Shown here: positions 1 through 64,000 of the stretch, piece by piece
Position numbering within the stretch: position 1 is the first letter of the stretch
Layout of the letters: every line of letters begins with the position of its first letter
Origin: Candidatus Dojkabacteria bacterium
GTDB taxonomy: Bacteria > Patescibacteriota > Dojkabacteria > J137
DNA: 64,000 nt
NCBI GenBank assembly: GCA_040006935.1
Contig: JBDTVZ010000001.1
Coordinates: 103,772-167,771 of the forward strand
Direction: 5' to 3'
Position numbers and translations under genes: made by a program
Notes under the pieces: generated by a model
Seen by the model: only the letters and a program-made list of their open reading frames with translations
Told to the model about the DNA's origin: nothing
The model's database searches: none

Positions 1-176
1 ACTGTCGAAATTGTTAAATCAGATGGAACTTCACTAAGGAATTTCTCTAACCCTTCCTGATCATAGTCTGCGGCTACAACCTTAGCCCCCTGTTTTGCAA
101 AAAGCAAAGCAATCTCTTTACCTAAGCCAGATGCAGCGCCTGTAACAATAGCAACTTTACCTTGTAAGGAAAACAT
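1..176 (-). CDS. short-chain dehydrogenase/reductase (SDR) family oxidoreductase, N-terminal fragment (gene continues past the window start)
   Basis: Minus-strand translation from the ATG at 174-176 reads [34 protein letters not shown], which is the Rossmann TGxxxGxG motif. Confidence 0.7.
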
Positions 177-495
177 AATAAAAGTAATAAGAAGTATTTT
201 CTTATTTAATTTACTGCGAAAAGAAAGAAATGTCTAATGAGAGTATAAATTATGACAATAAAATACGAATAAGGCCTCCGTAGCTTTCCTTAATATTTGA
301 AAATATTTTTGATCTTCTAATAAATGTACGTATCACTCATTAAAAAAATCTGAAAATTGAAAGCTATTGATATGTTGATCGAATACTGACTGAAATTCAG
401 GATTCTTTTAATAATTTCTGGAGTTAATTGATGATTATTTGTGTTACCCGGAATAGCTATATATCCCGGGTGTTCGTTATAATTATTCATTTAAG

Positions 496-939
496 TTAAC
501 TTATTGCTTTTTTAACAAGCTCTATAATTTCATTTTCTTCTGCTGCTGTTAACTTAATTAATGCAAAAGATGTTGCCCACATATTACCATCATCAATATT
601 TGCTGGATCATTAAAACCTAACGTTGCATATCTCGATTCGTATTTACCTCCAGCTTTAAAAAAGCAAACTACTTGGCCATTTTCATTAGCATAAGCTGGC
701 ATTCCGTACCATGTTTTTGGTAATAACGCTGGTGCTGTTTTTTTTACTAGTTCATGTATTTTACTTCCCATGGATTTATCTGGTTCTGTCATTTGTTCTA
801 TTGCATTTAGTACATCTTTTTCACCTTCTTCCCTATTCTTAGCCGCTCTTGCTTCAGCTTTTAACTCTTTAGCTCTTGCTCTCATAGCTTCTCTTTCTAC
901 ATCTGAAAATGTTCCAGATTTATTTATTTCTTCTGACAT
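496..939 (-). CDS. DUF1801 (YdhG-like) domain protein
   Basis: 147-aa ORF with the pattern WYGMPAY...NGQVVCFFKAG...RYATLGF, typical of the DUF1801 family. Confidence 0.55.
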   Translation of the reverse strand: MSEEINKSGTFSDVEREAMRARAKELKAEARAAKNREEGEKDVLNAIEQMTEPDKSMGSKIHELVKKTAPALLPKTWYGMPAYANENGQVVCFFKAGGKYESRYATLGFNDPANIDDGNMWATSFALIKLTAAEENEIIELVKKAIS

Positions 940-1036
940 ACTTATTAATTAATATTTAAAATATATAACTAGATTTTAGCCGACATTTACTTTATAATCA
1001 AGATACTTTATTTTAAAGTTAACGTCAAGGTAATTT

Positions 1037-1495
1037 ATGAATGGAAATGAAGATCTAAAATTTAACGTATTAATGGCTGCTCGTGATAATGGAATTAGTT
1101 CTGTACTATTTCGTAATGCTATGGGCAAGAAATTAGGACTGAATCTAACTGAATCTGTTTGCTTAACTCTTTTAGGCATAAAGAGTGTTTCAACGCCCAC
1201 AGAGATTGCACAGTATACTGGTTTAACTTCAGGTTCTACCACAACAATGCTAGATAGACTGGAAAAGAAAAATTTTATTAGAAGAAAAGCAAACCCCAAC
1301 GATAGACGTGGAGTATTAGTCGAAATTAATGAAGAATATTCAAAAATTGCTTTTCCATTAGTTGCAGGAGTTCAAAAAGCACATAAAGAACTTATTGATA
1401 AATACTCAGATACAGAACTGAAAGTTATTGCTGACTTTCTAGTAGGATTCACTAAAAATATGGTGGAAGAAACAAAGAAGATAGATAGTAAGTAA
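1037..1495 (+). CDS. MarR family transcriptional regulator
   Basis: 152 aa. Winged-helix region LTLLGIKSVSTPTEIAQYTGLTSGSTTTMLDRLEKKNFIRRKANPNDRRGVLV matches the MarR signature (DRR...). Confidence 0.8.
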   Translation: MNGNEDLKFNVLMAARDNGISSVLFRNAMGKKLGLNLTESVCLTLLGIKSVSTPTEIAQYTGLTSGSTTTMLDRLEKKNFIRRKANPNDRRGVLVEINEEYSKIAFPLVAGVQKAHKELIDKYSDTELKVIADFLVGFTKNMVEETKKIDSK

Positions 1496-1518
1496 ATTAC
1501 AAGTTTTAATATATAACT

Positions 1519-1989
1519 ATGGATAAATTACCTGAAAATGAAAATCTAATGTTCTACCTAGCAAGAGTGAAAGATATTATTGATTATTACAGATTAAAAT
1601 ATGAGGATCTACAGTTTAATCTTAATCAAGTAAAGATTGACGATACTGTGACTGTCATACTAGAGGTGAAGTGTCCTGAATATATAATTGCATTTGCGAA
1701 CCCTATATTTGATAAAAAAAATGGATATTTTGGATTGTTAAATGAGATTTTCACTTCTTTAAATAGAATCGCAATGGAAAGCATGGGTGAAAGTGTAAGA
1801 CTTGAAGATATAGTTAGGATGGACGAAAGCAAGCTAAACCCTCAACAACTTAAAACATTAGAAGAAGTAAGAAGACTCTCAAAGAATATGCCTATTATAG
1901 AAATATCAAGGGTAAGAAAGGCATTTGAAGGCGGGGGCTTCAGTTTTGAAACCATGACTCTACGGTTTGAATGTAGTTTTGTGGAATAA
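1519..1989 (+). CDS. hypothetical protein
   Basis: 156-aa ORF with no recognisable motif, co-oriented with its neighbours. Confidence 0.4.
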   Translation: MDKLPENENLMFYLARVKDIIDYYRLKYEDLQFNLNQVKIDDTVTVILEVKCPEYIIAFANPIFDKKNGYFGLLNEIFTSLNRIAMESMGESVRLEDIVRMDESKLNPQQLKTLEEVRRLSKNMPIIEISRVRKAFEGGGFSFETMTLRFECSFVE

Positions 1990-2279
1990 AGAAAAATGAA
2001 GATGGTGAATAGAATTTTATTCTCCAGATGATATTTTAATAGTAAGATAAACTCGTTAAAATCTTACAAATCAGTAGGAAATTAAAGTATCATATGAAAT
2101 AAATTATTCAGAAATATTATGGTCTAAGAAATTTTATAAAAGATATAACTACTGAGGTATTCCAGAAAAAACCTCTTGATCTTAAAGACCTAGCAAAAGA
2201 ATTAATAGAGAACAAACCTCCTAAAATAGGAACAGAATTTCTGATCTACCCACAGAGCTTAACTATAAGTGATCTTCTT

Positions 2280-2735
2280 TTGCTAGGAGAATTACCATAT
2301 GAAGTTTCTATAGATCGATATGAAAATACACCATTTCTTTCGCTAATTATAGGTAGCGAATTTGAAACTGAAAGAATACATAAATACGATTATATGAGAC
2401 AGATTGCAACATTACACACTCATCCAAAACATGGAAGTAAGTTTATTTCCTATCAAGATTTATCTGCTGCAGAAATTTGGCAAATAGTATCACCTGGACT
2501 TCGATCATTTTTACTAACAGACCAAGGATTTATTGAGTACAGAGTTCCAGATAACAGAGATGATATCAGAGAGATAATGAATAATTGGGCTAAAAAACAT
2601 AACCTCAGTAACTTAAAACCAGATCAAGACGAATTAAAGCGAAGAGAGCTAATTCAAGGTGGAGGCTATATAGTACAAGAAGTGAAATGGAATGATCCAA
2701 GATTTTCAAACCTCCCAGATGCTTTTATAAATTAG
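2280..2735 (+). CDS. hypothetical protein with a possible JAB/RadC-like metal-binding motif (HTHPKHGSKFISYQD); TTG start as drawn
   Basis: 151-aa ORF. Glu followed by HxHP...S..D resembles the RadC/JAB motif HNHPSG..PS..D, but the match is weak. Confidence 0.35.
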   Translation: MLGELPYEVSIDRYENTPFLSLIIGSEFETERIHKYDYMRQIATLHTHPKHGSKFISYQDLSAAEIWQIVSPGLRSFLLTDQGFIEYRVPDNRDDIREIMNNWAKKHNLSNLKPDQDELKRRELIQGGGYIVQEVKWNDPRFSNLPDAFIN

Positions 2736-2741
2736 AAAAAA

Positions 2742-2813
2742 TGAGGCTACGGAGAATCGAACTCCGATTACCAGATTGAAAATCTGATGTCCTAACCGTT
2801 AGACGATAGCCCC
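2742..2813 (-). tRNA. tRNA-Glu (anticodon UUC)
   Basis: The minus strand reads GGGGCTATCGTCTAACGGTTAGGACATCAGATTTTCAATCTGGTAATCGGAGTTCGATTCTCCGTAGCCTCA. The 7-bp acceptor stem, D arm, TCAGA/TCTGG anticodon stem, TTTTCAA loop and TTCGATT T-loop are all present. No CCA is encoded. Confidence 0.85.
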
Positions 2814-3120
2814 ATTTTTTTCAATTTTAAACTTATCTATTATCCCTTTCTTTATTTGCCAATTACCTTTAACTTCGAGTTCTCTTTTTCTAGCACTAGT
2901 TTTATTTAAGTAGGTTTCAGTATAAACTAATTCATAAGGTATTCTAGACTTTGTTGATCTAACTAATCCCTTATTATGCCTTACTAATCTTGCCTCTACA
3001 TTACTAGTTATTCCGACATAATACCATTCTTTTTTATTACTTTTCAGAATATATAGAAAATACATATCTAATTATAACTTGATTACAGATTGTCACCCGA
3101 AGGGTGATCCCTTTGGGAAA
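2781..3120 (-). mobile_element. putative tRNA-Glu-associated insertion carrying the GIY-YIG gene and a regenerated tRNA 5' half
   Basis: A 340-bp segment lies between two identical 40-bp copies of the tRNA 5' half (2781-2820 and 3121-3160). It contains a UUCG-tetraloop hairpin and the GIY-YIG ORF. Confidence 0.4.
2799..3065 (-). CDS. GIY-YIG nuclease family protein (small stand-alone URI domain)
   Basis: 88 aa. YFLYILKSNKKEWYYVGITSNVEARLVRHN...VYTETY matches the GIY-YIG consensus (YxYIL..S..G..YIG.T.nl..Rl.eHn). The last 15 nt, including the TAA stop, overlap tRNA-Glu positions 1-15. Confidence 0.8.
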   Translation of the reverse strand: MYFLYILKSNKKEWYYVGITSNVEARLVRHNKGLVRSTKSRIPYELVYTETYLNKTSARKRELEVKGNWQIKKGIIDKFKIEKNGAIV

Positions 3121-3160
3121 AATCTGATGTCCTAACCGTTAGACGATAGCCCCATTTTTT
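3121..3160. repeat. 40-bp direct repeat duplicating tRNA-Glu positions 1-33 plus 7 nt of 5' flank (identical to 2781-2820); tRNA fossil
   Basis: Exact identity aatctgatgtcctaaccgttagacgatagccccatttttt at both sites. The upstream copy continues into a 25-nt hairpin insertion (CCAAAGGGATCACCCTTCGGGTGAC), then a remnant of tRNA positions 37-47, then diverges. Confidence 0.8.
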
Positions 3161-3286
3161 CTAATTCTGATTTGTATTTGCGGTGTATTATAGCGTTTTT
3201 GATTAATTTCATCAATAATTTAATGAGCATCCCTCTCCTTGAAAAGGACCTGTCTGCAACATCAATATTGTTAGCATATCTACATG

Positions 3287-3326
3287 GTCAGGCAAGGAGG
3301 GGGGACCGCTTGCGGTGGGTGAGGTC
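3287..3326. repeat. degenerate family B repeat (..GGAGGGGGGACC..GGTGGGTGAGGT)
   Basis: Shares the GGGTGAGGT 3' motif. It lies in a GC-rich island with no convincing ORF. Confidence 0.4.
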
Positions 3327-3368
3327 TAGCGCCTCAAAACCAGAAGAGTGTTTAGGCGCTCCTTTTTA
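3327..3368 (+). terminator. intrinsic terminator-like hairpin (AGCGCCT ...19 nt... AGGCGCT) followed by CCTTTTTATT
   Basis: Perfect 7-bp GC-rich stem followed by a T tract on the plus strand. It lies at the 3' end of a GC-rich, repeat-containing segment at 3230-3330. Confidence 0.45.
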
Positions 3369-3986
3369 TTAAAAACCCAAATCCTCGTTTACTAAAATAA
3401 CTTGCACTCTTCCAGGTAACATTGGAGATACATTATTTAAAATAAACAATTCTCTAACATTACTTTCTGGCATGCCGTATGCAGCTTGAACTCTTTTATT
3501 TTCCTGAGGAAGGACGTCTTCGTAGATTCTTTTTAGTCCACTATCTAAATCTTTTACAATTTTCTTTGTACTAGCAATCACAATAACTTTGTCTGCACCA
3601 TATGCTAAAGCTGGAATTTGACTTCCACTGTTACTTGCCCAAATTAGTTTCCCATCTTGTGTCACTGCATGAGTACTTACAACTGCAAATTCATGAACAC
3701 CACCTATTTTACTCATTTCTTTTTTCTGAGTGTTTCGGTCTAAAGAGTTCATTTGTGTTCTGACAGAATTATATTTTCCTGATTCATTTAATTCTTTTGT
3801 TAAACCAATTTGTTCTAGAGTTTTAGATGTCATTGTCATAACTTCAGAACCTTCTGTAATTAGTTCCAATGCTTGAGCCTTAGCTTTTTCTCCATTTTCT
3901 ACAACATATACTACAAAGCCATTTGACTTAAGACCTTCGACTGCTTTATTTACCTCATCTGAATTCGGAATTGAAACGTGATCCAT
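3369..3986 (-). CDS. LUD domain protein (LutC/YkgG-like, DUF162)
   Basis: 205 aa. GGVHEFAVVSTHAVTQDGKLIWASNSGSQIPALAYGADKVIVIASTKKIV fits the LUD pattern G.TGA.FA.AETG...SNEG....P..H...G.EK.V. Confidence 0.55.
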   Translation of the reverse strand: MDHVSIPNSDEVNKAVEGLKSNGFVVYVVENGEKAKAQALELITEGSEVMTMTSKTLEQIGLTKELNESGKYNSVRTQMNSLDRNTQKKEMSKIGGVHEFAVVSTHAVTQDGKLIWASNSGSQIPALAYGADKVIVIASTKKIVKDLDSGLKRIYEDVLPQENKRVQAAYGMPESNVRELFILNNVSPMLPGRVQVILVNEDLGF

Positions 3987-4081
3987 AGTTAATTATTAAT
4001 AAATATTAATTTATTCTAACTCGCTACTATGCTAAAATACAAGTACATACAAAAATTATATATACTAACTATTTAGATACT

Positions 4082-4414
4082 ATGAAAGAATGTACTAGTG
4101 CCGATCCAGTAAATATAACAATTAAAGCCATTGGAGGTAAATGGAAAGCAGTCATAATGTGGCATTTAAGCTCTGGAACCAAAAGGTTTAGTGAATTACA
4201 TAAGCTTGCCACCGGAGTTACTCAAAAAATGCTTACACAACAACTAAGAGAAATGGAAAGAGACGGACTAATTGAGAGAAAAGTCTATCCTATTGTTCCA
4301 CCTAAAGTAGAGTATTCGATTTCCAAATATGGTCAAACACTTCAACCTGTTTTGAAAGCTATGGCTGAATGGGGTGAAAGACATGAAAAGAACTTACGCG
4401 ATAATACTCTGTAA
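4082..4414 (+). CDS. HxlR family transcriptional regulator
   Basis: 110 aa. CPVNITIKAIGGKWKAVIMWHL...KRFSEL...GVTQKMLTQQLREMERDGLIERKVYPIVPPKVEYSISKYG is the classic HxlR/DUF24 winged helix. Confidence 0.85.
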   Translation: MKECTSADPVNITIKAIGGKWKAVIMWHLSSGTKRFSELHKLATGVTQKMLTQQLREMERDGLIERKVYPIVPPKVEYSISKYGQTLQPVLKAMAEWGERHEKNLRDNTL

Positions 4415-6934
4415 ATTCCTAATTGATTTTTCTAGATTAATTCCTTTGCCTACAACTGGTTTCCATAAATCTCCCATTTTATCTAGACGTTTTGAAAGAG
4501 TTTTAATTGTGTAATCTTTAACATCAAGTTTATTATTAACTTCGGACCATTTTAAAGGTGTAGAAACTGACGCCTTAACAACTGGACGAACAGAGTAGAC
4601 GGAAGCAGTTGTTTGACCACTTCGGTTTTGAAGGAAATCTATATATACTTTCCCTTTTCTTTTATCTGGAGATCTTTCTAAACTCACAATGTTTGGCAAT
4701 CTCTTACTGATTGAAATACTAATTATCTCTGAGAATTGTTTTGATTGCTCATAGGTATATTTTGTACCAAGTGGAGTATAGATATGCAATCCTCGTTTAC
4801 CGGAAGTCTTAATATAGTTATCTACCTCGATCTTATCCAAAAGTTCGTGAATTTCTAAAGCAACTTTAATTGTATATTTAAAATCCGCATCATTAGGATC
4901 TACATCAAAAATCATATAGTCTGGATTTTCAATTGAATCTATTCTCGAATCCCAAGGATTAATTTCAATACAACCTAAATTAACCATATAAATTAAAGTT
5001 TCCACATTATTACAAAGAATGTAATCAATAATCCTCTTTCTATTGCCTGAATAAATTCCATAAGTTTTAACAAAGTCCGGATGCGATTGCTCCAAGTCTT
5101 TATGGTAAAAACTCACACCCTCAATACCATCGGGATGCCTGTTCATATTCTGAGGTCGGTCTTTTAAGTATGGCAGAATAAAATCAGATATTTCTAAATA
5201 AAACTTTGCTAAATCTTTTTTCGTATATTTATCCTTAGGCCAATAGATCTTTTGAGGATTTGAGATTAACTCAAGTGGATCATGTTTTGTTTTACTATCC
5301 TGAGATTCATCTCTCCCGCCTGACTGCGCAAGTCGGGCAGGTAATTGATAATTCTTAATTGATAATTCAGTTAGATCATCGGGCTTTTTATCATCTCTGA
5401 TTCGCTGAAATATTGCTTGCCTTAGCATTCCTTCTTTCGTAACTTCTGCATAGTTAACTTCACAAACTAAAATTGGTTCTACAAATACACTTGAATTTGG
5501 AACTGGAGCATCATATTTAAATGGTGAGGAGTCACGCCTATGCTTATCTAGAAGCTCCCTAATTTCTTTAAGAGATTTATTATCGAATCCACTTCCCGTA
5601 TTACCAATATATTTTAAATTTCCATCTTGAAAAGTTCCGAGAAGTAGAGAACCAAAGTGTTCTCTTATCTCAGTTGGTTTGGTATAACCACATATTAAAC
5701 AATCTAACTCATTTACTTTCTTAAATTTCTTCCAATCATCTGATCTTTCTCCACTTCTGTAAATAGAGTCAGCTTTTTTTGCAACAACACCTTCAAAACC
5801 CTTTTTAATCATTTTAGTAAATAATGTTTTCCCTTTTGTCTCTACATAATCTTGAAGTACAATATTATCTTCAAAATTCACTTTTTTATAGAATTCAGCT
5901 AAGGCCTTTTTTCTCTCAATAAGTGGTAACGTTCGTAGATCTAAATTATCTAAAGAGAGCAGATCAAAAACCGTATACACTAAATCTCCTTTTTGAGAGT
6001 TAGGATAATCTTGGAGTAATTCGAATTGTGGAACCTTTTTTTTATTTAAAACGGATATCTCACCATCGATAATTGCATTTACATTAATTTTTTCTAGAGA
6101 TTCAATTAAACTTGGGTACTTTGAATTCAAATTTATTTGATTTCTCGAAAATAATTTTGCCTTTCCATTTTCTAATACTGCAATTGCCCTATATCCATCC
6201 ATTTTAGACTCAAAAATCCAATCTTTATTATCAAAAGGCTTTTCCGCAACAGAAGCAAGCATGGGTAAAGTAAGTCTTGAAGATTTGAGATTTTCAATTT
6301 TGTTTGTTAAATTATCTTCTTCTTTATTCTCTTTTCTCTTTTCTTTATTTGACTCCCACACAATCTCAGTATTTTCAATTTCCTCCATACTTTTCCCACT
6401 TTTTGCAGATAAAGCTTCTTTCTCAATCTTTGTCCCATCAAACTCATCTTTATCTTTGATAAATAACCAAGCATTTTCTCCAGCCTTCTTAAAACGTACT
6501 AAGGCAAATAACCCATGCAATTTCTTTCCAAATAACTCTAATTTTATTTCTCCTTTTTCCAAGCCATCCGCAATAGCTTTATCTGCTTCATTTTGATCTT
6601 TGATATTTGGAATTTGATATTTACCTAGATCCCAAACCATTACTGTACCAGCACCATAATTACCTTCTGGAATAGTTCCTTCAAAATCGTAATAATTCAC
6701 AGGATGATCCTCAACCATCATTGCTAAATGCTTTTCTTTAGAACTAGTTGGAACACCTTTAGGGACAGCCCAACTTTTTAAAACACCATCAGTCTCAATT
6801 CTGAAGTCAAAATGCAATCTCGTGGCTAAATGTTTTTGTACCACAAATCTCATCTTCCCTTCGTCAGATTTAACACCAGAAGGTTCAGGTGTATTCTTAA
6901 AATTTCTTTTTTCATTATATTTTTCTAAAGCCAT
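4394..6934 (-). CDS. ligD: multidomain ATP-dependent DNA ligase LigD (3'-phosphoesterase, ligase and polymerase domains)
   Basis: 846 aa. N-terminal PE domain (RFVVQKHLATRLHFDFRIE..LKSWAVPKG). Ligase motif I KMDGYR. C-terminal polymerase/primase domain (KRGLHIYTPL). Adjacent to ku. Confidence 0.9.
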   Translation of the reverse strand: MALEKYNEKRNFKNTPEPSGVKSDEGKMRFVVQKHLATRLHFDFRIETDGVLKSWAVPKGVPTSSKEKHLAMMVEDHPVNYYDFEGTIPEGNYGAGTVMVWDLGKYQIPNIKDQNEADKAIADGLEKGEIKLELFGKKLHGLFALVRFKKAGENAWLFIKDKDEFDGTKIEKEALSAKSGKSMEEIENTEIVWESNKEKRKENKEEDNLTNKIENLKSSRLTLPMLASVAEKPFDNKDWIFESKMDGYRAIAVLENGKAKLFSRNQINLNSKYPSLIESLEKINVNAIIDGEISVLNKKKVPQFELLQDYPNSQKGDLVYTVFDLLSLDNLDLRTLPLIERKKALAEFYKKVNFEDNIVLQDYVETKGKTLFTKMIKKGFEGVVAKKADSIYRSGERSDDWKKFKKVNELDCLICGYTKPTEIREHFGSLLLGTFQDGNLKYIGNTGSGFDNKSLKEIRELLDKHRRDSSPFKYDAPVPNSSVFVEPILVCEVNYAEVTKEGMLRQAIFQRIRDDKKPDDLTELSIKNYQLPARLAQSGGRDESQDSKTKHDPLELISNPQKIYWPKDKYTKKDLAKFYLEISDFILPYLKDRPQNMNRHPDGIEGVSFYHKDLEQSHPDFVKTYGIYSGNRKRIIDYILCNNVETLIYMVNLGCIEINPWDSRIDSIENPDYMIFDVDPNDADFKYTIKVALEIHELLDKIEVDNYIKTSGKRGLHIYTPLGTKYTYEQSKQFSEIISISISKRLPNIVSLERSPDKRKGKVYIDFLQNRSGQTTASVYSVRPVVKASVSTPLKWSEVNNKLDVKDYTIKTLSKRLDKMGDLWKPVVGKGINLEKSIRNLQSIIA
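5315..5341. repeat. GC-rich imperfect hairpin, family A-like (CCCGCCTGAC-TGCGCAA-GTCGGGCAGG), in frame inside ligD
   Basis: 9 of 10 bp pair in the stem. It encodes the LigD linker segment ARLAQSGGR and is preceded by TATCCTGAG. Confidence 0.5.
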
Positions 6935-7015
6935 ATGAAAGATTCAAATGTTATAAACAATGTTTAAAAGTTCTTTGAGATTCAACGTTAAAACATTTAA
7001 ACCTTCCAACGTTTA

Positions 7016-7795
7016 TTATTTTTTAACTTTAATTGTCTCCAAACTCTTCTGTAGTGATTCCATTAGCTCATCCATATTAGTTGCTTTAGGTGCTTCGTTC
7101 TTCGAAATTTTAAAAGTTTTATTTTTAGCTTTTGCTTCAATAACTTTCTTTAATCCAGTAATATAATCATCTTTGAAGTCTTCGGGAGTAAATTTCTCAG
7201 TCATATTGTCTATTAAATCCATAGCCAAATCCAGTTCTTTTTCTTTCAAATTTGTTGTTTTTGGTACTTTTAATTCTTTAATAGGCTTGATTTCGGAATC
7301 ATATCTAAGTTGATTTAGGATTAAAATGTCTCCATCAAATTTTAATGCACATAAGTGCTCTCTGTTTTTAAAAACAAACTCAGCGATTCCTACTTTTCGA
7401 GATTTCTTTAAAGACTGTGCAAATAACGAATATGTCTTTTCTGCACCCTCAGCAGGTTCCAGATAATATGGTTTTTCGTAATATTTAGAATCAATTTCAT
7501 CTTCTTTTACAAAGCATTCGATATCAATTGTTTTACTTCTATGAATTGTAACTTTCTCAAAATCCTCTTCTTCTAAAATTACATAATCACCTTTACTAAA
7601 TTGAAATCCTTTAACTACATCTTTCCAGGAAACTTCCTTTCCTGTATGTGTATCTATTCTTGCATAACGAATTGGAGATTTATCTTTCTTACTTAACAAA
7701 TCTAAATCTAATTCTATAGATTCTGAACCTGTATATAAATTCACTGGGATGTAGATTAATCCAAAAGATATTCCTCCTGTCCAAATAGGTCTCAT
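7016..7795 (-). CDS. ku: Ku protein (non-homologous end joining)
   Basis: 259 aa. MRPIWTGGISFGLIYIPVNLY...IRYARIDTHTGKEV matches the bacterial Ku N-terminus and core. Confidence 0.9.
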   Translation of the reverse strand: MRPIWTGGISFGLIYIPVNLYTGSESIELDLDLLSKKDKSPIRYARIDTHTGKEVSWKDVVKGFQFSKGDYVILEEEDFEKVTIHRSKTIDIECFVKEDEIDSKYYEKPYYLEPAEGAEKTYSLFAQSLKKSRKVGIAEFVFKNREHLCALKFDGDILILNQLRYDSEIKPIKELKVPKTTNLKEKELDLAMDLIDNMTEKFTPEDFKDDYITGLKKVIEAKAKNKTFKISKNEAPKATNMDELMESLQKSLETIKVKK

Positions 7796-7947
7796 AGAAA
7801 AATAATAATAGTTATATTACAAATATAGTATATTACTTTAATTAATAAATACCAAGAAGCTACTCCTTGTTAGAATATTTTTAGCTAACATAGATGCTAA
7901 ATTTTCCTTTTTCTGATATTTTATGTAAGTAGATTATTTTTATTTTC

Positions 7948-9945
7948 ATGGGTAAATCCAATATTTTAGCCAACGGTCAACTTCTAGTAGGATTAGATCA
8001 ATTTGCACAAGTAGACGACTTATATTTCCCATATATTGGGCTAGAAAATCACGCTTCGGCAACCTTTACGCATAAAATTGGGTTAATGGTAGATAATCAA
8101 TTCACATGGTTAGATGATGGTAAATGGGAATTTTGTTTTAATTGTGAATTATTAGATAAACGAAAACTAATCACAGCCATTAATACAGAATTAGGAATCC
8201 AATTAAAGTTTAATGATGAGGTTTACAATGAAAAGAATATTTTTCTTAGAGGTATTCAAGTTTCGAACTTAGCACCTAGAAAAAGAACAATAAAAATATA
8301 CTTCAATCAACAATTTGAAATATACGAATCTCATAGAGGAGATACTGCATATTATGATCCTACAAAAAAAGTAATTATTCATTACAAAGGAAGAAGATTA
8401 TTTCTAGTTAACGCAAGAATTAGAGAAGATGATACGTATTTTGATGATTATTCTGTAGATATAATGGATCCAGTTAATAATACAGGTAGTTTTAAAGAAG
8501 CGGAAAATGGTAAATTAACTAAAAGAGCTATTGAGTATGGACTTGTAGATTCAACTATTGGATTAACTATAAATATCGAAGCCAATAGAATTAAAACAAT
8601 TGATTATTGGCTTACAGTTTCCAAAACGATGGATGAACTTAAAGAGCTTAATGAATATGTAATAAGAAAAACTGTTGAATACTTGTTAGGATCTGCTAGA
8701 GATTATTGGAAGGCTTGGACAAATAAAATTGAACGAGACTATCGAGATCTTACTCCTGATGAGATTTGGCTTTATGAGAGATCATTAGAAATAATGAGAT
8801 TAAATACAGACTCAACTGGAGCGATCATTGCATCAGTTGATGCTGATTTACTGAAATATGGTAGGGATACATATAGTTATGTTTGGCCTAGAGATGCCGC
8901 AATGGTAATAATGGCTTTTGCAAAGTCTGGATATGATGATCAACTGAGAAAGGTCTTCGAATTTTTTAAAAATATAATTTCAGAAGAGGGTTATTTCATG
9001 CAAAAGTATAGAGCAGATGGTTCACTTGGAAGCTCTTGGCACCCTTGGGTTTATAATGGACAAAAAGAATATCCAATACAGTTAGATGAAACAGCTTTGA
9101 TAGTATACGCCCTTTGGGAGGCATTTAATAATGAGAAAGATGTTGAGTTTCTAGAAAGTATTTATAATGATTTAGTTGTAAAAGCAATAGATTTCATTAT
9201 TACAAGAATTGACCCAGAAACTGGAGTGGTCAAACCAAGTTATGATTTATGGGAAGAAGTATTTGCGACTTCTACTTTTGCGAGTTGTACAGTATATGGG
9301 GCATTAGTTGCTGCAAGTGAATTGGCAAAATTTTTAGGGAAGGAACATAAGACAATTGACTATGCAAACTATGCTGAAAAAGTTAAGCAAGGGATTTTAA
9401 AATATCATTATAATGAAAAAGATAAAGCATTCTATAAATATGTTACCTTTTTAGAAGAAGAGGGTAGAAGTACCTTGAAACCAAGTGAAGTGGTGGATTC
9501 CGCAAGTTTTTATGCTCTCCACAGATTTGGAGTCATAGATATAAATGATGAAAGAATGATACACATGAAAAACGCAATGCATAAGAAATTACAAAATATC
9601 TCCGGAATTGGTGGCTATCCTCGTTACGAAAATGATATTTATTTCAAGAATGAAGATACTGGAAATGGAAATCCTTGGGTACTAACAACACTTTGGATGG
9701 GACAAGCAGAAATTAAGCTTGCAAAAAATTTAGACGAACTTAAACAAACTAAAATGTATTTAAACTGGGCTTTCAATCATGCTTCACAGGGCGGGATGCT
9801 TTCTGAGCAGCTAAATGCAAACACTGGAGAACAACTTTCTGCCACACCTTTAACTTGGAGCCATGCTGAATATGTAGTAACTGTTGTGGAATATTTACGG
9901 AAATATGAAGAGTTATCTAAACAAACTTCTCCCCAAAGCCTTTAA
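7948..9945 (+). CDS. glycoside hydrolase family 15 (glucoamylase/glucodextranase-like)
   Basis: 665 aa. YVWPRDAAMV and SYDLWEEVF (DLWEE catalytic motif) are characteristic of the GH15 (alpha/alpha)6 barrel. Confidence 0.75.
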   Translation: MGKSNILANGQLLVGLDQFAQVDDLYFPYIGLENHASATFTHKIGLMVDNQFTWLDDGKWEFCFNCELLDKRKLITAINTELGIQLKFNDEVYNEKNIFLRGIQVSNLAPRKRTIKIYFNQQFEIYESHRGDTAYYDPTKKVIIHYKGRRLFLVNARIREDDTYFDDYSVDIMDPVNNTGSFKEAENGKLTKRAIEYGLVDSTIGLTINIEANRIKTIDYWLTVSKTMDELKELNEYVIRKTVEYLLGSARDYWKAWTNKIERDYRDLTPDEIWLYERSLEIMRLNTDSTGAIIASVDADLLKYGRDTYSYVWPRDAAMVIMAFAKSGYDDQLRKVFEFFKNIISEEGYFMQKYRADGSLGSSWHPWVYNGQKEYPIQLDETALIVYALWEAFNNEKDVEFLESIYNDLVVKAIDFIITRIDPETGVVKPSYDLWEEVFATSTFASCTVYGALVAASELAKFLGKEHKTIDYANYAEKVKQGILKYHYNEKDKAFYKYVTFLEEEGRSTLKPSEVVDSASFYALHRFGVIDINDERMIHMKNAMHKKLQNISGIGGYPRYENDIYFKNEDTGNGNPWVLTTLWMGQAEIKLAKNLDELKQTKMYLNWAFNHASQGGMLSEQLNANTGEQLSATPLTWSHAEYVVTVVEYLRKYEELSKQTSPQSL

Positions 9946-10011
9946 TGGGCTCACGGCCGAAATAAACTCATTCATGGTATAATTACCCTTGGCTATCTTT
10001 TATAAAACTTT

Positions 10012-11154
10012 ATGAAAGACCAAACAAATATAGTATATCTTTTCCATATCTATCAGCCACCGTGGCAAACCAAAGAGGTTTTAGAGGAAAACTACAACAA
10101 ATTTTATCTTCCCTTATTAGAAGTATTAGAATCTAGGCCGAATTATAAGGTTACATTGAATATTTCGGCTTCCCTAACTGAGCAATTGGCTAGAGAAGGT
10201 AAACAAGAGTTCTTTGATAGAGTAAGAGTTCTAGTTAAGAAAGGTCAGATTGAACTAACTGGTAGTGCTGCATATCATCCAATTCTTCCATTAATTCCAG
10301 AGAAAGAAGCAATAAGACAAATTAACTTAAATGATGAGATTAACTCAAAATATTTTAAGGAAGAATGGACACTAGCAAAAACTCGTGGGTTCTTTTTACC
10401 TGAACTTGCATATTCAACAAAAGTTTCAAAAATTATAAAAGGCTTAGGTTTTGATTGGCTTTCTGTGGATCAAACTACTGTGGCTGAGCAAGTTAATTGG
10501 AGTAAACAATATTCAGATAAAAGCTCTGGAATTAAATTACTAATTAATAACCGAGTGTTCTATACTCCCGATGTAAAGAAATTCTCCCAGAATAAATACA
10601 ATGTAATAATTAGTGATGGTGAAAATCAAATAAATAAAGATAAACAAGACATAGATTGGAGTTTATATCTAAGTCAAAGTGATCCTGGTTTGGAATCTAG
10701 ATACTTAACTGTGAGTGAATATTTAAAGGAAGTCGAAAATGAACAAGATATAATTCCTACAGAAAATAGTAATTGGCAAATTAAAGAGGAAGAAAAGAAA
10801 GTTGGTAGTTATTACCATCTTTGGAAAAATGATAATGAACCTATACACAAATTACTCTGGGAGTTTTTATTTGATGTAATGAAAGTTGTGGAACAAAATA
10901 ACTCTGACGATAATTTTAATTTTGCTAGAACAGAACTAGATAAAGGACTCGCTAGTTGTACTTGGTGGTGGGTAGATGGAAGAATATATGGATATAATCC
11001 TACGGCAGTAGTAAAAGGACTCGATATTATTGTGAATGCAATGCGAACCTTGAAAGATATTAACCTTGAAACGAGAATTAGAATTGAGAGATCTTACTCA
11101 GAAATAGTTTTTGAAGTATGGAAAAGGCATTGGACAAATTTTAATAAAAACTAA
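10012..11154 (+). CDS. glycoside hydrolase family 57-like protein
   Basis: 380 aa. N-terminal LFHIYQPPWQ matches the GH57 HxHQP motif. Confidence 0.55.
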   Translation: MKDQTNIVYLFHIYQPPWQTKEVLEENYNKFYLPLLEVLESRPNYKVTLNISASLTEQLAREGKQEFFDRVRVLVKKGQIELTGSAAYHPILPLIPEKEAIRQINLNDEINSKYFKEEWTLAKTRGFFLPELAYSTKVSKIIKGLGFDWLSVDQTTVAEQVNWSKQYSDKSSGIKLLINNRVFYTPDVKKFSQNKYNVIISDGENQINKDKQDIDWSLYLSQSDPGLESRYLTVSEYLKEVENEQDIIPTENSNWQIKEEEKKVGSYYHLWKNDNEPIHKLLWEFLFDVMKVVEQNNSDDNFNFARTELDKGLASCTWWWVDGRIYGYNPTAVVKGLDIIVNAMRTLKDINLETRIRIERSYSEIVFEVWKRHWTNFNKN

Positions 11155-11156
11155 AT

Positions 11157-12290
11157 ATGAAAATTGCAATTATAAGTTCGAATACTTTACCCACACCACC
11201 TGCTGGAGTTGAAATTCCGGATGGATGGACCACATCTATTCATAATCTAATTTCCGAAATAACAGAGGGATTGGTTAATAAAGGCCACGATGTAACTTTG
11301 TATGCTAGTGGTGATTCTAAAACAAGTGCTAAATTAAAAAGTGTTTGGGATGTATCTTCAAGTGAACTTGAAAAAATAGAGAATCAGTTTGGATACTATT
11401 GTTACGATCACATACTTACTTCCTACTGTTTTGAAGATTTAAAAAAAGAAAAATACGACATTATTTACACTTACCACACTTTTGATAGTGGAATATATGG
11501 GAATTTAATAGAGGCTCCAATAGTCTCAACATTCCATGGCTCAGCCCGTGATGATTACTTAAAAATATGGGGAACTAAAATAATTAGCCCTAATATTTAT
11601 ATCGGGATTTCAGATTTCCAAATTAACTCTATACCTTATCTACATTTTTACGATCGAATTTATCATGGCATTGATGGGGATTTTTTTAAGTATCAGTCCC
11701 ATGTAAATGACAATTTAGTAACCGTGGGACGAATTTCCACAGATAAAGGAACAGATATTTCTATTGATATAGCTAATGAATTAAATAAACAATTAGATAT
11801 ATTTGGCACAACTAATTACAAACCTTTGATGGATGAATTGTTGGAGAAATCTAAAGATCATAAGATTAACTTTCATGGGCAAAAGGAACAGAATATTATA
11901 AAACACACCGTGTCTAATTCCAAAGCCTTTATATTCCCTATCAGGTGGGATGAACCTTTTGGATTAGTCTTAATCGAAAGTCTTGCCTGTGGAACCCCCA
12001 TTATTGCTTTTGCAAATGGCTCTCTTCCGGAAATTGTAGAAGATGGAAAGACAGGTTTTTTAGTAAATTCTGATGAAAGTAATATTAGAGGGGATTGGAT
12101 AACAAAGAAGACAGGGAGGGAGGGGTTGCTCGAAGCGGTGAATAAGTTATATTCTTTGCCCATGGAAGAATATTTACAGATGAGAAAGAATTGCAGAGAA
12201 AGTTTTGAACAAAGATTTACAAAAGAAATAATGATTAACAACTACGAAAAACTTTTCCAGAAGATTATTAGTGAAAAAATAGAAAAATGA
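11157..12290 (+). CDS. glycosyltransferase family 4 (GT-B, group 1)
   Basis: 377 aa. EPFGLVLIESLACGTPIIAFANGSLPEIVEDGKTGFLV is the EX7E motif region. Confidence 0.8.
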   Translation: MKIAIISSNTLPTPPAGVEIPDGWTTSIHNLISEITEGLVNKGHDVTLYASGDSKTSAKLKSVWDVSSSELEKIENQFGYYCYDHILTSYCFEDLKKEKYDIIYTYHTFDSGIYGNLIEAPIVSTFHGSARDDYLKIWGTKIISPNIYIGISDFQINSIPYLHFYDRIYHGIDGDFFKYQSHVNDNLVTVGRISTDKGTDISIDIANELNKQLDIFGTTNYKPLMDELLEKSKDHKINFHGQKEQNIIKHTVSNSKAFIFPIRWDEPFGLVLIESLACGTPIIAFANGSLPEIVEDGKTGFLVNSDESNIRGDWITKKTGREGLLEAVNKLYSLPMEEYLQMRKNCRESFEQRFTKEIMINNYEKLFQKIISEKIEK

Positions 12291-13009
12291 AAATATCAGT
12301 AATAACCTCAACTTACAATCGAAAGGATTTTTTAATCGAATGTATTTCAAGTGTGCAAAAGACAATATTATTACCTTTACGAAACGAAGTCCAATTTGAA
12401 CATATCATTTACGATGATGGTTCGACGGATGGTACTGAGAAAATATTTGAGAACCATAATTACATTAATCTAAAATTTATAAGAAATACAGACAATCATG
12501 GGCAGGCATATGGAAGAAATAGAGCAGTAGAAGCAGCTACAGGAGAATACCTTTTTGTATTAGATAGCGATGATATTTTACTCCAAAGAACACTATTTAA
12601 TTTTGCGGATATAGCAAGAAAGAACCCTGATACACTTTGGTTTGTTTCTGATTTTTTAAGAGTAGATGATCAACTTAGATATTTACCTGGACAGGACTAC
12701 TTTGGTTGGAATTTTAAGAACGTGGAGGAAATTTTAAATGCAATCTTCAAAGGAGAACATTATATACAGCATAATGTATTTTTTAAAAAAGAATTATTTT
12801 TAAAATCTGGTGGATATGATGAAAAGATGCATATGGCAGAAGATTTAGATGTATTTGTTAAATTTCTATTAAATAAATCATTCCCTATATATACTAATTT
12901 CCTCTCGCATCTGCATAGAACTCACTTAAGTAATTTATCAAAAGATATGAATTTAGAGGTACATAAAAAAGACGCACAAGTTTTATTCGAAAAATATAAA
13001 AATAGATAA
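12287..13009 (+). CDS. glycosyltransferase family 2
   Basis: 240 aa. ISVITSTYNR...DDGSTDGT...VLDSDD are GT-A DxD features. Confidence 0.75.
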   Translation: MKISVITSTYNRKDFLIECISSVQKTILLPLRNEVQFEHIIYDDGSTDGTEKIFENHNYINLKFIRNTDNHGQAYGRNRAVEAATGEYLFVLDSDDILLQRTLFNFADIARKNPDTLWFVSDFLRVDDQLRYLPGQDYFGWNFKNVEEILNAIFKGEHYIQHNVFFKKELFLKSGGYDEKMHMAEDLDVFVKFLLNKSFPIYTNFLSHLHRTHLSNLSKDMNLEVHKKDAQVLFEKYKNR

Positions 13010-13010
13010 T

Positions 13011-14531
13011 ATGATAGAAAAAGATTTGAAAATATTACAGGTTGTTGGTGAAATTTATCCGTATTCTAAAACTGGTGGACTTGGTCATGTGACTGCAGAT
13101 ATTACATATAACCTTGCAGACTCAAATAATGACGTGACAGTATTCACCCCACTTTACGGAAGTGTTTGGAAAATGATTAAGAAGAAAAATGTAGAAACAG
13201 TGCTTACAGATATTCCCATTTACATTGACTCTACTACTACAATAACTTGTTCCTGTCTAAAATATGTTAAACACAATGGAAGTAGAAAGCCTATAACCTT
13301 CTACTTTATTAATCATTACGATTTTTTTGGAAGGTATTCCAGAAACTTATATTCAAGTCCAGACATGCATAAAAGGCTTTATTTCTTTAGTAAAGCTGTT
13401 GTTGTAATAATAAAAGAACTGGGATTAAATTTTGACATAGTCCATATACACGATTGGATGGTAGGTCTATTTCCAAAACTACTAAAAGAAGATTTTAACT
13501 TTAGTAGTCATAAATCACCAAAGGTCATTCTAACTATCCATAATCTAGCTTTTCAAGGCTCTGGTTTCTTGAACTTACATAGGTTTGAGAAAAAATTTCA
13601 AAGACCACCCGCACAAATTCTTCCACCATATAGTAATGATGAAAAATGGGAGAAAGTAAATTTTTTAAAGCAAGGTATAAAACATGCAGATATGATCACC
13701 ACTGTAAGTTCAACCTATGCAAATGAAATTGCAACTCCAGAATACGGAGAAGGATTGTCTAGTTTTCTATCGAAATATGGACCAATCTATGGAATTATTA
13801 ACGGAATTGATTACAAAGCATTTAATCCTGCTACAAGTAAGAATGTTCCTGAGAACTTTAATACACTAAACTTTACGGATAAGAAAAGGAAAAATAAATT
13901 ATATCTTATTAAAATGTTAAAACTACCAAAACATTTTATTAATTACCCTTTTATAATAACAACTCATAGAATAACTTATCAGAAAGGCTATGATCTGATT
14001 TTAAAAATATTCAGAACCTTGATGAAAATGAATATTGTATTTGTAGTATTAGGAGATGGAGATAAAAGATATGTAGATAAATTTCACGAACTAAATAAAA
14101 GCTACAAGAATTTTGTTTTCATAACTCCGTATTCAGATATTACAGAAGAGAAATTACTCGCGGGATCAGATATTCTTCTTTGTCCTTCAATTTACGAACC
14201 TTGTGGAACAGCACATATGAAAGGAATGAGGTATGGTGTTGTTCCAGTAGCAAGAAAAACTGGTGGCCTTGCAGATACTATTTCAAACTTTGATGAGAAG
14301 AAAAACTCAGGAACTGGATTTCTATTCTTATCGTATGATAAGAAATACTTTCTCAATAGCATTAAAAGAGCAATTAGAATTCATACAGAAAATAAAAAGG
14401 TATGGAAAGAAATAGTATTAAGATGTATGAACCAATCATTTACATGGGAGAAGAGTATAGAAGAATATATATTTCTATATCGAAAGCTCTTAAAAAAAAG
14501 TAAGAAGACAAAACTACTTAAGTCTAGATAG
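13011..14531 (+). CDS. glgA: glycogen/starch synthase-like glycosyltransferase (GT5, GlgA-like)
   Basis: 506 aa. N-terminal EIYPYSKTGGLGHV corresponds to the GlgA KTGGLGDV ADP-glucose-binding motif. GT-B C-terminal half is present. Confidence 0.75.
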   Translation: MIEKDLKILQVVGEIYPYSKTGGLGHVTADITYNLADSNNDVTVFTPLYGSVWKMIKKKNVETVLTDIPIYIDSTTTITCSCLKYVKHNGSRKPITFYFINHYDFFGRYSRNLYSSPDMHKRLYFFSKAVVVIIKELGLNFDIVHIHDWMVGLFPKLLKEDFNFSSHKSPKVILTIHNLAFQGSGFLNLHRFEKKFQRPPAQILPPYSNDEKWEKVNFLKQGIKHADMITTVSSTYANEIATPEYGEGLSSFLSKYGPIYGIINGIDYKAFNPATSKNVPENFNTLNFTDKKRKNKLYLIKMLKLPKHFINYPFIITTHRITYQKGYDLILKIFRTLMKMNIVFVVLGDGDKRYVDKFHELNKSYKNFVFITPYSDITEEKLLAGSDILLCPSIYEPCGTAHMKGMRYGVVPVARKTGGLADTISNFDEKKNSGTGFLFLSYDKKYFLNSIKRAIRIHTENKKVWKEIVLRCMNQSFTWEKSIEEYIFLYRKLLKKSKKTKLLKSR

Positions 14532-14957
14532 TATCTCATCAAGTTTCTTTTCCTGAGATTCTAAATGCATAAGCACAACTTCGATTTCTCTTTCAGCTCG
14601 TTTATTAACAACATAGTCACCTTCAGCTGTTGCTTCGTAATGCCTTCCTTGTAAATTTTGTCCTATCATAATAATGGGCATTAAGAATATTTGAATCATA
14701 TTAGAAATAAACAACCAGAAAGCAAAAGCAGGGAAAGGATCAAACCTTAATTCTTTTGGACCTAGAGTATTCCAAGCAAGCCAAGTCGATGTCCAAATAA
14801 AAATAATTATAAAAAATCCCATTGTACCTACATGTTTAGTTATAAATAAAGCTGCCTTATCTAGTGGAGAAAGCTCTAAATGAACCTTATGGTGAGTATT
14901 TATAATTGGCTCACGTAATTTCTTTAAGTCTTCTAATTTTGGAATTTCCATTTTCAT
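14514..14957 (-). CDS. DUF1003 family membrane protein
   Basis: 147 aa with two transmembrane helices, FDPFPAFAFWLFISNMIQIFLMPIIMIGQN.Q and an acidic C-terminal tail, which is the DUF1003 pattern. Confidence 0.5.
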   Translation of the reverse strand: MKMEIPKLEDLKKLREPIINTHHKVHLELSPLDKAALFITKHVGTMGFFIIIFIWTSTWLAWNTLGPKELRFDPFPAFAFWLFISNMIQIFLMPIIMIGQNLQGRHYEATAEGDYVVNKRAEREIEVVLMHLESQEKKLDEILSRLK

Positions 14958-15074
14958 AATATAATGAGTAATTATTATATTCTATAATATACAATTCAAA
15001 GACACAAGGCAATTGACATTCATTTACTAACAATGTAATCTGTATATTGAATTAATTCCCAATTTAAAATACAT

Positions 15075-15479
15075 ATGTTGACTATAAAAAAAAGTTTACT
15101 TAATAAAATGCTTTTTATTGTAATTGTACTTTTTAGTGCAATTGCTTTTATATTTCTAATTTCTAACCCACCAAGTAAAACATCAAGTGGCTATAGTGAA
15201 ATTGAATCGGATGGGAAACAATTAATTCGTATGACCGCCAAAGCTGGTTTTAGCCCTTCTATGGTAATAGCACAGGCAGAGAAACCAACCACTTTAAGAA
15301 TCTCCACAAAAAATACTTTTGATTGTTCATCAACAGTATCAATTCCAGCTCTTGGAGTAAATAGATCACTACCCTTTACTGGAGAGACTGATATAGAAAT
15401 TCCTCCACAAGTTATTGGAACAACTTTAACTGGTACATGCTCAATGGGGATGTACTCTTTCAAAATAAGTTTTACATAA
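15075..15479 (+). CDS. signal-anchored hypothetical protein (cupredoxin-like fold possible)
   Basis: 134 aa. N-terminal transmembrane segment and a beta-rich domain with a C..M.GM motif near the C-terminus. Confidence 0.3.
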   Translation: MLTIKKSLLNKMLFIVIVLFSAIAFIFLISNPPSKTSSGYSEIESDGKQLIRMTAKAGFSPSMVIAQAEKPTTLRISTKNTFDCSSTVSIPALGVNRSLPFTGETDIEIPPQVIGTTLTGTCSMGMYSFKISFT

Positions 15480-15534
15480 TATAACTCAATAAAAGGACCG
15501 CACATACCTTGGCGTAATTTCGGTACGGTATTAA

Positions 15535-15561
15535 CTCCCCTAACTCCTCTTAAAAGAGGGG
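15535..15561. repeat. family B repeat, minus orientation (CCCCTCTTTTAAGAGGAGTTAGGGGAG)
   Basis: Hairpin CCTCTT-AAAA-GAGGGG followed by a G-rich motif, in the intergenic region after ORF 15075-15479. Confidence 0.5.
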
Positions 15562-15780
15562 AAAGAATAATAATACGAACTTTTTTCTTTCTTATTCATT
15601 TTTGCTCAAAATAATTACTCTGCTTTCTAAGTTACTATATCCATGGTATTCAAACCTGCTGCCATTTTCTAACGTAATGGAAGTATCCTATAAAAGTTCT
15701 GTTATCAATTTTAGACATTTTATAGTGTACTCACAAAAAGTTTGTGATACGATGAGATAATTATATATTAGTAGCAATCT

Positions 15781-17172
15781 ATGAGAAGTAAATTTCCACT
15801 CGTGCTTTTCACCATCTTGGTGTTAGTTTTAGGTGTCAGTTTCACAGTTACTTACTATTACCTTAACCGTAATAAGGCAGCACCAGTGCAGAATGTGCTG
15901 GGAACAGCTACACAGTCTGAGCTGTCAATAAAGACCGACATAGATTATATCCATGCAAAATCGGACGGATCCTGTGAGATTAAGTATTCTTATACAGTAA
16001 GCAATACTAGTAAGAAGAATTCCGTGAAAAATTTGAAAACTCAAAGTGATTTACAAAAGACTTTTGGCTCTGATAACTTTGATGTTGTGTCAGTAGATTC
16101 AAAAGATACTAAATTAACAGTAAATAAAAATTTCAATGGAAAGTCTAACAAGGAACTTCTTATTGATGGAAATGATGTAAAGGTAGGAGAGAAGAAAGTA
16201 GTAAGTTTGATTGTAAAATTTAGACCAAATCGAAATAAAGGACCTTTCCAAAATAAGACAGTTATTCAAGGAGATATTGATACCCCTATCACTATAAATA
16301 ATAACAGTACAACTACAGGGTCAAATAATAATGGCAGCGGAGAAGATTCTAATTTACCTCCTAAAACACCTGTCACTACACCTACACCAGCACCCACTCC
16401 TGACACAATTACAACTCCCACCCCAGTACCACCTGCAAGTCCTTCTGATGAAACCAACGCAGACACTACTACCGTAGTAGATGTAACGCCAACTAAGGAT
16501 GAAACTTCCACAAATACTACATCTACAGTAGTTGGTGAAACCTCAACTGTAGTAGCAGCAAGTGAAATATCATTTACACTTCCTGATGACTTGCCAACTG
16601 TGGATGCAACACAAATAACAGACGTTAATGCACCTGAGAAAGATTTAACAGCAAGCGCTGGAATAAGTTTAAATGCAACTTCAGTTAGTGTTTCAGGCTT
16701 ACCCAATACTTCTGGAGTATCTTTTCATACTGGAATGATTGTCAAAGCAGAGGAATGGATAAAGGATAATATTTTAATGTTAAATAGAAACAAAATAATA
16801 ATTGACAAAATCGGTGTGAATGGGCCTATCGATGAAGGAACTACTGAAGCAACTTTAAGTGAAGGCTTTTGGAGAATGCCACAATCCTCTAATCCAGAAG
16901 AGGGTGGCAATACTGTAATCGCAGGACACAGATTCACATATAATTACGGACCTTTAACTTTCTATAATCTTAATCAATTAAGTGCTGGGGATGAAATAAG
17001 AACTATTTGGAACGGGAAAGTTTATAATTACAAAGTAACAAGTTTGAAAATTGTAGACGTAGAAGACCTTGGACCTTTAGAGCCAACAGATAAATCAACA
17101 CTTACTCTTATAACTTGCACATCTTTAACAGATAGTTCTGAGAGATTAGTTGTAAGAGCCACATTAGAATAA
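15781..17172 (+). CDS. membrane-anchored protein with an N-terminal Ig-like domain, a Thr/Pro-rich linker and a C-terminal sortase catalytic domain
   Basis: 463 aa. C-terminal IAGHRF...TLTLITC (sortase His and TLxTC Cys motifs). N-terminal transmembrane segment. A TPTPAPTP linker is present. Confidence 0.75.
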   Translation: MRSKFPLVLFTILVLVLGVSFTVTYYYLNRNKAAPVQNVLGTATQSELSIKTDIDYIHAKSDGSCEIKYSYTVSNTSKKNSVKNLKTQSDLQKTFGSDNFDVVSVDSKDTKLTVNKNFNGKSNKELLIDGNDVKVGEKKVVSLIVKFRPNRNKGPFQNKTVIQGDIDTPITINNNSTTTGSNNNGSGEDSNLPPKTPVTTPTPAPTPDTITTPTPVPPASPSDETNADTTTVVDVTPTKDETSTNTTSTVVGETSTVVAASEISFTLPDDLPTVDATQITDVNAPEKDLTASAGISLNATSVSVSGLPNTSGVSFHTGMIVKAEEWIKDNILMLNRNKIIIDKIGVNGPIDEGTTEATLSEGFWRMPQSSNPEEGGNTVIAGHRFTYNYGPLTFYNLNQLSAGDEIRTIWNGKVYNYKVTSLKIVDVEDLGPLEPTDKSTLTLITCTSLTDSSERLVVRATLE

Positions 17173-17245
17173 ACCAGTAGGGGAAAGACATGTCTTTTCC
17201 CTACTTCTACTACTACAAAATTGATGTTTACAGCTGACGTAGTTT

Positions 17246-18652
17246 TTGGTTTGTGATAGTATGAATAAATTCAATATTTTTATTCTATATTTAATGAAAC
17301 ACAAAGGAATTATTGCAATATTCACTTTGCTAATGATAATTTTAGGCATTAGTGCAATTGCAGTAGTTTTGAGTATACGAAATAGAAATACTGATCAAAC
17401 CGTTTCTGTAGATACAACGCTTCCACAAATTCAAGTTCAAACTGCGATTAGTTATATACATAATAACCCCGACGGTTCAACAGAAATTAAATACACTTAT
17501 ACATTAAAGAATATTAGTGGAACTTATAATATAGAGTCACTTGTAGCACAGAGTGATCTAACGGCAACGTTTTCTCCTCATAGTTTTAGTATTGTCAATT
17601 TAAGTTCTGATTCACTAAACGTAAACTCAACATATAATGGAACGTCTGATCAAGAACTTCTGAATGGAAATGATACTTTAGGTATTGGCCAATCAGTTCA
17701 AATATTTTTAGTAGTCAATTTTGTTCCAGGAGATGACGTTGGTCCGTTTGAAAATAATGTCACTGCTTCTGGAGATATAACCAGGCCTGATACCAGTACT
17801 TCTAACACTTCGTCAGGTGGCAGTTCCTCAGGCGATAGTAATACAACGGGCACACCACCAGGAACTAGCACAGATGGGGGATCTGATACAGGTGGAGATG
17901 ATTCCGGATCCACTACAGAAGGTGGTGGTGGAACCACAATTGGGGAAGAACCGCCTGGAGAACCAATAAGTAGACCTCACCACGGTGGAGGTAGCCATAG
18001 TTCAACCGGAAGTACACCTCCCTCAAATTCTGGTGGAAGCTCTTCAAACGGCAGCTCAAATACAACTACAGGAGGTTCCACAAGTGGAGGAAGTCCTAAT
18101 GTAAATGGAACAGCACAAGTATCATTTACTTTGTCCGCATCTGGGGGAGCACCTATAATAACACAGCCATCATTACCAAATACTTCAGGTTCCTTAAGAT
18201 ATCAAGGATTAGGTTTTTTATATTATACTAGAGAATGGATTGATGATAATGTTTTAAAATTAGAAAGAAATAAAGTAAGAATTAATAAAATTGGAGTGGA
18301 TGCGGAAATATTAGAGGGACAAAATGAAGAAGTATTAGAGTCTGGACTTTGGAGAATGCCACAAACATCGAACCCAGAAGAAGGAGGCAACATGGTAATT
18401 GCTGGTCATAGATTCTTAAGAACTTATAGCCCTCAGACGTTTTACAAGTTAGATCAAGTTCAGGTAGGAGATGAAATAGAAGTAATATGGAATAATAAAA
18501 AGTACATTTATATAGTTAAAGAAACGAAAGAAATTCTTTCTACGGATTTGAGTATTTTAGATGATAAAAAAAATACTTTAACTTTATTCACATGTATTTC
18601 TCAAACTGACAGCTCTAAGAGATTAGTGGTGAGGGCAGAGTTAAAAGAGTAA
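17246..18652 (+). CDS. paralogous membrane-anchored sortase-domain protein with an N-terminal Ig-like domain and a Gly/Ser/Thr-rich linker
   Basis: 468 aa with the same architecture. MVIAGHRF...TLTLFTCI. N-domain motif I.YIH...DGS.EIKYTYT is shared with the upstream paralog. Confidence 0.75.
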   Translation: MVCDSMNKFNIFILYLMKHKGIIAIFTLLMIILGISAIAVVLSIRNRNTDQTVSVDTTLPQIQVQTAISYIHNNPDGSTEIKYTYTLKNISGTYNIESLVAQSDLTATFSPHSFSIVNLSSDSLNVNSTYNGTSDQELLNGNDTLGIGQSVQIFLVVNFVPGDDVGPFENNVTASGDITRPDTSTSNTSSGGSSSGDSNTTGTPPGTSTDGGSDTGGDDSGSTTEGGGGTTIGEEPPGEPISRPHHGGGSHSSTGSTPPSNSGGSSSNGSSNTTTGGSTSGGSPNVNGTAQVSFTLSASGGAPIITQPSLPNTSGSLRYQGLGFLYYTREWIDDNVLKLERNKVRINKIGVDAEILEGQNEEVLESGLWRMPQTSNPEEGGNMVIAGHRFLRTYSPQTFYKLDQVQVGDEIEVIWNNKKYIYIVKETKEILSTDLSILDDKKNTLTLFTCISQTDSSKRLVVRAELKE

Positions 18653-19876
18653 CTGGAGTCTTAAAATAGCTTTCTTCACAAAATCTTGAATTTCTCTTCT
18701 TACAGTCAATTTATTTTCTAGGTTTAAATTTATATTAGAATTTACCAAATTGATAAGTTCTGTTCTGTATCGTTTTAAAAACTTATACTTTACAGAATTA
18801 ATATAAGGAATGTAATTCTTTTCGTAAATATTTGGGAAATTATTTGTATCTAAAGTTTTCGGAACTGCGATAGCAATCACTTTGAATATTCCAAAACTAG
18901 TAACTTCATGGTTCATTTTAATGGAAAATAAGGTTCCCATAATCATGTGTGGTGGAAACCCAAGTTTTACATATTCTTCCCCGTAGCAGATTGGCCAGGC
19001 AACTCCAGTTTTTTCATAGACAGTAACTTCTGAATTGATTTTATTTTGTGATCTTAAAAATGGTGAAATTCCAACATCAAAGAATACTGTGTTATTTTTC
19101 ACCGCTGAAAGTAAAGGCTCAGATTCTGCTTTTTTAACTAATCTATCAAACGCTTTAACAATATCTTTTAAGTCGCCACTATTTGCTCTAGGTTGAGTCA
19201 ATAATTTGAATCCCCCTTTATGTAGTTCCAATGTTGGAGCAAGATTAAATCCATCTAATGCTTTCTGAATTACTTCATCAGAGCCATAAATTTCTTCTAA
19301 TTTATTTCTAGCGATCTCAATGGCAGAGTTAGATGAAAGAGTTAGAGCGTTAAAACACAATTCATTTAGATCTATAGAAACTTCAGGAAAACTTTCCGCT
19401 TTCCAATTATATAAACCCACATCATTTCCTTTTAATTTTGCTCTTAATTTACTTTTTACATTTGAAATTCTATTTTTATTAAGCCAAATTATGACTTCTT
19501 TGTAATCCGGATTCTGAAGAATATGTTGATATTGCTTCCTAAAAATTAATTCTTTAACTAAATCTTTTGTTGCTTTGAATTGTTTATTCCTCTGTGTCAT
19601 TCCGACCGTGCCCGACGGCAGGCGGGACGAAGTCGAGGAACTATCAGAATTAAGTGATTTTGATAAAAGAGACATTGTAAATGGTTTTGAAGTACTAGCA
19701 AGGTTAACTATAGAGTTTTCAGTTGTCAGTTTTGAGTTATTAGAAATAACAACTCCGTCTTTCACAACAACACTTAATGTATTCCATTCATAAGTCGACC
19801 TAACATCCAATTTATAAGGATCAAATCCAGGTTTATAATTTTTGAAGAATTTTCCTAACGTTAAGTTTTTTTCCAC
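18641..19876 (-). CDS. hypothetical protein (a GC-rich repeat is inserted in frame near the N-terminus)
   Basis: Uninterrupted 411-aa ORF in an AT-rich genome. The segment SSSTSSRLPSGTVGMTQ is encoded by a family A hairpin repeat at 19595-19640. Confidence 0.5.
   Translation of the reverse strand: MEKNLTLGKFFKNYKPGFDPYKLDVRSTYEWNTLSVVVKDGVVISNNSKLTTENSIVNLASTSKPFTMSLLSKSLNSDSSSTSSRLPSGTVGMTQRNKQFKATKDLVKELIFRKQYQHILQNPDYKEVIIWLNKNRISNVKSKLRAKLKGNDVGLYNWKAESFPEVSIDLNELCFNALTLSSNSAIEIARNKLEEIYGSDEVIQKALDGFNLAPTLELHKGGFKLLTQPRANSGDLKDIVKAFDRLVKKAESEPLLSAVKNNTVFFDVGISPFLRSQNKINSEVTVYEKTGVAWPICYGEEYVKLGFPPHMIMGTLFSIKMNHEVTSFGIFKVIAIAVPKTLDTNNFPNIYEKNYIPYINSVKYKFLKRYRTELINLVNSNINLNLENKLTVRREIQDFVKKAILRLQLLF
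19595..19640. repeat. family A GC-rich hairpin repeat (TGTCATTCCGA...CGAAGTCGAGGAA), in frame inside ORF 18641-19876
   Basis: 46-bp island of about 65% GC in AT-rich coding sequence. Shares GTCATT..CGA and CGAAG termini with the other family A copies. Confidence 0.6.
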
Positions 19877-19906
19877 TTCTTTTAATTTTTAATTATTAAT
19901 TGATAA

Positions 19907-22468
19907 TTAAATAAGCCCCATCTGTTCCGGATGAATCTTCTTTGGCGTTTTTGGGCCACCCTTGTTGTCATTGCGAGACTCCGTCTTGGACGGAGACGAA
20001 GCAATCCCAGAATTTTCAAATTTATTCAAAATTTCATTCGCCCTCTTAGTTACCTCCACAGGAACCCCAGCAAGTTTAGCCACATGAACACCGTAACTCT
20101 TATTCGCAGATCCGGCTTCAATTTTATGAGTGAACAAAATTTCTTCTTTTTCTTTGTCATCTACAACTTTAACATTAAAATTCTTAATGCATTTATATTG
20201 TGATTCTAAAGAAATTAATTCGTGATAATGTGTTGCAAACAAAGTTTTTGCTTTTATATGTTCTTGTAAATATTCTACTATTGACCAAGCAATTGCAACT
20301 CCATCATAAGTTGAAGTTCCTCTCCCAACCTCGTCTAAAATTATTAAACTTTGACTTGTAGCATTATTTAAGATATTAGCTGTCTCTGTCATTTCTACCA
20401 TGAAAGTAGATTCTCCTTTAGATAAATTATCTGATGCTCCAACCCGTGTAAAAATTCTATCTACTATTTGGAACTTCATTTCTTTTGCTGGAACGTAACT
20501 TCCAATTTGTGCCATGAGTGTTATTAAAGCTACTTGCCTAATATAAGTAGATTTACCGGACATGTTTGGTCCTGTCAGAATATGAATTAAAGAATCCTCA
20601 GAAAATTCTGTTGAGTTTGGAATAAATTTCTCAACTAGTCTTTCTACAACTGGATGACGACCATCAGTAATCAGTGTTGAGTTATCAGTTTTCAGATTCT
20701 CTGATTTCTGAGAACTGACGACTGATGGCTTAGTATAGTTAAACTCTCTCGCTATAAATCCAAAGTTAACAATAACATCAACTTCTGCAATTGCATTTCC
20801 AACGGCTAAAAGCATTTGAGAATAATCTGCGAGTTTATTTCTAATTTCTATAAATAACTCTTGTTCTAATTTTATTAATTTCTCTTCAGCACTTAAAATT
20901 TTAACTTCTAATTCTTTTAATTCTTGAGTTATGTATCTTTCTGCATTTGCTAAAGTTTGCTTTCGAATATAATCCTCTGGGACTTTATCTAAATGAGTTC
21001 GTGTAATTTCAATGTAATACCCAAACACATTGTTGAAAGAGATTTTCAAACTTGTAATTTTAGTTCGTTCAATTTCTCGTTTCTGAATTTCCGCAAGAAT
21101 TTGTTTTGAATTTGATCTTAAATTTCTAAGTTCATCAACCTCAGCATGATATCCTGACTTCAAAATTCCTCCATTATTAATTAAAGCAGAAGGTTCGTTA
21201 TCGATTGACTTGTCAATAAAATCAATGACTTCTTTTATTTTCTCATTTTGCAATTCTCTCATTAAAAATGAAAGTCGTGTAGGTAACTCTTCTGAAGATA
21301 ATTGATTAGAAATATTAATTATATTTATCAAACTATTTTTCAAACCAACGAGGTCTTTTGGATTTGCACCACCAACTCCAATTCTTCCAACGATTCTTTC
21401 TATATCTGCAATTCGATAAAATTTATCTCTTAATTCCGAAATCAGTTGAGGTTTATTAAAAAAGAATTCTACTGAATCATGACGTTCTTTAATCATTACC
21501 ACATTTACTAAAGGATTTAAAATCCAATTTCGTAATTTTCTTTTTCCCATTGGGTTCGTAGCTCTATTAATAATAGAGTAGAGTGTTGGAGAATCGTGTC
21601 CTGAATTTGTAAATAATAATTCCAAATTTCGAATAGTTTCGAAGTCTAACTTCATGTAATCGTTAAAAGAATAACTTTGTATTCCTCTAATGTGTTTAAT
21701 ATCTCCTTTTTGACAATCTATTAAGTAACAAATTAAAGCACCGGCTGAAGTTACAATTGCAATATCTTCAGGCTTAGAATCTTTTATGGTTGATTTCTGA
21801 TTAACATTCAAACCAAAACCTTTTAACGAGCTTACTTTAAACTGTTTTTCTAAAATGATTACTGAATCTTTTAAATCAAACAATTTATCATCTAATTTCT
21901 GTAATCTGTTACCTTGAATCTTTAATATATCTTCATACTGTGAAGCCGGGCAAATTATCTCCGAAGGATTTATTTTCTTTAGCTCATTCTTAAGTGTAAT
22001 CTCAGAATTTGTTGTAAACGACTTTAGTTCCCCAGTAGTCAAATCACAAAAAACTAACCCATAACTGATGACTGATGACTGACCACTCATGACTACTGAA
22101 GCAATGTAATTATTTTTAGAAGAGTCTAAAGAATTTTCATCAATAATAGTTCCTGGTGTAATTATTTTGGTAATACTTCTTTCTACTAATTTACCAGGCA
22201 CTGCCGCTTCCATTTGTTCTGCAATAGCGATCTTGAGGCCAGCTTCAACAAGCCTAGGCATGTAATTTGGAAGAGCATGATAAGGAATTCCTGCTAAAGG
22301 TTGCCTGTTTTCATCTTTTCCTCGGCTCGTAAGCGTAATTCCTAAAACTCTAGATACTGTTTCTGCATCTTCATCAAAGGTTTCGTAAAAATCCCCAAGA
22401 CGAAATAGGATCACTGTTCCAGGATTTTCAGATTTTATTTTTTTGAACTGCTCCTGCATTGGAGTCAT
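19907..22468 (-). CDS. mutS: DNA mismatch repair protein MutS
   Basis: 853 aa. N-terminal GDFYE.F..DA mismatch-binding motif. Walker A GPNMSGKST. TH.HEL motif. The C-terminal tail contains a repeat-encoded segment. Confidence 0.9.
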   Translation of the reverse strand: MTPMQEQFKKIKSENPGTVILFRLGDFYETFDEDAETVSRVLGITLTSRGKDENRQPLAGIPYHALPNYMPRLVEAGLKIAIAEQMEAAVPGKLVERSITKIITPGTIIDENSLDSSKNNYIASVVMSGQSSVISYGLVFCDLTTGELKSFTTNSEITLKNELKKINPSEIICPASQYEDILKIQGNRLQKLDDKLFDLKDSVIILEKQFKVSSLKGFGLNVNQKSTIKDSKPEDIAIVTSAGALICYLIDCQKGDIKHIRGIQSYSFNDYMKLDFETIRNLELLFTNSGHDSPTLYSIINRATNPMGKRKLRNWILNPLVNVVMIKERHDSVEFFFNKPQLISELRDKFYRIADIERIVGRIGVGGANPKDLVGLKNSLINIINISNQLSSEELPTRLSFLMRELQNEKIKEVIDFIDKSIDNEPSALINNGGILKSGYHAEVDELRNLRSNSKQILAEIQKREIERTKITSLKISFNNVFGYYIEITRTHLDKVPEDYIRKQTLANAERYITQELKELEVKILSAEEKLIKLEQELFIEIRNKLADYSQMLLAVGNAIAEVDVIVNFGFIAREFNYTKPSVVSSQKSENLKTDNSTLITDGRHPVVERLVEKFIPNSTEFSEDSLIHILTGPNMSGKSTYIRQVALITLMAQIGSYVPAKEMKFQIVDRIFTRVGASDNLSKGESTFMVEMTETANILNNATSQSLIILDEVGRGTSTYDGVAIAWSIVEYLQEHIKAKTLFATHYHELISLESQYKCIKNFNVKVVDDKEKEEILFTHKIEAGSANKSYGVHVAKLAGVPVEVTKRANEILNKFENSGIASSPSKTESRNDNKGGPKTPKKIHPEQMGLI
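19965..20007. repeat. family A hairpin repeat (TTGTCATTGCGAGACTCCGTCTTGGACGGAGACGAAGCAATCC), in frame in the mutS 3' end
   Basis: Inner hairpin ACTCCGTC-TTG-GACGGAG. It encodes the MutS tail segment IASSPSKTESRNDNKGGP. Confidence 0.65.
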
Positions 22469-22505
22469 AAGGAGAATTAAGAATTATAAATTAATAATTA
22501 AGAGA

Positions 22506-22739
22506 TTATTTAACTTCACGAAACTCTGCATCTTCTGCTTGAGGCTTATTATCTGATTTCTTTTGTTTAGTAACCTTCTTCGCTTTCTTAGTTCCGGAAA
22601 GTTCATCAAATAAATCCTGAAACTGTTTATATTTCAATTGTCCCTTCTCCTTCAGAACGAACAGATAATAAATAATCGCGACTGAGAATACAACAAAAAC
22701 ACCGAAACACATTAAACTTAGGAATTCGAAAATAAACAT
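22506..22739 (-). CDS. small membrane protein (N-terminal transmembrane helix, basic C-terminal tail)
   Basis: 77 aa. The N-terminal 41 aa are about 85% identical to ORF 23610-23798. Confidence 0.4.
   Translation of the reverse strand: MFIFEFLSLMCFGVFVVFSVAIIYYLFVLKEKGQLKYKQFQDLFDELSGTKKAKKVTKQKKSDNKPQAEDAEFREVK
22618..22739. repeat. direct repeat copy 1 (5' part of the small membrane-protein gene)
   Basis: About 120 bp with roughly 80% identity to 23687-23798. The first 47 nt are near-identical. Confidence 0.7.
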
Positions 22740-22867
22740 AATTTTAATTTAATATTTAATTGCCCTAAATTATACCTAATGGCAGAAGAGTTGTAATTGA
22801 ATAATTTCCTTGTGATATTTTTTGATAATAACTATAATTTCTTTGTTTAACTTCTTAAAACAGAACT

Positions 22868-23671
22868 ATGTTTAAAATAATATATAGAGCTATTGTAGAC
22901 TTTTTACTTCTAAGAGAAAGATTAGATACAATCATAAATTGGCCAAAAGTAAAAGAAACTCACCCAAATCCTTTAGTTAGAAAAGGTCAAAAGTTTTTTT
23001 CCCAATTTGATGAGGATGGAATTATTTCTGAAATTTGTAGAAGATTGAAATTAGAAAAAGGAAATTTTTTTGAAATTGGTGTAGGGGACGGAAGCGAATG
23101 TAACACTGTAAACTTACTTTTCAAAGGTTGGAGAGGCGCTTGGGCAGGAAACGAGAAATTATTCTTTAATTCAAAGGAGCAGAACCTAAAATATTTAAAT
23201 ACATTTGTAACAATGGATAATATAAGTGAAGTTCTTGGAAATGTTCAAACATTTCTAGGAGAAGGAAAATCTATCGATTTATTCTCATTAGATATTGATG
23301 GAGTTGATTATTGGATAGGAAAAGAAATATTATCTACAATTAAGCCTAAAATTGTTATTGTTGAATACAATTCTCATTTTGAGCCACCAATTGAATATAT
23401 TACTGACTATAAAGCAGATCTTGTTTGGGATAGAACAAATAGATATGGCGCTTCTTTACAAGCATGGGTAAATTTATTCGAGCCAATGGGTTATAAGTTA
23501 GTTTGTTGCAACTATACTGGTAGTAATGCATTCTTTATTCAGAATAGCGAGATGGAAGCATTTAGAGATGTTCCTACAGATATTAATGAACTATTTATGC
23601 CACCTAACTTTAAGATTGGATATTCCACAGGACATAAATTATCTGCCGAAGTTTGTGAAAAATACTCATAA
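22868..23671 (+). CDS. FkbM family methyltransferase
   Basis: 267 aa. FFEIGVGDGSE...IDLFSLDIDGVDYWIG..IL...KPKIVIVEYN matches Methyltransf_21 (FkbM) motifs. Confidence 0.55.
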   Translation: MFKIIYRAIVDFLLLRERLDTIINWPKVKETHPNPLVRKGQKFFSQFDEDGIISEICRRLKLEKGNFFEIGVGDGSECNTVNLLFKGWRGAWAGNEKLFFNSKEQNLKYLNTFVTMDNISEVLGNVQTFLGEGKSIDLFSLDIDGVDYWIGKEILSTIKPKIVIVEYNSHFEPPIEYITDYKADLVWDRTNRYGASLQAWVNLFEPMGYKLVCCNYTGSNAFFIQNSEMEAFRDVPTDINELFMPPNFKIGYSTGHKLSAEVCEKYS

Positions 23672-23798
23672 TAATTTGAAACTGTTTATATTTCAATTGT
23701 CCCTTCTCTTTCAGAACGAAGAGATAATATATAATTCCAACAAATAAAACAACAAAAGATACGAAACAAATTAAAGATAGAAATTCGAAAATATACAT
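23610..23798 (-). pseudogene. truncated or chimeric duplicate of the small membrane-protein gene at 22506-22739
   Basis: Only the first ~41 codons are conserved. The 3' part overlaps the 3' end of the FkbM gene on the opposite strand. Confidence 0.3.
23687..23798. repeat. direct repeat copy 2
   Basis: See 22618-22739. The two copies flank the FkbM methyltransferase gene. Confidence 0.7.
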
Positions 23799-23917
23799 AT
23801 AATTTAGTTAAAACTTAAAAGCTACTAATTATAACGGATGTGTGAATATGTAACCAGAAGAGATTTTATTTACAATAAAAGTATTTGTTGCTAAAATATC
23901 CTATATTTAAATAACCT

Positions 23918-24580
23918 ATGATAAAAAACGTATTAGTTTTAATAGTATCTGTAGTAATTTTAATACTACTAGTCATTTCGTGTGCATTATCTCTAAATTA
24001 TTATAATTCTAGATCTAGGATAACCTTCACAAATAAAGATATTTCTTTAAATGACTTTAAAGAAAAGACTTATTTAACATTACCTGCAAGCGTAAAGTCA
24101 TTTAGTATTACAGAAGATAGAACTGAAAAGCATGGTATGTCAAACAGAATTGCTTTAATTAATCCTAAGTTTATAAAAATTGAGTTTGATGAAGCAGGCT
24201 ATAAAGAATTTTTAGCTACTAAAAGATTGGATGATCCTAAATATTCTACTCAATTTGCTCCACATTCAAAACTTGAGGAATTCTGTTATGTAATGCAGGA
24301 TGGAATTTTACAATATGGAGGAACTAAATATTCAGCTTATCATGGGCAAGAACTATCAATATATGCTGATAATCCTAAAGATTGTTCTTATACTTATCAA
24401 GAAATATATTTTGATGATACTTTAAAGCCAATCAGTATTGTTACTCCTGGGTTTGCTTCTACAGATACTGATGAGAACATGGTAAGCTATGGAACTTTTC
24501 AAGATTTTGATTTTAATTACTATATAAAAGTAATTAAAGGAGAAACAATTCAAGTTTTTATTTATATGGAACCTATTTAA
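23918..24580 (+). CDS. hypothetical signal-anchored protein
   Basis: 220-aa ORF with an N-terminal transmembrane segment. Confidence 0.4.
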   Translation: MIKNVLVLIVSVVILILLVISCALSLNYYNSRSRITFTNKDISLNDFKEKTYLTLPASVKSFSITEDRTEKHGMSNRIALINPKFIKIEFDEAGYKEFLATKRLDDPKYSTQFAPHSKLEEFCYVMQDGILQYGGTKYSAYHGQELSIYADNPKDCSYTYQEIYFDDTLKPISIVTPGFASTDTDENMVSYGTFQDFDFNYYIKVIKGETIQVFIYMEPI

Positions 24581-24583
24581 ACT

Positions 24584-25498
24584 ATGTTTGACTTCATTGC
24601 AGCTTGGAAAAGTGGATTTAAAGGTAAAAACGCAATTACTAATCTTATCGTTTTTGTTCTTGTAGATCCTTTTTTTATTTTAGTTGATTCAATTTTTGCA
24701 TTTCTAATTTTCAAAATTTATTATAATATCGCGCCATTAGGGAGTATCGGTTTTGCTTCTAAATTTTATAGTCCTTTTGGTTTTCATTTTCAGTTAAATA
24801 CTCCAACTCAAATTTCTGATGTTGTTACATTCTGGAATGCTTCAACTATTAATGCCGTTTTTGTTATTGTTTTGATAACAAGTTTACTGCTTATTATTTT
24901 GCTTTCAGCATTAATTAAAGGTTGGTATTTTTACGAGAATTTTAAGTCTTCATATTTCAAAACTGATAGTATGTTGGTCTTTAAAGAAAGTCCTTATAAG
25001 GTTTTAACAAAGAATATTAAGATGTTAATTATACGATTATTTTATTATATTGTTCCAATAATTATCTCACTTTGTTTAATAATAGCTTTAGGAACCTACT
25101 CAGCCTATTTATTGCAAGGCGAAGGGCAGTTAAATAATGTTTATGTTTTATCTCTAGTATTAGGTTTTTTATTCGTTTTATATTTTGTCTTCTTGTTTTT
25201 TGAAACAATGGTTGTTTCTACAGGAATTTACAAACTTATTAAGGAGAATTCTATAAAACCAGCGCTCAATATTGTTTCAGTTGTTGGTTATTCTTTAAGA
25301 AAATTCTTTCCATTATTATTGTTATTCATTCTAAATGTGATTGTTATTTTGTTTTCCAGATTTTTGAATAATTTTAATTTCATTTTGGTAGTAGGATTGA
25401 TAGTGAGTACTTTAAATGGTTATTACATGAATTTTGTTTACCCTCATATGCTTGGAAGTTTATATAGACATGCAGATAACAAAAAAGTTAAGAAATAG
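24584..25498 (+). CDS. hypothetical polytopic membrane protein
   Basis: 304 aa with at least 6 predicted transmembrane helices. Translationally coupled to the upstream ORF. Confidence 0.4.
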   Translation: MFDFIAAWKSGFKGKNAITNLIVFVLVDPFFILVDSIFAFLIFKIYYNIAPLGSIGFASKFYSPFGFHFQLNTPTQISDVVTFWNASTINAVFVIVLITSLLLIILLSALIKGWYFYENFKSSYFKTDSMLVFKESPYKVLTKNIKMLIIRLFYYIVPIIISLCLIIALGTYSAYLLQGEGQLNNVYVLSLVLGFLFVLYFVFLFFETMVVSTGIYKLIKENSIKPALNIVSVVGYSLRKFFPLLLLFILNVIVILFSRFLNNFNFILVVGLIVSTLNGYYMNFVYPHMLGSLYRHADNKKVKK

Positions 25499-25630
25499 TA
25501 AAGTTCGTGATATAATTTCGACTATGAAAGCAATCAACTTTAATAACAATAATAATTTCAACTCCAATTAGAGGGTTATTGTTGTTAAAGCTGAAAAACA
25601 ATAATCCCAAAGTAATTTGGGATTTTTTTA

Positions 25631-25676
25631 TGTCATTGCGAGTAGTCCCGAGAATCGGGACGACGTGCAATGACAA
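25631..25676. repeat. family A nested hairpin repeat (TGTCATTGCGAG-TAGTCCCGAGAATCGGGACGA-CGTGCAATGACA)
   Basis: Outer inverted repeat TGTCATTGCG / TGCAATGACA, with an inner perfect hairpin GTCCCGA-GAA-TCGGGAC. Confidence 0.7.
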
Positions 25677-25685
25677 CGAAAATAG

Positions 25686-25716
25686 TTGTCATCCTGAGCT
25701 TGTCGAAGGATAATGA
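25686..25716. repeat. family A variant (TTGTCATCCTGAGCTTGTCGAAGGATAATGA), abutting the tRNA-Asn 5' end
   Basis: GTCATCCTGAGC...CGAAGGAT resembles the widespread GTCATCCTGAGCGAAGCGAAGGATC REP-like element. Confidence 0.6.
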
Positions 25717-25785
25717 GTAGTAGCTCAATGGTAGAGCAAGCCGCTGTTAACGGCAAGGTTGTAGGTTCGAGTCCTACTTACTCAG
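25714..25785 (+). tRNA. tRNA-Asn (anticodon GUU)
   Basis: TGAGTAGTAGCTCAATGGTAGAGCAAGCCGCTGTTAACGGCAAGGTTGTAGGTTCGAGTCCTACTTACTCAG shows a cloverleaf with a CTGTTAA anticodon loop and TTCGAGT T-loop. Confidence 0.85.
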
Positions 25786-25819
25786 TTTTAGTTAAAATTT
25801 ATAATTCTTAACTTTTTTT

Positions 25820-27142
25820 ATGTCAGATTTAATTCCAGAATCTCAAAAAGTCTATATTAAAGACTTAGGTAAATTCGTAGACAAAGATGTTAAGTTAGAA
25901 GCTTGGGTGTATAACTCTCGATCTTCAGGAAAAATTGCATTTCTCCAATTAAGAGATGGGTCAGGTTTTACGCAAGGAATTGTAGAAAAAGCAAAAGTTG
26001 GCGATGAAATTTGGGAAAAAGCAGAAAAAGCTAGTATAGAATCATCTGTATTAATTTCTGGAAGAATTAGTAAGCATCCTAAAAAAGAAGAGTTCGAAAT
26101 CCAAGTTACAGATTTGGAAGTTATAAACTCAAGTTTCGAATACCCTATTGGAAATAAGGAACATGGTCCAGAATTTCTTTTCGAGAATAGAGATTTGTAT
26201 TTAAGATCAAAAACTCCTTGGGCAGTTTTAAGAATTAGAAATCAAGTATTTTTATCTATAACTAACTTCTTTAACGAAGAAGGATTTATCCGATTTGACA
26301 CTCCTATTCTACAAGCTACATCTGCAGAAGATACCTCTCAACTTTTTAGTATGAAGTATTACGAAGATAAAATGTATCTTACTCAATCAGGACAATTATA
26401 TGCAGAAGCTGGAATCATGGGGTTTGGAAAAGTTTACGATTTTGGACCAGTATTTAGAGCAGAAAAAAGTAAGACTAGAAACCATTTATCTGAGTTCTGG
26501 ATGATGGATGCAGAAATGGCATTTTACGAACAACAAATGAATGAGGATTTACAAGAAAGATTAGTGAAAAGAATTTTAAAAGATGCATTAGAAAACTGTA
26601 AAACAGAATTAGAAATTCTAGAAAGAAACACAGAAGTATTAAAAGCTTGTGTAGAAAAACCTTTTCAAAGAATAAAGCATTTTGCTGCTAAACAACTTTT
26701 AGAAAAAGAATATGGAATGACTGTTGATTATGCAGATGATATGACTACTGAAGAAGAAATTAAAATTGGAGATCACTTTGGAGTTCCAACATTTATAGAA
26801 GATTATCCATTCGAAGTAAAGGCTTTCTATATGAAAAGCATTATTGACGAAAGAGGAATGAAGAGAGCAAAATGTGCAGATTTAATTGCACCAGAAGAAG
26901 CGAGAGAAATTATTGGAGGAAGCCAAAGAGAAGATAGTTACGAAGTTTTATTAAACGAACTTAAACAAAGAAACTATCCTGTAGAAGAATACGAATGGTA
27001 TTTGAATGTTAGAAAGTACGGAGGAGTTCCTCACGCTGGATTTGGCATTGGATTAGAAAGAACAGTGAGATGGATTTCTGGAGTACATCATATCAGAGAA
27101 ACTATTCCGTTCCCGAGAACAACAATTTTGACACGACCATAG
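25820..27142 (+). CDS. asnS: asparagine--tRNA ligase
   Basis: 440 aa class IIb aaRS. FRAEKSKTRNHLSEFWMMDAEMAF matches the AsnRS-specific motif (cf. E. coli [21 protein letters not shown]). tRNA-Asn is immediately upstream. Confidence 0.85.
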   Translation: MSDLIPESQKVYIKDLGKFVDKDVKLEAWVYNSRSSGKIAFLQLRDGSGFTQGIVEKAKVGDEIWEKAEKASIESSVLISGRISKHPKKEEFEIQVTDLEVINSSFEYPIGNKEHGPEFLFENRDLYLRSKTPWAVLRIRNQVFLSITNFFNEEGFIRFDTPILQATSAEDTSQLFSMKYYEDKMYLTQSGQLYAEAGIMGFGKVYDFGPVFRAEKSKTRNHLSEFWMMDAEMAFYEQQMNEDLQERLVKRILKDALENCKTELEILERNTEVLKACVEKPFQRIKHFAAKQLLEKEYGMTVDYADDMTTEEEIKIGDHFGVPTFIEDYPFEVKAFYMKSIIDERGMKRAKCADLIAPEEAREIIGGSQREDSYEVLLNELKQRNYPVEEYEWYLNVRKYGGVPHAGFGIGLERTVRWISGVHHIRETIPFPRTTILTRP

Positions 27143-27212
27143 ACCTCACCCGTCTCTCACTACGTTCGAGCCACCCTCTCCATCGAGGATGGAGAGGGGC
27201 TGGGGGTGAGGT
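27142..27212. repeat. family B composite nested hairpin (ACCTCACCC ... CCCTCTCCATC-GAG-GATGGAGAGGG ... GGGGGTGAGGT)
   Basis: Outer inverted repeat ACCTCACCC / GGGTGAGGT and an inner perfect 11-bp hairpin. It starts at the asnS stop codon. Confidence 0.7.
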
Positions 27213-27231
27213 AATTATTATTAAAAATTTT

Positions 27232-28074
27232 ATGAAGATATCGATTCAAGGAAACCTCGGCTCCTATTCACACATCGCGGCCGAATCCATTTTCGGTAAA
27301 GAAATAGAATTAATCGAAAGATCCGAATTTACAGAAGTTTTTGAAGATTTAAAAACCAGCACTGCTGATTACATAGTTGTTCCAATTGAAAATTCAACTC
27401 ACGGTTCTGTTTACCAAAACTACGATAACATTAGTAAATTCGATTTCCCAATCATTGGTGAAGTGTATTTACGAATTAATTTTCATTTAATTGCTCACCC
27501 AGGAACAAATATAAAAGAGATAAAAACTCTTTATTCACATCCTGTTGGTTTAAATCAAATAAAAGAATTTTTAAAAGAAAACAAACAGATTAAAGCAATT
27601 GAATTTGATGATACTGCTGGAAGTGTGAAAATGATTAAGGAAAAAAATTTAAAAGATTCTGCCGCAGCAGCAAGTAAATTAGCAGCCCAGCTTTACGCAA
27701 TGGAAATTTTAGAAGAAAATATTCATGAAAACGAAAAAAACTTCACAAGATTTTTTGTACTTTCAAAAGATGGTAAACTTCCAAAAGAGTTAAAAGATAA
27801 TCGAAACGATAAAACATCTATTCAATTCTTGCTAGGTGATGAACCGGGTTCATTATACAAAGCTTTAAGAACTTTTGCAGATAGAGATATTGCTTTAACA
27901 AAAATTGAAAGTAGGCCAATTTTACATACAGATTGGGAATATAGATTTTATGTAGATGTAACGGCGGGAATTCAAGAAGATAAAATGAAAAATGCATTAT
28001 TTGAATTGAAAAGTTATGTAAAAGAATTTAAGATTTTGGGAAGTTATAAAAAAGGGGAATATATTGAAACTTAA
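27232..28074 (+). CDS. pheA: prephenate dehydratase
   Basis: Start moved to ATG 27232 (MKISIQGNLGSYSHIAAE) because the ORF-track N-terminal extension runs through a GC-rich repeat. PDT domain plus a C-terminal ACT domain. Confidence 0.8.
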   Translation: MKISIQGNLGSYSHIAAESIFGKEIELIERSEFTEVFEDLKTSTADYIVVPIENSTHGSVYQNYDNISKFDFPIIGEVYLRINFHLIAHPGTNIKEIKTLYSHPVGLNQIKEFLKENKQIKAIEFDDTAGSVKMIKEKNLKDSAAAASKLAAQLYAMEILEENIHENEKNFTRFFVLSKDGKLPKELKDNRNDKTSIQFLLGDEPGSLYKALRTFADRDIALTKIESRPILHTDWEYRFYVDVTAGIQEDKMKNALFELKSYVKEFKILGSYKKGEYIET

Positions 28075-28121
28075 CTTTAAATTAAAATAATTAGTATAAT
28101 AAAACCAATTAGATTAAATTA

Positions 28122-29546
28122 ATGAATCATTTAGAAATACCACAAATTACAAATATATCTGAAACAATAGCCAAAATTAAAACTGGAGAAATTTCAGTTT
28201 TAGCCTTAGTACAAGAACACTTAAAAAGAGCTCATGAAGTGCATGATGCAACAAACTCATTCATCACAATCTTAGATGAACAGGCATTAGCAAGAGCTAA
28301 AGAACTTGAAGTAGAAATTCAAAATTCGAAAATCGAAAATCGAAAATTACTTGGCATTCCCTTCACAGTCAAAGATCTTTATCTTGTTGAAGGAACTCGA
28401 ACAACTTTCGCATCCAAATTAATGGAAGATTTTATCGCACCTTATACCTCAACTATTGTTCAAAAATGTTTAGACGAAGGAGCAATTTTAATTGGGAAAT
28501 GTAACTGTGATCCTTGGGGATTCGGAGGAAGTGGAGAAAATTCTGGTTATGGACCAACAAAACATCCATTAGATTTTACAAAAACACCTGGAGGTTCAAG
28601 TTCAGGTTCTGCTGGAAGTTTATTAGCTGGAGTTGGATTTTTCTCATTAGGAACAGACACTGGAGGTTCAGTTAGATTACCTGCATCTTTTTGTGGACTT
28701 TATGGACTAAAACCAACTTATGGAAGAAACTCTAGATATGGAATAGGAGCAATGGGTTCTTCATTTGATACACCGGGATTTTTTACTAGAAATGTAGAAG
28801 ACATGGAATTAGTAGAAGAAATTATTGCTGGAAAAGATATTAACGATGCTACTACTGATGAGATTCCATACTACTCAAAACTTGAAACTAAAAACTCAAA
28901 ACTGACCATTGGAATTCCAAAAGAATATTATGAAGAAGGTTTAAGTCCTGAAATAAAATCTGCAATAGATAAAAAAATTGAAGAATTAAAATCTATGGGA
29001 CACGAAATTAAAGAAGTTTCTATCCCAAGTACAAAATATGCATTACCTGTTTATTATGTTTTGGTTCCTTCCGAAATTTCCTCAAACAGAGCGAGGTACG
29101 ATGGAGTTAGATTTGGTAAAAAAGTAGCAGATAATTATGAAGAAAACTTAATTCAATCCAGAAGTAAATATTTAGAAGATGAAGTAAAAAGAAGAATTAT
29201 GATTGGTACATATTCTTTAAGTAAGGGATACGCAGATCAATTTTATAAACAAGCAAGCAAAGTACGAACAAAATTAAAAAGAGAATTTGATAAAGTGTTT
29301 GAAGAAGTAGATGTATTAATAACTCCAGTTTCCCCTACAACCGCTTTTAAACTTGGCGAGAAATCACAAGATCCTGTTAAAATGTATCTTGTAGATATTT
29401 ATACTGTTACAGCAAATCTAGTGGGAGTTCCATCCTTAGCTGTTCCTATCGGGAAAGATTCTGAAGGCATGCCAATCGGAATGCAAATTACAGGTAAAAA
29501 ATGGGAAGAAGTAGAACTTTTCGGCTTAGCAAAAGAGATTGCTTGA
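28122..29546 (+). CDS. gatA: Asp-tRNA(Asn)/Glu-tRNA(Gln) amidotransferase subunit A (amidase signature family)
   Basis: 474 aa. GIPFTVKDLY...RTT.ASK...GGSSSGSA is the amidase signature, with GatA-like termini. Confidence 0.8.
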   Translation: MNHLEIPQITNISETIAKIKTGEISVLALVQEHLKRAHEVHDATNSFITILDEQALARAKELEVEIQNSKIENRKLLGIPFTVKDLYLVEGTRTTFASKLMEDFIAPYTSTIVQKCLDEGAILIGKCNCDPWGFGGSGENSGYGPTKHPLDFTKTPGGSSSGSAGSLLAGVGFFSLGTDTGGSVRLPASFCGLYGLKPTYGRNSRYGIGAMGSSFDTPGFFTRNVEDMELVEEIIAGKDINDATTDEIPYYSKLETKNSKLTIGIPKEYYEEGLSPEIKSAIDKKIEELKSMGHEIKEVSIPSTKYALPVYYVLVPSEISSNRARYDGVRFGKKVADNYEENLIQSRSKYLEDEVKRRIMIGTYSLSKGYADQFYKQASKVRTKLKREFDKVFEEVDVLITPVSPTTAFKLGEKSQDPVKMYLVDIYTVTANLVGVPSLAVPIGKDSEGMPIGMQITGKKWEEVELFGLAKEIA

Positions 29547-29649
29547 TCCACTCCAATTGACAACACCTGTGAATTCAATTATTCTATATACGTACTATCT
29601 TTACCTATTCATTCGATAACTGTAAAGCACTAACAGATGTCGATAACTA

Positions 29650-30396
29650 ATGGAAATTGGACGCGTAGCAAGACAAAGTAAAATTAAAATAATTAAGGCT
29701 AATTTATCTAAGCCTATTTTATTATTAAAAAGTTACAGAAGTACCAAATTAAAGAAATTGATAATGGTATTGGTAGTTTTCATCTTTTCTTTTTTCAGTT
29801 TAGTAAATATTAAAGGGGTGGTGCAAAATTCCGTAAGTAATTATTATGTAAATGCAGACTCTGCAACCCAAAACCAAGACATTAAACCTCCAGTAATATC
29901 AACAGATGTATCACAAAGTAAGATTTCCGATGCTTTTAGTTCAAATTCGAATGCTACATATATAGATAAACGGGCATATGTTTTAGATAGGTATCTACAA
30001 AGTAATAATTCCCCTCTAGCAGGTTATGGTCAGGTATTTGTTGATTCATGTACAAAATATGGTGCACCTAAAGAGTGTATAACTGTGGTTGCAATAGCCT
30101 ATAATGAAACTCATTTGTGTAAATATCCAGGCTCCGCAGAAATGTTCAATTGTTGGGGTTTTGGAGGTGGTGGTGAAAACAGAATAGCATTTAGTTCCTT
30201 TAATGAATCAATCGATCAGGTTACTAAAATATTAGCAATTCAATATGGATACAAATATATGGAAGATCCAAGTTTAATGGAAGGTACTTTTTGTGGAAAC
30301 GAAGAGGGATGCACAGGTTGGGGAAATAAAATAAAATATTTTATGAAAGATATCCGTAATTACGCTGCTAGCTTAGGTGTTAATATGGCAAATTAA
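29650..30396 (+). CDS. signal-anchored protein, possible glucosaminidase/lysozyme-like cell-wall hydrolase
   Basis: 248 aa. Transmembrane anchor and a domain with AIAYNETHLCKY...NCWGFGG, reminiscent of the ...NNLFGIK motif of mannosyl-glycoprotein endo-beta-N-acetylglucosaminidases. Weak. Confidence 0.35.
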   Translation: MEIGRVARQSKIKIIKANLSKPILLLKSYRSTKLKKLIMVLVVFIFSFFSLVNIKGVVQNSVSNYYVNADSATQNQDIKPPVISTDVSQSKISDAFSSNSNATYIDKRAYVLDRYLQSNNSPLAGYGQVFVDSCTKYGAPKECITVVAIAYNETHLCKYPGSAEMFNCWGFGGGGENRIAFSSFNESIDQVTKILAIQYGYKYMEDPSLMEGTFCGNEEGCTGWGNKIKYFMKDIRNYAASLGVNMAN

Positions 30397-30867
30397 ATGA
30401 ATTTATTAAATATCAAAGAAAATGCTAACCCCCCTGACGACTCTTTTCTGAAGTCGGTATCCAATTACGGTGAAACATCAGGCACTCAATGGAATGGTCA
30501 TAATTTAGTACATAGATATTTAGAAGATAGATTAGGTAATAATACATTCACAATAACTGGATATATCTCATTATATAAAATTTTAAAATCACCCGAAAAG
30601 AGGAGTGATGCTTTAAAATTAATTAAAGATAATGCTCAGATTTTACAGAATTTTCTAATTAGTCTGCCTATAACTATTTTCAGTGAGGAAGATCAAGAAA
30701 CAATAATAGAATTAAAAAATGAATACCTTGAAATATTATTTGTAATTTTACAAATGGACGAAGAAGGTTTATTAACCTACGAGCAGGATATACCAGAAAG
30801 ATTAGAGTGGATAAAGGGAAGAATCTTAGGTACTGAAAACATATACTACGAACAAGATAATTTTTAA
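30397..30867 (+). CDS. hypothetical protein
   Basis: 156-aa ORF that begins 1 nt after the upstream stop. Confidence 0.4.
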   Translation: MNLLNIKENANPPDDSFLKSVSNYGETSGTQWNGHNLVHRYLEDRLGNNTFTITGYISLYKILKSPEKRSDALKLIKDNAQILQNFLISLPITIFSEEDQETIIELKNEYLEILFVILQMDEEGLLTYEQDIPERLEWIKGRILGTENIYYEQDNF

Positions 30868-30884
30868 ATCTTAAGAAAAACTTT

Positions 30885-31310
30885 ATGTCAAAATCTGAGA
30901 TGGCTAACAATCAAAACTACGATTTTGATTCAGAATATAATATTTATATAAATGGAAGAGGGAAAAATCGTGCTAATATGCAGGGATTTTTAGAGGACGT
31001 TATTGCGAATAAATTGGTAAAATTCTCTAAGGTAAATTTTATTGTATCTGGTATGCCTGCTTATACGAATGATTTACCTAAGTTATTACAGGGTTCTTGT
31101 GAGTTTCTTTTAAATTTCTTCCAATTGGTTCCAGGTCAATATATTTCTGAAGACGCAAAAAATTTACTAATTGAAAAAACTCAGAAACTTTTAAATTTAT
31201 CAACAGTTACAAACGAACAAACAACCATAGAGGAATGGGGAGAGATAGATCTACTTGCAAAAGAATTAACAAGTTTTTTCAGAGATGTAATTAAAGATAT
31301 GCAGAATTAA
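30885..31310 (+). CDS. hypothetical protein
   Basis: 141-aa ORF. Confidence 0.4.
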   Translation: MSKSEMANNQNYDFDSEYNIYINGRGKNRANMQGFLEDVIANKLVKFSKVNFIVSGMPAYTNDLPKLLQGSCEFLLNFFQLVPGQYISEDAKNLLIEKTQKLLNLSTVTNEQTTIEEWGEIDLLAKELTSFFRDVIKDMQN

Positions 31311-32626
31311 ACCACTCTCTTCATATTCTTATTACTGTAAATATTTTCGAAGCCAAGCCTCTTGGATTCTTTAATACGTTTATCCTCCAAGAATATTTTT
31401 CTCACTTCTCCAGTTAATCCAACTTCTCCAAAAAATATTGAAGTTTTTGGAATTATTTCGTTTTTAATTGAAGATATTACTGCTTTAATTACAGCTAAAT
31501 CCAAGCCGGAGTCATTTACTTTTATTCCTCCAGTTATATTTACATAAACGTCTAATTCGCCAGTATTTAATTTTAATTTCTTTTCTATTATTGCAAGGAT
31601 TATAAATAATCTATTTAAGTCAAATCCCGATGTTGTTCTTCGAGGATTACTGAAGTAGGATCTGGATGCCAAAGCTTGAACTTCAACTACAACTGGTCTT
31701 GTTCCTTCCATTACCATAGAATAGACAGATCCTGGTGCATCAGATTTATTGGGATCAAAAAGTTCTTTAGTATCCTTTACTTCTGTTAAGCCTTTCTCAC
31801 TCATTCTAAATAAACCAACTTCATCAGTTGGCCCATATCTATTTTTTTCAACTCTTAAAATTCTAAACTCCATCCTTTTATCTCCTTCGAAATAAATTAC
31901 AGTATCCACCATATGTTCTAAAACTTTCGGACCTGCAATATCACCTGCTTTCGTAATATGTCCAATTATAAAAGTTGTAATGCCAAAACCTTTGGCTAAA
32001 TTTGTAATTCTATTTGTACTTTCACTTATTTGAGAAACAGATCCGGATGTAGAAGGTAGGTTGGGATCGTACATCGTTTGAATTGAATCCACAAACATCA
32101 CATCCACTTTATCTAAATTAGAAGCAACATAGCTCTCAACTTCTGCCATGTTGGTTTCTGGAAGAAACGAGACATTTTCATGTTTTAATCCCAGTCTTTT
32201 AACTCTGTGTGCAATTTGATCCGGAGATTCTTCACCACAAATATAAAGTACGTTCAAACCTTTTTGAGAAAAAGCTTCGGTAATTTGTGCAGAAAGAGTA
32301 CTTTTTCCAACTCCAGGTGCTCCTGAAAGGAGTAATACTTGACCCGAAACTAATCTTCCTCCAAGTGCATTATCGAATTCGTGGATACCAGTTACTAGTT
32401 GCCTGTTGCTAGTTCCCTGTTTTTTATCTGAAGATTCTTTACCTAAATCAATAAACCTAATGGGCTTTATACTATTGGAGATACCTGTCTTCCCCTTCCC
32501 CTTACTCTTACCTTTACCCTGAAACCCGGAACTAGCAACCTCAGTAATAGTCCCCCATTGACCACAGCTATCGCAGCGGCCTTGCCATTTAGAATAAGTT
32601 TTTTGACAATTGGAGCAAACAAACAT
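31307..32626 (-). CDS. radA: DNA repair protein RadA/Sms
   Basis: 439 aa. N-terminal C4 zinc finger (CSNCQ...CDSCGQWG). Walker A GAPGVGKST. KNRYG motif. Lon-like C-terminal domain. Confidence 0.9.
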   Translation of the reverse strand: MFVCSNCQKTYSKWQGRCDSCGQWGTITEVASSGFQGKGKSKGKGKTGISNSIKPIRFIDLGKESSDKKQGTSNRQLVTGIHEFDNALGGRLVSGQVLLLSGAPGVGKSTLSAQITEAFSQKGLNVLYICGEESPDQIAHRVKRLGLKHENVSFLPETNMAEVESYVASNLDKVDVMFVDSIQTMYDPNLPSTSGSVSQISESTNRITNLAKGFGITTFIIGHITKAGDIAGPKVLEHMVDTVIYFEGDKRMEFRILRVEKNRYGPTDEVGLFRMSEKGLTEVKDTKELFDPNKSDAPGSVYSMVMEGTRPVVVEVQALASRSYFSNPRRTTSGFDLNRLFIILAIIEKKLKLNTGELDVYVNITGGIKVNDSGLDLAVIKAVISSIKNEIIPKTSIFFGEVGLTGEVRKIFLEDKRIKESKRLGFENIYSNKNMKRVV

Positions 32627-32662
32627 ACTGCAGTTATATCACAAATTTGATAATTTGACTTT

Positions 32663-33256
32663 CTATATTCTATCGAGAGACGAATTTTTACTTAATTTTG
32701 TAATCAGAAGGAAAGCTGCCAAAGAGCCTCCAATATTCATAATCAAATCTTTAATAGTATCTTGGTAAACGTAAGCAGAAGATGAACCCATGGACAACCT
32801 AATAAAATATTCCACAATCTCATTAGCTAAACCTACAAAGTTAATGATAGAAATAAAAGTTATAAAAAAGAAAATGCGAGACTGAGAGTTTCTAAATTCT
32901 TTCTCTAGTAAAAAATATGCAATTACTCCAAAGCTAAATGCCCAGGAAAAGTGTTCAACTCTGTTAAGAGTGTCGTACGAGTTAGGGATAATATTAAGGT
33001 AGTAGATAGCCTTTATTGAAAATTCAAATAAGGGATAAGCTAACATTATAAGTATAGAGAAATTTTTTCTAATATCAAAAGTTTTCTTTTTCAACACAAA
33101 GTAAGTGAGCAGAAGCCAAAGTGAGGATAAAGCTAACCATTGTTTAGAAATAAAGATAGAGGGAATTAATAGCAGTAAGTAAATCAAAACGGCTAGCACT
33201 AAGATTTTTTTATTTGTAATTTTATTCATAATTGTTAAGTGTGAGGTAGGGTACAA
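32663..33256 (-). CDS. VanZ-like family membrane protein
   Basis: 197 aa with 4-5 transmembrane helices. NRVEHFSWAFSFGVIAY and D...NIGGSLAAF resemble VanZ motifs. Confidence 0.4.
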   Translation of the reverse strand: MYPTSHLTIMNKITNKKILVLAVLIYLLLLIPSIFISKQWLALSSLWLLLTYFVLKKKTFDIRKNFSILIMLAYPLFEFSIKAIYYLNIIPNSYDTLNRVEHFSWAFSFGVIAYFLLEKEFRNSQSRIFFFITFISIINFVGLANEIVEYFIRLSMGSSSAYVYQDTIKDLIMNIGGSLAAFLLITKLSKNSSLDRI

Positions 33257-33330
33257 AAACCTGGTAAGTACTATTACAAAGCATAATTTACTGGTAAAAT
33301 CAGTGCATGCTTAATTTTTAAAAGCAAAAT

Positions 33331-33513
33331 ATGGGAAAGGTCGTAATTGGTATAATTGTGGGAATTTTAGTTACACTATGCGTTTGTTCAATGTGCTGCC
33401 TTATGACTTTTGCACTTTTAGCATCTAACGCTGATTTTAGAAGTAGATACTGTGGTGATTATCGTGGAAATCTAAGAAGTACAACGCCTCTTGGTTTGGG
33501 TTGGTGTAAGTAA
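33331..33513 (+). CDS. small Cys-rich membrane peptide (paralog 1)
   Basis: 60 aa. Transmembrane helix with a CVCSMCC cluster, then C-terminal R.RYCGDY...P.GLGWCK. Confidence 0.45.
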   Translation: MGKVVIGIIVGILVTLCVCSMCCLMTFALLASNADFRSRYCGDYRGNLRSTTPLGLGWCK

Positions 33514-33601
33514 AGAAATCTTAGGAGTAGGCGAGTTTTAGATTTTCATAGTCCTGAACGAAGTGCAAGACTTAAATAATCTTAAATATTAAAGAAATCT
33601 T

Positions 33602-33784
33602 ATGATGAAAGTTGGACTTGGAGTTATAGTAGGAGGATTACTTCTAGTATTTCTATGCTTATGCTGCTGCTGCATGAGTATCTTGTTTTTATCTAGAGAT
33701 ACAAGCTTTAGAACTAGTTATTGCACAAGTTATATTAAACAAGGTGGAAAATTAAGTAACGAACCTTTCGGGTGGTGCAGGTAG
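33602..33784 (+). CDS. small Cys-rich membrane peptide (paralog 2)
   Basis: 60 aa. LCLCCCCM transmembrane helix, then C-terminal R.SYCTSY...P.FGWCR. Same length and pattern as paralog 1. Confidence 0.45.
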   Translation: MMKVGLGVIVGGLLLVFLCLCCCCMSILFLSRDTSFRTSYCTSYIKQGGKLSNEPFGWCR

Positions 33785-33877
33785 TGTGCTAATTTTAAGT
33801 AGATTAAAATTAAGAATTAAGAATTAATAGAAGAATCCCAACTATTAATTTTTAATTTATAATTCTTAATTGACATT

Positions 33878-36328
33878 ATGAAGTACGACCCAAAGACTTT
33901 TGAAAATAAATGGAAAGAGAAATGGTTAAACGATAAACTCTATAAAGCAAATTTTGAAGATACTAAAAGTGATAAATTTTATTCACTTTATTCTTATCCT
34001 TACCCATCAGGAGCTGGTTTACATGTTGGACATTCCGAAGGAATGGTAGCCAATGACATAATGGCCAGATACTGGAGGATGAAAGGAAGGAATGTGATTT
34101 ACCCAATGGGTTGGGACTCTTTTGGACTTCCTGCAGAAAACTATGCAATTAAAACTGGAGTACCTCCACAAAAGACGACTGACGATGCAGTTGTAACTTT
34201 TAAAGAACAAATTAATAATTTAGGAATTTCTATAGATTGGGATACAGAAGTAGGAGCTCACTGGCCAGAATATTACAAATGGACGCAATGGATTTTTGTT
34301 CAATTGTTTAAAAAAGGGTTGGCTTATAAAAAGAAAGCATCTGTAAATTGGTGTCCTAAAGACCAAACAGTTTTAGCCAATGAACAAGTTATAAATGGTA
34401 AATGCGAAAGATGTGATACCGAAGTTGTCCAAAAAGATTTAGAACAATGGTTTTTTAAAATCACAGATTACGCTGATAGGTTAGATAAAGACTTAGACAA
34501 AGTAGATTGGCCAGATAGTACAAAAGCGACTCAAAGGAATTGGATAGGAAAGAAAACTGGTATTAATATAGATTATAAAATTGAAAATACAAACAAAATT
34601 CTTACATGTTTTACTACAAGGCCTGATACTAACTTCGGAGTTACATTCATAGCAGTAGCTCCAGACTCACAATTTGTAAAAGATAATATTCAAATATTTC
34701 CTAACAAAGAAGAATCTCAAAAGTATATTGACGAAACATCAAAGAAGACAGAGTTAGAGCGTTTACAAGAAGGAAAGAAAAAAACTGGTGCATTTACTGG
34801 CTTATATGCAATTAATAATTTAAATAATAAAAAAATACCTGTTTATTTATCTGATTTTGTATTAGCAAATTTTGGTACAGGTGCTTTAGTTGGAGTTCCT
34901 GGTCATGATCTTAGAGATTTTCAATTTGCAAAAACAATGGGAATTGAAATAATTAGAGTTGTAAAAGGTGCGGATGGTGATGAAAGTGAAATTACTGAAG
35001 AATCTCAAGTTCAAGAAGAACAAGGTGCAATGATCAATAGTGATTTCTTAAATGGAATGAATATCCATGAAGCAACAAAAAAAATAATGGACTATATTGA
35101 AGAAAAAGGTTGGGGAAAGAAAGTTGTAAATTTCCGAATCCGAGACTGGTTAGTTTCCAGACAAAGGTATTGGGGTTGTCCAATTCCAATAGTTTACGAT
35201 CCAGAAGGAAACCCTCATGCAGTTGAGGAATCTGATTTGCCAATATTATTACCAACTGATGTAGACTTTAGACCAACTGGAGAATCTCCAATTGCCAGAT
35301 CAGAAGAATATAAAAAACGAGCGGAAGAAAAATATGGAAAAGGTTGGCACTACGAAGCAGATACAATGGATACATTTGTAGATTCAAGTTGGTATTTTTT
35401 CCGACACATCGATGCTAATGATAGCGAAAAGGCTTTCGATTCAGCAAAAGCTGATTACTGGCTTCCAACAGATTTATACATGATTGGTGCAGAGCATATT
35501 GTATTACATTTACTTTACTCAAGATTCTTTACAAAATTCTTTTTTGACGAAGGAATTGTTAACTTTAACGAGCCATTCTATAAAATGAGACACATGGGAA
35601 TTATTTCCGGACCTGATGGAAGAAAAATGAGTAAAAGATGGGGAAATGTAATTAATCCAAACGATGAAATTGCAAAATACAGTGCCGACACAGTCAGAAT
35701 GTACGAAATGTTTATGGGACCATTAGCAGATCCAAAACCTTGGAACGATAGATCAGAAAATGGAGTATTTAGATTTCTAAATAAGGTTTGGGATTTATCA
35801 AATAAGATCTCCTCCACTGAGGGAGGTGGTACGCCTCGCCTGCCATCAGGCATGGACGACCCGAAGTTGTTAGATCAATTAAGACTTGTTCATAAATTAA
35901 TTCAGAAAATCTCTGAAGATACAGAAATTTTAAGCTTCAATACAGCAATTGCAAAGTATATGGAATTTATTAACGCAATTTCTGCATTTGAAAAAATTGA
36001 TAAGACAGTTTGGGAAACATTCTTAAAAGTATTAGCTCCATATGCACCATTCATAACAGAAGAACTTTGGGGAAAATTAGGAAATGGTTATTCAATCCAT
36101 ACTCAAAAATGGCCAGAATTCGATCCGGAATTAATTAAGGACGAAGTTATTACAATGGCTGTACAAATTAACGGAAAAGTTAGAGGAACTATTCAAATCA
36201 ATCCCGAAGCAGAAGAAAGAGATGCTATGGATAAAGCAAAAGCAGATGAGAAGATAAATAAATACATAACCAGTGATGTAAGGAAAGTAATCTATATAAA
36301 AGGAAAGATTTTGAATATCATTATCTAA
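33878..36328 (+). CDS. leuS: leucine--tRNA ligase
   Basis: 816 aa. HVGH (PYPSGAGLHVGH) and KMSKR (KMSKRWGN) class I motifs, plus the LeuRS editing domain. Confidence 0.95.
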   Translation: MKYDPKTFENKWKEKWLNDKLYKANFEDTKSDKFYSLYSYPYPSGAGLHVGHSEGMVANDIMARYWRMKGRNVIYPMGWDSFGLPAENYAIKTGVPPQKTTDDAVVTFKEQINNLGISIDWDTEVGAHWPEYYKWTQWIFVQLFKKGLAYKKKASVNWCPKDQTVLANEQVINGKCERCDTEVVQKDLEQWFFKITDYADRLDKDLDKVDWPDSTKATQRNWIGKKTGINIDYKIENTNKILTCFTTRPDTNFGVTFIAVAPDSQFVKDNIQIFPNKEESQKYIDETSKKTELERLQEGKKKTGAFTGLYAINNLNNKKIPVYLSDFVLANFGTGALVGVPGHDLRDFQFAKTMGIEIIRVVKGADGDESEITEESQVQEEQGAMINSDFLNGMNIHEATKKIMDYIEEKGWGKKVVNFRIRDWLVSRQRYWGCPIPIVYDPEGNPHAVEESDLPILLPTDVDFRPTGESPIARSEEYKKRAEEKYGKGWHYEADTMDTFVDSSWYFFRHIDANDSEKAFDSAKADYWLPTDLYMIGAEHIVLHLLYSRFFTKFFFDEGIVNFNEPFYKMRHMGIISGPDGRKMSKRWGNVINPNDEIAKYSADTVRMYEMFMGPLADPKPWNDRSENGVFRFLNKVWDLSNKISSTEGGGTPRLPSGMDDPKLLDQLRLVHKLIQKISEDTEILSFNTAIAKYMEFINAISAFEKIDKTVWETFLKVLAPYAPFITEELWGKLGNGYSIHTQKWPEFDPELIKDEVITMAVQINGKVRGTIQINPEAEERDAMDKAKADEKINKYITSDVRKVIYIKGKILNIII

Positions 36329-37032
36329 TGTTTTATCAAAAGAATACTCACTCAAAAGAAACAGATCCTATAGATAACGGTATCCTGGAAACGAGAGGAT
36401 CCCTTTACAGAACAATACAAGAACTAGGTTTTAATAATTTAGAAGATCTGCTTAATTTTATTGAGGGTGGTAATGTTTTAAATTTAGGTTCAGGAGGAGG
36501 AGGTTTTGGAGTAGACTTTGAAGTTCTCAAAAAAATTAGAGAACAGCAATTAGGTATTATCTACTCAATAAATCCCAGACATGGTTTACACTCTCAGGAG
36601 CAATTAGACTATTTCTTCGATTTAAGTTCACTAAAGAAACATTACACTAAAGAGATTGCTCACTTGGCAGATGCAGACCTGAATGAAATTCATACTGAAG
36701 CAAATGAAATAAATATAACTAGAACTTCTGCAGAAAGTTGGGAACACCTATCTTTCCCAGATGAATTTTTCGATAAAATAATCGCTACAGGATCATATAT
36801 TTATTACCCTGCAACATTTACAGAATCATCATTTTTAGAAATTTGCAGAGTATTAAAGAAAGGCGGTGAGATGAGAATTGGTTTAGATAGTTTCAATTTA
36901 AATATGAAATTAATAAATTCAATAATAGATAGGATTAAAGAATTAGATTTAAACATTCAGGTAGAATTATTAACATCAAAAGATATACATAATCTTGATG
37001 TATATTTTTTTAAAATAGTAAAGCTTTCCTAA
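36328..37032 (+). CDS. hypothetical protein (possible SAM-dependent methyltransferase fold)
   Basis: 234 aa. VLNLGSGGGGFGVDFE resembles methyltransferase motif I. Weak. Confidence 0.35.
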   Translation: MFYQKNTHSKETDPIDNGILETRGSLYRTIQELGFNNLEDLLNFIEGGNVLNLGSGGGGFGVDFEVLKKIREQQLGIIYSINPRHGLHSQEQLDYFFDLSSLKKHYTKEIAHLADADLNEIHTEANEINITRTSAESWEHLSFPDEFFDKIIATGSYIYYPATFTESSFLEICRVLKKGGEMRIGLDSFNLNMKLINSIIDRIKELDLNIQVELLTSKDIHNLDVYFFKIVKLS

Positions 37033-37670
37033 TGCAAATCACCTCAATCGAACAAGCAAAAAAGAATATTAACCGAGTGAACCTTTTTCTGGATGGAGAA
37101 TTTTGGGTTGGCTTAGATAAAAATGACCTTTTAGAATTCCAACTTCATAAAAACAAAACTATTTCCGAAGAAGAAAAAAAAGAAATAGAAAAAACTTCAC
37201 AACTAGGAAAAATACGAACTCGAATTCTAAATTACACAATGCTTCGACCTCATTCAAAACGAGAAATTCTAGATCATTTTATTTTAAAGAAAGAGATAGA
37301 TCGACAAGAGATTCAAAGTGTTTTAGATGAACTCGAAGAGAAGAGTTTAATCTCTGACCTTGAGTTTGCAAAATGGTATATGGAAGGAAGATTAGCCTCA
37401 GGAAAGCATGGCGTAAATAAAATTAGAGCAGAATTAATGAAAAAAGGAGTCAGTAGTAAATTTATAGAAATTGCTATTTACGAGAAAACATCAACAGAGG
37501 AATTTGAAGAAAAAAATATAGAACAAATTAAAGAGTACATTCAAAAAGTTTCAAGAAGCATAAAATCTAAGGACGATAGAGAATTTAAGAATAAACTTAT
37601 ACAGAGGCTAATGAGTAGAGGATTTAAATACGATGATATTAAGAGTGCTTTAAAGATTGAAGAAGATTAG
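37032..37670 (+). CDS. recX: recombination regulator RecX
   Basis: 212 aa. VNLFLDGEFWVGLDKNDLLEFQL.KN..IS and LISDLEFAKWYMEGRLASGKHGVNKIRAELMKKGVS follow the RecX three-repeat pattern (cf. B. subtilis RecX). Confidence 0.75.
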   Translation: MQITSIEQAKKNINRVNLFLDGEFWVGLDKNDLLEFQLHKNKTISEEEKKEIEKTSQLGKIRTRILNYTMLRPHSKREILDHFILKKEIDRQEIQSVLDELEEKSLISDLEFAKWYMEGRLASGKHGVNKIRAELMKKGVSSKFIEIAIYEKTSTEEFEEKNIEQIKEYIQKVSRSIKSKDDREFKNKLIQRLMSRGFKYDDIKSALKIEED

Positions 37671-37712
37671 TGTACACCTAAGTTCACTATTTATTATAAT
37701 TTTTATGAATAT

Positions 37713-38315
37713 TTGATGAAATTAAGTAAATGGATAGGAGTTTTTTCCCTTATGATTTTCTTACTCATTTGTACGTGCTCTTTTTGCTTTGTGTCTTTAA
37801 AAATCTTCGATAAAGATTACTATAATATTGGAGCAATAAATTTTCAGAGTTTAGATCAATCTCATTATAATAAATACCTACAGGAACTTAATGTAAATAT
37901 TACGAATAACTACAACTTAACAATCAATAATAACTCCTATCCTAGAAAATTAACTATTGAAAATAATGTAACTAAAAAAGTTTCAGTTATATTTGGTTCT
38001 TTTGATTCAACCTTAGACTCTTACTCAATTATCAATTCAAGATTATCAAGTTTTCTAGTTTATAAATATACCATTCCCAGTGGAAACGCATATACCTACG
38101 ATGGATATTTAGTTTATAAACTAGGACAAGATAAATCCGCTGAACTATCTATCCCAATTCGATCTTGCTATCTACCTCATTTGGACGGAAATAAAATTAA
38201 TTTTTATTCTCTAAAGGATTCTGGCGTGGAATTTGTTGCTGCACCATCATGTTATCCTGAACTTTTTATGATAAAACCAGATCCAGGAGAAGTATTGAAA
38301 ATTGAATTAAAATAA
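37713..38315 (+). CDS. hypothetical secreted or signal-anchored protein
   Basis: 200 aa with an N-terminal hydrophobic segment and an Asn-rich region. Confidence 0.4.
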   Translation: MMKLSKWIGVFSLMIFLLICTCSFCFVSLKIFDKDYYNIGAINFQSLDQSHYNKYLQELNVNITNNYNLTINNNSYPRKLTIENNVTKKVSVIFGSFDSTLDSYSIINSRLSSFLVYKYTIPSGNAYTYDGYLVYKLGQDKSAELSIPIRSCYLPHLDGNKINFYSLKDSGVEFVAAPSCYPELFMIKPDPGEVLKIELK

Positions 38316-38321
38316 TAAAAT

Positions 38322-38864
38322 TTATCGAACAGAGCTTAGCAACGACACTATTGAAACGGAAAAAATTCCACAACACAGTATTAGAAACAATGGAGCAATA
38401 GTAACAAACAAAAGGACTATGATTGCAAACCCAATTCCTCTATAGGTATTATCTTCTAATTTCTCATGGACAATTAAACCTTCTTCACCTTTAATTTCTC
38501 TTGGTTTTAACGATTTAGCTTCCTTATTCTCTATTGCAATAGAATTTAATTTATTTGCCCAATTGCTAACAGCAAATACATTCTTAAAGTAACCAGATAC
38601 AGGTACAAAATTAAAGGACTTTACAGAACCATCATTAGACTTATACGATACTTGCACATAATAATAGTCACCGTATCTGGACAATAAACCCCAAAAAATA
38701 TTTCCTACTTCCTTAGCAGAAACTAAATTCTCAAATGGAATTATTACCTCTGGATTACTTGAAACAAAGGCTGTTTTAGGTTTATAAGTAACTTCTTTCT
38801 TGTCCCAATCAATAATAAGATTTCCACCTGTGATCCCTATCATTATCTTTGTTTCTTCCTGCAT
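38322..38864 (-). CDS. hypothetical protein with a C-terminal transmembrane anchor
   Basis: 180-aa ORF. Confidence 0.4.
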   Translation of the reverse strand: MQEETKIMIGITGGNLIIDWDKKEVTYKPKTAFVSSNPEVIIPFENLVSAKEVGNIFWGLLSRYGDYYYVQVSYKSNDGSVKSFNFVPVSGYFKNVFAVSNWANKLNSIAIENKEAKSLKPREIKGEEGLIVHEKLEDNTYRGIGFAIIVLLFVTIAPLFLILCCGIFSVSIVSLLSSVR

Positions 38865-38937
38865 ATTATTAAATTAAGAAAATACTACCCTAATAATAAA
38901 GCTATTTGAAATGTAATTCACTAATAAAAATCATAAA

Positions 38938-38970
38938 AAAGACTTAGATTCCTCAAGTCTTTTTAATGGC
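38938..38970. terminator. bidirectional intrinsic terminator (AAAAAGACTT-AGATTCCTC-AAGTCTTTTT)
   Basis: Hairpin flanked by an A-run and a T-run. It lies immediately 3' of the predicted rnpB on the minus strand. Confidence 0.6.
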
Positions 38971-39366
38971 CCATTCCGTAAGCCGAATTCTGTGTTTAAA
39001 AGAATAATTTCTCTATGCCCACTATGTGGTTGCTCCAGACAGGGGTTACCAGCATCCTAATATTACTATTAGAACCGGTGGTCTCTTACACTTGTCCCGT
39101 CTTGTATTTCTACAATTCAAGACAATTCCCGAAAAACGGGAACACCATTTCACAATTCCTCTTCTTCCCCCTCTCCTGTTAAGGAGAGGGTTGGGGTGAG
39201 GTTTTTCTTTCTGTTGCCCTCTTAGCTACTCGATGAGTTAGCACCCTAAGATTACTCCCAGCCGATCTCCTTTCGGATACGCGGTGTCTTTTTTTGGAGT
39301 CCGGACTTTCCTCTTGTATATATTTCAATATTACAAATATATACAAGCTATTCTTTGGAATGGACC
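38966..39366 (-). ncRNA. rnpB: RNase P RNA (bacterial type A-like)
   Basis: On the minus strand, P1 is formed by GGUCCAUUCC (5') and GGAAUGGGCC (3'). A P3 hairpin is CUUGUAUAUAU...AUAUAUACAAG. The P4 5' strand GGAAAGUCCGGACUCC matches E. coli GGAAAGUCCGGGCUCC at 15 of 16 positions. GGGCAACAGAAAG corresponds to GUGCAACAGAGAG, and GUAAGAGACCACC to GUAAGAGCGCACC. GGUAACCCCUGUCUGGAGCAACCACAUAGUGGG corresponds to GGUAAACUCCACCCGGAGCAAGGCCAAAUAGGGG, and ACAGAAUUCGGCUUAC to ACAGAACCCGGCUUAUC. A TTATAAT -10 box lies upstream and the terminator downstream. Confidence 0.85.
39167..39202. repeat. family B repeat (CCCCTCTCCTGTTAAGGAGAGGGTTGGGGTGAGGT), located within rnpB (P12 region)
   Basis: Perfect hairpin CCTCTCC-TGTTAA-GGAGAGG followed by TTGGGGTGAGGT, preceded by ACAATTCC as in the other copies. 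Confidence 0.7.
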
Positions 39367-39386
39367 AGTGTAATTATAACATGGAA

Positions 39387-39423
39387 GTGTCATTGCGGGC
39401 ACGAAGTGCGAAGTAATGACACA
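39387..39423. repeat. family A hairpin repeat (GTGTCATTGCGGGCACGAAGTGCGAAGTAATGACAC) in the rnpB upstream region
   Basis: Termini GTGTCATTGCG / GTAATGACAC form an imperfect inverted repeat. Confidence 0.6.
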
Positions 39424-39426
39424 ATT

Positions 39427-39460
39427 CCCTCTCCTTTTAAGGAGAGGGTTAAGGTGAGGT
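39427..39460. repeat. family B repeat (CCCTCTCCTTTTAAGGAGAGGGTTAAGGTGAGGT)
   Basis: Near-identical to 39167-39202 and also preceded by ACAATTCC. Confidence 0.7.
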
Positions 39461-39497
39461 CATAGCGCACCGAAAGCACACCTAATTCTGTGCGCTC

Positions 39498-39893
39498 CTA
39501 TTTAATCTCAGGATATTTACCTGGTTGTCTTAGATAAATATCAATTACTGCCTGATTATCAGGATTGACCTCATTAAACTCAACAAACGCTCTTTCTTTA
39601 AAGCCACCAGCCTTTTGTCTTTTTCTTTCCATTTCAGTTTCTAGTTGTTCTCTGGAAATTTCTAATTCTTCTAGTATTGTGTTTATTATTTCTTGAATAT
39701 CAGCCAACTCTCCCAGAATTTCTTCAGATGATGCAACTCTAAGTTCACTTGCTTCTTCTAGAAGTTTTCTTATTAGTTCTACTATAAATTCCTTAGAATC
39801 TAATTTATGCCATGTTGTCTTCTGACCTGGGTCATTCTGCATTGCTTTAATTATGTTATCTCTAACCAATTTTTTAAATTCAAATTTTCTCAT
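39498..39893 (-). CDS. MazG-like nucleotide pyrophosphohydrolase domain protein
   Basis: 131 aa. KLVRDNI...EEASEL...ELADIQEII are all-alpha NTP-PPase (MazG/PRA-PH-like) motifs. Confidence 0.55.
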   Translation of the reverse strand: MRKFEFKKLVRDNIIKAMQNDPGQKTTWHKLDSKEFIVELIRKLLEEASELRVASSEEILGELADIQEIINTILEELEISREQLETEMERKRQKAGGFKERAFVEFNEVNPDNQAVIDIYLRQPGKYPEIK

Positions 39894-40012
39894 TCTTAAT
39901 TAGTCTAAAAAATAAATTAGCTTGAAGAATACAAAGTTAGTGCCAACTAGGTGCGAATCTACATCTCCTCACAAAGGTTCATCTCGTAACTTTGTGCGCT
40001 CCAGAAATTTAC

Positions 40013-40402
40013 TTAAGGAACTTTAATTCCTAATAAAGCGACCATTAATACCAAGAAACCAAACCCACAAAGAAAACAACCAGTTAAAATTAGCATTGCA
40101 TACCTCAATGTCAAGAAAGTTTTAAAAATATCCTGACCATGTTTTAATGTTTCTTCATCTAGCCAAAATTTTCCTTCTTTAGTTTCTTTTATACATTCTA
40201 ATTTTCTATAATACCTATCGACATAGAGATTATATTCTTCATCAGTTAATGTAATTGCTTTCTCTTCTGAGGTTGCCACTTTATCTCTAAAAAATTGAAT
40301 GGATCTTTTATCTTTAGTATAATTTGGATATACAAAGTCTATTGGTGCTTCAATTTTAGCCATTCCAAATATACTTTTTGGAGTTCCTCTTGTTTCTGCC
40401 AT
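40013..40402 (-). CDS. hypothetical protein with a C-terminal transmembrane anchor
   Basis: 129-aa ORF. Confidence 0.4.
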   Translation of the reverse strand: MAETRGTPKSIFGMAKIEAPIDFVYPNYTKDKRSIQFFRDKVATSEEKAITLTDEEYNLYVDRYYRKLECIKETKEGKFWLDEETLKHGQDIFKTFLTLRYAMLILTGCFLCGFGFLVLMVALLGIKVP

Positions 40403-40406
40403 AAAA

Positions 40407-42056
40407 TTATTTAAAAGATTTATTAAGATATTCTACAAGATCGGAGATTTTAATTCTATCTTGTTGCATTGTATCTCTATCTCGAATTGTTACTGCCTGA
40501 TCGTTTAAGGTTTCAAAATCAATTGTTACACAGTAAGGTGTTCCTACTTCATCTTGTCTTCTGTATCTTTTCCCAATTGAAGCAGTTTCATCATATTGAG
40601 TCATGTATTGTGATTTAATCATATCTTGAACTTCTAGAGCTTTTTGTTGTAATTCTGGTTTTTTAGATAAAGGTAATATTGCAACTTTGATTGGTGCTAA
40701 GGATTTTTTAAGCTTTAGTACAACTCTAGAATCTTTTTCTCCTTTGGAATTTGTTAATTCTTCTTTTGTATATGCATCTTCGAGAACCATCATTAGAATT
40801 CTATTCAACCCAACAGAGGTTTCCATAATATGAGGAACTAATCTTTCTCCAGTTTCCTGGTCAAAGTAATCTAGCTTTTCTCCAGAGAATTTTGAGTGTT
40901 GAGTTAAATCGTAATCTCCTCGATCGTGAAGTCCTTCTAATTCCTTAAATCCTCCTAAAGTTTCGTAATTATATTCAATATCAAAGGCTTGAGATGCATA
41001 GAATACTAATTTTTCGTGTTTTTTGAACCTTAATTTGTCTGGGTTAATTCCAAGTTCCTCTACATGCCATTTCATTCTAGTTTCTTTCCACATTTCAAAT
41101 AAATTTTGTTTATCTGCAGGTTTGTGAAAGTATTGCATTTCCATTTGTTCAAATTCTCTTGTTCTAAATACAAATTGACGAGCGATTATTTCGTTTCTAA
41201 ACGCTTTTCCAACTTGTGCAATTCCGAATGGTAACTTAGGCCTTAAAGTATCTCTATAATTTTTATATTCTAAATAAATTCCTTGGCAAGTTTCTCCTCT
41301 TAAATATGTAACGTTTTCTTCCGAAAAACTTGAATCTGTTGTTCCCATGTTTGATTTAACAAGAAGATTAAATGCTCTAGGTTCTGTTAAATCATTTCCT
41401 TGAGGAGACTTAATATGCAAAATTTTAATTACTTGTTCTAATTCTTTTGCCGAAGCTTTATCAAGATCAACTAATTTATTATTTGAAACTTGATTATAAA
41501 TTCTAGCGACCATCACAGGCAAAACATATTCTAAAGCATCAAGATCTTTTGTTTCCGCTTTGAAATCCTCAATGGTTAGTTCGCCACCTTGACCTTTCCT
41601 AATTAAGAAGATTGGCTCCGACCCATTAGGCCCATTATGCGATACCCATCTATTATCTAGTACTTTATATTCTTCTTGATTAACATATTCTATGAGATGT
41701 TTGACTAATGTATCGAATTCTATTTTCTCACACGCTTCTTCAACTAAATGATCAGCTCTGTATCTTGTATGTGTTTTTTTATCTTCTACTAGAACATCAT
41801 CAAATCCTCCTACGTGTCCGGATGCAACCCAAGTTTTTGGATGCATAAATATTCCAGAATCAAGCATTAAAATATCGTTTCTTTCCTGAACCATAGATTT
41901 TTCCCATGCTCTTTGGATATTATTTTTTAATAAAATTCCGTAATGTCCGTAATCGTAAACTGCAGCAAATCCTCCATAAATTTCGGAAGATGGATAAATG
42001 AATCCATTTTCTTTTGCCCAGGATTTGAACTCGTCTAGTGTTTTAAGTTTTTCCAT
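40407..42056 (-). CDS. glyQS: glycine--tRNA ligase (alpha2 homodimeric type)
   Basis: 549 aa. SSEIYGGFAAVYDYGHYGILLKNNIQRAW matches the alpha2 GlyRS N-terminus. Class II motifs and a C-terminal anticodon-binding domain are present. Confidence 0.9.
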   Translation of the reverse strand: MEKLKTLDEFKSWAKENGFIYPSSEIYGGFAAVYDYGHYGILLKNNIQRAWEKSMVQERNDILMLDSGIFMHPKTWVASGHVGGFDDVLVEDKKTHTRYRADHLVEEACEKIEFDTLVKHLIEYVNQEEYKVLDNRWVSHNGPNGSEPIFLIRKGQGGELTIEDFKAETKDLDALEYVLPVMVARIYNQVSNNKLVDLDKASAKELEQVIKILHIKSPQGNDLTEPRAFNLLVKSNMGTTDSSFSEENVTYLRGETCQGIYLEYKNYRDTLRPKLPFGIAQVGKAFRNEIIARQFVFRTREFEQMEMQYFHKPADKQNLFEMWKETRMKWHVEELGINPDKLRFKKHEKLVFYASQAFDIEYNYETLGGFKELEGLHDRGDYDLTQHSKFSGEKLDYFDQETGERLVPHIMETSVGLNRILMMVLEDAYTKEELTNSKGEKDSRVVLKLKKSLAPIKVAILPLSKKPELQQKALEVQDMIKSQYMTQYDETASIGKRYRRQDEVGTPYCVTIDFETLNDQAVTIRDRDTMQQDRIKISDLVEYLNKSFK

Positions 42057-42073
42057 ATTTTTATAATAATAAA

Positions 42074-42502
42074 TTAATAGTTAATTCCCTCCTTTATTAA
42101 AGGAGGGGTAGGGGAGGATTTAGAGCCAATCTCCTGTTTTCTGATTTCAAATTCTTTCAGCAATTTCTCTTTTATTAGTTCGATGTTACCTGTTAACTCA
42201 TGATTCCAGAACCTGATTAGCTTAATCCCTACTGATTCTAAGACAATAGTTCTATAATTATCATACTCTTCCTTTCCTTCATGAGACTCTCCATCAAGTT
42301 CTATTCCCAAAAGCAACTTATCACAATAAAAATCTAATATAAAATTATCTATTGGTTTTTGCCTCAGCCATCTATAACCTAATTTATCTCTACGTAAAAC
42401 ATAATTCCATAGTACTTGCTCTGCTTTTGTAGGTAATGATCTATTCTGCCTTGCAAAAGTTTTCAATTTCTTATCGTATGGTTTGTGATATCTATTGTTC
42501 AT
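42074..42502 (-). CDS. DUF559 (Vsr/YcjD-like) endonuclease-domain protein
   Basis: 142 aa. LPTKAEQVLWNYVLRRDKLGYRWLRQKPIDNFILDFYCDKLLLGIELDGESH...LIRFWNHEL closely matches E. coli YcjD and DUF559. The C-terminal tail is encoded by a family B repeat. Confidence 0.8.
   Translation of the reverse strand: MNNRYHKPYDKKLKTFARQNRSLPTKAEQVLWNYVLRRDKLGYRWLRQKPIDNFILDFYCDKLLLGIELDGESHEGKEEYDNYRTIVLESVGIKLIRFWNHELTGNIELIKEKLLKEFEIRKQEIGSKSSPTPPLIKEGINY
42083..42119. repeat. family B repeat, plus orientation (AATTCCCTCCTTTATTAAAGGAGGGGTAGGGGAGGAT), overlapping the 3' end of the DUF559 gene
   Basis: Hairpin CCCTCCTTTA / TAAAGGAGGG followed by a G-rich tail. Confidence 0.65.
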
Positions 42503-42507
42503 AAAAA

Positions 42508-42545
42508 ATCCCTCCCTGCCCTCCCTTTTACAAAGGGAGGGATTA
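42508..42545. repeat. family B repeat, minus orientation (revcomp AATCCCTCCCTTTGTAAAAGGGAGGGCAGGGAGGGAT), immediately upstream of the DUF559 start codon
   Basis: Inverted relative to 42083-42119. Together the two copies bracket the gene. Confidence 0.65.
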
Positions 42546-42752
42546 TAAAACTCACTACAATAACAAAAAAAGTCGTCTCAGAATAAAAATTAATTTACTC
42601 TGGGACGACTCTTTTAACAAGCTTGCCGCGGTTCCACCCATTTTTCTCGAATCCGAGACTCTTTATATTAAGTTTTATCAAAAGCATGCCATTGCTTTAC
42701 TACAGAAATTATACAATACCAATTATGGTATTGCAATTTCTGTTAGTTTAGC

Positions 42753-42923
42753 TTACATAGTTGGTGCAGCTGGAGTTGGTTCCATTGGTGCTGGCATTGT
42801 AGTATCCATCTTACATGTGCATCCTTCGCAATTGCATCCTTCAGGTGAATTCATGTGACTGCAAGCAGCACAATTCATATCTGTCGAACATTCTGCGCAT
42901 GAGCAAGTACATCCTCCTTCCAT
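42753..42923 (-). CDS. small Cys-rich metallothionein-like protein (56 aa, below the ORF-track cutoff)
   Basis: Minus-strand ORF MEGGCTCSCAECSTDMNCAACSHMNSPEGCNCEGCTCKMDTTMPAPMEPTPAAPTM. It has 13 Cys arranged as CxC and CxxC pairs, and its codon usage is GC-richer than that of its neighbours. Confidence 0.45.
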   Translation of the reverse strand: MEGGCTCSCAECSTDMNCAACSHMNSPEGCNCEGCTCKMDTTMPAPMEPTPAAPTM

Positions 42924-42984
42924 ATATATAAAATAATAAATATATAATTATATTTAACCACTTTAACTAAATTTTTACAACATA

Positions 42985-43311
42985 CTACTGCTCGCCGTAA
43001 AACCTTGGGCTGGAATGTTCATATGAAAATGCAATACCTTTTACAAAACTTTTAGGACCAACTTCCGTAATTACTGAAAATCCTGAATTTATAATTATTT
43101 TCTCTATTTCTTTATATTCTGTAATATTATTTTTATACTTCAAGTTGAGATAACTGATCAGGCTGGGATAACCAGTTTGTTCGGGTAAACCTAGATTCTT
43201 AATTAATTGAATAAAAGCAGATTCCTCGATCTCATATGGATCAATATCTGACATATGAACTGCTGTTTCTGGAGTCCCGGTTACTTCTACATCTAGTAGT
43301 TGAACTGCCAT
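42985..43311 (-). CDS. hypothetical protein
   Basis: 108-aa ORF. Confidence 0.35.
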   Translation of the reverse strand: MAVQLLDVEVTGTPETAVHMSDIDPYEIEESAFIQLIKNLGLPEQTGYPSLISYLNLKYKNNITEYKEIEKIIINSGFSVITEVGPKSFVKGIAFSYEHSSPRFYGEQ

Positions 43312-43360
43312 ATTAAATAGGTAAGAAATAAAAAAAGACCCTCGCGGGCCTTTTAATTAA

Positions 43361-43999
43361 TTACTCTTCTGATCCTTCTTCATCATGATCGTGGTCATGC
43401 ATGTCCTCCTCAAATTCCTCCAACTTAGGAGCATAGTCCTTTTGGTATCTTTCAGCACATTCATCTATAATTTTTACTGCTTCCGTAGCATCAAAAAAAC
43501 CTTTCACTATGCAAGTTCCTGGTTTTTTAAGATCTTTATAATGTTCAAAATAATAGCCAACTTCTTTTACCCAATGTCCTCCTAAATCTTCAATTTTCTG
43601 AATATGATCCATTCTTTTATCATCGTTTATTACTGTTACAACTTTATCATCAATTTCTCCTCCATCTTCAAATCTCATAATTCCAATAATTCTTGCTTCT
43701 ACTAACGATCCTGGAATCAATGGCTCTGTAACATTAGCAATTACAAAATCTAATAAATCTCCATCATGATCCCAAGTTTGTGGAATTGCGCCGTACGCAA
43801 CTGGATATGTTAGAGAACTGTATCCAACTCGATCTAACTTAAGTTGTCCGGATTCTGTAATTAATTCATACTTATTTATTGTATTAGAATTAATTTCAAC
43901 AATTCCGTTTATTACTTTTTTATCTTCATCTGTATATGGATCTAATACATGTTGAAGATTAAGCATGTAAATTGATGGTGGTGTTTTAATGTTTGCCAT
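43361..43999 (-). CDS. ppa: inorganic pyrophosphatase (family I) with an acidic/His-rich C-terminal tail
   Basis: 212 aa. PQTWDHDGDLLDFVI and HYKDLK match the Ppa active-site signature. The tail is DMHDHDHDEEGSEE. Confidence 0.9.
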   Translation of the reverse strand: MANIKTPPSIYMLNLQHVLDPYTDEDKKVINGIVEINSNTINKYELITESGQLKLDRVGYSSLTYPVAYGAIPQTWDHDGDLLDFVIANVTEPLIPGSLVEARIIGIMRFEDGGEIDDKVVTVINDDKRMDHIQKIEDLGGHWVKEVGYYFEHYKDLKKPGTCIVKGFFDATEAVKIIDECAERYQKDYAPKLEEFEEDMHDHDHDEEGSEE

Positions 44000-44210
44000 A
44001 GAATTTATTGTTATGAAATAGGTACAGTGAGTTTAACTTATTTTACTTTTACCATCAAGGTCGAATAAAGCTATTTAGTACTTTATATGGCAATTTAGCT
44101 ATCAGACCTGCTATAATATGGTGTTGGTGAAGTTTGGCGACAGACTATGTAGATGAATTTTGACATTATAAAGACAATCCTATAATATTTGTATTAGATT
44201 AAATAAGAAT

Positions 44211-45020
44211 ATGAATGAATCAAATTTAGATTCACAATTAGATATATTCTACGGAAGAGTTTCTTCGCATGTACTTGAAAAGTTGAATAATCTAATAAGA
44301 AATTCCCCCGAAGATGTTAACCTGTCAAGATTCCTTGGTTTGATGGAGAATGACACAAACGCCAGAAGCTATGTGATCAACAACGTTCTAAATAATAACA
44401 CCATTTCCTTTGGAATGAAATCAGATGCAGAATTAAGACAGATGTTAATGAATGCATATGCTGAGCTGAAGATAATTGGTGATACAACCCCAATTAATCT
44501 TACTGACAGTACTCCATCTAGATTAATTGAACCTCAGCAAGATCCTGTGTTGTCATCTATAAGCTATAAGCAACAAGCAGAACTTTTAAAGGGAGTGCTA
44601 GAAACACAAGAAATAAACCTTGTTGGAATAATTAATCAAGGTACAACTAAATACTTAGTCAATCAAATGGTTACTTCATTAGAAGGCAATATAAACCCTG
44701 GAAAAACATCAGTCGAAGATCACACAATTCGAAATACACTTACTAAAATATTTCTAAGTACAACTCAGTTAATTTCTCTCAAAAAAAGATTGAATAAAAA
44801 GGAAGAATATTCAGATTTGATAAATGATGTTGATAATTTTATAAATAAGTATGTAGCAGAAATGAATTCACATTTTCTTGAAGCAGGTACTAGCGAAGAG
44901 TTATCAAGTATATTTAATCATTCTCCACATAAATTTACAGAAAGTTTCAATAGAGTATTGGAGGAAGAAGCTTCTAGAACTTATAGAGAGATTGGTGTAA
45001 AGTTGCCTACATTGAGTTAA
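44211..45020 (+). CDS. hypothetical protein
   Basis: 269-aa soluble ORF. Confidence 0.4.
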   Translation: MNESNLDSQLDIFYGRVSSHVLEKLNNLIRNSPEDVNLSRFLGLMENDTNARSYVINNVLNNNTISFGMKSDAELRQMLMNAYAELKIIGDTTPINLTDSTPSRLIEPQQDPVLSSISYKQQAELLKGVLETQEINLVGIINQGTTKYLVNQMVTSLEGNINPGKTSVEDHTIRNTLTKIFLSTTQLISLKKRLNKKEEYSDLINDVDNFINKYVAEMNSHFLEAGTSEELSSIFNHSPHKFTESFNRVLEEEASRTYREIGVKLPTLS

Positions 45021-45050
45021 GATTAATTTAGTAAATTTTAATTAATACAT

Positions 45051-45890
45051 ATGGATACTCTAAGTGGAAAATTAGAAAATTTAGAGAGTGGGCTTCCAAT
45101 AGAAGTTTATAATAAACTTCTCGAATTATATGAGTACGCAGAATCAAAGAATGATGTTGAGTTACTTCAAATGTTCGATGACGTGCAGAATAAAGAGACA
45201 ATTAGAAAAGTATTTTTTGGATACTTTAAGGATGAAGAATATGCCTGGCTAGCAACAGAACAAGAGCCCCCTCAACTTAAAAAGACTCTAATGATGCTTT
45301 ATGCTCAAGGAAAAACAGCTGTACAAAACGAAACGTATTCTAATGCATTAGCTTCTGTAACCTCCTTAGCTGGCAAAGGTTTTACAATTAGGGCACCTGA
45401 AATTACTGTGGAAATAGAGCAAATGCCTCTAGATGAAAAGGTAAAAGCTATATTATCAAAATTGAATGATAAAATTGAAGATATTAACTTAGGTAACCCT
45501 GAAGACAATATTGCTCAGAGTCTTAACAGAATATTTTCTAAAGGAGAAACAACAGGTACAGGTGGTACTGGAAGAGATAAAATGAGTATTGGTGAGCACA
45601 CTATCACAACAATATTTACAATTCTTTTCTCAAATCCACTCCTCTTGGATGGGTATATGAAAGAACTAGAAGCTCAAGAAAATCCAGAATATGATAATCT
45701 TATTAAAGATTGCAAATCCAGAAGCAAAGAATATGTAAATTTAGTGTGTGGACATTTACAAGGGGCTGTATCAAAGAGTAACTTGGCAGAAGAGATCAGT
45801 ATTGCAGAATTTATCAAGCTTTTCAATAAAGTTTTGGAAAGAGCTCCTGAGTTTGGATATATCGGAGTTGAATTACCAGCCTCTAACTAG
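45051..45890 (+). CDS. hypothetical protein (weak similarity to the upstream ORF)
   Basis: 279 aa. GEHTITTIFTILFSN resembles EDHTIRNTLTKIFLST in ORF 44211-45020. Confidence 0.4.
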   Translation: MDTLSGKLENLESGLPIEVYNKLLELYEYAESKNDVELLQMFDDVQNKETIRKVFFGYFKDEEYAWLATEQEPPQLKKTLMMLYAQGKTAVQNETYSNALASVTSLAGKGFTIRAPEITVEIEQMPLDEKVKAILSKLNDKIEDINLGNPEDNIAQSLNRIFSKGETTGTGGTGRDKMSIGEHTITTIFTILFSNPLLLDGYMKELEAQENPEYDNLIKDCKSRSKEYVNLVCGHLQGAVSKSNLAEEISIAEFIKLFNKVLERAPEFGYIGVELPASN

Positions 45891-45926
45891 TACACCGTCA
45901 GTTAGTTTTCTGCTAATATAGTTGTA

Positions 45927-46793
45927 ATGCCAAGTTACAACTATAAACAAAAATTATACATAGCTCTCGCAATTGGAATTTTCCTAACTATAAACCTAAT
46001 TGGGTTTCTTCTTGCTATTCCAACTTTATTCCCAGGCAAAGTTCAAGGTTCTTTTACAGATAATACTAGCGAGGCTGTATTGATAAATGGTGAGATAACA
46101 AAAAAATTTAATCCTACTGAAAACGAAGAAATCTCTACAAACACGGAGACACTATTTTTAAGAAATGTTAACTTTATTTTTCTTGCACTCCCACAATCTA
46201 AAACATCATTTGGAGATATCGATTCAGCAAATGTCCAATTTGGGGTTGGTTATATTGAAAACTATACTGAATTTGATTTAAGACTCAAAGATTGGTCGAT
46301 TACCTTATCACCATCTTCCAAAGTAATTTTTGATTCCAGTGAAGGAACAATTACAGTTTTAAAAGGAAGTATAAAAATAGCTGGCAAGGAATTCTACGCA
46401 GGCTTTATAGCAAGTTTAAATGACCCTGAACTAAAACCTTCCGTTATAAACAAAGATAATTTATTTAGTACAAACAAAGCAAAAGAAATAAATAAAATTT
46501 TAATAAGCAAAACTATTTTTCTACCTGAAATAAACTTTAATTCAAAACCTTTATTAAATATCGCTGGCAATCAACAAGAGATAATTACAAATGAAAATGT
46601 TTACAGAATTTCCGGAAATACTTCCAAATTAAATTCAGTTTATATTAATAATCAACCAATAGAAGTTAATCAAAATGGAGAATTTAGCAAAGTTCTTCCA
46701 CTTAGTAAAGGAATTAACTATTTTGAAATTACTGTGGTAGACGAACTAGCTAGTACTTACACTAAGAATATTAAAATAATTTTAAATAACTAA
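45927..46793 (+). CDS. hypothetical signal-anchored protein
   Basis: 288 aa with an N-terminal transmembrane segment. Confidence 0.4.
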   Translation: MPSYNYKQKLYIALAIGIFLTINLIGFLLAIPTLFPGKVQGSFTDNTSEAVLINGEITKKFNPTENEEISTNTETLFLRNVNFIFLALPQSKTSFGDIDSANVQFGVGYIENYTEFDLRLKDWSITLSPSSKVIFDSSEGTITVLKGSIKIAGKEFYAGFIASLNDPELKPSVINKDNLFSTNKAKEINKILISKTIFLPEINFNSKPLLNIAGNQQEIITNENVYRISGNTSKLNSVYINNQPIEVNQNGEFSKVLPLSKGINYFEITVVDELASTYTKNIKIILNN

Positions 46794-46795
46794 GT

Positions 46796-47236
46796 ATGGA
46801 ATATCTAATGTTTGCTGGGTTAGTAATTTTTTCCGCATTTATTTGGGCACTATTAGAAGTACAAATAGAAGGGAAAAATGGTTGGGCAGGAGCATTACCT
46901 ACTTGGCGTTATAAAGTGTATATAAAATATATATGGGAACGAGAAATAACAGGTTATCACGTTTACTTAATGACATTCATTGCATTGCTGCTTCACAGCG
47001 TGTTCATTTATATTTCATGGAGTCTCAGATTAGAATTAAAAATAATCGCATTCTTCATAATTTTAGGAGTTATTGAGGACTTCTTGTGGTTTGTATTAAA
47101 TCCAGCTTTTGGGTTAAAAAATTTCAATAGAGAACACGTAGCCTGGCATACAATGTGGTTTCTCAGAATTCCAACATTTTACTGGGCCTTTCTTCCATTG
47201 GGGATTTTGATTTACGCGGTCAGCTTCACTATATAA
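46796..47236 (+). CDS. hypothetical 4-TM membrane protein
   Basis: 146 aa. Begins 2 nt after the upstream stop. Confidence 0.4.
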   Translation: MEYLMFAGLVIFSAFIWALLEVQIEGKNGWAGALPTWRYKVYIKYIWEREITGYHVYLMTFIALLLHSVFIYISWSLRLELKIIAFFIILGVIEDFLWFVLNPAFGLKNFNREHVAWHTMWFLRIPTFYWAFLPLGILIYAVSFTI

Positions 47237-47307
47237 TTAAAAGAATCCGGAGTAACTTCATGCCTTAAATCTACTTAGCTGTTATAATTAATTCGAAATA
47301 AAACAAT

Positions 47308-47347
47308 ATCATCGCGAGGTAAAGCAAGCTTTACCTCGCGATGACAT
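47308..47347. repeat. family A-like perfect palindrome (TCATCGCGAGGTAAAGC-AA-GCTTTACCTCGCGATGA) upstream of ychF
   Basis: 17-bp perfect inverted repeat with a 2-nt spacer. Confidence 0.7.
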
Positions 47348-47363
47348 AATTCTTAATTTATAA

Positions 47364-48437
47364 TTGATGAACCTTAGTCTCGGAATTGTTGGTTTGCCAA
47401 ATGTAGGAAAATCAACATTATTTAATGCATTAACTAAACAAAGCGTTCCTGCAGAGAATTATCCTTTCTGTACAATAGATCCCAACACGGGTATTGTTCC
47501 TGTAGCAGATAAACGAGTAGATCAAATTTCCGCTATTTCTAAGCCAGAAAAAATTATTCCAGCAGTTGTGGAGTTTGTAGATATTGCTGGACTTGTTAAA
47601 GGAGCTGCGAGCGGAGCAGGACTTGGGAATAAATTCTTAAGCCACATTAAAGAGGTCTCTGCTATCGTTCAGGTTGTAAGAGCATTTAATAACTCCAACA
47701 TTACTCATGTTGAGAATTCAGTGGATCCACGAAGAGATATTGAGTTAATCCAAACAGAACTAGCTTTGAAAGACATTGATACCGTAACTACAAGAGTTAC
47801 CTCGATAAGAAGCAGAGCTCGCTTCGACAAATTACTATTAGCTGAACTTGAGCATTTAGAATTATTACAAAAACATTTAGAGGGAGGTAAACTGGCTTTC
47901 GATTTTGAAAAACCAAAAGATGATGAGGTAATAAATGCGAGGAAATCTTTATTTTTACTATCTGATAAACCTGTAATATATCTTGTCAATTCTGAGGATC
48001 CAAAATCTGCAGATTTAATTAAAGATATTGTAGGGAATAAAACAGTTATAGTTATGGACGTAAAAACAGAAAGCGAATTGGCAGCCCTGAATGATGAAGA
48101 TCGAGCTATTTTCATGAAAGAATTTGGATTAGAAGAAACAGGTTTAGATAGATTAACAAATGCTGCATATGACACATTGGGATTAATGTCTTTTTTTACT
48201 GAAGGCCCAGAAGAAGTAAGAGCCTGGACTATTTTAAAAGGTTCTAAAGCACCGGAAGCCGGAGCTGCAATTCATACCGATTTTCAAAAGAAATTTATTG
48301 CCTGTGACGTTTGTTACTATCAAGACTTCCTTGATGCGGGAAGCTGGAACAAAGCGAAAGAATTAGGGAAAGTAGGATTGGAAGGAAAAGAGTATGTAGT
48401 AAGAGATGGAGATATTATGATTTTCCGACATGGTTAA
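47364..48437 (+). CDS. ychF: ribosome-binding ATPase YchF (Obg-family GTPase)
   Basis: 357 aa. GIVGLPNVGKSTLFNALT is the G1 motif. A C-terminal TGS domain is present. Confidence 0.9.
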   Translation: MMNLSLGIVGLPNVGKSTLFNALTKQSVPAENYPFCTIDPNTGIVPVADKRVDQISAISKPEKIIPAVVEFVDIAGLVKGAASGAGLGNKFLSHIKEVSAIVQVVRAFNNSNITHVENSVDPRRDIELIQTELALKDIDTVTTRVTSIRSRARFDKLLLAELEHLELLQKHLEGGKLAFDFEKPKDDEVINARKSLFLLSDKPVIYLVNSEDPKSADLIKDIVGNKTVIVMDVKTESELAALNDEDRAIFMKEFGLEETGLDRLTNAAYDTLGLMSFFTEGPEEVRAWTILKGSKAPEAGAAIHTDFQKKFIACDVCYYQDFLDAGSWNKAKELGKVGLEGKEYVVRDGDIMIFRHG

Positions 48438-48859
48438 TTTTTTGGTGGTTTGGTATAGAATACAAACCTAGTTCCTCCAGAATATTTATACTGCACAAGC
48501 CATTGATCAAAAAGCTGTCTTGAAGAATCATCCTTTAATCCAACAGAAATTATATTAGTACCATCTTCATCAGGCCTCAACAATGCAATGCTAAACTCGA
48601 TACTATCGTATGGAAGATTATCCACTAGCTGCGTGCTATCGCTTTCGTACGTATTTTTATCCGGACTATAATTATCTCCATTTACAGTTTGACCTCTTCC
48701 TGCCCCATTAATACCGTTATTTTGATTATTAGTTGATGGAATAATATAGAAAAGAGTATTAATTACAACTAGAAGAGCAATAAAAAGACCCAGTAAAAGT
48801 AATCTTCTTTTTTTTATTCTTTCCCATAATTTTTTCAGATTTTCTTTTAACTTTTTCAT
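48434..48859 (-). CDS. hypothetical signal-anchored protein, co-transcribed downstream of the giant surface-protein gene
   Basis: 141 aa with a transmembrane anchor. It starts 2 nt after the stop of the 1682-aa gene. Confidence 0.4.
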   Translation of the reverse strand: MKKLKENLKKLWERIKKRRLLLLGLFIALLVVINTLFYIIPSTNNQNNGINGAGRGQTVNGDNYSPDKNTYESDSTQLVDNLPYDSIEFSIALLRPDEDGTNIISVGLKDDSSRQLFDQWLVQYKYSGGTRFVFYTKPPKN

Positions 48860-48860
48860 A

Positions 48861-51800
48861 TTAATAATAAGCTCCTATTTCATTACTAATTCTACAAATA
48901 TTTAAAGGAAAATGTGGATTATTTTGGAAACTTGTACAATTTGGCCTTCCAACTTCCCCCGAATATGTACACATGTAAGGCACAAAATCCGGGAATTCAG
49001 AAATATATGTACTCAAACAATCTATTTGCTCAGAAATATGATTCATCATTGCATTTTGATCGTGTCTATCTAACCCTCCTAGTTCACCAGTTGGCCTTCC
49101 ATCTCTAAAATAAACACAACCTAGTCCCCAATTTCCTACTGCAGAGCCCCCTGTTTCCTCTAGCCATTCAGTAATTACGAATCTTGGATTAATACCTAAC
49201 TGCTTAGCTTTGTTTACAACAAAATTGTAAACTGTTGGATCATTTATAAATGTATAGCTTTGATTACTATCACTATTATAAGCTCTTCCGTAAATATCTA
49301 AGTAAGGTTTTATAGTATTAAAATCTGCATTTTCATTTGCATTTGTTAAAGCAATATCACATCCAATAATACCTTTTCCAGATGGATCACCATGTCCACT
49401 GACTACAGAACCAGTTATAGAACAATTCAAACCAGTAGTTCCACCTGAACCAGTTGGCGAAGAGACCGGAGTAGTACTAGAACCACTGAACAACTGATCC
49501 CCTGTTAATCCTGCAGGTTTACTACAAGCATTATCCTGCAATTTAAATCCTGAATCTGAATTCGTTACACAATATCCAGAATCCGCACCCACAACAGTTC
49601 CATTCGGAATAGGAGAACCATCATCTGCAATTGGTGCTTTTAAATTACAACCAAGTGCCTGTCCATAAAGATAATATGGATCTATATTTTGACCATCTTT
49701 TGTAGCACTTACATGCAAGTGAATATTATTATTGTCGTACGCAAGTCCTGGATATGATTGTTGTGTCGCTATCTCAGTCATAACTTGGCCAACATTCACA
49801 TGATCGCCAACTTGAATCTGCATCTTTGACCTTGCAGTATGCTGGAGCTTATACAGAATTCCAGAATTTCCTAAAAGTTCTATAAACGTTCCTTGGTTTC
49901 CATTGTCCGCTATATTTTGTATAACACCACTTTCCGGAGCGACAACTCGTAAATCTCTCCTAGCCGGATCATCCGACCCACCTACGAAATAGGGATATAA
50001 ATCTGCTGGGAGAGAAGATTCTACACAATGTGTAAAATCACCAGTAGCACCTTGGAAGCATCGGTGTCCTGTTGGTAGTGGGCATGTTGTACCTGAAATA
50101 TTTCCAGCAGGGGTTGTTGTGGGCGTTGAAGTACATTGCCTTTCACAAGCACCTTCAACTGTATAACCTCGTCTACATAGTTCTACTTCGAATTTATTCG
50201 ACTTTCTATTATCAGTGATATCCGTAATGCAATTGTAGTTTTCTCCTGAGACTTTATAATCATAGGGCCATAATTGATTTATAAGATCAGTCACAGATTT
50301 CTCTAAATTATCTCCAGTTAGTTTTGGATCAGTTGATTGTAAATACGTTCTTATGGAATTTTTAATACTATCACTTCCTAAAAGTTGTGTTTTAGTATAT
50401 TTCTTACCAATTTCCATTTGATCGCATGTTAGTAAAGGCAAGCTTGTATATTGACTTGCTAATCCACTTATAACAATCTGCTGTCTTTCACTATTAGGCT
50501 CGCCACCTTGTTGATAAAAAGGATTATTTATTCTTTGTTCTCCCGAAAGTTGGGTATTATTCTGATAAACACTCCAATATTCCTGGAATAAATCTAAATT
50601 CCCCAACCAATCATAATAATAATCAGTCTCCTTTTGAGAAGAAACACCTCTCCCGAGAGTTACTTCGTTATTAAATAAATTAGATTCTGTCACAGTTGCT
50701 GTGGATCTTGGATTATTTTCAATGTCACTTAAATATGTTCTTTCAGGATCAGTAGCTTTGAAATTTGAATCCCTTTGCTCTTGGGACGAATTATTTCCAT
50801 CTCTTAAAATAGAATATCCTTCAACTTTCCAGCCTAAATTATTATTAACTACTAATTTAAGATTTCTACTTTTGATTGAATTGCTCAGCCTTTGATAAGT
50901 TCTATAAAGTGAGTCATATATATTTGGTATATCCATGGCACTTGGCAAAGCTGCAAAACTATTATCATGGTAGTAAATTCTATCGCTTCCTTGTGAGCCA
51001 TATTCAAAACAGCTACTCCTCATTTCCGGTCCTGCATTAGCAAGGAGATACTGATTAAGTTGGCATTTACCATTTTTAATATCACTGTCTGAACATGGTG
51101 CAAATGTTGCACAACTAAATGTTCCTACATTCGTACTCACAACTTCATCAGTTTTAACACTACAATTTATAGATGAGCTGGCAACCAGTTTTGAACCTGG
51201 ATCTACATTCCTTTCAGAATATAACGAACACATATGGCTACTATTTCCCAAACTTACTGTCTGTGTTCCCATCTGAACTTCGGGACCATAAATGTAATCG
51301 TCTGAATTTTTAAGATATTTCAAATCAGAATTAGCTTCCGGGACATCGATATAATCTTGTGGAGTAGAGAATGGATTATAATCTCTCACAATCTTCACTT
51401 CATTCACAGGACATTTATCTACAATCTGCCCTCTAAAAAATAAAGTTCTTTCATCAGGAATATATTCTTTCCCATCTCTTTCCAGAGCATAACATGTTGA
51501 GCTATCATCTTCTCGAGCAACATTTTGTTTAAGTAAATCTCCTTGAATATCGGTATCCGTATTTTTTATAACAGTCCCAGGATTTATATATGCTTGTAAA
51601 GCAGGTATATTAGAAAAATCGGTAGAATATTTTATCAATTCACTCGAACAATTTATTGCAGAACCAAGCCAAGGCATTGGGTAGTCTCCAATTTTCCCTG
51701 CAAATTGATTCAGGGGATCATAAACGTCATTATTCATCATGGAAGCTACGTTTGCACAAATCGGAACAAAGTTTTTAGTTTCTGTTCCAAAGCTAGAATT

Positions 51801-53909
51801 AGACCCGAATTCTTTAATTGGAGCTCTTAATCTCATAGTTTGTGTAACTTTAATATTACAATCGCCACTTCCACAATCCACCTTGAAAGTAGGACCAGCT
51901 CCTCCTGCATCATCTTCCATTTTCTGGTAAACACTTTGTGCAGTCGAACTAGTTGCAGAAACTAGCGGAACTCTATTTAAATTATCTCCATATATTGTAG
52001 AGTCAAAGTTGCAGTCCACCCAAGGTCTTGGTTTTGAGCAACTTGAAGTCATGTCGTAAATTACACTTGTAGAAAGTGGTAAAGGTTTTGGATCGTTAGC
52101 ATCAAGTTCGTTTTTCGGGAAGGATCTAAAAAATAAAACGGCTGAAACATTAGTGTCTGTACAAAATTTATTGAATGCATCTTTAAGTTCTGCGTTAGTA
52201 CCTGTAAATTTACCAAACTCAGTAATTAAAGTTTTCATTCCATTACTATCCACAACTTGTTTCATTCCACTATCTACGTAGAAGGAGTAGGCAGATTTAT
52301 TATCTACGTTATAAGTATTACCGGACAAATAATCGAATAATCCAAGATTTAAGCCTCTATTATTCGATAGATATTCATGGACATCATCATTCTGCCTGTT
52401 AGTCATATTAAACACTGCAGGTGTTAAATACATATTCCCTCCAGCAGAAACTCTATATCCTTGAAGTTGTTGTGCAAAGTCATTGGCATGATCTACCAGG
52501 GTTTGGTAATCCCCATTTGGAACTCCAAATGCTGTCATTTCATTTGCCGTTCCAGGTTCGTTTGGTCCTAGAATCGCAACGAATACATTATCCGGACCAA
52601 CCGCATCGGACACATCTTTGTAAAATTTAGGAATACTATTATCGTACATGTTAAAGGCACAACCACCTACAAAACATAATCTAACAATAGGCAAAAGTCC
52701 TGCATCATTTGTTTTAGTTATAAAATCAGCGGCCCTTGCAACATCTGGCCCAGTGAAGAGAGAAATTAAATTTCCTGTTTTTAAATCTCTATGCAAAGAA
52801 TTTCCACCTTGTACAAAATTTATTTCATCAGTCCAAGCACCGACTGAACCCTGATTAATGCCTCCTTTCCCTTCTTCTAAAGAAGTTCCACCACCTGAGT
52901 TAATACTTCTTAATTGTTTTCCAGTCCGAGGATTGAATGCAACACATCTATCCGGTTGATCTACAATATCTTGTTTAGGCGAACTAAAAAGACTTAAATT
53001 CGATTCAAGATCACCTTCCTCATTACATTTCAAAGTGGGATCATCAGAATCTGTTTGGATAGAACTGTGGAAATCTACATTACCACCATTATTAAAGTAG
53101 AATCCTGTTAAGCCAAATCCTTTAGAATAATATTTTTCTTCACCAGCACCAGCGCCACCTGTGCTTCTTAAAACTATAGTTCCATTATTAACGTAAAGGC
53201 TACTAATTTGTGGTCCGTTGCTTCCAGAACTTGCAATATCTACTTGATAAGTTGGGTTAGTTACTTCGAAATCGTTTGTGCAAGCAGTACCACTTGGCTG
53301 ATCTGAATCTCGAATAAATCTTTTTATCTTTTGAGAGGAAGTTTGCGATTCTCCAGGACTCCAGCACCTTGGAATAGGTCCACCTACTTGATCACTAGGA
53401 CCAAAGACCCGATAATAAGCTCTTTGACCATTTGGACATAAACCATCCCAAGAAGTATCTTCCACAAAATAAATATTTTGATTATCGTAATAGTAAAGTT
53501 CGTAATCGTTATTTTTCTTCAATTTAAAAGCATCGTGTCCTTCGAAAGTTGTTTGTTCTACTTGAAACGTTTGTGGTGATGGTCCAGGTCCATCTTTTGT
53601 ACAATACTTAACTTCATAGGATGGAGCACTTTCAGCAAACATGTATTGAAGTAAATCTATTTTATCTCCACAAACTGAATTTGGAATTCCGCCAGGTGAG
53701 GGTAATTCCGAAGCTAAAATATCACCAGTATGAAAGATCTGCGCGAAAGCAACTTCAGCAAAACCAAATGGTCTAATTCCGTAAGACTTTAAATCTCTAA
53801 TTAAATTGAAACTTGAGAAAATAATTATCACGCCAAGAAAAGAAGCCACTAGAATTTGTGACCTATCTAAGGATTTAATAATTTTGAAATAAGTTTTAAA
53901 ACGATTCAT
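48861..53909 (-). CDS. giant membrane-anchored surface protein with an M23 (LytM-type) metallopeptidase domain and a C-terminal lysozyme/glucosaminidase-like region
   Basis: 1682-aa uninterrupted ORF with an N-terminal transmembrane segment. YKLQHT...IQVGDHVNVGQVMT...IHLHVS...NIDP matches M23 motifs (HxxxD, HxH). The C-terminal region contains NWGLGC. Confidence 0.7.
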   Translation of the reverse strand: MNRFKTYFKIIKSLDRSQILVASFLGVIIIFSSFNLIRDLKSYGIRPFGFAEVAFAQIFHTGDILASELPSPGGIPNSVCGDKIDLLQYMFAESAPSYEVKYCTKDGPGPSPQTFQVEQTTFEGHDAFKLKKNNDYELYYYDNQNIYFVEDTSWDGLCPNGQRAYYRVFGPSDQVGGPIPRCWSPGESQTSSQKIKRFIRDSDQPSGTACTNDFEVTNPTYQVDIASSGSNGPQISSLYVNNGTIVLRSTGGAGAGEEKYYSKGFGLTGFYFNNGGNVDFHSSIQTDSDDPTLKCNEEGDLESNLSLFSSPKQDIVDQPDRCVAFNPRTGKQLRSINSGGGTSLEEGKGGINQGSVGAWTDEINFVQGGNSLHRDLKTGNLISLFTGPDVARAADFITKTNDAGLLPIVRLCFVGGCAFNMYDNSIPKFYKDVSDAVGPDNVFVAILGPNEPGTANEMTAFGVPNGDYQTLVDHANDFAQQLQGYRVSAGGNMYLTPAVFNMTNRQNDDVHEYLSNNRGLNLGLFDYLSGNTYNVDNKSAYSFYVDSGMKQVVDSNGMKTLITEFGKFTGTNAELKDAFNKFCTDTNVSAVLFFRSFPKNELDANDPKPLPLSTSVIYDMTSSCSKPRPWVDCNFDSTIYGDNLNRVPLVSATSSTAQSVYQKMEDDAGGAGPTFKVDCGSGDCNIKVTQTMRLRAPIKEFGSNSSFGTETKNFVPICANVASMMNNDVYDPLNQFAGKIGDYPMPWLGSAINCSSELIKYSTDFSNIPALQAYINPGTVIKNTDTDIQGDLLKQNVAREDDSSTCYALERDGKEYIPDERTLFFRGQIVDKCPVNEVKIVRDYNPFSTPQDYIDVPEANSDLKYLKNSDDYIYGPEVQMGTQTVSLGNSSHMCSLYSERNVDPGSKLVASSSINCSVKTDEVVSTNVGTFSCATFAPCSDSDIKNGKCQLNQYLLANAGPEMRSSCFEYGSQGSDRIYYHDNSFAALPSAMDIPNIYDSLYRTYQRLSNSIKSRNLKLVVNNNLGWKVEGYSILRDGNNSSQEQRDSNFKATDPERTYLSDIENNPRSTATVTESNLFNNEVTLGRGVSSQKETDYYYDWLGNLDLFQEYWSVYQNNTQLSGEQRINNPFYQQGGEPNSERQQIVISGLASQYTSLPLLTCDQMEIGKKYTKTQLLGSDSIKNSIRTYLQSTDPKLTGDNLEKSVTDLINQLWPYDYKVSGENYNCITDITDNRKSNKFEVELCRRGYTVEGACERQCTSTPTTTPAGNISGTTCPLPTGHRCFQGATGDFTHCVESSLPADLYPYFVGGSDDPARRDLRVVAPESGVIQNIADNGNQGTFIELLGNSGILYKLQHTARSKMQIQVGDHVNVGQVMTEIATQQSYPGLAYDNNNIHLHVSATKDGQNIDPYYLYGQALGCNLKAPIADDGSPIPNGTVVGADSGYCVTNSDSGFKLQDNACSKPAGLTGDQLFSGSSTTPVSSPTGSGGTTGLNCSITGSVVSGHGDPSGKGIIGCDIALTNANENADFNTIKPYLDIYGRAYNSDSNQSYTFINDPTVYNFVVNKAKQLGINPRFVITEWLEETGGSAVGNWGLGCVYFRDGRPTGELGGLDRHDQNAMMNHISEQIDCLSTYISEFPDFVPYMCTYSGEVGRPNCTSFQNNPHFPLNICRISNEIGAYY

Positions 53910-54043
53910 TAAGATTGTTTAACAATTACATTCTAAGGTAAAAGATATGTATATTCAATTTAAAATATTTATAAACATTACTTAGATAATAGTTATAGGA
54001 TATAAAGAATGAGGTATAATCAAGATATATATAATTAAGAAAT

Positions 54044-54466
54044 ATGGAACGAATAAGAGATATAAATTCAACAGCAGAACAAATTCCAGGAATTCATTCA
54101 ATAGTAAGAGGTTTATTTTTACTAGATGGATTTATTGATGACCTAGTAGCTAATGGGTTGATTGATGACTATAAAGAAAGTTTATCTCAATTCCGTGAAG
54201 ATCTAATTAATGTTCGGGCTCTAGAACAGTTAGAAATATTTTACGAGGCAAATATCATTGATATCTCAGTAATTACTCTTGTTAACAACCAGCTACTTCC
54301 AAATACACAGAAATATCGAGAATTAGTTGTAGTAGTTGTGCAAAGATTATTGCAGATCCTTACTGTGGACCTAGAACAAAAACCAACAATGACCTTATTT
54401 TTCTTTGAAAGAGTTATCAATGCAATTAAGCTATTAGAGTCATTAAGATCAGAAGAAGATAGCTAA
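54044..54466 (+). CDS. hypothetical protein
   Basis: 140-aa ORF. Confidence 0.4.
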   Translation: MERIRDINSTAEQIPGIHSIVRGLFLLDGFIDDLVANGLIDDYKESLSQFREDLINVRALEQLEIFYEANIIDISVITLVNNQLLPNTQKYRELVVVVVQRLLQILTVDLEQKPTMTLFFFERVINAIKLLESLRSEEDS

Positions 54467-54554
54467 TAGGAACTGTTATTTAGCAGAACTTGATATTGAC
54501 TGCTAAAAACTTTATAATTACAATAGTATAAAGTTAAATTTTTAATAACTTTCT

Positions 54555-57059
54555 ATGAATATTTCTGATCTCTTCTCGAATCGAACTAACGAAGCTCTTC
54601 AAATCGCACTTTCTAAAACAATTGAAAACCATCAAAGAGCAGTAGATACAGAAGAAATTTTATATGGCCTAACGTCCGATGATATTGTAATGAGTAAAAT
54701 CTTTAAAGAGTTAGGAGTTGACGTTAAAGAACTACAAAATCTTTTAGATAAACAGATTACAGAAGGATCATATTCAGGCAGCCAACCAAGTTTTACACCG
54801 AGAGCAAGCCAAGTAATTCAACTTGCATATCAAGAATCTTTAGAATTAAACCATACTTACATTGGAACAGAACATTTATTTTTAGGTTTAATACTTGAGC
54901 AAGAAGGCTTGGCAGCACAAATCTTAAGAAGATATGGAATTACGCATATTCAAGCAAGGCAAGCAGTTATTAAAGTTGTAGGAGAAGGAGATAAAGAAGG
55001 TTCCGAAGTTGGAAAAACATCGGAGACCCCAACATTAGATGAGTTTACAAAAGACCTTACTGACTTAGCTAAACAAGATAAAATCGATCCTGTAATTGGA
55101 CGAGATGACGAAATAACAAGAGTTGTGGAGATTCTTTCAAGAAGAAAGAAAAACAACCCCGTGTTAATTGGAGAACCTGGAGTTGGGAAAACAGCAATTG
55201 CGGAAGGACTTGCACAAAGAATCATATCCGGACAAGTTCCAGAAGTTTTAAGAGGTAAAAAAGTAAAGTCCCTTGATCTCACATCGTTAGTTGCAGGTTC
55301 TAAGTTCCGAGGAGAATTTGAAGAGAGAGCAAAGAAATTGATTGAGGATTTAGAGAAAGCGGAACGAAGTGTCATTTTGTTTATTGATGAACTACATACA
55401 ATAGTAGGAAGCGGAGCTCAACAAGGAGAATTGGATTTCTCAAATATGATAAAACCTGCATTAGCTCGTGGAGAACTTCAGGTTATTGGAGCAACAACTT
55501 TGAATGAATACCAAAAGTATATTGAAAAAGATGCAGCTTTAGAGCGAAGGTTTCAACCAGTAATTGTTGAAGAACCTAGTGTCGAAAATACCATTATAAT
55601 ATTAAAAGGTATTAAAGAAAGATACGAAGCTCATCACAAATTAAAGATCAATGAAGATGCTTTAGTAGCTTCTGCAATTTTATCTCAAAGATATATTAAA
55701 AATAGATTCTTACCAGACAAAGCAATAGATGTGTTGGATGAAGCTTCAAGCAGAGTAAGGCTAAGAGTAACAAGTGAACCAAAGGAATTACAAGTTTTAA
55801 AATCTCAAATTAAAAAATTAGAAACAGAAAGAGAATCTTTAACGAGAGGAGGACAACACAAAGAATCTGCAGAGTTAAAAGTTAAAATCGAACAACTTAA
55901 AGAAGAGTTAAAACCAATCGAAACGGAATGGTTAAGAAAAAGAGGAACTGGAACACCAGAAGTAAATGTTTCTGATATTAATGAAGTAATTTCCAGAATG
56001 ACTGGAGTTCCAATTACTGAATTAAATCAAGAAGAAAAAGCTAAGTTAATAAATTTAGAAGAAAATTTGCACAAAAGAATTATTGGACAAGAAGAAGCTG
56101 TTCATTTAGTTGCTCAATCAATTCGAAGAGCACGGACAGGATTAAAAGATCCTAAAAGACCTATTGCTTCATTTTTATTTCTCGGTCCTACAGGAGTTGG
56201 GAAAACTGAATTAGCAAAAGCACTTTCAGAATTAGTTTTTGGAGATGAAGATGCAATGATTCGTTTAGATATGAGTGAATATATGGAAAAGTTTGCAGTT
56301 TCAAGGTTAATAGGTGCTCCTCCAGGGTATGTGGGTTATGATGAAGGTGGACAATTAACCGAGAAAGTGAGGAGAAAACCATATTCTGTAATCTTGCTAG
56401 ACGAAATTGAAAAAGCCCATCCAGACGTATTCAACATTTTACTGCAAGTTCTTGACGACGGTAAATTAACTGATGGGAAAGGTAGAATGGTTGATTTTAA
56501 AAATACCATTATTATTGCAACTAGTAATATTGGTGCAGATTTAATAGTAGCATCAATTGGGGCAACAGAAGTTGGTAAAATGATCGATTCAATAACTACT
56601 AAAGAAGACCATGCCGAAGGGCAGGCAAGTAAGAAAAGTTTAGTAAAAATGAAATCAGTAGAGCAATCTTTGCCAAAGTGGGAAGAGTTAAAAACTCAAG
56701 TATTTGAAATTCTTAAAAAATATTTCAGGCCGGAATTCTTAAACAGATTGGATGAAATAATAATGTTTAAAGCATTAACAATGAGTGAAGTTGAAAGGAT
56801 TGTTCTTCTCGTTTTAGAAAATACACAAGAACTTTTAAAACAACAAGACGTAGATGTTGAATTTGATAAAAGTGTAATTGAAGAAGTTGCAAGAATCAGT
56901 TTTAATCCGCAATTTGGTGCTAGGCCTATAAAAAGGACTGTGCAAAGAGAAATTGATAATTTAATATCTCAGGAATTACTTGAAGATAAAGTTAAGTCTG
57001 GAAGTAAAATTAAATTGGTATTTAAAGGAAATAAGTTTATGGTAGAAAAAAGAAATTAA
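54555..57059 (+). CDS. clpC: ATP-dependent Clp protease ATP-binding subunit ClpC (class III AAA+ chaperone)
   Basis: 834 aa. Two Clp_N repeats. Two AAA modules (GEPGVGKT and GPTGVGKT). A short middle domain consistent with ClpC rather than ClpB. Confidence 0.9.
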
Positions 57060-57520
57060 AATTCAACTCCGTATTTAATATAAAGCTCCTTTCTACGTTC
57101 CCAGTCGACTTCGATATGTGATCTAGTATCTATGAAATTTTCAATCTCAGTAAGAGCATCTATAGATATTATTAGAAACTTATTCAAATCTAAGGCTCCA
57201 TCTTTAATACATATATTCCAAGCGTCGACTAAAGCTTTTAAAAGTCTGAAATTTTCTTCGATATTTTTATTAAATAGACTTAAACCAAAGATTCTATCAG
57301 ATAATTCCTCCACGCTGGTAGAATTAGTAATATAAACGAACTCATCAATTCCAACAAGATCAGCTACATACTTCATTCTACTTGGGTTAAACACAATATC
57401 AACAAAAATAGATGAGAGCTTTGCCTGTGGTGAATCTAAGGGAATTTCCTTAATATTCTTTCTTAAATATCCAATATTTTTAACAGCATCAACATATTGT
57501 TTTAACTGTAATAAATCCAT
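57056..57520 (-). CDS. hypothetical protein (tandem paralog A)
   Basis: 154 aa. Shares conserved C-terminal blocks (..DAWN.., [12 protein letters not shown]) with the adjacent ORF. Confidence 0.4.
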
Positions 57521-57552
57521 ATTTAAATTAATAATGTGAAAAAGATTTAATA

Positions 57553-58011
57553 CTACATCTCAACATTATATTTTCTACATAATTCTTCTCGTTTTTCTTT
57601 ATCTATTTCTATTTCTGGAGATCCTGTTGAATAAGATAATCTAGAGGTAAGACCTTTAATACAACTTATTATAAATTCTTCCGGTTTGATAACTCCATCA
57701 TCATTCAGATTTGAATTCCAAGAATCTCTCAAAATTCTAAGTATCACAAACTTATCAGACAATTCAGGCTTGAGTATATTGCTATCTAAAATCCTCGCTA
57801 TGAAATCTTCTGCTGTAGTACTGTTAGCTAGTAAATCTAACTTCTCTTGACCAAAGTATTCGTAACTCATATTGATACCTTCAGCACTAAACATTAAAGA
57901 TATAAACATATGAACTATCTTGGATTTTGAATCAGTTAATATTTCAGAATCTAAATTTTTCTTGAAATTCATAAATTTAGTTACAATTTCTTGTTTCCAG
58001 AGTAAACTCAT
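57553..58011 (-). CDS. hypothetical protein (tandem paralog B)
   Basis: 152 aa. RDSWN...REELCRKYNVEM aligns with paralog A. Confidence 0.4.
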   Translation of the reverse strand: MSLLWKQEIVTKFMNFKKNLDSEILTDSKSKIVHMFISLMFSAEGINMSYEYFGQEKLDLLANSTTAEDFIARILDSNILKPELSDKFVILRILRDSWNSNLNDDGVIKPEEFIISCIKGLTSRLSYSTGSPEIEIDKEKREELCRKYNVEM

Positions 58012-58096
58012 ATTTTTATTATAATAATTGCGAGATTATATCAGATAAATATTTAAAGAGAAATTTGATACAATTATATGAATAATTAAATCAAAT

Positions 58097-58744
58097 ATGA
58101 ATGTTCTAATCTTAATATTTATAATTTTATTATCTCTCCAAATTGTATTGGCATTATTTGCCTGGGGATTACGAAGGGAGTTAGAAAAGAAATATTCATT
58201 TGCCACAGGTGAAGGGAAGGAACCTGCAGAAGTAATTGAAGAATACTATAAAGATGGTAATACGAAATTTAGAATTATTGCTTCAGACGAAATTGTAGAA
58301 CCTGCTTTTGCCGAGAGCGATTTATTGATAATTAATAAAAATAAAATTTACAAGAAAGATCTTTACACAAATTTTTATATAATTTTTCAGGCAGAATTAA
58401 CAAAAAGTGACTACAAAATCTTAAGAATATTAGGAAATTTCCAAAGTTTTGTATTTATATTAGAAATCGCAGTGTTTGTGCTTGCAAATACAATAACAAC
58501 CAACTTTAAGGAGATTATTCTGTATGTTGCAATAGCTATTCAAATCTTCTCATTCATTCTTACACTCATTGGATTTATACAAATAGATGGATTATTAGAC
58601 GACACGATGACAATTTCGAAATCCTTACTTAAACTCGACGATGTAGAAGAAGCAAGAGCACTAGGTCTAAAAAGTGATTTAAGATACTCAGTTTTTGAAT
58701 ATCCATTTGAAGTTGTGTGGCGAATAGTACAGTTTCTGAGATGA
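58097..58744 (+). CDS. hypothetical membrane protein
   Basis: 215 aa with N-terminal and central transmembrane helices. Confidence 0.4.
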   Translation: MNVLILIFIILLSLQIVLALFAWGLRRELEKKYSFATGEGKEPAEVIEEYYKDGNTKFRIIASDEIVEPAFAESDLLIINKNKIYKKDLYTNFYIIFQAELTKSDYKILRILGNFQSFVFILEIAVFVLANTITTNFKEIILYVAIAIQIFSFILTLIGFIQIDGLLDDTMTISKSLLKLDDVEEARALGLKSDLRYSVFEYPFEVVWRIVQFLR

Positions 58745-58890
58745 TGAGAGAATTAATTACGAGCTATCTCTCGTAACCCACATTCACATCCTCCAATCCT
58801 CCTTTAATTCTTGTTAATTACTAATTGTTTGGGTTATACTTTGTAGCTCATAAAACAAGCAAAAACCCTTAAATTTTAGACAAGTTAAGT

Positions 58891-61800
58891 ATGTTCCCAA
58901 AACTTAAATTCGGTATTGACCCAAACTCAAAACAAGTCAAAATCACCGATAAACCTCTACAGAAAATCAAAGAACTTAGAGAGCAAACAAAAGATATGAG
59001 TTTTGAGGATATGAGAAAAAGGATTTCCGAAATGAAGGCAGAGCTTAGTGAATTAAGTAATAAAATCCCTAAAGATAAAAAACTTTCTTTAACTAAAGTA
59101 GAAAGGCAAGCTGGTTTATCGAAAGAAGAGCAAGATATTCAAAAGAAATTATACGATTTCATGCCTGAAGTTTATGCTTTTGTGGACGAGGTATTCTCTA
59201 GAAAAATTGGATTTAGATACCACGATGTACAATTAAGAGCTGCAATTACACTCTCTCAAGGACAGAGACTTGTTGAGTTATTCACGGGAGAAGGGAAAAC
59301 CATGACTTTCCAGTTGCCTTTAATACTTTACTCTTTAGTAGGAAGAGGAGCTCATCTTATTACTGTTAATGATTACCTTTCTAGAAGAGATGGAGAATAC
59401 GCAGGACACGTAGCAGTAGAATTAGGCCTAAGCCTTGGAATTATTAATTCTCAAGCTTCATATAGATTTATCGCAGACGATCAGATCAAAGCTTATAAAG
59501 GGGAAGAAGGACAGGCCGTTCGTGATGCTATTAAGAATCTAGATATTAGCAATATGGATAGTGCTAATTTAATTGAGTGTTCAAAAACTGAGAGCTATAA
59601 CTGTGATATAACCTATGGAACTAACAATGAATTTGGATTTGATTATTTAAGAGATAACATGGCTTGGGATTTAAGCCAACTGTCTCAAAGAGAACTTTAT
59701 TTCTGCATTATAGACGAGGCCGATTCAATTTTAATTGACGAAGCTAGAACACCATTAATTATTTCTGGAGTACCTAGTGATGCCAATACAAACAAATATC
59801 AATTATTCGCTGCTGCAGTAGAGCCATTGGAAGAAGAAAAAGATTTTGTTATTGACCATAAATCTCGATCCGTAAGCCTTACAGAAGAAGGAATTAAGCA
59901 TGTGGAAAATAATCTAGGAATAGATAACCTTTGGAATGACTATTCAAATGCTTACCATATTGAGAATGCATTAAAAGCAAAATCAATGTTTAAAAAAGAT
60001 GATGAGTATATGGTAAAGAATGGCGAAGTTTTAATTGTAGATGAATTCACTGGTAGAGTTTTAAAAGGGAGAAGATATAGTGAGGGTTTACACCAAGCAA
60101 TTGAAGCTAAGGAAAAAGTTCAAATTCAACAAGAAAGCAAAACTTACGCAACGATCACTTTCCAAAACTTTTTTAGGCTTTACAAAGTTCTTTGTGGAGG
60201 TTCTGGAACTATTATGACAGAAGCCGAAGAGTTCTTTAAAATATATGGACTTGAATCAGTAAATGTTCCAACAAATAAGCCTGTTGTTAGAGTCGATCAT
60301 AAGGATAGAATATATAAATCACAAGATGCAAAATTTAAGGCTGTTGTAGCAGAAATTAAAGAAAGAAATGCATTAGGACAACCAATATTAGTTGGTACAA
60401 CTTCTGTCGATAGATCTGAAATCATTTCTCATCTTTTAGACTTGGAAGGCATTCCTCATGAAGTTTTAAATGCTAAATATCACGAGCAGGAAGCAAAGAT
60501 TATTGAGAGAGCCGGTAGAAGAGGTGCAGTTACTGTTGCCACAAACATGGCAGGTAGAGGTGCAGATATTGTTATTGGAGGAGGAAGGAGAGGTGATGCA
60601 GCATGGAAAGAGATTGCAGATATTGGTGGACTTCACGTTATAGGAACAGAAAGACATGAATCTCGTAGAATTGATAATCAATTAAGAGGAAGAACTGGAA
60701 GACAAGGAGAACCTGGGTCTTCAAGATTTTATGTTGCGTTAGATGATACTTTAATGAAAATTCTTGGTGGTGATGTTATGTCTGGTTTAATGGATAAAGT
60801 TGGAATGCAAGACGATATGCCAATTGAAATGAGTTTTATTTCTAGACAAATAGAAATGGCTCAAAAAAGAATAGAGAATATCAATTTTGACTCCCGAAAA
60901 AGAGTAGTTGATTACGACGATGTAATGAATCAACACAGGGAAATTTTCTATTCGAGAAGAAGAAAATTCTTAAATAACGTAGAGAATTCATCTGGTAAAT
61001 TTATTGATGGAGTAAAAGTAATTGATATTAATACACCTGAATATAAAGATAAAATTGCAGAGAGAAAAGACGATGTGGAAGAAGCAAGAGCAAAAGTTAA
61101 GTCAACAATAGAAAAGATTTTTGTAGGAGATGTTAAAAAATCAATTAATGATTATTTAAGCGCAAACCCAAGGTTAAATGAAGATAAATTAAAGAAAATT
61201 ATGGATATTTTTGCTACATTTGTTCCTGCTGGTTTAGTAGCACCATTTGTAAATGTTAGAGAAGGGGAAGCATATTCTGAAATTTTGAAGAAAGTTAAAA
61301 CATTAAAGAACAATGAGATTCTTCCATATTTTGCAGATCTAGCTCAAAATGCTTACCCAATAAAAGTTGAAGAATTTGGGGAAGATTTTTACTACCTAGC
61401 AAAAGTTTTGATGCTTCAAAATACTGATAATCTCTGGGTTGACCACTTAGAATTAATGAAAGACATTAGAGAAGGAATAGGATTGCAAGCATATGCTCAA
61501 AAAGATCCTTTGGTTGAATATAAGAACGAGGCATTTATAGTTTTCTCTAACTTTATCGATAAGATTAACTCTGAAGTTGCAAAGAAAATTTTAAATATTC
61601 AAAAAGTAGAAAAACAACCAGAACCTCAAATGCAAAAATTGGATACCAACGTTGAAGATATTCAAGATATTTTAGACGGAGATAGAGAATTTATTCAAGA
61701 TGCTGAGATTACTTCAGATGTAAAAGATGGAGTTAGAGCAGATTCTGTAATTAAGAAAGCAATTAGAGAAAGAGATAGGAATCAATCATCGTTATCTTCT

Positions 61801-61965
61801 AATAGAATTAAAGATACTGTTGGTACTAAGAAAAACGAAAAGTTTGAAAATATAGGAAGAAACGATAAAGTTTCTGTTAGATATAAAGATGGTAAAGAAT
61901 TAAAAGATGTTAAGTATAAGAAAGTAGAACAGGATGTTAAAAATGGTGATGCTATTTTGATTTAG
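58891..61965 (+). CDS. secA: preprotein translocase ATPase SecA (with a long C-terminal extension)
   Basis: 1024 aa. DEAD-like motor motifs (FTGEGKT, DEADS-like IIDEADSILIDEARTPLIISG) and an HSD/IRA region. The ~150-aa C-terminal tail has no zinc-finger CxxC motifs. Confidence 0.95.
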   Translation: MFPKLKFGIDPNSKQVKITDKPLQKIKELREQTKDMSFEDMRKRISEMKAELSELSNKIPKDKKLSLTKVERQAGLSKEEQDIQKKLYDFMPEVYAFVDEVFSRKIGFRYHDVQLRAAITLSQGQRLVELFTGEGKTMTFQLPLILYSLVGRGAHLITVNDYLSRRDGEYAGHVAVELGLSLGIINSQASYRFIADDQIKAYKGEEGQAVRDAIKNLDISNMDSANLIECSKTESYNCDITYGTNNEFGFDYLRDNMAWDLSQLSQRELYFCIIDEADSILIDEARTPLIISGVPSDANTNKYQLFAAAVEPLEEEKDFVIDHKSRSVSLTEEGIKHVENNLGIDNLWNDYSNAYHIENALKAKSMFKKDDEYMVKNGEVLIVDEFTGRVLKGRRYSEGLHQAIEAKEKVQIQQESKTYATITFQNFFRLYKVLCGGSGTIMTEAEEFFKIYGLESVNVPTNKPVVRVDHKDRIYKSQDAKFKAVVAEIKERNALGQPILVGTTSVDRSEIISHLLDLEGIPHEVLNAKYHEQEAKIIERAGRRGAVTVATNMAGRGADIVIGGGRRGDAAWKEIADIGGLHVIGTERHESRRIDNQLRGRTGRQGEPGSSRFYVALDDTLMKILGGDVMSGLMDKVGMQDDMPIEMSFISRQIEMAQKRIENINFDSRKRVVDYDDVMNQHREIFYSRRRKFLNNVENSSGKFIDGVKVIDINTPEYKDKIAERKDDVEEARAKVKSTIEKIFVGDVKKSINDYLSANPRLNEDKLKKIMDIFATFVPAGLVAPFVNVREGEAYSEILKKVKTLKNNEILPYFADLAQNAYPIKVEEFGEDFYYLAKVLMLQNTDNLWVDHLELMKDIREGIGLQAYAQKDPLVEYKNEAFIVFSNFIDKINSEVAKKILNIQKVEKQPEPQMQKLDTNVEDIQDILDGDREFIQDAEITSDVKDGVRADSVIKKAIRERDRNQSSLSSNRIKDTVGTKKNEKFENIGRNDKVSVRYKDGKELKDVKYKKVEQDVKNGDAILI

Positions 61966-61968
61966 AAA

Positions 61969-62691
61969 ATGATTAAAAAGTTTTTTATTGCTTTTTATAG
62001 ACTTTCGAGAATTAAAGTAATTTTAAAAGATTACTTTATTCCTCTGACAATCATATCTATTTTTGCATCGGGATTTAAAGTTAGTATTTTTGATTATGTG
62101 ATTGCCATATTAGTTTCACTTTCTGTTCATTGTTACTCTTTTATTGTCAACGATTGCGAGGATGCAGAAGATGATGCTATGGATCCAAAGAAAGTACATC
62201 GAAATCCAATCTCAGATAAATTTATAACTTATAAGCAAGGATTAATGTTCCTGCAGATAACTTCATTTCCTACTTTAATTATAGTTTTAGTTTTTCAAAG
62301 TATTCCAGCTTCTTTAATTATTCTTTCCGCACTACTTGCAGGACATTTCTACTCTTGGAAAACTGTTAGATTTAAATCTTATCCATTTATAGATTTACTT
62401 TCACATTGTTATGCACTCGGAGTTTTTCAAGTTGTTTATTTTATGCTGCTTTCAAACGGAGAAAATAGTTTAATTGGAGTGTTTTCTATTGTAGGTATTG
62501 GGTTATTTTCTATGGGAGGCGCTTTATATAATCAAATTAGAGATTTTGAAGTAGATGTAAAATCTAAATTAAATAATACGGCAATTACAATTGGGAAAGG
62601 AAATGCGAATATGCTTTCAATCCTCTTTTACTCACTTGGAGTTTCGTTAATTGCTGTCGCAATTATTTTAAGACTTGCCAAGTTTTCTTAA
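61969..62691 (+). CDS. UbiA family prenyltransferase
   Basis: 240 aa polytopic membrane protein. VNDCEDAEDDAMD...RNPI matches the UbiA motif NDxxDxxxD...RP. Confidence 0.6.
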   Translation: MIKKFFIAFYRLSRIKVILKDYFIPLTIISIFASGFKVSIFDYVIAILVSLSVHCYSFIVNDCEDAEDDAMDPKKVHRNPISDKFITYKQGLMFLQITSFPTLIIVLVFQSIPASLIILSALLAGHFYSWKTVRFKSYPFIDLLSHCYALGVFQVVYFMLLSNGENSLIGVFSIVGIGLFSMGGALYNQIRDFEVDVKSKLNNTAITIGKGNANMLSILFYSLGVSLIAVAIILRLAKFS

Positions 62692-62747
62692 CATTCCAAG
62701 CTTTTCCTGCTACTATTAATTGAATTATTCAATTATTTTCTTACTAA

Positions 62748-63698
62748 ATGAGAGAGAAAATAGCAGCAGCAATTGTAGCAGTATTGATTTTGCTAACAGC
62801 TGCACCTTATATTTTTACTCTCCCTTCAGACGATTATAGGAAACCAGAACAACTTGCGGGGTTCAATTCGCTATTTGATACTATTAATGGTGTGAAAATT
62901 CACTACGAAATTTATGGTGATCCAGTTAACCCTGCAGTGATTTTAATTCATGGATTTGGTGGTTCAACATTTACTTGGAGAGATACAATTCCAGCTCTTT
63001 TAGAAAATAAATTCTACGTAGTTGCACTAGATTTAAAAGGTTTTGGTCTAAGTGAAAGAGGGATAAATCTAGACTACTCCCACGAGTCTCAAGCAAACTT
63101 AGTTAATGACTTAATGGATAATCTAGGCATAAAGGAGGCGTTTATTGTTGGACATAGCATGGGAGGGAATGTTGCGACTTTCCTAACTGAGCTCCATCCC
63201 GAAAAAGTTCGGAAACTAATTCTTGTTGATGCACAGATTTTTAGACCAAATTACGATATTATAAAAGTTTCTCAAGTCTCTCAACTAATAACAGTATTTC
63301 CATTTGATCAATATGCACGACAAATTTTACTTAGGTATATAACACCAAGCACGGTGAGAAATATTTTATCTTCCGCATATTATGATAAAGATTTAGTAAC
63401 AGACTACACAGTTGATGGTTATGCGCAGTCCTTGAAAATTAAAGATTGGCAAGAATCGTTAATTGGAATAATCCGAGATCAATATAAAAATAATTTGCCA
63501 AATCCATTAGAAAAAATCGAGAAACCAGTAAGAATAATTTGGGGATTGCAGGATACTTGGATAAATTTGGAGGAAGGTAAAAAAATTAATATTGAAATAA
63601 AAGGTTCTGTCATGGATGTAATTGAGAATGCAGGGCATATGCCAATGGAAGAAAGTCCAGAGGACTTTAATGCTATACTTTTGAAAGACCTAAAATAA
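62748..63698 (+). CDS. alpha/beta-fold hydrolase
   Basis: 316 aa. HGFGGS oxyanion region and GHSMGG nucleophile elbow. A C-terminal ..GH.. catalytic His is present. Confidence 0.75.
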   Translation: MREKIAAAIVAVLILLTAAPYIFTLPSDDYRKPEQLAGFNSLFDTINGVKIHYEIYGDPVNPAVILIHGFGGSTFTWRDTIPALLENKFYVVALDLKGFGLSERGINLDYSHESQANLVNDLMDNLGIKEAFIVGHSMGGNVATFLTELHPEKVRKLILVDAQIFRPNYDIIKVSQVSQLITVFPFDQYARQILLRYITPSTVRNILSSAYYDKDLVTDYTVDGYAQSLKIKDWQESLIGIIRDQYKNNLPNPLEKIEKPVRIIWGLQDTWINLEEGKKINIEIKGSVMDVIENAGHMPMEESPEDFNAILLKDLK

Positions 63699-63819
63699 CA
63701 AATACCAAATTTCCAAATCTTAAATCAAGAGTTTCAAAAATTCATAAAACAAAGTTTGTATTTTTTTAATTTGTAATTTGTTGGATATTGGTATTTAATA
63801 TTTGTTATTTGTTATTATC

Positions 63820-64000
63820 ATGCTCAGAAAAGGAGACCAAATTCCACAAAATATTTTAATTATTGACGAGAACAATAAAGAAGTAACTTTATCTGACTAC
63901 TTAACTTCCAAATATCTTGTAGTCTACTTTTATCCAAAAGACCAAACTCCAGGCTGTACAGAGGAAGCTTGTTCTTTTAGGGATAACAATGAGAAGTTAA
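63820..64000 (+). CDS. bcp: thiol peroxidase Bcp-type peroxiredoxin, N-terminal fragment (gene continues past the window end)
   Basis: MLRKGDQIPQNI...VVYFYPKDQTPGCTEEACSFRD is the peroxiredoxin F.PKD.TPGCT motif. Confidence 0.8.
   Translation, partial: MLRKGDQIPQNILIIDENNKEVTLSDYLTSKYLVVYFYPKDQTPGCTEEACSFRDNNEKL

Follow-up and report, generated by a model that had tools for sequence, protein, structure and literature searches.

Judging from its published description, the closest known system to the locus reported here appears to be the Ssn family of single-stranded DNA (ssDNA) nucleases, whose genes have flanking NTS/SRM hairpin repeats. Ssn enzymes are single-domain, 94-aa GIY-YIG proteins that bind the flanking hairpin repeats and cleave ssDNA only (PMC11893778, Nat Commun 2025). 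The NTS, the Neisseria hairpin repeat bound by SsnA, has the core ATTCCC[N8]GGGAAT; the authors too remarked on an insertion-sequence-like arrangement, and their paper makes no mention of tRNA (PMC11893778). The gene in the window (the whole 64-kb stretch of DNA analyzed here) differs in being embedded in a tRNA-Glu unit, part of which is duplicated, and its hairpins lie within a loop of the partial tRNA copy instead of forming dispersed repeats.

Other known systems resemble the locus in part. Integrase-mediated islands and prophages at tRNA genes likewise have a flanking direct repeat of part of the tRNA and regenerate the tRNA intact, but the cassette lacks an integrase, the whole insert measures 340 bp, the duplication in the window involves the tRNA 5' part rather than the 3' end, and hairpins modify the displaced copy in a systematic way. 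Mobile mitochondrial endonuclease ORFs (e.g., Allomyces atp6) bring along a substitute segment of the host gene. In these too an endonuclease ORF sits in an essential gene whose function is saved by a duplicated segment, with the displaced segment as a pseudogene; however, the donor segment there replaces the host's to give a chimeric gene, whereas both copies in the window are host sequence, and the genes concerned are protein genes, not tRNAs, and have no hairpins. Free-standing GIY-YIG homing endonuclease genes (T4 SegB in a tRNA cluster, I-TevI) share with the cassette a location beside tRNA genes and presence or absence at a conserved site, and SegB is reported to favor the inheritance of tRNA regions and their segmental amplification (PMC2330249, PMC13096335). 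These enzymes have a long DNA-binding domain and double-stranded targets, whereas the window protein is a bare 88-aa catalytic domain, and unlike the cassette they make no hairpin-disrupted partial tRNA copies. Group I introns at tRNA position 35/36 in Patescibacteria (PMC13011429) come from the same phylum and occupy the same unusual anticodon position, but the cassette has no ribozyme core, leaves the tRNA uninterrupted and encodes another family of nuclease.

Read along the minus strand, the window carries the native promoter and leader, the partial tRNA-Glu copy, the nuclease ORF, the duplicated leader and the intact tRNA-Glu, as follows:

3187..3215 (-): sigma-70-like promoter, TTGATG-17-TATAAT, score 10/12
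3154..3166 (-): native tRNA leader AATTAGAAAAAAT, complementary to the intact tRNA's trailer
3119..3153 (-): partial tRNA-Glu copy (psi-tRNA), 5' part, tRNA positions 1-35, same sequence as in the intact gene
3093..3118 (-): GC-rich double hairpin, 26 nt, set into the partial copy at anticodon 35/36
3108-3118 (-): hairpin 1, TCCCaaaGGGA
3093-3107 (-): hairpin 2, TCACCCttcGGGTGA
3081..3092 (-): remnant of the partial copy, CAATCTG-TAATC, tRNA positions 36-48 with G43 missing
3066..3080 (-): 15-nt spacer AAGTTATAATTAGAT before the ORF start, aligning with degenerate T-stem sequence in L008
2799-3065 (-): GIY-YIG nuclease ORF, 88 aa, single domain
2814..2826 (-): AATTGAAAAAAAT, duplicated leader preceding the intact tRNA (repeat D1)
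2742-2813 (-): intact tRNA-Glu(UUC), Rfam 63.8 bits, called by ARAGORN as 2741-2814
2729..2741 (-): tRNA trailer ATTTTTTCTAATT, complementary to the native leader

The promoter is the native tRNA-Glu promoter, which now stands upstream of the partial copy. Native leader and trailer are joined by inverted repeat I1 (3147-3166 / 2730-2749; 20 nt, 95%), and both this pairing and a gctataat motif upstream of tRNA-Glu are also found in L089, the empty site described below. The duplicated leader now encodes the ORF C terminus. The ORF probably has no strong promoter of its own, being read through from the tRNA promoter with termination in the tRNA D loop.

The original prediction, made from the letters of the window, held up in outline and was corrected in detail. 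The intact tRNA-Glu and the 88-aa GIY-YIG gene ending inside it were both confirmed. The last 15 nt of the ORF are tRNA positions 1-15, but these hold four sense codons (G-A-I-V) plus the stop TAA, within the D loop, where five codons plus stop had been counted. The upstream copy does lie at a spacing of 340, although the exact match there runs to 42 nt rather than 40 bp, comprising tRNA positions 1-35 and 7 nt of leader; beyond this run, similar leader lengthens the repeat to 13 nt upstream of the tRNA, giving a direct repeat of 48 nt at 96% identity (2779-2826 / 3119-3166). A tRNA scan was expected to return one intact and one partial match, and only the former appeared, with no call by ARAGORN or Rfam at the partial copy. 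The anticodon-loop insert, described as a 25-nt C(UUCG)G hairpin, is real but consists of 26 nt in two adjacent hairpins or, in an alternative fold, one long hairpin. Likewise, the tRNA remnant that follows had been placed at positions 37-47, short of its actual limits; its counterpart in L008 reaches position 54.

The GC-rich adjacent double hairpin occurs once in the 64-kb window and never in 10 shuffles, and is therefore not a product of chance. The same pair in L008 is identical at 25/26 positions. Folding of the window segment as RNA was not exceptional (z = -1.25), and as DNA gave z = -2.35 and -3.96. With one occurrence per 64 kb, the hairpin of the window is not a dispersed repeat, unlike the NTS in Neisseria. 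P-nucleotide-type palindromes were considered and ruled out, as the flanking sequence is not mirrored in the hairpins.

The encoded protein matches the Pfam GIY-YIG family (PF01541; E = 3.5e-12, 46.9 bits against a gathering cut-off of 22.6) over residues 1-67, and no NCBIfam family was found. In an alignment of relatives (alignment A1), Y5, Y16, R26, H30, N31 and E62 are invariant. An AlphaFold2 model (pLDDT 84.9) has the GIY-YIG alpha/beta fold, and its top Foldseek matches are UPF0213 BH0048, the structure-specific nuclease Slx1 and the I-TevI catalytic domain; the nearest solved relatives by sequence are UPF0213 proteins (1zg2, E = 6e-6). The protein is thus a catalytic domain alone, without a fused DNA-binding domain. 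It is the sole gene of the 340-bp insert, which contains no tyrosine or serine recombinase gene, and its neighbors are a LUD-domain gene and an unknown 151-aa ORF.

A syntenic Dojkabacteria relative (L089/L090), whose LUD protein is 82% identical to that of the window, has the promoter, tRNA-Glu and trailer without the ORF and without the partial copy. Window and relative therefore represent filled and empty alleles of one conserved target site, and relative to this one comparator the cassette is an insertion, with the tRNA kept intact because part of it is duplicated; the original prediction of an insertion that preserves the tRNA, and of an empty site among related genomes, was thus borne out. 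The intact tRNA-Glu is identical to the empty-site tRNA at 70/72 positions, and the other two, which pair in the acceptor stem, differ in a compensated manner. The 5' half in the window carries this lineage-specific C5:G68 pair, the host's own sequence. The empty site pointed to insertion or duplication in the window, but a secondary precise deletion could equally explain it. Four further LUD homologues (P0157, P0161, P0162 and P0163) have a different synteny and no tRNA-Glu, and hence provide no further empty sites.

The cassette belongs to a widespread family. We found 367 relatives in species-representative genomes, and 5050 representative clusters at E <= 1e-3. A same-strand tRNA, of many isotypes, abuts the ORF in 81/103 non-redundant loci, and in 66/103 a partial tRNA copy lies on its other side; further GIY-YIG copies beside tRNAs, which the original prediction had suggested looking for elsewhere in the genome, were thus plentiful among relatives; the window itself has the one copy. 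An independent metagenome set, used for replication, yielded no close relatives above 58% identity and agreed with this pattern: a tRNA lies beside the ORF in 20/22 close relatives versus 1/19 distant UPF0213-like GIY-YIGs. Exact matches to the hairpin pattern numbered 0 in metagenome contigs, tblastn against plasmids gave no match, and tblastn against phages gave 14 weak matches; inspection of two of these, from Rhizobium and Ralstonia phages, showed no link to tRNA. An Rfam scan of ten tRNA-less loci at gathering thresholds revealed nothing new. The literature search returned no paper tying these GIY-YIG genes to tRNA genes or partial tRNA copies, and we found no published description of a tRNA-lodged GIY-YIG cassette family.

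Two distant genomes, L001 (ORF 65% identical) and L008 (68%), have the same arrangement at tRNA-Glu in other neighborhoods, with acceptor and anticodon-stem sequences of their own hosts. More generally, the hairpin pair travels with the ORF and the tRNA-derived arm follows the host, ORF clades track tRNA isotype, and ORF lineages stay with one isotype. Most partial copies are identical to the adjoining tRNA irrespective of ORF divergence and match the host's own tRNA. Homogenization or turnover in an architecture that is conserved, and not a single recent accident, therefore accounts for this identity. In 29/31 loci the first nucleotide of the repeat is exactly tRNA +1, as expected if tRNA homology sets the junction, and this rules out staggered-cut target-site duplication as a general mechanism. 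Both the window and L030 also show a duplication of 13 nt of host leader, an extension that homology-driven integration leaves unexplained. The family further includes tandem arrays of 2-4 copies (also in a cultured Melioribacter isolate), a sister clade flanked by terminal inverted repeats in the manner of an insertion sequence, and arrays of partial tRNA copies with hairpins but without the ORF. It is patchily distributed, occurring in unrelated phyla and at many tRNA isotypes.

The hairpin inserts of these partial copies are under structural selection. Of 81 inserts, the D loop accounts for 35, the anticodon loop for 27 and the T loop for 10; the inserts have a GC content of 69% and fold with -0.48 kcal/mol per nt compared to -0.23 for shuffles. 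Across 11 loci, 88% of cells in the stem alignment are paired and double changes occur in 12/16 pairs, values reached by 0/500 shuffles and compared to about 40% in slid controls, and the hairpins are conserved across ORFs only 40-68% identical. Depending on orientation, they are found either upstream or downstream of the ORF, and their loops are mostly 3 nt, which together argue for a role at the DNA level rather than in an mRNA leader.

The likeness to Ssn enzymes, drawn from comparison with the published description, lies in several shared properties. Both are single-domain GIY-YIG proteins of about 90 aa (88 aa in the window, below 150 aa and without a DNA-binding domain), with catalytic Tyr/Tyr/Glu at 5/16/62 in the window protein and 6/17/64 in SsnA. 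Both genes are flanked by short GC-rich, hairpin-forming inverted repeats with the core TCCC...GGGA; inverted repeats of this flanking, 20- to 50-nt, hairpin-forming type are present in the window (3093-3118) and family-wide. Hairpin sequences are clade specific in both, and the layout resembles an insertion sequence. The canonical SRM motif, HGTCWYN(0-2)YYVSBRHN(0-5)WNVSBRGN(0-2)RNCYNB, had 0 matches within 400 nt of 87 ORFs or at the window locus, and the single match elsewhere in those loci is at background level.

We therefore propose that the locus is probably a tRNA-lodged, Ssn-like selfish cassette that is gained and lost by recombination between tRNA repeats, through a mechanism that we infer as follows. 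The nuclease would act like Ssn enzymes, binding a hairpin in ssDNA and nicking a few nt 5' of it, with the hairpins that occupy loops of the partial copy as its probable sites. Nicks there may stimulate recombination between the tRNA direct repeats, which would restore the empty site by precise excision of the cassette. Either the circle thus released or transforming DNA from outside could then re-enter by homology at any copy of the same tRNA, and such a Campbell-like, homology-guided cycle may also generate tandem arrays. The match of the partial copy to the selected tRNA would be maintained by gene conversion from the latter. GIY-YIG enzymes hydrolyze DNA and cannot join strands, so all joining would fall to the host.

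An alternative hypothesis, and the one originally put forward, is a small integrative element that brought its own replacement tRNA 5' half in a single recent insertion into the anticodon loop, leaving the upstream half as an unselected fossil. This would account for the direct repeat beside an intact downstream tRNA, for the empty site in a relative and for the position of the insert at anticodon 35/36, and rapid turnover could explain why partial copies are mostly undecayed. Nevertheless, we regard it as distinctly unlikely. The supposedly imported 5' half is always sequence of the host lineage, in the window together with the 13-nt leader and the C5:G68 pair, and in L001 and L008 with their own hosts' acceptor and anticodon-stem sequences, and there is no integrase. 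Nor does the upstream half behave as a neutral fossil of a recent event, since the same layout recurs with 65-68% identical ORFs and at many other tRNAs, and the hairpins covary, are conserved over 40-68% ORF identity and occur in D and T loops too. Tandem duplication followed by decay of one copy, raised at the outset as a fallback, leaves the precise placement of hairpins in loops unexplained. A second alternative is that local tandem duplication produced the partial copies as by-products around a domesticated host gene rather than a mobile cassette, with an Ssn-like ssDNA nuclease co-transcribed with tRNAs and doing a cellular job. It might restrict incoming ssDNA, like SsnA in Neisseria, or process structures that arise where tRNA genes are highly transcribed. 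Candidate Phyla Radiation (CPR) bacteria rely on DNA uptake, which counts in favor of such a job, as do the conserved catalytic residues, the one copy in 64 kb and the location of the gene on the tRNA strand, under a common promoter and packed tightly against the tRNA. SsnA, moreover, modulates transformation (PMC11893778). We still consider domestication unlikely, given presence or absence at the same site among close relatives, tandem arrays of two to four copies, terminal inverted repeats in the sister clade, ORF-less arrays of hairpin-bearing partial copies, and patchy spread over unrelated phyla and many isotypes, all of which are typical of selfish DNA.

Two further readings are less likely still. 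The transcript of the partial copy and hairpin could form a tRNA-like RNA that either controls the ORF or serves the nuclease as a scaffold or guide to tRNA genes: all tRNA stems are kept in the partial copy, within the same transcription unit, covariation fits RNA pairing equally, and the hairpin-adjacent arm always matches the host tRNA, like a guide beside a scaffold. However, SsnA does not bind RNA (PMC11893778), an 88-aa domain leaves little space for an RNA-binding surface, the side of the ORF on which the hairpins lie (5' or 3') varies between clades, their triloops are atypical of functional RNA hairpins, the fold is less exceptional as RNA than as DNA, and no Rfam family was found, making a role of this kind very improbable. 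A split or intron-containing tRNA, whose upstream half would be joined to downstream sequence by splicing across a degenerate group I intron with its homing endonuclease, is suggested by the 35/36 position that the window insert shares with Patescibacteria group I introns (PMC13011429), and splicing had been named at the start as a possibility. It is effectively refuted: an Rfam scan of 2300-3700 at E <= 10 found tRNA only, with no group I intron (Intron_gpI) or other family, the non-coding share of the 340-nt interval is only about 73 nt, a contiguous, high-scoring tRNA-Glu is present, and the homing endonuclease genes of the Patescibacteria introns are HNH, not GIY-YIG (PMC13011429).

Returning to the selfish cassette, we speculate, with considerable doubt, that these cassettes might constitute a distinct class of mobile element, in which a bare GIY-YIG domain is steered to tRNA genes by nucleic-acid structure and homology instead of a protein DNA-binding domain, with cognate hairpins grafted into the loops of a tRNA-derived arm that is always host-matching. 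In the form of ssDNA or possibly of RNA, arm and hairpins would thereby provide a built-in guide that updates itself and channels nicking and recombination to the same tRNA whatever the genome.

The family offers a natural context for a poorly understood class, the thousands of single-domain GIY-YIG (Ssn-like) nucleases. In genome annotation it would account for one kind of tRNA fragment and for puzzling tRNA calls labeled "intron-containing"; it would also supply many natural nuclease/hairpin pairs as tools for ssDNA applications, and provide a testable system for homology-guided mobility and the concerted evolution of short repeats. If our interpretation is true, it describes a new way of parasitizing essential single-copy tRNA genes without an integrase or an intron, by duplicating part of the gene and filling the loops of the spare copy with hairpins, and the hosts so parasitized would include streamlined CPR genomes, Bacteroidota, Ignavibacteria and Marinimicrobia.

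The locus lies in a Candidatus Dojkabacteria (Patescibacteria) metagenome-assembled genome (MAG) and reads, 5′ to 3′ on the minus strand, as follows.

3215–3187, minus strand: sigma-70-like promoter, TTGATG-17-TATAAT, the first element
Between promoter and partial tRNA-Glu copy, minus strand: 13-nt leader
3153–3119, minus strand: partial copy, tRNA-Glu positions 1–35
3118–3093, minus strand: GC-rich insert of 26 nt after tRNA position 35 of the partial copy
3092–3081, minus strand: remnant of tRNA positions 36–48
Between remnant and ORF, minus strand: 15-nt spacer
3065–2799, minus strand: ORF of 88 aa with a GIY-YIG domain
2813–2742, minus strand: intact tRNA-Glu(UUC), Rfam 63.8 bits

The ORF matches Pfam GIY-YIG (E=3.5e-12), and its final four codons and stop are also the first 15 nt of the intact tRNA-Glu(UUC). 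A repeat finder returned a direct repeat of 48 nt (2779–2826 and 3119–3166; 96% identity, 340 nt apart) that contains an exact stretch of 42 nt. The 26-nt insert can fold as two adjacent hairpins or, instead, as one long hairpin; such a double hairpin occurs once in the 64 kb and never in shuffles. The description given in the original prediction is right, with small corrections to the length of the exact run, the number of shared codons and the form of the insert. In the window (2799–2813) and at 20 of 87 related loci, the ORF ends with its stop codon in the tRNA D loop; the overlap of ORF and tRNA is typically 15 or 22 nt. With the stop inside the tRNA, RNase P cleavage during 5′ processing would strip it and yield a non-stop mRNA, which could hold nuclease levels down.

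The closest genome with the same synteny (LigD, an HxlR-family gene, a LUD gene and tRNA-Glu; loci L089/L090) has neither the ORF nor the partial copy at its tRNA-Glu. Its LUD protein is 82% identical to that of the window, the gctataat promoter motif is common to both, the leaders are similar, and the trailer attttttctaat is identical; the tRNAs agree at 70 of 72 positions, both differences forming one compensated acceptor pair. Sequence comparison thereby shows the window segment to be an insertion relative to this empty site, as had been proposed for the tRNA-Glu unit. Leader and trailer pair in both genomes. Perfect pairing in the window involves the leader in front of the partial copy, which lies upstream, so this copy retains the original promoter and leader. 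The leader of the intact tRNA is a slightly changed duplicate that now encodes the ORF tail. With this complementarity (3147–3166 with 2730–2749) the acceptor helix grows to about 20 bp; the empty-site relative keeps it too, and it may serve as a signal for precursor processing. A long, GC-rich hairpin (CCCCCTCCTTG...CAAGGAGAGGG, 3230–3310, minus strand; fold z-score −2.0) stands between the LUD gene and the tRNA promoter; it has a similar motif in L089 (3655–3695) and no match in Rfam. Also near the cassette, LigD (4394–6934, minus strand; 846 aa, ligase and primase-polymerase domains), whose synteny is common to L089, and a paired Ku gene (7016–7795, minus strand) constitute a complete non-homologous end-joining system in this Patescibacteria genome.

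Relatives of the ORF number 367 in species-representative genomes, and an exhaustive profile search gave 5050 representative clusters. In 81 of 103 non-redundant loci a tRNA on the same strand abuts or overlaps the ORF; in 66, part of that tRNA is copied on the far side of the ORF, either as partial copy (5′ part), ORF and intact tRNA or as intact tRNA, ORF and partial copy (3′ part). An independent metagenome sample showed the tRNA association in 20 of 22 close relatives, against 1 of the 19 UPF0213-like GIY-YIG genes that are more distantly related. The tRNAs include Glu, Gln, Tyr, Ser, Pro, Ala, Asp, Asn, Cys, Met and Arg; ORF clades track the isotype, each lineage being faithful to one. 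Locus L001 repeats the layout, with a partial tRNA-Glu copy, a homologous hairpin pair, a 65% identical ORF (P0002) and an intact tRNA-Glu. At L008, in a different gene neighborhood, the ORF is 68% identical and the hairpin pair matches at 25 of 26 positions, while the acceptor and anticodon-stem sequence of the tRNA-derived arm is that of its own host. On a Kaiserbacteria contig (L003, = L046; 1943–2035), the ORF-adjoining tRNA has 21 nt duplicated in tandem within it, at the anticodon (TGGTTAGGACAGCGCCTTTTC); its ARAGORN call is an intron-containing tRNA-Gln, but its sequence is tRNA-Glu(UUC)-like.

Inserts, located by chaining each partial copy to its own tRNA, fall in D loops (35 inserts), anticodon loops (27, typically at 35/36 or 36/37), T loops (10) and elsewhere (9). 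They are 69% GC in AT-rich host genomes, and their folding is twice as good as that of shuffles. Most consist of one or two short hairpins, which have TCC...GGA ends and 3-nt loops and often meet at a GGATCC center. For the anticodon stem and two hairpins at 11 tRNA-Glu-type loci, 88% of cells were paired (about 40% with slid partners) and both sides had changed in 12 of 16 pairs, values reached by 0 of 500 shuffles. These alignments show a conserved, covarying module, and because the stems covary the hairpins are under structural selection.

In most loci the tRNA-derived arm matches the adjoining tRNA completely or almost completely, ORFs differ by 32–60% between loci, and the clade-specific hairpins travel with the ORF. 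The tRNA is preserved through partial duplication. Of 31 loci, 29 have a repeat that begins precisely at tRNA +1, as would be expected of a junction set by tRNA homology; in the exceptions, the window and L030, host leader is duplicated too. Further signs of mobility are tandem arrays of two to four units of ORF and partial copy, one of them in a cultured Melioribacter genome, arrays of partial copies without an ORF, and a sister clade without an adjoining tRNA, whose ORF is bracketed by terminal inverted repeats of about 20 nt (CCCCCACACC..AACGAG) in a layout resembling a miniature insertion sequence (L019, L031, L040 and L067, around 1470–1790; L074, around 1005–1320). In the Melioribacter sp. 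isolate (L023, 1011–2093), two units of spacer, ORF and partial copy (positions 55–89 with T-loop hairpins) come after tRNA-Ser(CGA), and the array closes with a further spacer and ORF; at L022 the ORF is present four times. At L004 (2553–2900), three tandem ORF-less units, each a partial 3′ tRNA-Gln copy with a T-loop double hairpin, stand upstream of tRNA-Glu(CUC) and a GIY-YIG cassette.

Catalytic residues are invariant, and the AF2 model is confident (pLDDT 84.9). Among solved structures the nearest relatives are UPF0213 proteins and Slx1, which acts on branched DNA as a structure-specific nuclease; the I-TevI catalytic domain comes next. The 88-aa nuclease has no DNA-binding domain, a defining feature of a classical homing endonuclease, and the cassette lacks the integrase that an integrase-borne island would carry. 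The best match among known systems is the Ssn family, 94-aa single-domain GIY-YIG enzymes described in 2025 that bind gene-flanking hairpin repeats (NTS/SRM; core ATTCCC[N8]GGGAAT) and cleave ssDNA alone, at a site a few nt 5′ of the hairpin, leaving dsDNA and RNA untouched (PMC11893778). Common to both are a small GIY-YIG gene set between hairpins, hairpins in the TCCC...GGGA style, and the spacing of the catalytic residues. The Ssn paper makes no mention of tRNA, whereas the cassette gene is embedded in a tRNA unit; the published SRM search string had no match at the cassettes, and a full-text literature search found no description of tRNA-lodged GIY-YIG cassettes.

We consider it rather probable that this is a selfish, Ssn-like cassette residing in the tRNA transcription unit. 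On this reading, transcription running on from the tRNA promoter probably expresses the ORF, and the nuclease probably nicks ssDNA beside its own hairpins. Nicking would in turn stimulate recombination between the tRNA repeats, with precise excision regenerating the empty site and homology allowing re-entry into the same tRNA, and gene conversion would keep the partial copy and the selected tRNA identical. Near-identity of the two copies could also be read as a recent neutral fossil of the tRNA-Glu 5′ half, but the single recent integration scar originally predicted does not hold, as the same design recurs at many tRNAs with diverged ORFs. An ORF with invariant catalytic residues might instead, less probably, be a domesticated host nuclease, a reading against which the arrays and terminal inverted repeats count. 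The covarying stems might suit an RNA-level partner or guide, an unlikely reading; that the hairpins occur on the 5′ side of the ORF in one orientation but on its 3′ side in the other argues against a leader or translation role, and this variable side, together with the triloops, favors a role at the DNA level. An intron in the tRNA would share position 35/36 with patescibacterial group I introns (PMC13011429), but beyond that nothing fits, and Rfam, even at E ≤ 10, matches only tRNA-Glu across 2300–3700. The selfish cassette is the reading we prefer. The finding is real and more interesting than proposed, for a different reason: rather than a single scar, the window locus exemplifies a widespread and structured association of a minimal nuclease with tRNA genes.

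Follow-up and report, generated by a model that had tools for sequence, protein, structure and literature searches.

Two neighboring genes of a Candidatus Dojkabacteria bacterium, referred to here as S1 and S2, encode proteins that carry a stalk-like cargo region, a sortase recognition motif, and an intact sortase domain in one polypeptide chain. In both proteins, the motif LPNTSG was located inside the chain, 29 to 31 residues upstream of the catalytic domain. The architecture and the motif were conserved in the family, and the same arrangement recurred convergently, at the same spacing, in sortases of Chloroflexota. The sequence data suggested that S1 and S2 represent an undescribed type of self-attaching surface protein. 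The reading we tentatively preferred, at a little less than an even chance, is that each chain may process itself in cis or may be processed by its tandem partner.

Both genes were located on the plus strand of a 516-kb contig, inside the 64-kb stretch of DNA that was analyzed (the window). S1 is an ORF of 463 aa at positions 15781 to 17172, and S2 is an ORF at positions 17246 to 18652, with 468 aa as its longest form when read from the TTG at 17246. The earlier note on this DNA had reported tandem fusion ORFs of 463 and 468 aa; both ORFs were found and the first length was supported, but the homologs and the NCBI record MEP7103196.1 (P0092) indicated that S2 probably starts at the ATG at 17294 (MKHKGII) and is 452 aa long. 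In the case of S1, the NCBI gene call (P0001, named a class D sortase) was cut to 382 aa. The anchor and the full N-domain were conserved among the S1 orthologs, which were present in L001, L003, and L082, and this supported the 463-aa form. Between the two genes, a predicted RNA hairpin with a 13-bp stem was located 6 nt past the S1 stop codon (17176 to 17205; minimum free energy of -18 kcal/mol and z of -4.16). None of 200 shuffled sequences folded as well, and no T-tract was found downstream of the hairpin.

S1 and S2 shared one order of modules, namely an N-terminal hydrophobic anchor, a beta domain of about 130 aa, a low-complexity linker, and the sortase domain. Kyte-Doolittle hydropathy identified a single hydrophobic segment of about 22 residues in each protein, and it was N-terminal, in agreement with the proposed transmembrane (TM) anchor. 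In S1, this segment spanned aa ~5 to 28 (15793 to 15864); 19-aa windows scoring above 1.5 started only at aa 1 to 11, and a helix was predicted at aa 5 to 30. In S2, it spanned aa 21 to 44 in the 468-aa numbering (17306 to 17377). The linkers had the compositions that had been described: the S1 linker (aa 173 to 258; 16297 to 16554) was rich in Thr and Pro (29% and 15%), had pLDDT values below 35, and was hypervariable in the family alignment, and the S2 linker (aa 184 to 287; 17795 to 18106) was rich in Ser, Gly, and Thr (26%, 26%, and 17%).

Judging from their sequences, S1 and S2 are old tandem paralogs. They were 53% identical across the C-terminal 177 aa and 38% identical in the N-domain, and no long DNA repeats shared by the two genes were found. 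The tandem pair was kept in all genomes that carried the family, which was sampled as 9 distinct sequences from about 4 to 5 genomes. All of these sequences were derived from MAGs or metagenomes and the NCBI call for S1 was shortened, as might be expected if an assembly error, a frameshift, or a read-through had joined separate substrate and sortase genes. There was next to no chance of such an artifact, and it was effectively refuted by the uninterrupted fusion architecture, which appeared as syntenic tandem pairs in 4 to 5 independent and substantially diverged assemblies. In addition, no TM segment or stop-codon remnant was present between LPNTSG and the sortase domain of S1 or S2, and an analogous cassette was found on a complete plasmid (see below).

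Sequence profiles and structural models placed the C-terminal domains of S1 and S2 in the sortase superfamily, and LPXTG-type transpeptidase activity is predicted for both. Pfam Sortase (PF04203) matched aa 340 to 462 of S1 (E = 3.7e-27) and aa 345 to 466 of S2 (E = 3.5e-27) with 95 bits against a cutoff of 26.6, and TIGR01076 matched with 70.7 and 66.7 bits, respectively, against a cutoff of 39.35. The catalytic domains were assigned to aa 336 to 463 of S1 (16786 to 17169) and aa 341 to 467 of S2 (18266 to 18646). The motifs IAGHRF, TLITC or TLFTC, and RLVV supplied the catalytic His, Cys, and Arg, and the domain was thus complete, as had been claimed from its IAGHRF and TLTL[IF]TC motifs. 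His383 (codon 16927 to 16929), Cys446 (17116 to 17118), and Arg455 (17143 to 17145) of S1 were invariant in 7 family sequences; the S2 triad is His388, Cys450, and Arg459. In the AF2 model of the S2 C-terminal module, the eight-stranded beta-barrel had pLDDT values of 75 to 96, and the top Foldseek matches in the PDB were sortases of classes D, C, and A (4d70, 8t28, 3tbe, and 8snq; E of about 1e-12). The best match, 4d70, is a class D sortase that scored barely above the class C and class A matches.

Assignments to class D and class C were not supported. The class D models gave 62.9 and 58.6 bits for S1 and S2 against a cutoff of 165 (NF033746) and 65.5 and 61.9 bits against 140 (NF058671), and the class C model gave 72 and 64.8 bits against 160 (NF033745). 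With regard to class C, S1 and S2 also had no DP[F/W/Y] between the helix and beta1 and no C-terminal hydrophobic segment. The fusion itself was unusual, as the earlier note had stated, and it was not the common sortase form of the lineage: 169 other sortases, mostly from Patescibacteria, typically had about 190 to 250 aa with an anchor and a catalytic domain, and the complete Dojkabacteria genome AP024679.1 encodes an ordinary sortase of 221 aa.

Transitive profile evidence suggested that the N-domain belongs, as a divergent member, to the CLIPPER (DUF11/DUF7507) domains of adhesin stalks. The domain spanned aa ~38 to 172 of S1 (15892 to 16296), where beta strands were modeled, and aa ~52 to 183 of S2 (17399 to 17794; aa 36 to 167 of the 452-aa form, corresponding to profile positions 1 to 132). 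The domain, with its motif I.YIH...DGS.EIKY.YT..N.S, was conserved and had 33 invariant columns in 7 sequences, which identified the N-terminal region as a conserved beta-rich domain, as had been proposed, rather than a disordered segment. At E ≤ 1e-3, the family profile (A2) matched 1,241 proteins, and in giant proteins it matched as many as 40 repeats in a single chain. These repeats are assigned by Pfam and NCBIfam to DUF7507, DUF11, or TIGR01451, now renamed CLIPPER, and the spans agreed (91 to 196 versus 80 to 208 in P0128; 564 to 668 versus 550 to 676 in P0073). The earlier label of DUF11-like was therefore right in substance, but no family member had a direct Pfam match: S1 and S2 did not match CLIPPER (PF01345) or CLIPPER_2 (PF24346) at E ≤ 1, and no relevant Pfam match was obtained for 7 family N-domains at E ≤ 10. 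No PDB sequence match was found for the N-domain.

CLIPPER domains form the stalks of fibrillar adhesins, and an intramolecular Lys-Asn isopeptide triad is present in only some members of the CLIPPER/DUF11 group (PMC12617251). With the register set only by eye, the N-domain had a conserved Asn in GPFxN and a conserved D/N in QSDL, and no Lys was invariant. Several CLIPPER-repeat proteins ended in a canonical LPRTG or LAFTG followed by a TM segment and an RRR tail. Nothing pointed to the substrate-binding role that had been suggested for the N-domain. A pilin-like role was the other suggestion, and a pilin-type Lys nucleophile was not supported because no Lys of the N-domain was invariant. If S1 and S2 were self-polymerizing pilins, the single-use sortase of each subunit would join the LPxT Thr to a Lys of the next CLIPPER domain, with S1 and S2 alternating. 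The tandem pair in every family-carrying genome, the best NCBIfam similarity of S1 (to class C, the pilus-polymerizing class), and the CnaA-like stalk domain type, which is used in both pili and adhesins (PMC12617251), would fit such a fiber. We nonetheless considered it very unlikely because the N-domain had no invariant Lys (in S2, Asn takes the position of the 'VKF' Lys), each subunit would retain its N-terminal membrane anchor unless signal peptidase removed it, and the class C cutoff was missed (72 versus 160 bits) with no DP[FWY] lid present. Given the conserved internal LPxT described below, we read the N-domain and linker as built-in cargo and not as a binding module.

LPNTSG was found at aa 307 to 312 of S1 (16699 to 16716) and aa 310 to 315 of S2 (18173 to 18190). 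It had been reported that the window held no LPXTG-type substrate; this was true of canonical C-terminal sorting signals, none of which was found in the window or in other Dojkabacteria DNA examined (the survey of substrates and sortases in this genome covered 64 kb of the 516-kb contig), but not of the internal motifs. No TM-like window followed LPNTSG in either protein. Instead, 150 residues of helix and sortase domain followed, and the catalytic domain thus occupied the place of the hydrophobic tail of a normal sorting signal.

Although the linker was hypervariable, the L, P, and T of the motif did not vary among the 9 distinct family sequences, the N-domains of which were only 38 to 50% identical between the two types. 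The motif codons varied synonymously (TTA, CTA, or TTG for Leu; CCC, CCA, or CCT for Pro; ACT or ACA for Thr), and the x position was N, G, or S, varying as in real sorting signals. A strict LPxT no more than 70 aa upstream of the sortase domain was present in 12 of 12 family ORFs and 0 of 169 other sortases, and the background rate of LP.T was 3.5e-4 per residue. On these sequence grounds, the LPxT motif is under selection. The +1 residue was S or D and never G in the Dojkabacteria family. Some sortases do tolerate residues other than Gly at this position: a class D sortase is listed in NCBIfam as LPxTATN specific, and PDB entries contain SrtA complexed with LPATS and LPATA peptides. The segment past the motif (…FH.G…EWIxDN…) was also conserved. 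In S1, EWIKDN (16753 to 16770; E, W, D, and N invariant) forms the core of an N-terminal helix that was predicted at aa 316 to 331, between the motif and beta1, and the corresponding EWIDDN of S2 (18233 to 18250) was part of a helix at residues 40 to 53 of the C-module model (pLDDT, 63 to 74). Upstream of the motif, [S/A]FTL was present in all family members, as SFTL at aa 264 to 267 of S1 (16570 to 16581) and aa 293 to 296 of S2 (18122 to 18133). It was as conserved as LPxT and had no link to sortase recognition.

A comparable layout was found in Chloroflexota proteins annotated as 'DUF11 domain-containing protein' or left unnamed. These cassettes had a cleavable signal peptide, a CLIPPER or other adhesin cargo of 900 to 2,500 aa, an LPxTG motif, 25 to 26 residues leading to beta1, and a C-terminal sortase, and they had no membrane anchor. 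The 2,569-aa protein QRN84582.1 (L163), encoded on CP069395.1, contained LPQTGFAPG as its sole motif of this kind, and the complete plasmid of the named strain ZRK35 carries an analogous cassette. Locus L162 encoded a 926-aa protein with LPYTGFPVG and a 2,139-aa protein (P0044) with WPNTGFAPG. The P and T of the Chloroflexota motif aligned in register with those of the Dojkabacteria family. The nearest catalytic domains to those of the Dojkabacteria family were from ordinary Patescibacteria sortases, and the Chloroflexota cassettes ranked 61 to 70 of 86. Since the same layout was present in sortases that were not closest relatives, the architecture arose at least twice. An unreduced version was found in L073, where one ORF contained repeats, LPVTG, a TM segment, a basic loop, a second TM segment, and a sortase. 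Next to P0044 in L162 was a cargo-less ORF with a TM segment, LPITG, and a sortase-like region that was below the Pfam cutoff and seemingly without the catalytic Arg; this ORF is probably degenerate.

It is probable, on this evidence, that the motif engages the active site of a fused sortase. The structural models did not add a view of docking, the point on which a prediction had been proposed: the full-length S1 model was poor (pLDDT, 48.7), and in the S2 C-module model the LPNT and SFTL segments had pLDDT values of about 35 to 52 with no confident contact. This result, the equal conservation of [S/A]FTL with no tie to sortase recognition, and the small family sample would be consistent with motifs that are unrelated to catalysis. 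LPxT and [S/A]FTL could then be a structural element at a domain boundary, a site for glycosylation or another protease, or a contact for a partner protein, and S1 and S2 would be long-stalk housekeeping sortases. We regarded this as quite unlikely because the motif agreed with the consensus for sortase recognition at every fixed position and varied only at x, because the same motif and spacing appeared in an independently derived sortase lineage (including the only LPxTG of a 2,569-aa protein), and because none of the 169 ordinary sortases carried a strict LPxT at this location.

Under the preferred reading of self-processing, the N-terminal hydrophobic segment would direct export and then hold the protein in the membrane. 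The LPxT, tethered 28 to 30 residues before beta1, would enter the groove of its own sortase or that of the tandem partner, and the catalytic Cys would cut the Thr-Ser or Thr-Asp bond, leaving the stalk thioester linked to the enzyme. An amine acceptor, most likely a cell wall peptide, would resolve this intermediate, fix the C terminus of the stalk covalently, and free the catalytic domain. Because the catalytic domain would be freed after transfer, the device would be single turnover and self-anchoring. There is precedent for self-processing in engineered SrtA-LPETG fusions, which cleave themselves spontaneously (PMC2901362). We gave actual cleavage and transfer of the motif slightly less than an even chance.

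Several observations spoke against cleavage. The +1 residue was S or D, and the canonical residue is G. If the anchor is not cleaved, processing would end with a stalk still bound to the membrane and an enzyme discarded after one use, which would be an odd economy for a reduced genome. The conserved segment past the motif would fit a permanent structural or regulatory element packed on the domain, and the cargo-less LPITG ORF hinted at a possible role of the motif for the enzyme rather than for a cargo.

Instead of self-attaching proteins, S1 and S2 might be ordinary sortases that are anchored in the membrane and act in trans, with a long stalk extending the catalytic domain outward through the envelope. 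Their own grooves would be filled by an uncleaved LPxT, an autoinhibitory or specificity element comparable in function to the class C lid. Such lids imitate LPXT within the groove and are not cleaved (PMC3493515), and an enzyme of this design would be reusable. The conserved 28- to 30-aa segment with its helix, an N-terminal anchor like that of ordinary sortases, and the LPITG ORF of L162 agree with this idea, and S or D at +1 could disfavor cleavage. On the other hand, known lids are DP[F/W/Y] and lack a scissile Thr, whereas here the full L-P-x-T was invariant beside an intact triad, and genuine tethered motifs are cut in engineered fusions (PMC2901362). The Chloroflexota cassettes, which are anchor free, have cleavable signal peptides, and carry 900- to 2,500-aa cargo, were a poor fit for a reusable housekeeping enzyme; no canonical substrates were found nearby in the 64-kb window; and the cargo-less ORF was subthreshold and probably degenerate. 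We therefore considered this alternative unlikely, albeit a serious one.

The self-processing reading could be carried further to a covalent 'harpoon' for episymbiosis, in which the C-terminal Thr of the stalk would be transferred to an amine of the host cell wall. The N terminus of the stalk would stay in the symbiont membrane, a preloaded sortase would sit at the tip, and the two cells would become covalently tethered. This would explain why the anchor, absent from the cassettes of free-living Chloroflexota, is retained, why the linker is long and flexible, and why the enzyme would be used only once; even so, we gave it only a slim chance. A more modest reading, though also a new one, is that natural cargo-LPxT-sortase cassettes may be a general class of self-anchoring surface proteins that evolved convergently.

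Sortase biology is built on a two-component picture in which the enzyme sits in the membrane and its substrates are other proteins, each retained there by its sorting-signal tail. S1 and S2 combine cargo, recognition motif, and enzyme in a single polypeptide, where the enzyme takes the place of the retention tail. No description of a natural sortase-substrate fusion was found in the literature searched, and the annotations 'class D sortase' (382 aa, truncated) and 'DUF11 domain-containing protein' both mask the architecture. If self-processing is correct, these would be the first surface proteins in nature that sort themselves in a single turnover, would provide a route of envelope decoration for minimal-genome cells or cells without membrane-proximal sortases, and could be a natural source of compact self-ligating tags for use in protein engineering. 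If the uncleaved motif is correct, S1 and S2 would have a new mode of autoinhibition, with a genuine LPxT in place of the DP[FWY] lid.

S1 and S2 share the parts of canonical pairs of sortase and LPXTG substrate, namely adhesin-stalk cargo, L-P-x-T, and a His-Cys-Arg sortase barrel. They differ in that a single polypeptide carries all of these, the motif lies inside the chain about 150 residues from the C terminus, the catalytic domain follows it with no hydrophobic segment or basic tail, and +1 is S or D instead of G. The Chloroflexota cassettes resemble S1 and S2 in layout, CLIPPER cargo, and spacing from motif to beta1 (25 to 26 versus 28 to 30 residues). In contrast to S1 and S2, they are from another sortase lineage, have G at +1 followed by F.PG…QP…Y in place of the EWIxDN helix, and combine cleavable signal peptides with giant multirepeat cargo, whereas S1 and S2 have a long hydrophobic anchor and a single domain. 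The Hedgehog Hint domain is a C-terminal autoprocessing domain that loads its N-terminal partner onto an acceptor. By analogy only, it resembles the processing proposed for S1 and S2 in its (thio)ester at the C-terminal cargo junction, single-turnover transfer to a nucleophile, and release, but its fold and chemistry are unrelated to those of sortase.

The class C lid is an element N-terminal to beta1, accompanied by N-terminal helices, that was proposed to lie in the LPXTG groove of its own chain (PMC3493515). The S2 model likewise had an N-terminal helix before beta1, and class C structures were among its top fold matches. However, the lid is not LPXT, has no scissile bond, and follows the helices, whereas the LPxT of S1 and S2 precedes the helix and these proteins have no C-terminal TM segment. 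Engineered His- or biotin-SrtA-LPETG-target fusions also place enzyme and motif in one self-cleaving chain (PMC2901362). Those fusions are synthetic and ordered enzyme-motif-cargo, whereas S1 and S2 are natural and ordered cargo-motif-enzyme, and with this order it is the cargo, not the enzyme, that would become the acyl donor.

The S1 and S2 proteins, tandem paralogs in which an anchor, an N-domain, and a linker precede a sortase domain, each contained an internal LPNTSG motif (aa 307 in S1, nucleotides 16699 to 16716; aa 310 in S2, nucleotides 18173 to 18190) that was located 29 and 31 residues, respectively, N-terminal to the catalytic domain. The earlier note on this DNA missed the motif and stated that no LPXTG-type substrate was evident. 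This statement held for canonical sorting-signal proteins, none of which was found in the window or elsewhere in the Dojkabacteria DNA examined, but it did not hold for S1 and S2 themselves. In an alignment of the family (S1, S2, and their Dojkabacteria orthologs), the L, P, and T residues were invariant, x was N, G, or S, and the next residue was S or D; the surrounding linker was hypervariable. The motif codons differed synonymously among genes (TTA, CTA, or TTG for Leu; CCC, CCA, or CCT for Pro; and ACT or ACA for Thr), which indicated that the motif was conserved at the protein level. A strict LPxT located no more than 70 residues upstream of the sortase domain was present in 12/12 family ORFs and in 0/169 other sortases, and the background frequency of LP.T was 3.5e-4 per residue. 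A second, unexplained motif, [S/A]FTL, was found 13 to 40 residues upstream of LPxT and was conserved to the same degree.

The internal LPxT lacked two of the three features that define a canonical sorting signal, and no hydrophobic segment followed it in S1 or S2. The segment between LPxT and the first strand of the catalytic domain (beta1) contained a conserved ...FH.G...EWIxDN...RNK sequence and was predicted to be partly helical. Conservation of this post-motif segment speaks for the main rival explanation, which is that LPxT serves as a pseudo-substrate latch, never cleaved, on a housekeeping sortase with a long stalk. The lids of class C sortases, in which the groove is occupied by an uncleaved element (PMC3493515), point in the same direction. 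Overall, we considered the latch unlikely, for reasons that include the Chloroflexota proteins described below.

Both paralogs in the window carried LPNTSG, and the orthologs from three other Dojkabacteria loci (L001, L003, and L082) carried LPNTDL in S1-type proteins and LPxTS[V/I] in S2-type proteins. The common LPNTSG may reflect within-genome co-adaptation of S1 and S2, a small hint that comes from one genome only. Recent duplication or gene conversion was rejected as its source because long DNA repeats were absent and 3/6 of the motif codons differed synonymously between the two genes.

The S1 ORF was located at 15781 to 17172 on the plus strand (463 aa). The corresponding NCBI protein (MEP7103195.1, 382 aa) begins at Met82 and therefore omits the anchor together with half of the N-domain (15781 to 16023); we favored the full 463-aa protein because the anchor and N-domain were conserved in orthologs. 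The longest S2 ORF, also on the plus strand (17246 to 18652, 468 aa), started with TTG at 17246 and was probably over-extended (17246 to 17293). The most likely true start was the ATG at 17294 (MKHKGII..., 452 aa), in agreement with the orthologs and the NCBI record. Each protein had one hydrophobic segment, which was N-terminal. The window had a G+C content of ~32%, and the best database matches were MAG proteins from Candidatus Dojkabacteria (Patescibacteria/CPR group).

Pfam detected a single domain in each protein, namely, Sortase (PF04203) at the extreme C-terminus (aa 340 to 462 in S1 and aa 345 to 466 in S2; E~4e-27), and a BLASTP alignment of S1 with S2 was confined to the C-terminal 177 residues (53% identity). 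Both proteins scored above the NCBIfam cut-off for the generic sortase family TIGR01076. Neither reached an NCBIfam cut-off for the class A to F sortase subfamilies, so membership in class C or class D was not demonstrable. The database labels "class D sortase," "sortase," and "DUF11 domain-containing protein" miss the fusion architecture. An AF2 model of the S2 C-module (the C-terminal part including SFTL, LPNT, and the sortase barrel; 11 sequences) had a mean pLDDT of 73.8 and a pTM of 0.70, with a confident sortase barrel and an N-terminal helix, and a Foldseek search with the barrel retrieved class D, C, and A sortases (E~1e-12). Profile, catalytic triad, and fold were each tested, and all three placed the catalytic domain in the sortase superfamily. 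The SFTL and LPNT segments of this model had pLDDT values of roughly 35 to 52, and because of the low value for LPNT, docking of the motif was neither supported nor excluded. We found it improbable that the motif is unrelated to catalysis. The AF2 model of full-length S1 (7 sequences; mean pLDDT 48.7) was too poor for docking or a fold search.

The distribution of this architecture was judged from locus scans of 185,579 species-representative genomes and JGI metagenomes, together with five close homologs. It was rare and was confined to a few Dojkabacteria assemblies (the window, L001/L004, L003, L082, and a partial L108). The S1-type and S2-type genes formed a syntenic tandem pair in every assembly that carried the family, and we gave almost no weight to the idea that the arrangement is an artefact. 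The 169 other distinct sortases that were retrieved came mainly from Saccharibacteria, Roizmanbacteria, Acidobacteriota, Chloroflexota, and Shewanella, with one from a complete Dojkabacteria genome, and most were 190 to 250 aa in length and consisted of an anchor and a catalytic domain. Thus, the fusion is not the common form of sortases in this lineage, a prospect that the earlier note had raised. The S1-type orthologs elsewhere (569 to 585 aa; L001 8151 to 9860, L003 1197 to 2954, and L082 929 to 2647) had an extra linker insert of ~100 aa with four Cys residues (...VCYNCG...NC...DCSG...) that was absent from S1 in the window. The insert shows that the "cargo" part varies in a modular way.

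No direct match to the N-domain of any family member was found in Pfam, NCBIfam, or PDB sequences. An exhaustive HMMER search with a family N-domain profile yielded 1241 proteins at E<=1e-3, and the top matches were giant proteins, the longest of ~7,500 aa, with as many as 40 tandem repeats matched in a single protein. According to Pfam and NCBIfam, these repeats were DUF7507, DUF11, and TIGR01451. The names CLIPPER and CLIPPER_2 have recently replaced DUF11 and DUF7507, respectively, for these CnaA-like Ig-fold domains of fibrillar-adhesin stalks (PMC12617251). Hence, "DUF11-like" had been a good guess, and the profile matches spoke against a disordered N-terminal region with no conserved domain. 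By transitive homology only, the N-domain of S1 and S2 is classed as a remote CLIPPER-type domain. Several of the CLIPPER-repeat proteins carried textbook terminal sorting signals (LPRTG or LAFTG followed by a TM segment and RRR). Since the repeats are adhesin stalks and some of the repeat proteins have sorting signals, S1 and S2 resemble, in their N-terminal part, normal sortase-anchored cargo. A pilin-type Lys nucleophile in the N-domain was unsupported because no Lys was invariant, which weakens the idea that the proteins are self-polymerising pilins; we regarded that idea as very unlikely.

The same layout was found in Chloroflexota. One CLIPPER-repeat match, P0044 (2139 aa), had a C-terminal Pfam Sortase domain with WPNTGFAPG ~29 residues upstream. 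It was encoded at 8001 to 14420 of locus L162 (ENA ERZ21862645 ctg35609l), and a 926-aa protein on the same contig (19215 to 21995) contained a signal peptide, a beta-helix, Flg_new, Big_9, and Sortase, with LPYTGFPVG at the equivalent place. A tblastn search against plasmids identified a third such cassette, QRN84582.1 (2569 aa; annotated as "DUF11 domain-containing protein"), in the complete plasmid sequence CP069395.1 of Chloroflexota strain ZRK35. Its only hydrophobic segment was a cleavable signal peptide, and its only LPxTG, LPQTGFAPG, was directly N-terminal to the C-terminal sortase domain. Because a membrane anchor is wholly absent, the Chloroflexota cassettes are implausible as reusable housekeeping enzymes, which counts in favor of cleavage. 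In support of a latch, a cargo-less 196-aa ORF adjoined P0044 (14594 to 15184) and contained a TM segment, LPITG, ~26 aa, and a sortase-like region that was below threshold for Pfam Sortase (24.8 bits versus a cut-off of 26.6 bits) and apparently lacked the catalytic Arg. The two cassettes and this ORF were flanked by two-component regulator genes.

The distance from the motif Thr to beta1 was 25 to 26 residues in the Chloroflexota cassettes compared to 28 to 30 in the Dojkabacteria family, and in a joint alignment of both groups the motif P and T were in register with the catalytic His and Cys. The Dojkabacteria catalytic domains were closest to those of ordinary Patescibacteria sortases (42 to 48% identity), and the Chloroflexota cassettes ranked 61 to 70 of 86. 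The cassette catalytic domains grouped together and with their nearest relative, L073, a giant ORF (2 to 10744, >=3580 aa) in the Anaerolineales MAG JACKCI010000001.1. By these sequence comparisons, the Dojkabacteria and Chloroflexota fusion sortases are not sister lineages, and the arrangement of cargo, LPxT, ~25 to 30 residues, and sortase therefore arose at least twice. The L073 ORF encoded, in one frame, repeats, LPVTG, a TM segment, a basic loop, a second TM segment, a sortase domain, and a further C-terminal domain of ~150 aa. It looks like an unreduced one-chain fusion of substrate and sortase in which both TM segments were kept, and it is a plausible evolutionary intermediate.

Glycosyltransferase genes were found upstream of S1 (GT4-, GT2-, and GT5-family proteins in the syntenic L001), followed by genes for a DUF1003 protein and, directly upstream of S1, a membrane-anchored cupredoxin-like protein (15075 to 15479, plus strand, 134 aa; Cupredoxin_1, E 1.3e-6). 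An LPFTG in the latter (aa 99) was rejected as a sortase substrate; it was within the Cupredoxin_1 match, had no hydrophobic tail, and was taken as a chance motif. The matching gap in L001 (7566 to 8151) contained no ORF of >=100 aa. Similarly, LPSTSG in the minus-strand ORF at 31307 to 32626 was a chance internal match that was 245 residues from the C-terminus and had no sorting-signal tail. Ordinary Patescibacteria sortase loci did contain substrates (LVNTG, LPRTG, LARTG, and LAETG). Loci L058 to L076 (Shewanella, Woeseiaceae, and other Gammaproteobacteria) served as the positive control for the sorting-signal detector. In these loci, proteins of ~690 to 740 aa that terminated in FPATAT, LPQTA[ST], or MPQTAS followed by a TM segment and then a basic tail were encoded directly upstream of small sortases, pairs that we take to resemble the "marine/class GN sortase plus target" pairing.

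Downstream, a 411-aa ORF on the minus strand (18641 to 19876) was convergent with S2, with a 12-nt overlap of the 3' ends, and was conserved at the equivalent position in L001 (11402 to 12571) and L002. It had no obvious signal peptide. A PBP/beta-lactamase-like identity, for which SxxK (ASTSKPF), SxN (SSNSAIE), and KTG (EKTGVAW) were picked out by eye, gained no support from searches of Pfam, NCBIfam, and PDB sequences, none of which gave a match. The product of the gene beyond this ORF was tentatively read as MutS-like. A hairpin with a perfect 13-bp stem and a 4-nt loop (17176 to 17205, plus strand) was located 6 nt past the S1 stop codon (MFE -18 kcal/mol, z -4.16; 0/200 shuffles folded as well). 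The terminator scan passed over it because no T-tract follows, and its role could be that of a stabiliser or attenuator in the intercistronic region of S1 and S2. Consensus matches for promoters and terminators were at chance levels (14 found versus 13.3 expected and 2 versus 1.6, respectively), so we describe S1 and S2 as adjacent and make no claim of an operon.

Taken together, conservation and convergence suggest that the LPxT of S1 and S2 probably engages a fused sortase active site. Our best reading is of S1 and S2 as self-substrate sortases. In the mechanism that we propose, LPxT, being tethered, would reach the active site of either its own domain or the tandem partner, and the Cys would cut on the C-terminal side of the Thr. 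Transfer of the CLIPPER stalk to an amine acceptor, for which the cell wall is the most likely source, would then free the enzyme. Genuine cleavage and transfer seemed to us slightly short of an even prospect. In favor of cleavage, the motif is a genuine L-P-x-T, not a mimic, beside an intact triad. Against it, S1 and S2 keep an N-terminal hydrophobic anchor of ~22 residues, so a processed stalk would be held by each of its ends and the enzyme would be discarded.

The residue after Thr is not Gly in S1 and S2, and some sortases tolerate this, as illustrated by the "LPxTATN-specific" class D family of NCBIfam and by SrtA complexes with LPATS and LPATA peptides in the PDB. In the literature searched, coverage of which was incomplete, natural proteins with a cargo-LPxT-sortase layout were not described, and the only counterparts found were the class C lid concept and engineered fusions of a sortase with its motif. 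Engineered SrtA-LPETG fusions undergo spontaneous self-cleavage (PMC2901362), a further point in favor of cleavage in S1 and S2.

Follow-up and report, generated by a model that had tools for sequence, protein, structure and literature searches.

Two probable in-frame insertions of a TGTC-tagged hairpin repeat in coding sequences of a Candidatus Dojkabacteria genome

How do two short GC-rich islands come to lie within coding sequences of a genome of 32% GC? The genome belongs to a member of the Candidatus Dojkabacteria (CPR) and was recovered as a metagenome-assembled genome (MAG); the stretch of 64,000 nucleotides that was analysed, hereafter the window, has a mean GC content of 32.3%. A preliminary description had placed two islands of about 65% GC within mutS and a 411-aa ORF and had quoted the peptides that they encode. 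Both strings are present at these positions on the plus strand, and the peptides are found in the two minus-strand ORFs, to which the elements are antisense; the GC value holds for the first element (67%) but not for the second (53%). The features concerned are as follows.

19596..19640, plus strand: element 1, GTCATTCCGAC...GTCGAGGAA, 45 nt, 67% GC
18641..19876, minus strand: host gene 1, encoding a 411-aa hypothetical protein (NCBI tag ABI721_00615)
19583..19642, minus strand: extra block in the 411-aa ORF, 60 nt (20 codons), consisting of element 1 and ~15 flanking nt
19965..20007, plus strand: element 2, TTGTCATTGCGAG...GAAGCAATCC, 43 nt, 53% GC
19907..22468, minus strand: host gene 2, mutS, 853 aa, domains I–V

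Element 1 comprises the tag TGTC (19595–19598), the arms ATTCCGAC / GTCGAGGAA and a GC-rich inner hairpin, and it would be translated as ...SSTSSRLPSGTVGMT..., with the peptide SSSTSSRLPSGTVGMTQ falling within aa 79–98 of the 411-aa ORF. Its hairpin folds no better than shuffled sequences (z −0.5 to −1.2 with RNA parameters, −1.0 with DNA parameters), and element 1 is a degenerate member of the repeat family described below. The encoded segments had been proposed to be lineage-specific insertions, with alignment to orthologs as the check. When the 411-aa protein was aligned with three orthologs (56–57% identity) and one distant homolog, the 20-residue block was missing in all four; conserved sequence flanks it on either side and the reading frame is intact, the edges of the 60-nt block being ambiguous by a few bases. 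Comparison of the filled and empty sites revealed no duplication fitting the 60-nt gain, and neither a target-site duplication nor terminal inverted repeats beyond the hairpin itself could be discerned. One ortholog (L004) carries its own in-frame copy at a different site. The SxxK, SxN and KTG motifs are invariant across all five homologs and point to a putative PBP/beta-lactamase-like protein, with no match in Pfam. The insert lies 15 residues past the SxxK motif; the AlphaFold model of the host protein (pLDDT 40.7) is too poor for placing it.

Element 2 has the layout T-TGTC-ATTGC-GAG-[ACTCCGTC ttgg GACGGAG]-ACGAA-GCAAT-CC, is a canonical family member and folds somewhat better than shuffled sequences (z −1.8 to −2.5; −2.5 with DNA parameters). 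Read antisense in mutS it would give GIASSPSKTESRNDN, and the peptide IASSPSKTESRNDN corresponds to aa 821–835 of the 853-aa protein. The site is a variable linker that follows ...ILNKFENSG and directly precedes the conserved C-terminal PKKIHPEQMGLI (PKKIHPEQ(L/M)GLI motif), which is probably a beta-clamp binding motif of the QxxL type; the reading frame and the conserved sequence on both sides of element 2 are intact. Among Dojkabacteria MutS proteins the PKKIHPEQLGLI that follows the linker is almost invariant, and 118 of 119 others lack the segment and have AT-coded, K/S/N-rich linkers of variable length instead. The sole other carrier among the 119 is the closest relative, L001 (77% identity), in which the junctions are the same, the flanks GAAAATTCTGGGATTGC and CTCGCAATGACAA are identical, and the inner hairpin is different, 6 nt shorter and nonetheless self-complementary. 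The L001 mutS gene also has an in-frame inverted dimer in an internal MutS linker. Both segments are insertions relative to most orthologs, as had been proposed, but the one in MutS is common to the nearest relative and is not peculiar to this genome.

Could the elements instead be extragenic and the ORFs mis-called, such that the 411-aa gene starts at an ATG of element 1 and MutS ends before element 2? The reverse complement of GTCAT does provide an ATG (GGA ATG ACA) at 19598–19600, and the account of CGTC-tagged REPs by Di Nocera, De Gregorio and Rocco cautions that faulty annotation underlies many 'intragenic' REPs at N-termini (PMC3733652). However, the 78 residues preceding the insert align with all orthologs, with P20, Y21, L23 and the ASTSK motif invariant; the MutS residues past element 2 make up the C-terminal motif that is best conserved in the family; and both frames are open through the elements, which leaves mis-calling hardly credible. 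Assembly or chimera artefacts, a concern with any MAG, are still harder to entertain: the MutS site is occupied by the element in an independent ENA assembly (L001) as well, and both elements are shorter than a sequencing read, in frame and flanked by collinear gene sequence.

The islands belong to a family with further copies in the window. The core motif GTCATYSBGAS occurs five times against 0.17 expected in 64 kb, a count reached in none of 100 shuffles, whereas a loose scan for GTCAT followed by any 5-bp stem gave no enrichment in the window (10 found, 14 expected); what defines the family is the GC-containing arms, GTCAT alone being insufficient. The six window copies, like most of those in relatives, have TGTC in front of the stem, and in every window copy the stem opens with AT after this unpaired tag. 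All copies have TGTCAT or TGTCAC (an HGTCWY tag) and then a hairpin, the arm pairs seen being ATTGC/GCAAT, ATCCT/AGGAT, ATTCC/GGAA(C)T and ATCGC/GCGAT. The six copies of the window are arranged as singles or as one direct pair, and four of them lie between genes; related intergenic elements had been listed in the preliminary description, and all four are real.

25632..25674, plus strand: GTCATTGCGAG...GTGCAATGAC, a near-perfect palindrome 3' of ORF 24584–25498 and 5' of tRNA-Asn
25688..25712, plus strand: TGTC ATCCT GAGCTTGTCGA AGGAT, a short copy directly 5' of tRNA-Asn
39389..39423, plus strand: TGTC ATTGCGGGCACGAAGTGCGAAGTAAT GACA, adjoining the 5' end of the RNase P RNA gene
47309..47345, minus strand: TGTC ATCGCGAGG...CCTCGCGAT GA, a perfect palindrome with the same TGTC tag, between ORFs 46796–47236 and 47364–48437

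With the exception of 25688–25712 (z −0.2), the intergenic copies fold into strong hairpins (z −4.8 to −9.5), and folding with DNA parameters gave z −4.1 to −7.4 for the copies at 25632 and 39389. Inverted pairs occur outside the window, inside mutS in L001, upstream of the ortholog in L002 and at many loci in genome_contigs. Separately, the LigD and LeuRS genes of the window hold two further GC-rich hairpin islands, and a family-B hairpin lies at the P12 tip of its RNase P RNA.

The family extends over many phyla. The arms of element 2 match GTCATTGCGAG-N-GAAGCAATC exactly (20/20 arm nucleotides), and this repeat was found in genome_contigs in at least 120 loci/genomes, with 171 copies among the matches listed. 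The listed matches span Alpha- and Gammaproteobacteria (including Bradyrhizobium), Chloroflexota, Bacteroidota, Cyanobacteria, Patescibacteria, Planctomycetota and others. Of these 171 listed copies, 107 have C and 56 have T directly before GTC, and the inner segments are variable yet palindromic. Element 2 ends in ...GCAAT CCCA, Proteobacterial copies in CCAG (63 of the 171 listed) and others in CTC or CTA. Of 41 copies in other genomes of low GC content, 35 are not within a long ORF, and unrelated genomes also contain in-frame copies.

These matches bear on whether the segments simply arose in place, by GC-rich codon drift or low-complexity expansion and with no insertion at all. Length is indeed variable at both sites among homologs, but the segments have 53–67% GC in a 32% GC genome, every arm nucleotide of element 2 coincides with a repeat found in more than 100 unrelated genomes, and the 60-nt indel in the 411-aa ORF is sharp, with conserved sequence on either side. 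An origin in place is close to refuted.

We consider it likely that the two islands are non-autonomous hairpin repeat copies of the CGTC/TGTC-tagged REP superfamily that landed in tolerant coding sites. A repeat class of the kind represented by Neisseria dRS3/NTS, the 'Ssn-related motifs' (SRM), RPE-4 and RPE-6 would have spread in this Dojkabacteria lineage, with most copies settling between genes and two landing in coding DNA where extra residues may be tolerated, namely the flexible tether between the MutS core and its conserved C-terminal motif and the segment past the SxxK motif of the 411-aa protein. The copies would persist because the net gain is divisible by three and the GC-rich sequence is open (five of six frames in each element), so that it is predicted to be simply translated. 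The products would be short, hydrophilic, Ser/Pro/Arg/Gly/Thr-rich peptides that add 15–20 amino acids and are, we infer, neutral and disordered. Spread may involve an intermediate in which single-stranded DNA folds into the hairpin and is recognised by a small GIY-YIG nuclease of Ssn type, and copies may exchange sequence by gene conversion; to our knowledge, no transposition mechanism has been described for the CGTC-tagged superfamily.

A role in cis is an alternative that we think improbable. The hairpins would then be kept as RNA or DNA structures tuning expression, as hot spots of recombination or ssDNA cleavage, or for functional peptides. In two lineages with 77% MutS identity the MutS element can still form a hairpin and has the same arms even though the inner stem was replaced, and the LigD and LeuRS islands echo a published excess in repair and tRNA-synthetase genes (PMC3733652). 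Conservation of the arms, however, does not significantly exceed that of synonymous sites in general (7/8 codons identical against a background of 56.5%), the insertions fall in variable linkers of unrelated host genes, all but one of the 119 MutS orthologs do without the element, and multi-domain proteins with long linkers would simply be the most tolerant targets.

Which enzyme might act on such hairpins? SsnA is a GIY-YIG ssDNA nuclease (Ssn clade, cd10448) that has the hairpins of the Neisseria NTS as substrates (Chenal et al. 2025, PMC11893778), and CGTCAT-tagged hairpins of Neisseria and Wolbachia are cut by SsnA as ssDNA (PMC11893778). The window contains a single candidate partner nuclease and, beside it, a hairpin.

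2799..3065, minus strand: gene for an 88-aa single-domain GIY-YIG nuclease (PF01541, E 3.5e-12)
3090..3117, plus strand: TGTC-tagged hairpin, TTGTCACCCGAAGGGTGATCC..., directly upstream of the GIY-YIG gene

The closest PDB match of the 88-aa protein is UPF0213 BH0048 (E 6e-6), and it is 30% identical to a hairpin-flanked GIY-YIG protein of L070, the gene of which has GTCATTGCGAG copies on both sides. Further GIY-YIG genes are accompanied by TGTCATTCC-type hairpins with an inverted pair downstream (L075) or by TGTCA-tagged hairpins on both sides (L147 and L158). The window gene has one hairpin upstream, and this may be related to the repeat family. The 22 closest relatives of the gene are embedded in tRNA genes and have no hairpin flanks; the subgroup goes with tRNA genes and has no clear association with the hairpins, which weakens the partner-nuclease step. 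As a separate observation, the 88-aa gene forms a cassette that interrupts tRNA-Glu at its anticodon, one tRNA half being duplicated, a pattern repeated in many related metagenome loci, and this tRNA-Glu/GIY-YIG cassette may be more novel than the hairpin insertions.

A speculative and rather unlikely extension is that a resident Ssn-type GIY-YIG nuclease cuts the hairpins and that repair from other copies overwrites the inner hairpin at a fixed site, which would account for MutS junctions that are identical in two lineages while the inner stems are unrelated. The landing pads would be the coding linkers of MutS, LigD and LeuRS together with the P12 tip of RNase P RNA. If true, this would be a homing-like turnover of micro-insertions, driven by a nuclease, in essential genes of a reduced CPR genome, and the stability of a mismatch-repair gene could also be affected.

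Returning to the likely reading of the islands as superfamily copies, a CGTC/SRM hairpin family with arms near-identical from Proteobacteria to Cyanobacteria is also present in CPR bacteria, where it would remodel the linkers of core proteins such as MutS. Such repeats account for odd GC-rich Ser/Arg/Pro-rich peptides (...IAS...RNDN..., ...GMT...) in AT-rich metagenome genomes, which disturb alignments and gene calls, and they can serve as lineage presence/absence markers. The type of event is known since 2000 (RPE) and 2013 (CGTC REPs) and, being already described, opens no new question.

Among known systems, the mobile GC-rich palindromes of yeast mitochondria (GC clusters) are intergenic, in frame in var1 and in structural RNA genes. 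They resemble the present elements as GC-rich palindromes in an AT-rich genome, and the P12-tip hairpin of RNase P is comparable by analogy only; sequence, host and presumed mechanism are unrelated. GTAG-tagged REPs and REPINs are mobilised by RAYT (IS200/IS605-like TnpA) transposases and share a short GC-rich hairpin, an unpaired 5' tetranucleotide, inverted pairs and a presumed action as single-stranded DNA; their tag is GTAG, in contrast to TGTC/CGTC here, and this class was rejected on the tag, which is TGTC in every copy. A MITE was likewise rejected, the only inverted repeat being the hairpin and no target-site duplication being seen at the site in the 411-aa gene.

With the NTS/SRM and SsnA system the elements share an HGTCWY tag (TGTCAT here) followed by a hairpin, many copies per genome, the hairpin-flanked GIY-YIG genes of L070, L075, L147 and L158, and a single-domain 88-aa protein in the window. 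The differences are that no window copy matches the published SRM string HGTCWYN(0-2)YYVSBRHN(0-5)WNVSBRGN(0-2)RNCYNB, which does match a Neisseria NTS control, and that the nearest nuclease relatives sit in tRNA genes. The canonical ATTGCGAG-type repeat also gives no match to this string, so that hairpins escaping it may be a guide to Ssn-type ssDNA nucleases of new specificity.

RPE-1 elements are selfish palindromic repeats of ~100–150 bp that lie in frame in a wide range of unrelated genes, where their translation yields surface peptides with a conserved ~30–50 aa sequence (Ogata et al. 2000, as summarised in PMC10969869). The selfish, palindromic character, the in-frame position in unrelated genes and the predicted translation as surface peptides are shared, but the present elements measure 25–45 nt, are read in frames that differ by gene (...GMT... 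versus ...RND...) and have no common peptide; membership of the RPE-1 type was rejected on their short length and lack of a conserved peptide.

The closest counterpart, the CGTC-tagged REP superfamily of Di Nocera et al. (2013, PMC3733652), includes Neisseria dRS3/NTS and RPE-4 and RPE-6 of Rickettsia conorii. Its members are described there as having an unpaired 5' tag CGTC (variants TGTC, CCTC), a stem of 8–9 bp that starts with AT, a loop of 4–5 nt and a three-nt 3' tail with the consensus CCA; copies are dispersed and mostly extragenic, as singles and frequent head-to-head inverted dimers, without a transposase or known RAYT gene, and a minority lie in frame within genes, notably DNA-repair and tRNA-synthetase genes (PMC3733652). 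Tag, AT-start stem, dispersal, mostly intergenic location and an in-frame minority are shared, and probably also a short 3' tail, the occurrence of inverted dimers and the lack of an associated transposase. The focal copies differ in being composite: the outer stem has 5 bp, the internal loop reads GAG/ACGAA, and the inner stem varies (4–7 bp); the simple stem–loop form is not seen in elements 1 and 2 and is approached only in short copies (25688–25712, the internal MutS copy of L001 and a 26-nt class elsewhere). The Di Nocera text, in the part available, names neither a CPR/Patescibacteria host nor, among repair genes, MutS. Judged by these sequence features, the islands are members of the CGTC/TGTC-tagged REP superfamily, for which copies within genes had been reported by 2013. 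The 'REP-like' label of the preliminary description fits this assignment, and its analogy with Rickettsia RPEs proves apt: since RPE-4 and RPE-6 belong to the same superfamily, the likeness is a family relationship and more than a resemblance.

Exact protein matches assign the window to a 516,739-nt contig of a metagenome-assembled Candidatus Dojkabacteria genome (CPR/Patescibacteria). The two GC-rich elements stand out against an AT-rich background (window GC 32.3%), and both lie antisense within minus-strand ORFs:

19596-19640, + strand: element 1, repeat inside the 411-aa ORF, 67% GC
19965-20007, + strand: element 2, repeat inside mutS (853 aa), 53% GC

The two strings quoted in the preliminary description are present at these positions on the + strand and encode the peptides assigned to them (GIASSPSKTESR... 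being the peptide predicted from the translated insert), while the GC content of about 65% claimed for both islands fails for element 2, at 53%. Element 2 is laid out as T-TGTC-ATTGC-GAG-[inner hairpin]-ACGAA-GCAAT-CCCA, and an unpaired TGTC tag followed by a stem starting with AT is found in all copies within the window (family A). The related copies said to occur elsewhere in the window are real, being located between genes at 25632-25674, 25688-25712, 39389-39423 and 47309-47345. The window contains the core GTCATYSBGAS five times where 0.17 occurrences are expected, and none of the shuffled sequences had as many. Intergenic copies form strong hairpins (fold z of -4.8 to -9.5), save for the short copy at 25688 (z of -0.2); the hairpin of element 2 is modest (z of -1.8 to -2.5), and the fold of element 1 shows no gain over shuffled GC-rich sequence. 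Rfam searches around the elements, whether with gathering thresholds or with permissive E-values, returned chance-level matches only. Defining the family as GTCAT plus any 5-bp stem was tried and dropped, with 10 occurrences against 14 expected and hence no enrichment.

Only four homologs of the 411-aa ORF (18641-19876) are detectable, three at 56–57% identity and one at 28%. Their alignment reveals a single clean block of 20 residues (SSSTSSRLPSGTVGMTQRNK) in the window protein that is missing from all four, with both flanks conserved, including 78 aligned N-terminal residues. At the codon level this corresponds to a gain of 60 nt, situated between ...AAT TCT GAT and CAA TTC AAA. Given the conservation on both sides and the clean 60-nt gain, the ORF is not mis-called and the segment is lineage-specific, as had been proposed.

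For the 411-aa protein, AlphaFold2 gave an unusable model (mean pLDDT 40.7) from an alignment of five sequences, and profile searches of Pfam and the PDB yielded nothing meaningful. Three motifs, S61-x-x-K64, S181-x-N183 and K289-T-G291, are invariant in all five homologous sequences, and the gene, on the minus strand, adjoins two sortase genes; its product is possibly a divergent penicillin-binding or beta-lactamase-like protein. Orthologs of this protein carry in-frame GC hairpins of their own. One (locus L004) has an in-frame GTCATCCCGAGCGAGGTCGAGGGATC at a different site (~985-1010), translated as DPSTSLGMT, and another (locus L002) has PRPDKSGHPSQEG, from a different type of in-frame GC hairpin at another site (630-665), and, upstream of the gene at 330-440, two family A copies in inverted arrangement.

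The C-terminal tails of 120 MutS homologs share a helix ending in ...IL..FE, a variable linker rich in K, S and N, and a near-invariant PKKIHPEQLGLI, which presumably, from what is generally known of MutS, resembles the beta-clamp-binding QxxL motif. Within this linker, ...GIA(S/T)S...(S/P)RND(N/K)K... is found only in the window protein and in its closest relative, P0002 (77% identity), and a signature search recovered the element peptide from no MutS beyond these two. Beyond the window protein, the segment is absent from all these homologs except P0002, and the insertion postulated for MutS is upheld by its orthologs.

We examined the DNA encoding P0002 (locus L001), which comes from an independent ENA assembly and carries the element at identical mutS junctions. 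Stretches of 17 and 13 nt on its two sides are identical between the copies, and the inner hairpin of L001 differs and is 6 nt shorter (GTCG tctt CGAC versus CTCCGTC caag GACGGAG in the window). In the arms, 7/8 codons are identical against a background of 56.5%, a sample too small for a claim of constraint. The simplest reading of identical junctions around a different inner hairpin would be a single ancestral insertion into mutS, with the inner part subsequently replaced; the window lineage and L001 may instead have received independent insertions at the same mutS site. Apart from the element at the shared junctions, L001 contains an in-frame inverted dimer of the family A repeat at 2165-2260, in the mutS linker before domain V (GVIASAASQS...EITTSTSSPRNDV), which makes its MutS 13 residues longer at that linker than the window protein.

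Each of the two focal elements is open in 5/6 reading frames, and the frame that is read differs between the two genes. Both features fit passive survival of any frame-keeping insertion in a permissive loop.

Further GC-rich hairpins were observed in other genes of the window. The gene for LeuRS (ORF 33878-36328, + strand) contains a 15-aa (45-nt) GC-rich double-hairpin insert at 35803-35873 (SSTEGGGTPRLPSGMDD), located between the anchors FRFLNKVW and FNTAI, which are spaced 48 aa apart. About 30 Dojkabacteria LeuRS sequences could be anchored at both motifs; all lack the insert and show a spacing of 33–38 aa. The core of the insert, CGCCTGCCATCAGGCATGG, is similar to the inner hairpin of element 1. 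In the LigD gene (ORF 4394-6934, - strand), a GC-rich palindrome at 5299-5350 (CCCGCCTGACTgcgcaAGTCGGGCAGG, translated as LPARLAQSGGRDE) falls in a non-alignable linker that leads from the ligase C-terminal domain (aa 424–516) to the primase-polymerase (aa 571–824), and many LigD homologs align as two stretches, one on each side of the palindrome. A second repeat family (CCCTCTCC...GGAGAGGG TTGGGGTGAGG) has a copy at 39161-39203 within the RNase P RNA gene (38963-39367, - strand), where it forms an extended P12 tip and shows up as inserted sequence against Rfam RF00010; this RNA scores 101.8, just over the gathering threshold of 100. Further copies of the second family lie at 27137-27216, in the gap between the Asn/Asp-tRNA synthetase-like gene and the prephenate dehydratase gene, and at 39420-39460.

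A scan for GTCATTGCGAG-N(3-33)-GAAGCAATC, with each species represented by one genome, gave at least 120 loci, with 171 copies among the matches listed. These matches come from Bradyrhizobium, Sphingomonas and other Alpha- and Gammaproteobacteria, Chloroflexota, Bacteroidota (Pedobacter, Mucilaginibacter), Cyanobacteria, Planctomycetota, Zixibacteria, Helicobacter, Sporomusa and Patescibacteria. Among the copies listed, the base 5' of GTC is C in 107/171 and T in 56/171, lengths peak at 26 and 32 nt with a maximum of 51 nt, and the proteobacterial copies terminate in CCAG. The same 171 copies contain 100 distinct inner segments, variable yet self-complementary; among the 63 listed that reach 12 nt or more, z has a median of -1.7 and is below -1.64 in half. 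Of 41 copies in other low-GC genomes, 35 fall outside long ORFs; clear internal in-frame cases exist. By eye, and from motifs only, one long ORF of an unrelated genome with an in-frame repeat dimer looks like UvrA (L119, 1758-4490, - strand; VIASKAKQS...IATSPLAPRNDN) and another, also in an unrelated genome, with an in-frame repeat looks like GMP synthase (L094, 4073-5746, + strand; EIASEGAPRNDD).

Chenal et al. 2025 (PMC11893778) report that SsnA, a GIY-YIG nuclease of 94 aa whose gene is often flanked by the repeats, binds and cleaves the single-stranded DNA of tagged hairpins of this kind, called NTS in Neisseria and Ssn-related motifs (SRM) in general. The window encodes a candidate of similar kind:

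2799-3065: 88-aa single-domain GIY-YIG protein (PF01541, E 3.5e-12)

NCBIfam gave no family for this protein. A TGTC-tagged hairpin lies directly upstream of its gene, GIY-YIG genes at four other loci (L070, L075, L147 and L158) are flanked by GTCATTGCGAG or other TGTCA-tagged hairpins, and a test of tagged-hairpin density near homologs of the window protein gave a weak result (0.67 versus 0.37 per kb). Its 22 closest relatives from metagenomes have no flanking hairpins and adjoin tRNA genes directly. We downgraded the window GIY-YIG protein as partner nuclease of family A, its closest relatives being tRNA-gene cassettes; the enzyme acting on family A hairpins, if any, may be encoded elsewhere in the genome. 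A partner-nuclease step is plausible, at what we judge to be well under an even chance.

The GIY-YIG gene itself sits within a 340-bp unit, in the region 2741-3166, that is flanked by direct repeats of 48 nt (2779-2826 and 3119-3166), each composed of 12 nt of upstream sequence and nucleotides 1–36 of tRNA-Glu, and thus ending inside the anticodon. The tRNA genes beside its 22 closest relatives (loci L125-L146 and L152) are of at least 11 specificities, and direct repeats of tRNA halves bracket the GIY-YIG gene in 15 related loci. In the four best-preserved cases with a downstream intact tRNA (window, L126, L130 and L134), the 5' half stops 1–2 nt into the anticodon; with the intact tRNA upstream, the repeat is a 3' half. 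The unit resembles a tiny mobile cassette directed at the anticodons of many different tRNA genes and leaving an intact tRNA in place, and one literature search returned no description of such a cassette. Between the tRNA-half remnant and ORF 3369-3986 lies a 76-nt island of 58% GC (3273-3348) with no Rfam match even at E = 1. In Doudnabacteria (L019, 4380-4950), a truncated GIY-YIG ORF is followed by arrayed GC-rich short tandem repeats (TCGAGCCGAGTCGAGAAGTCGCAGATT...) and family A copies.

Di Nocera et al. 2013 (PMC3733652) describe a superfamily of CGTC-tagged REPs with a CGTC or TGTC tag, stems that open with AT, a short tail resembling CCA, and inverted dimers. It is not known to have a transposase, and it includes dRS3 of Neisseria and RPE-4 and RPE-6 of Rickettsia. 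The published degenerate SRM search string matches none of the window elements, and literature searches with the exact motif strings returned unrelated primer matches only. The window copies agree with CGTC-tagged REPs in the tag and the AT-start stem, but are more composite than the published form (a stem of 8–9 bp with a loop of 4–5 nt). Judged by these sequence features, the window elements belong to the superfamily in a broad sense, and the assignment to a REP-like family holds. In-frame copies at differing positions in relatives would be evidence for mobility. Both the observation and its interpretation as in-frame insertion by a REP-like hairpin family stand overall, and the insertions add a new phylum and a new host gene to a phenomenon already documented for the CGTC-tagged REP superfamily.
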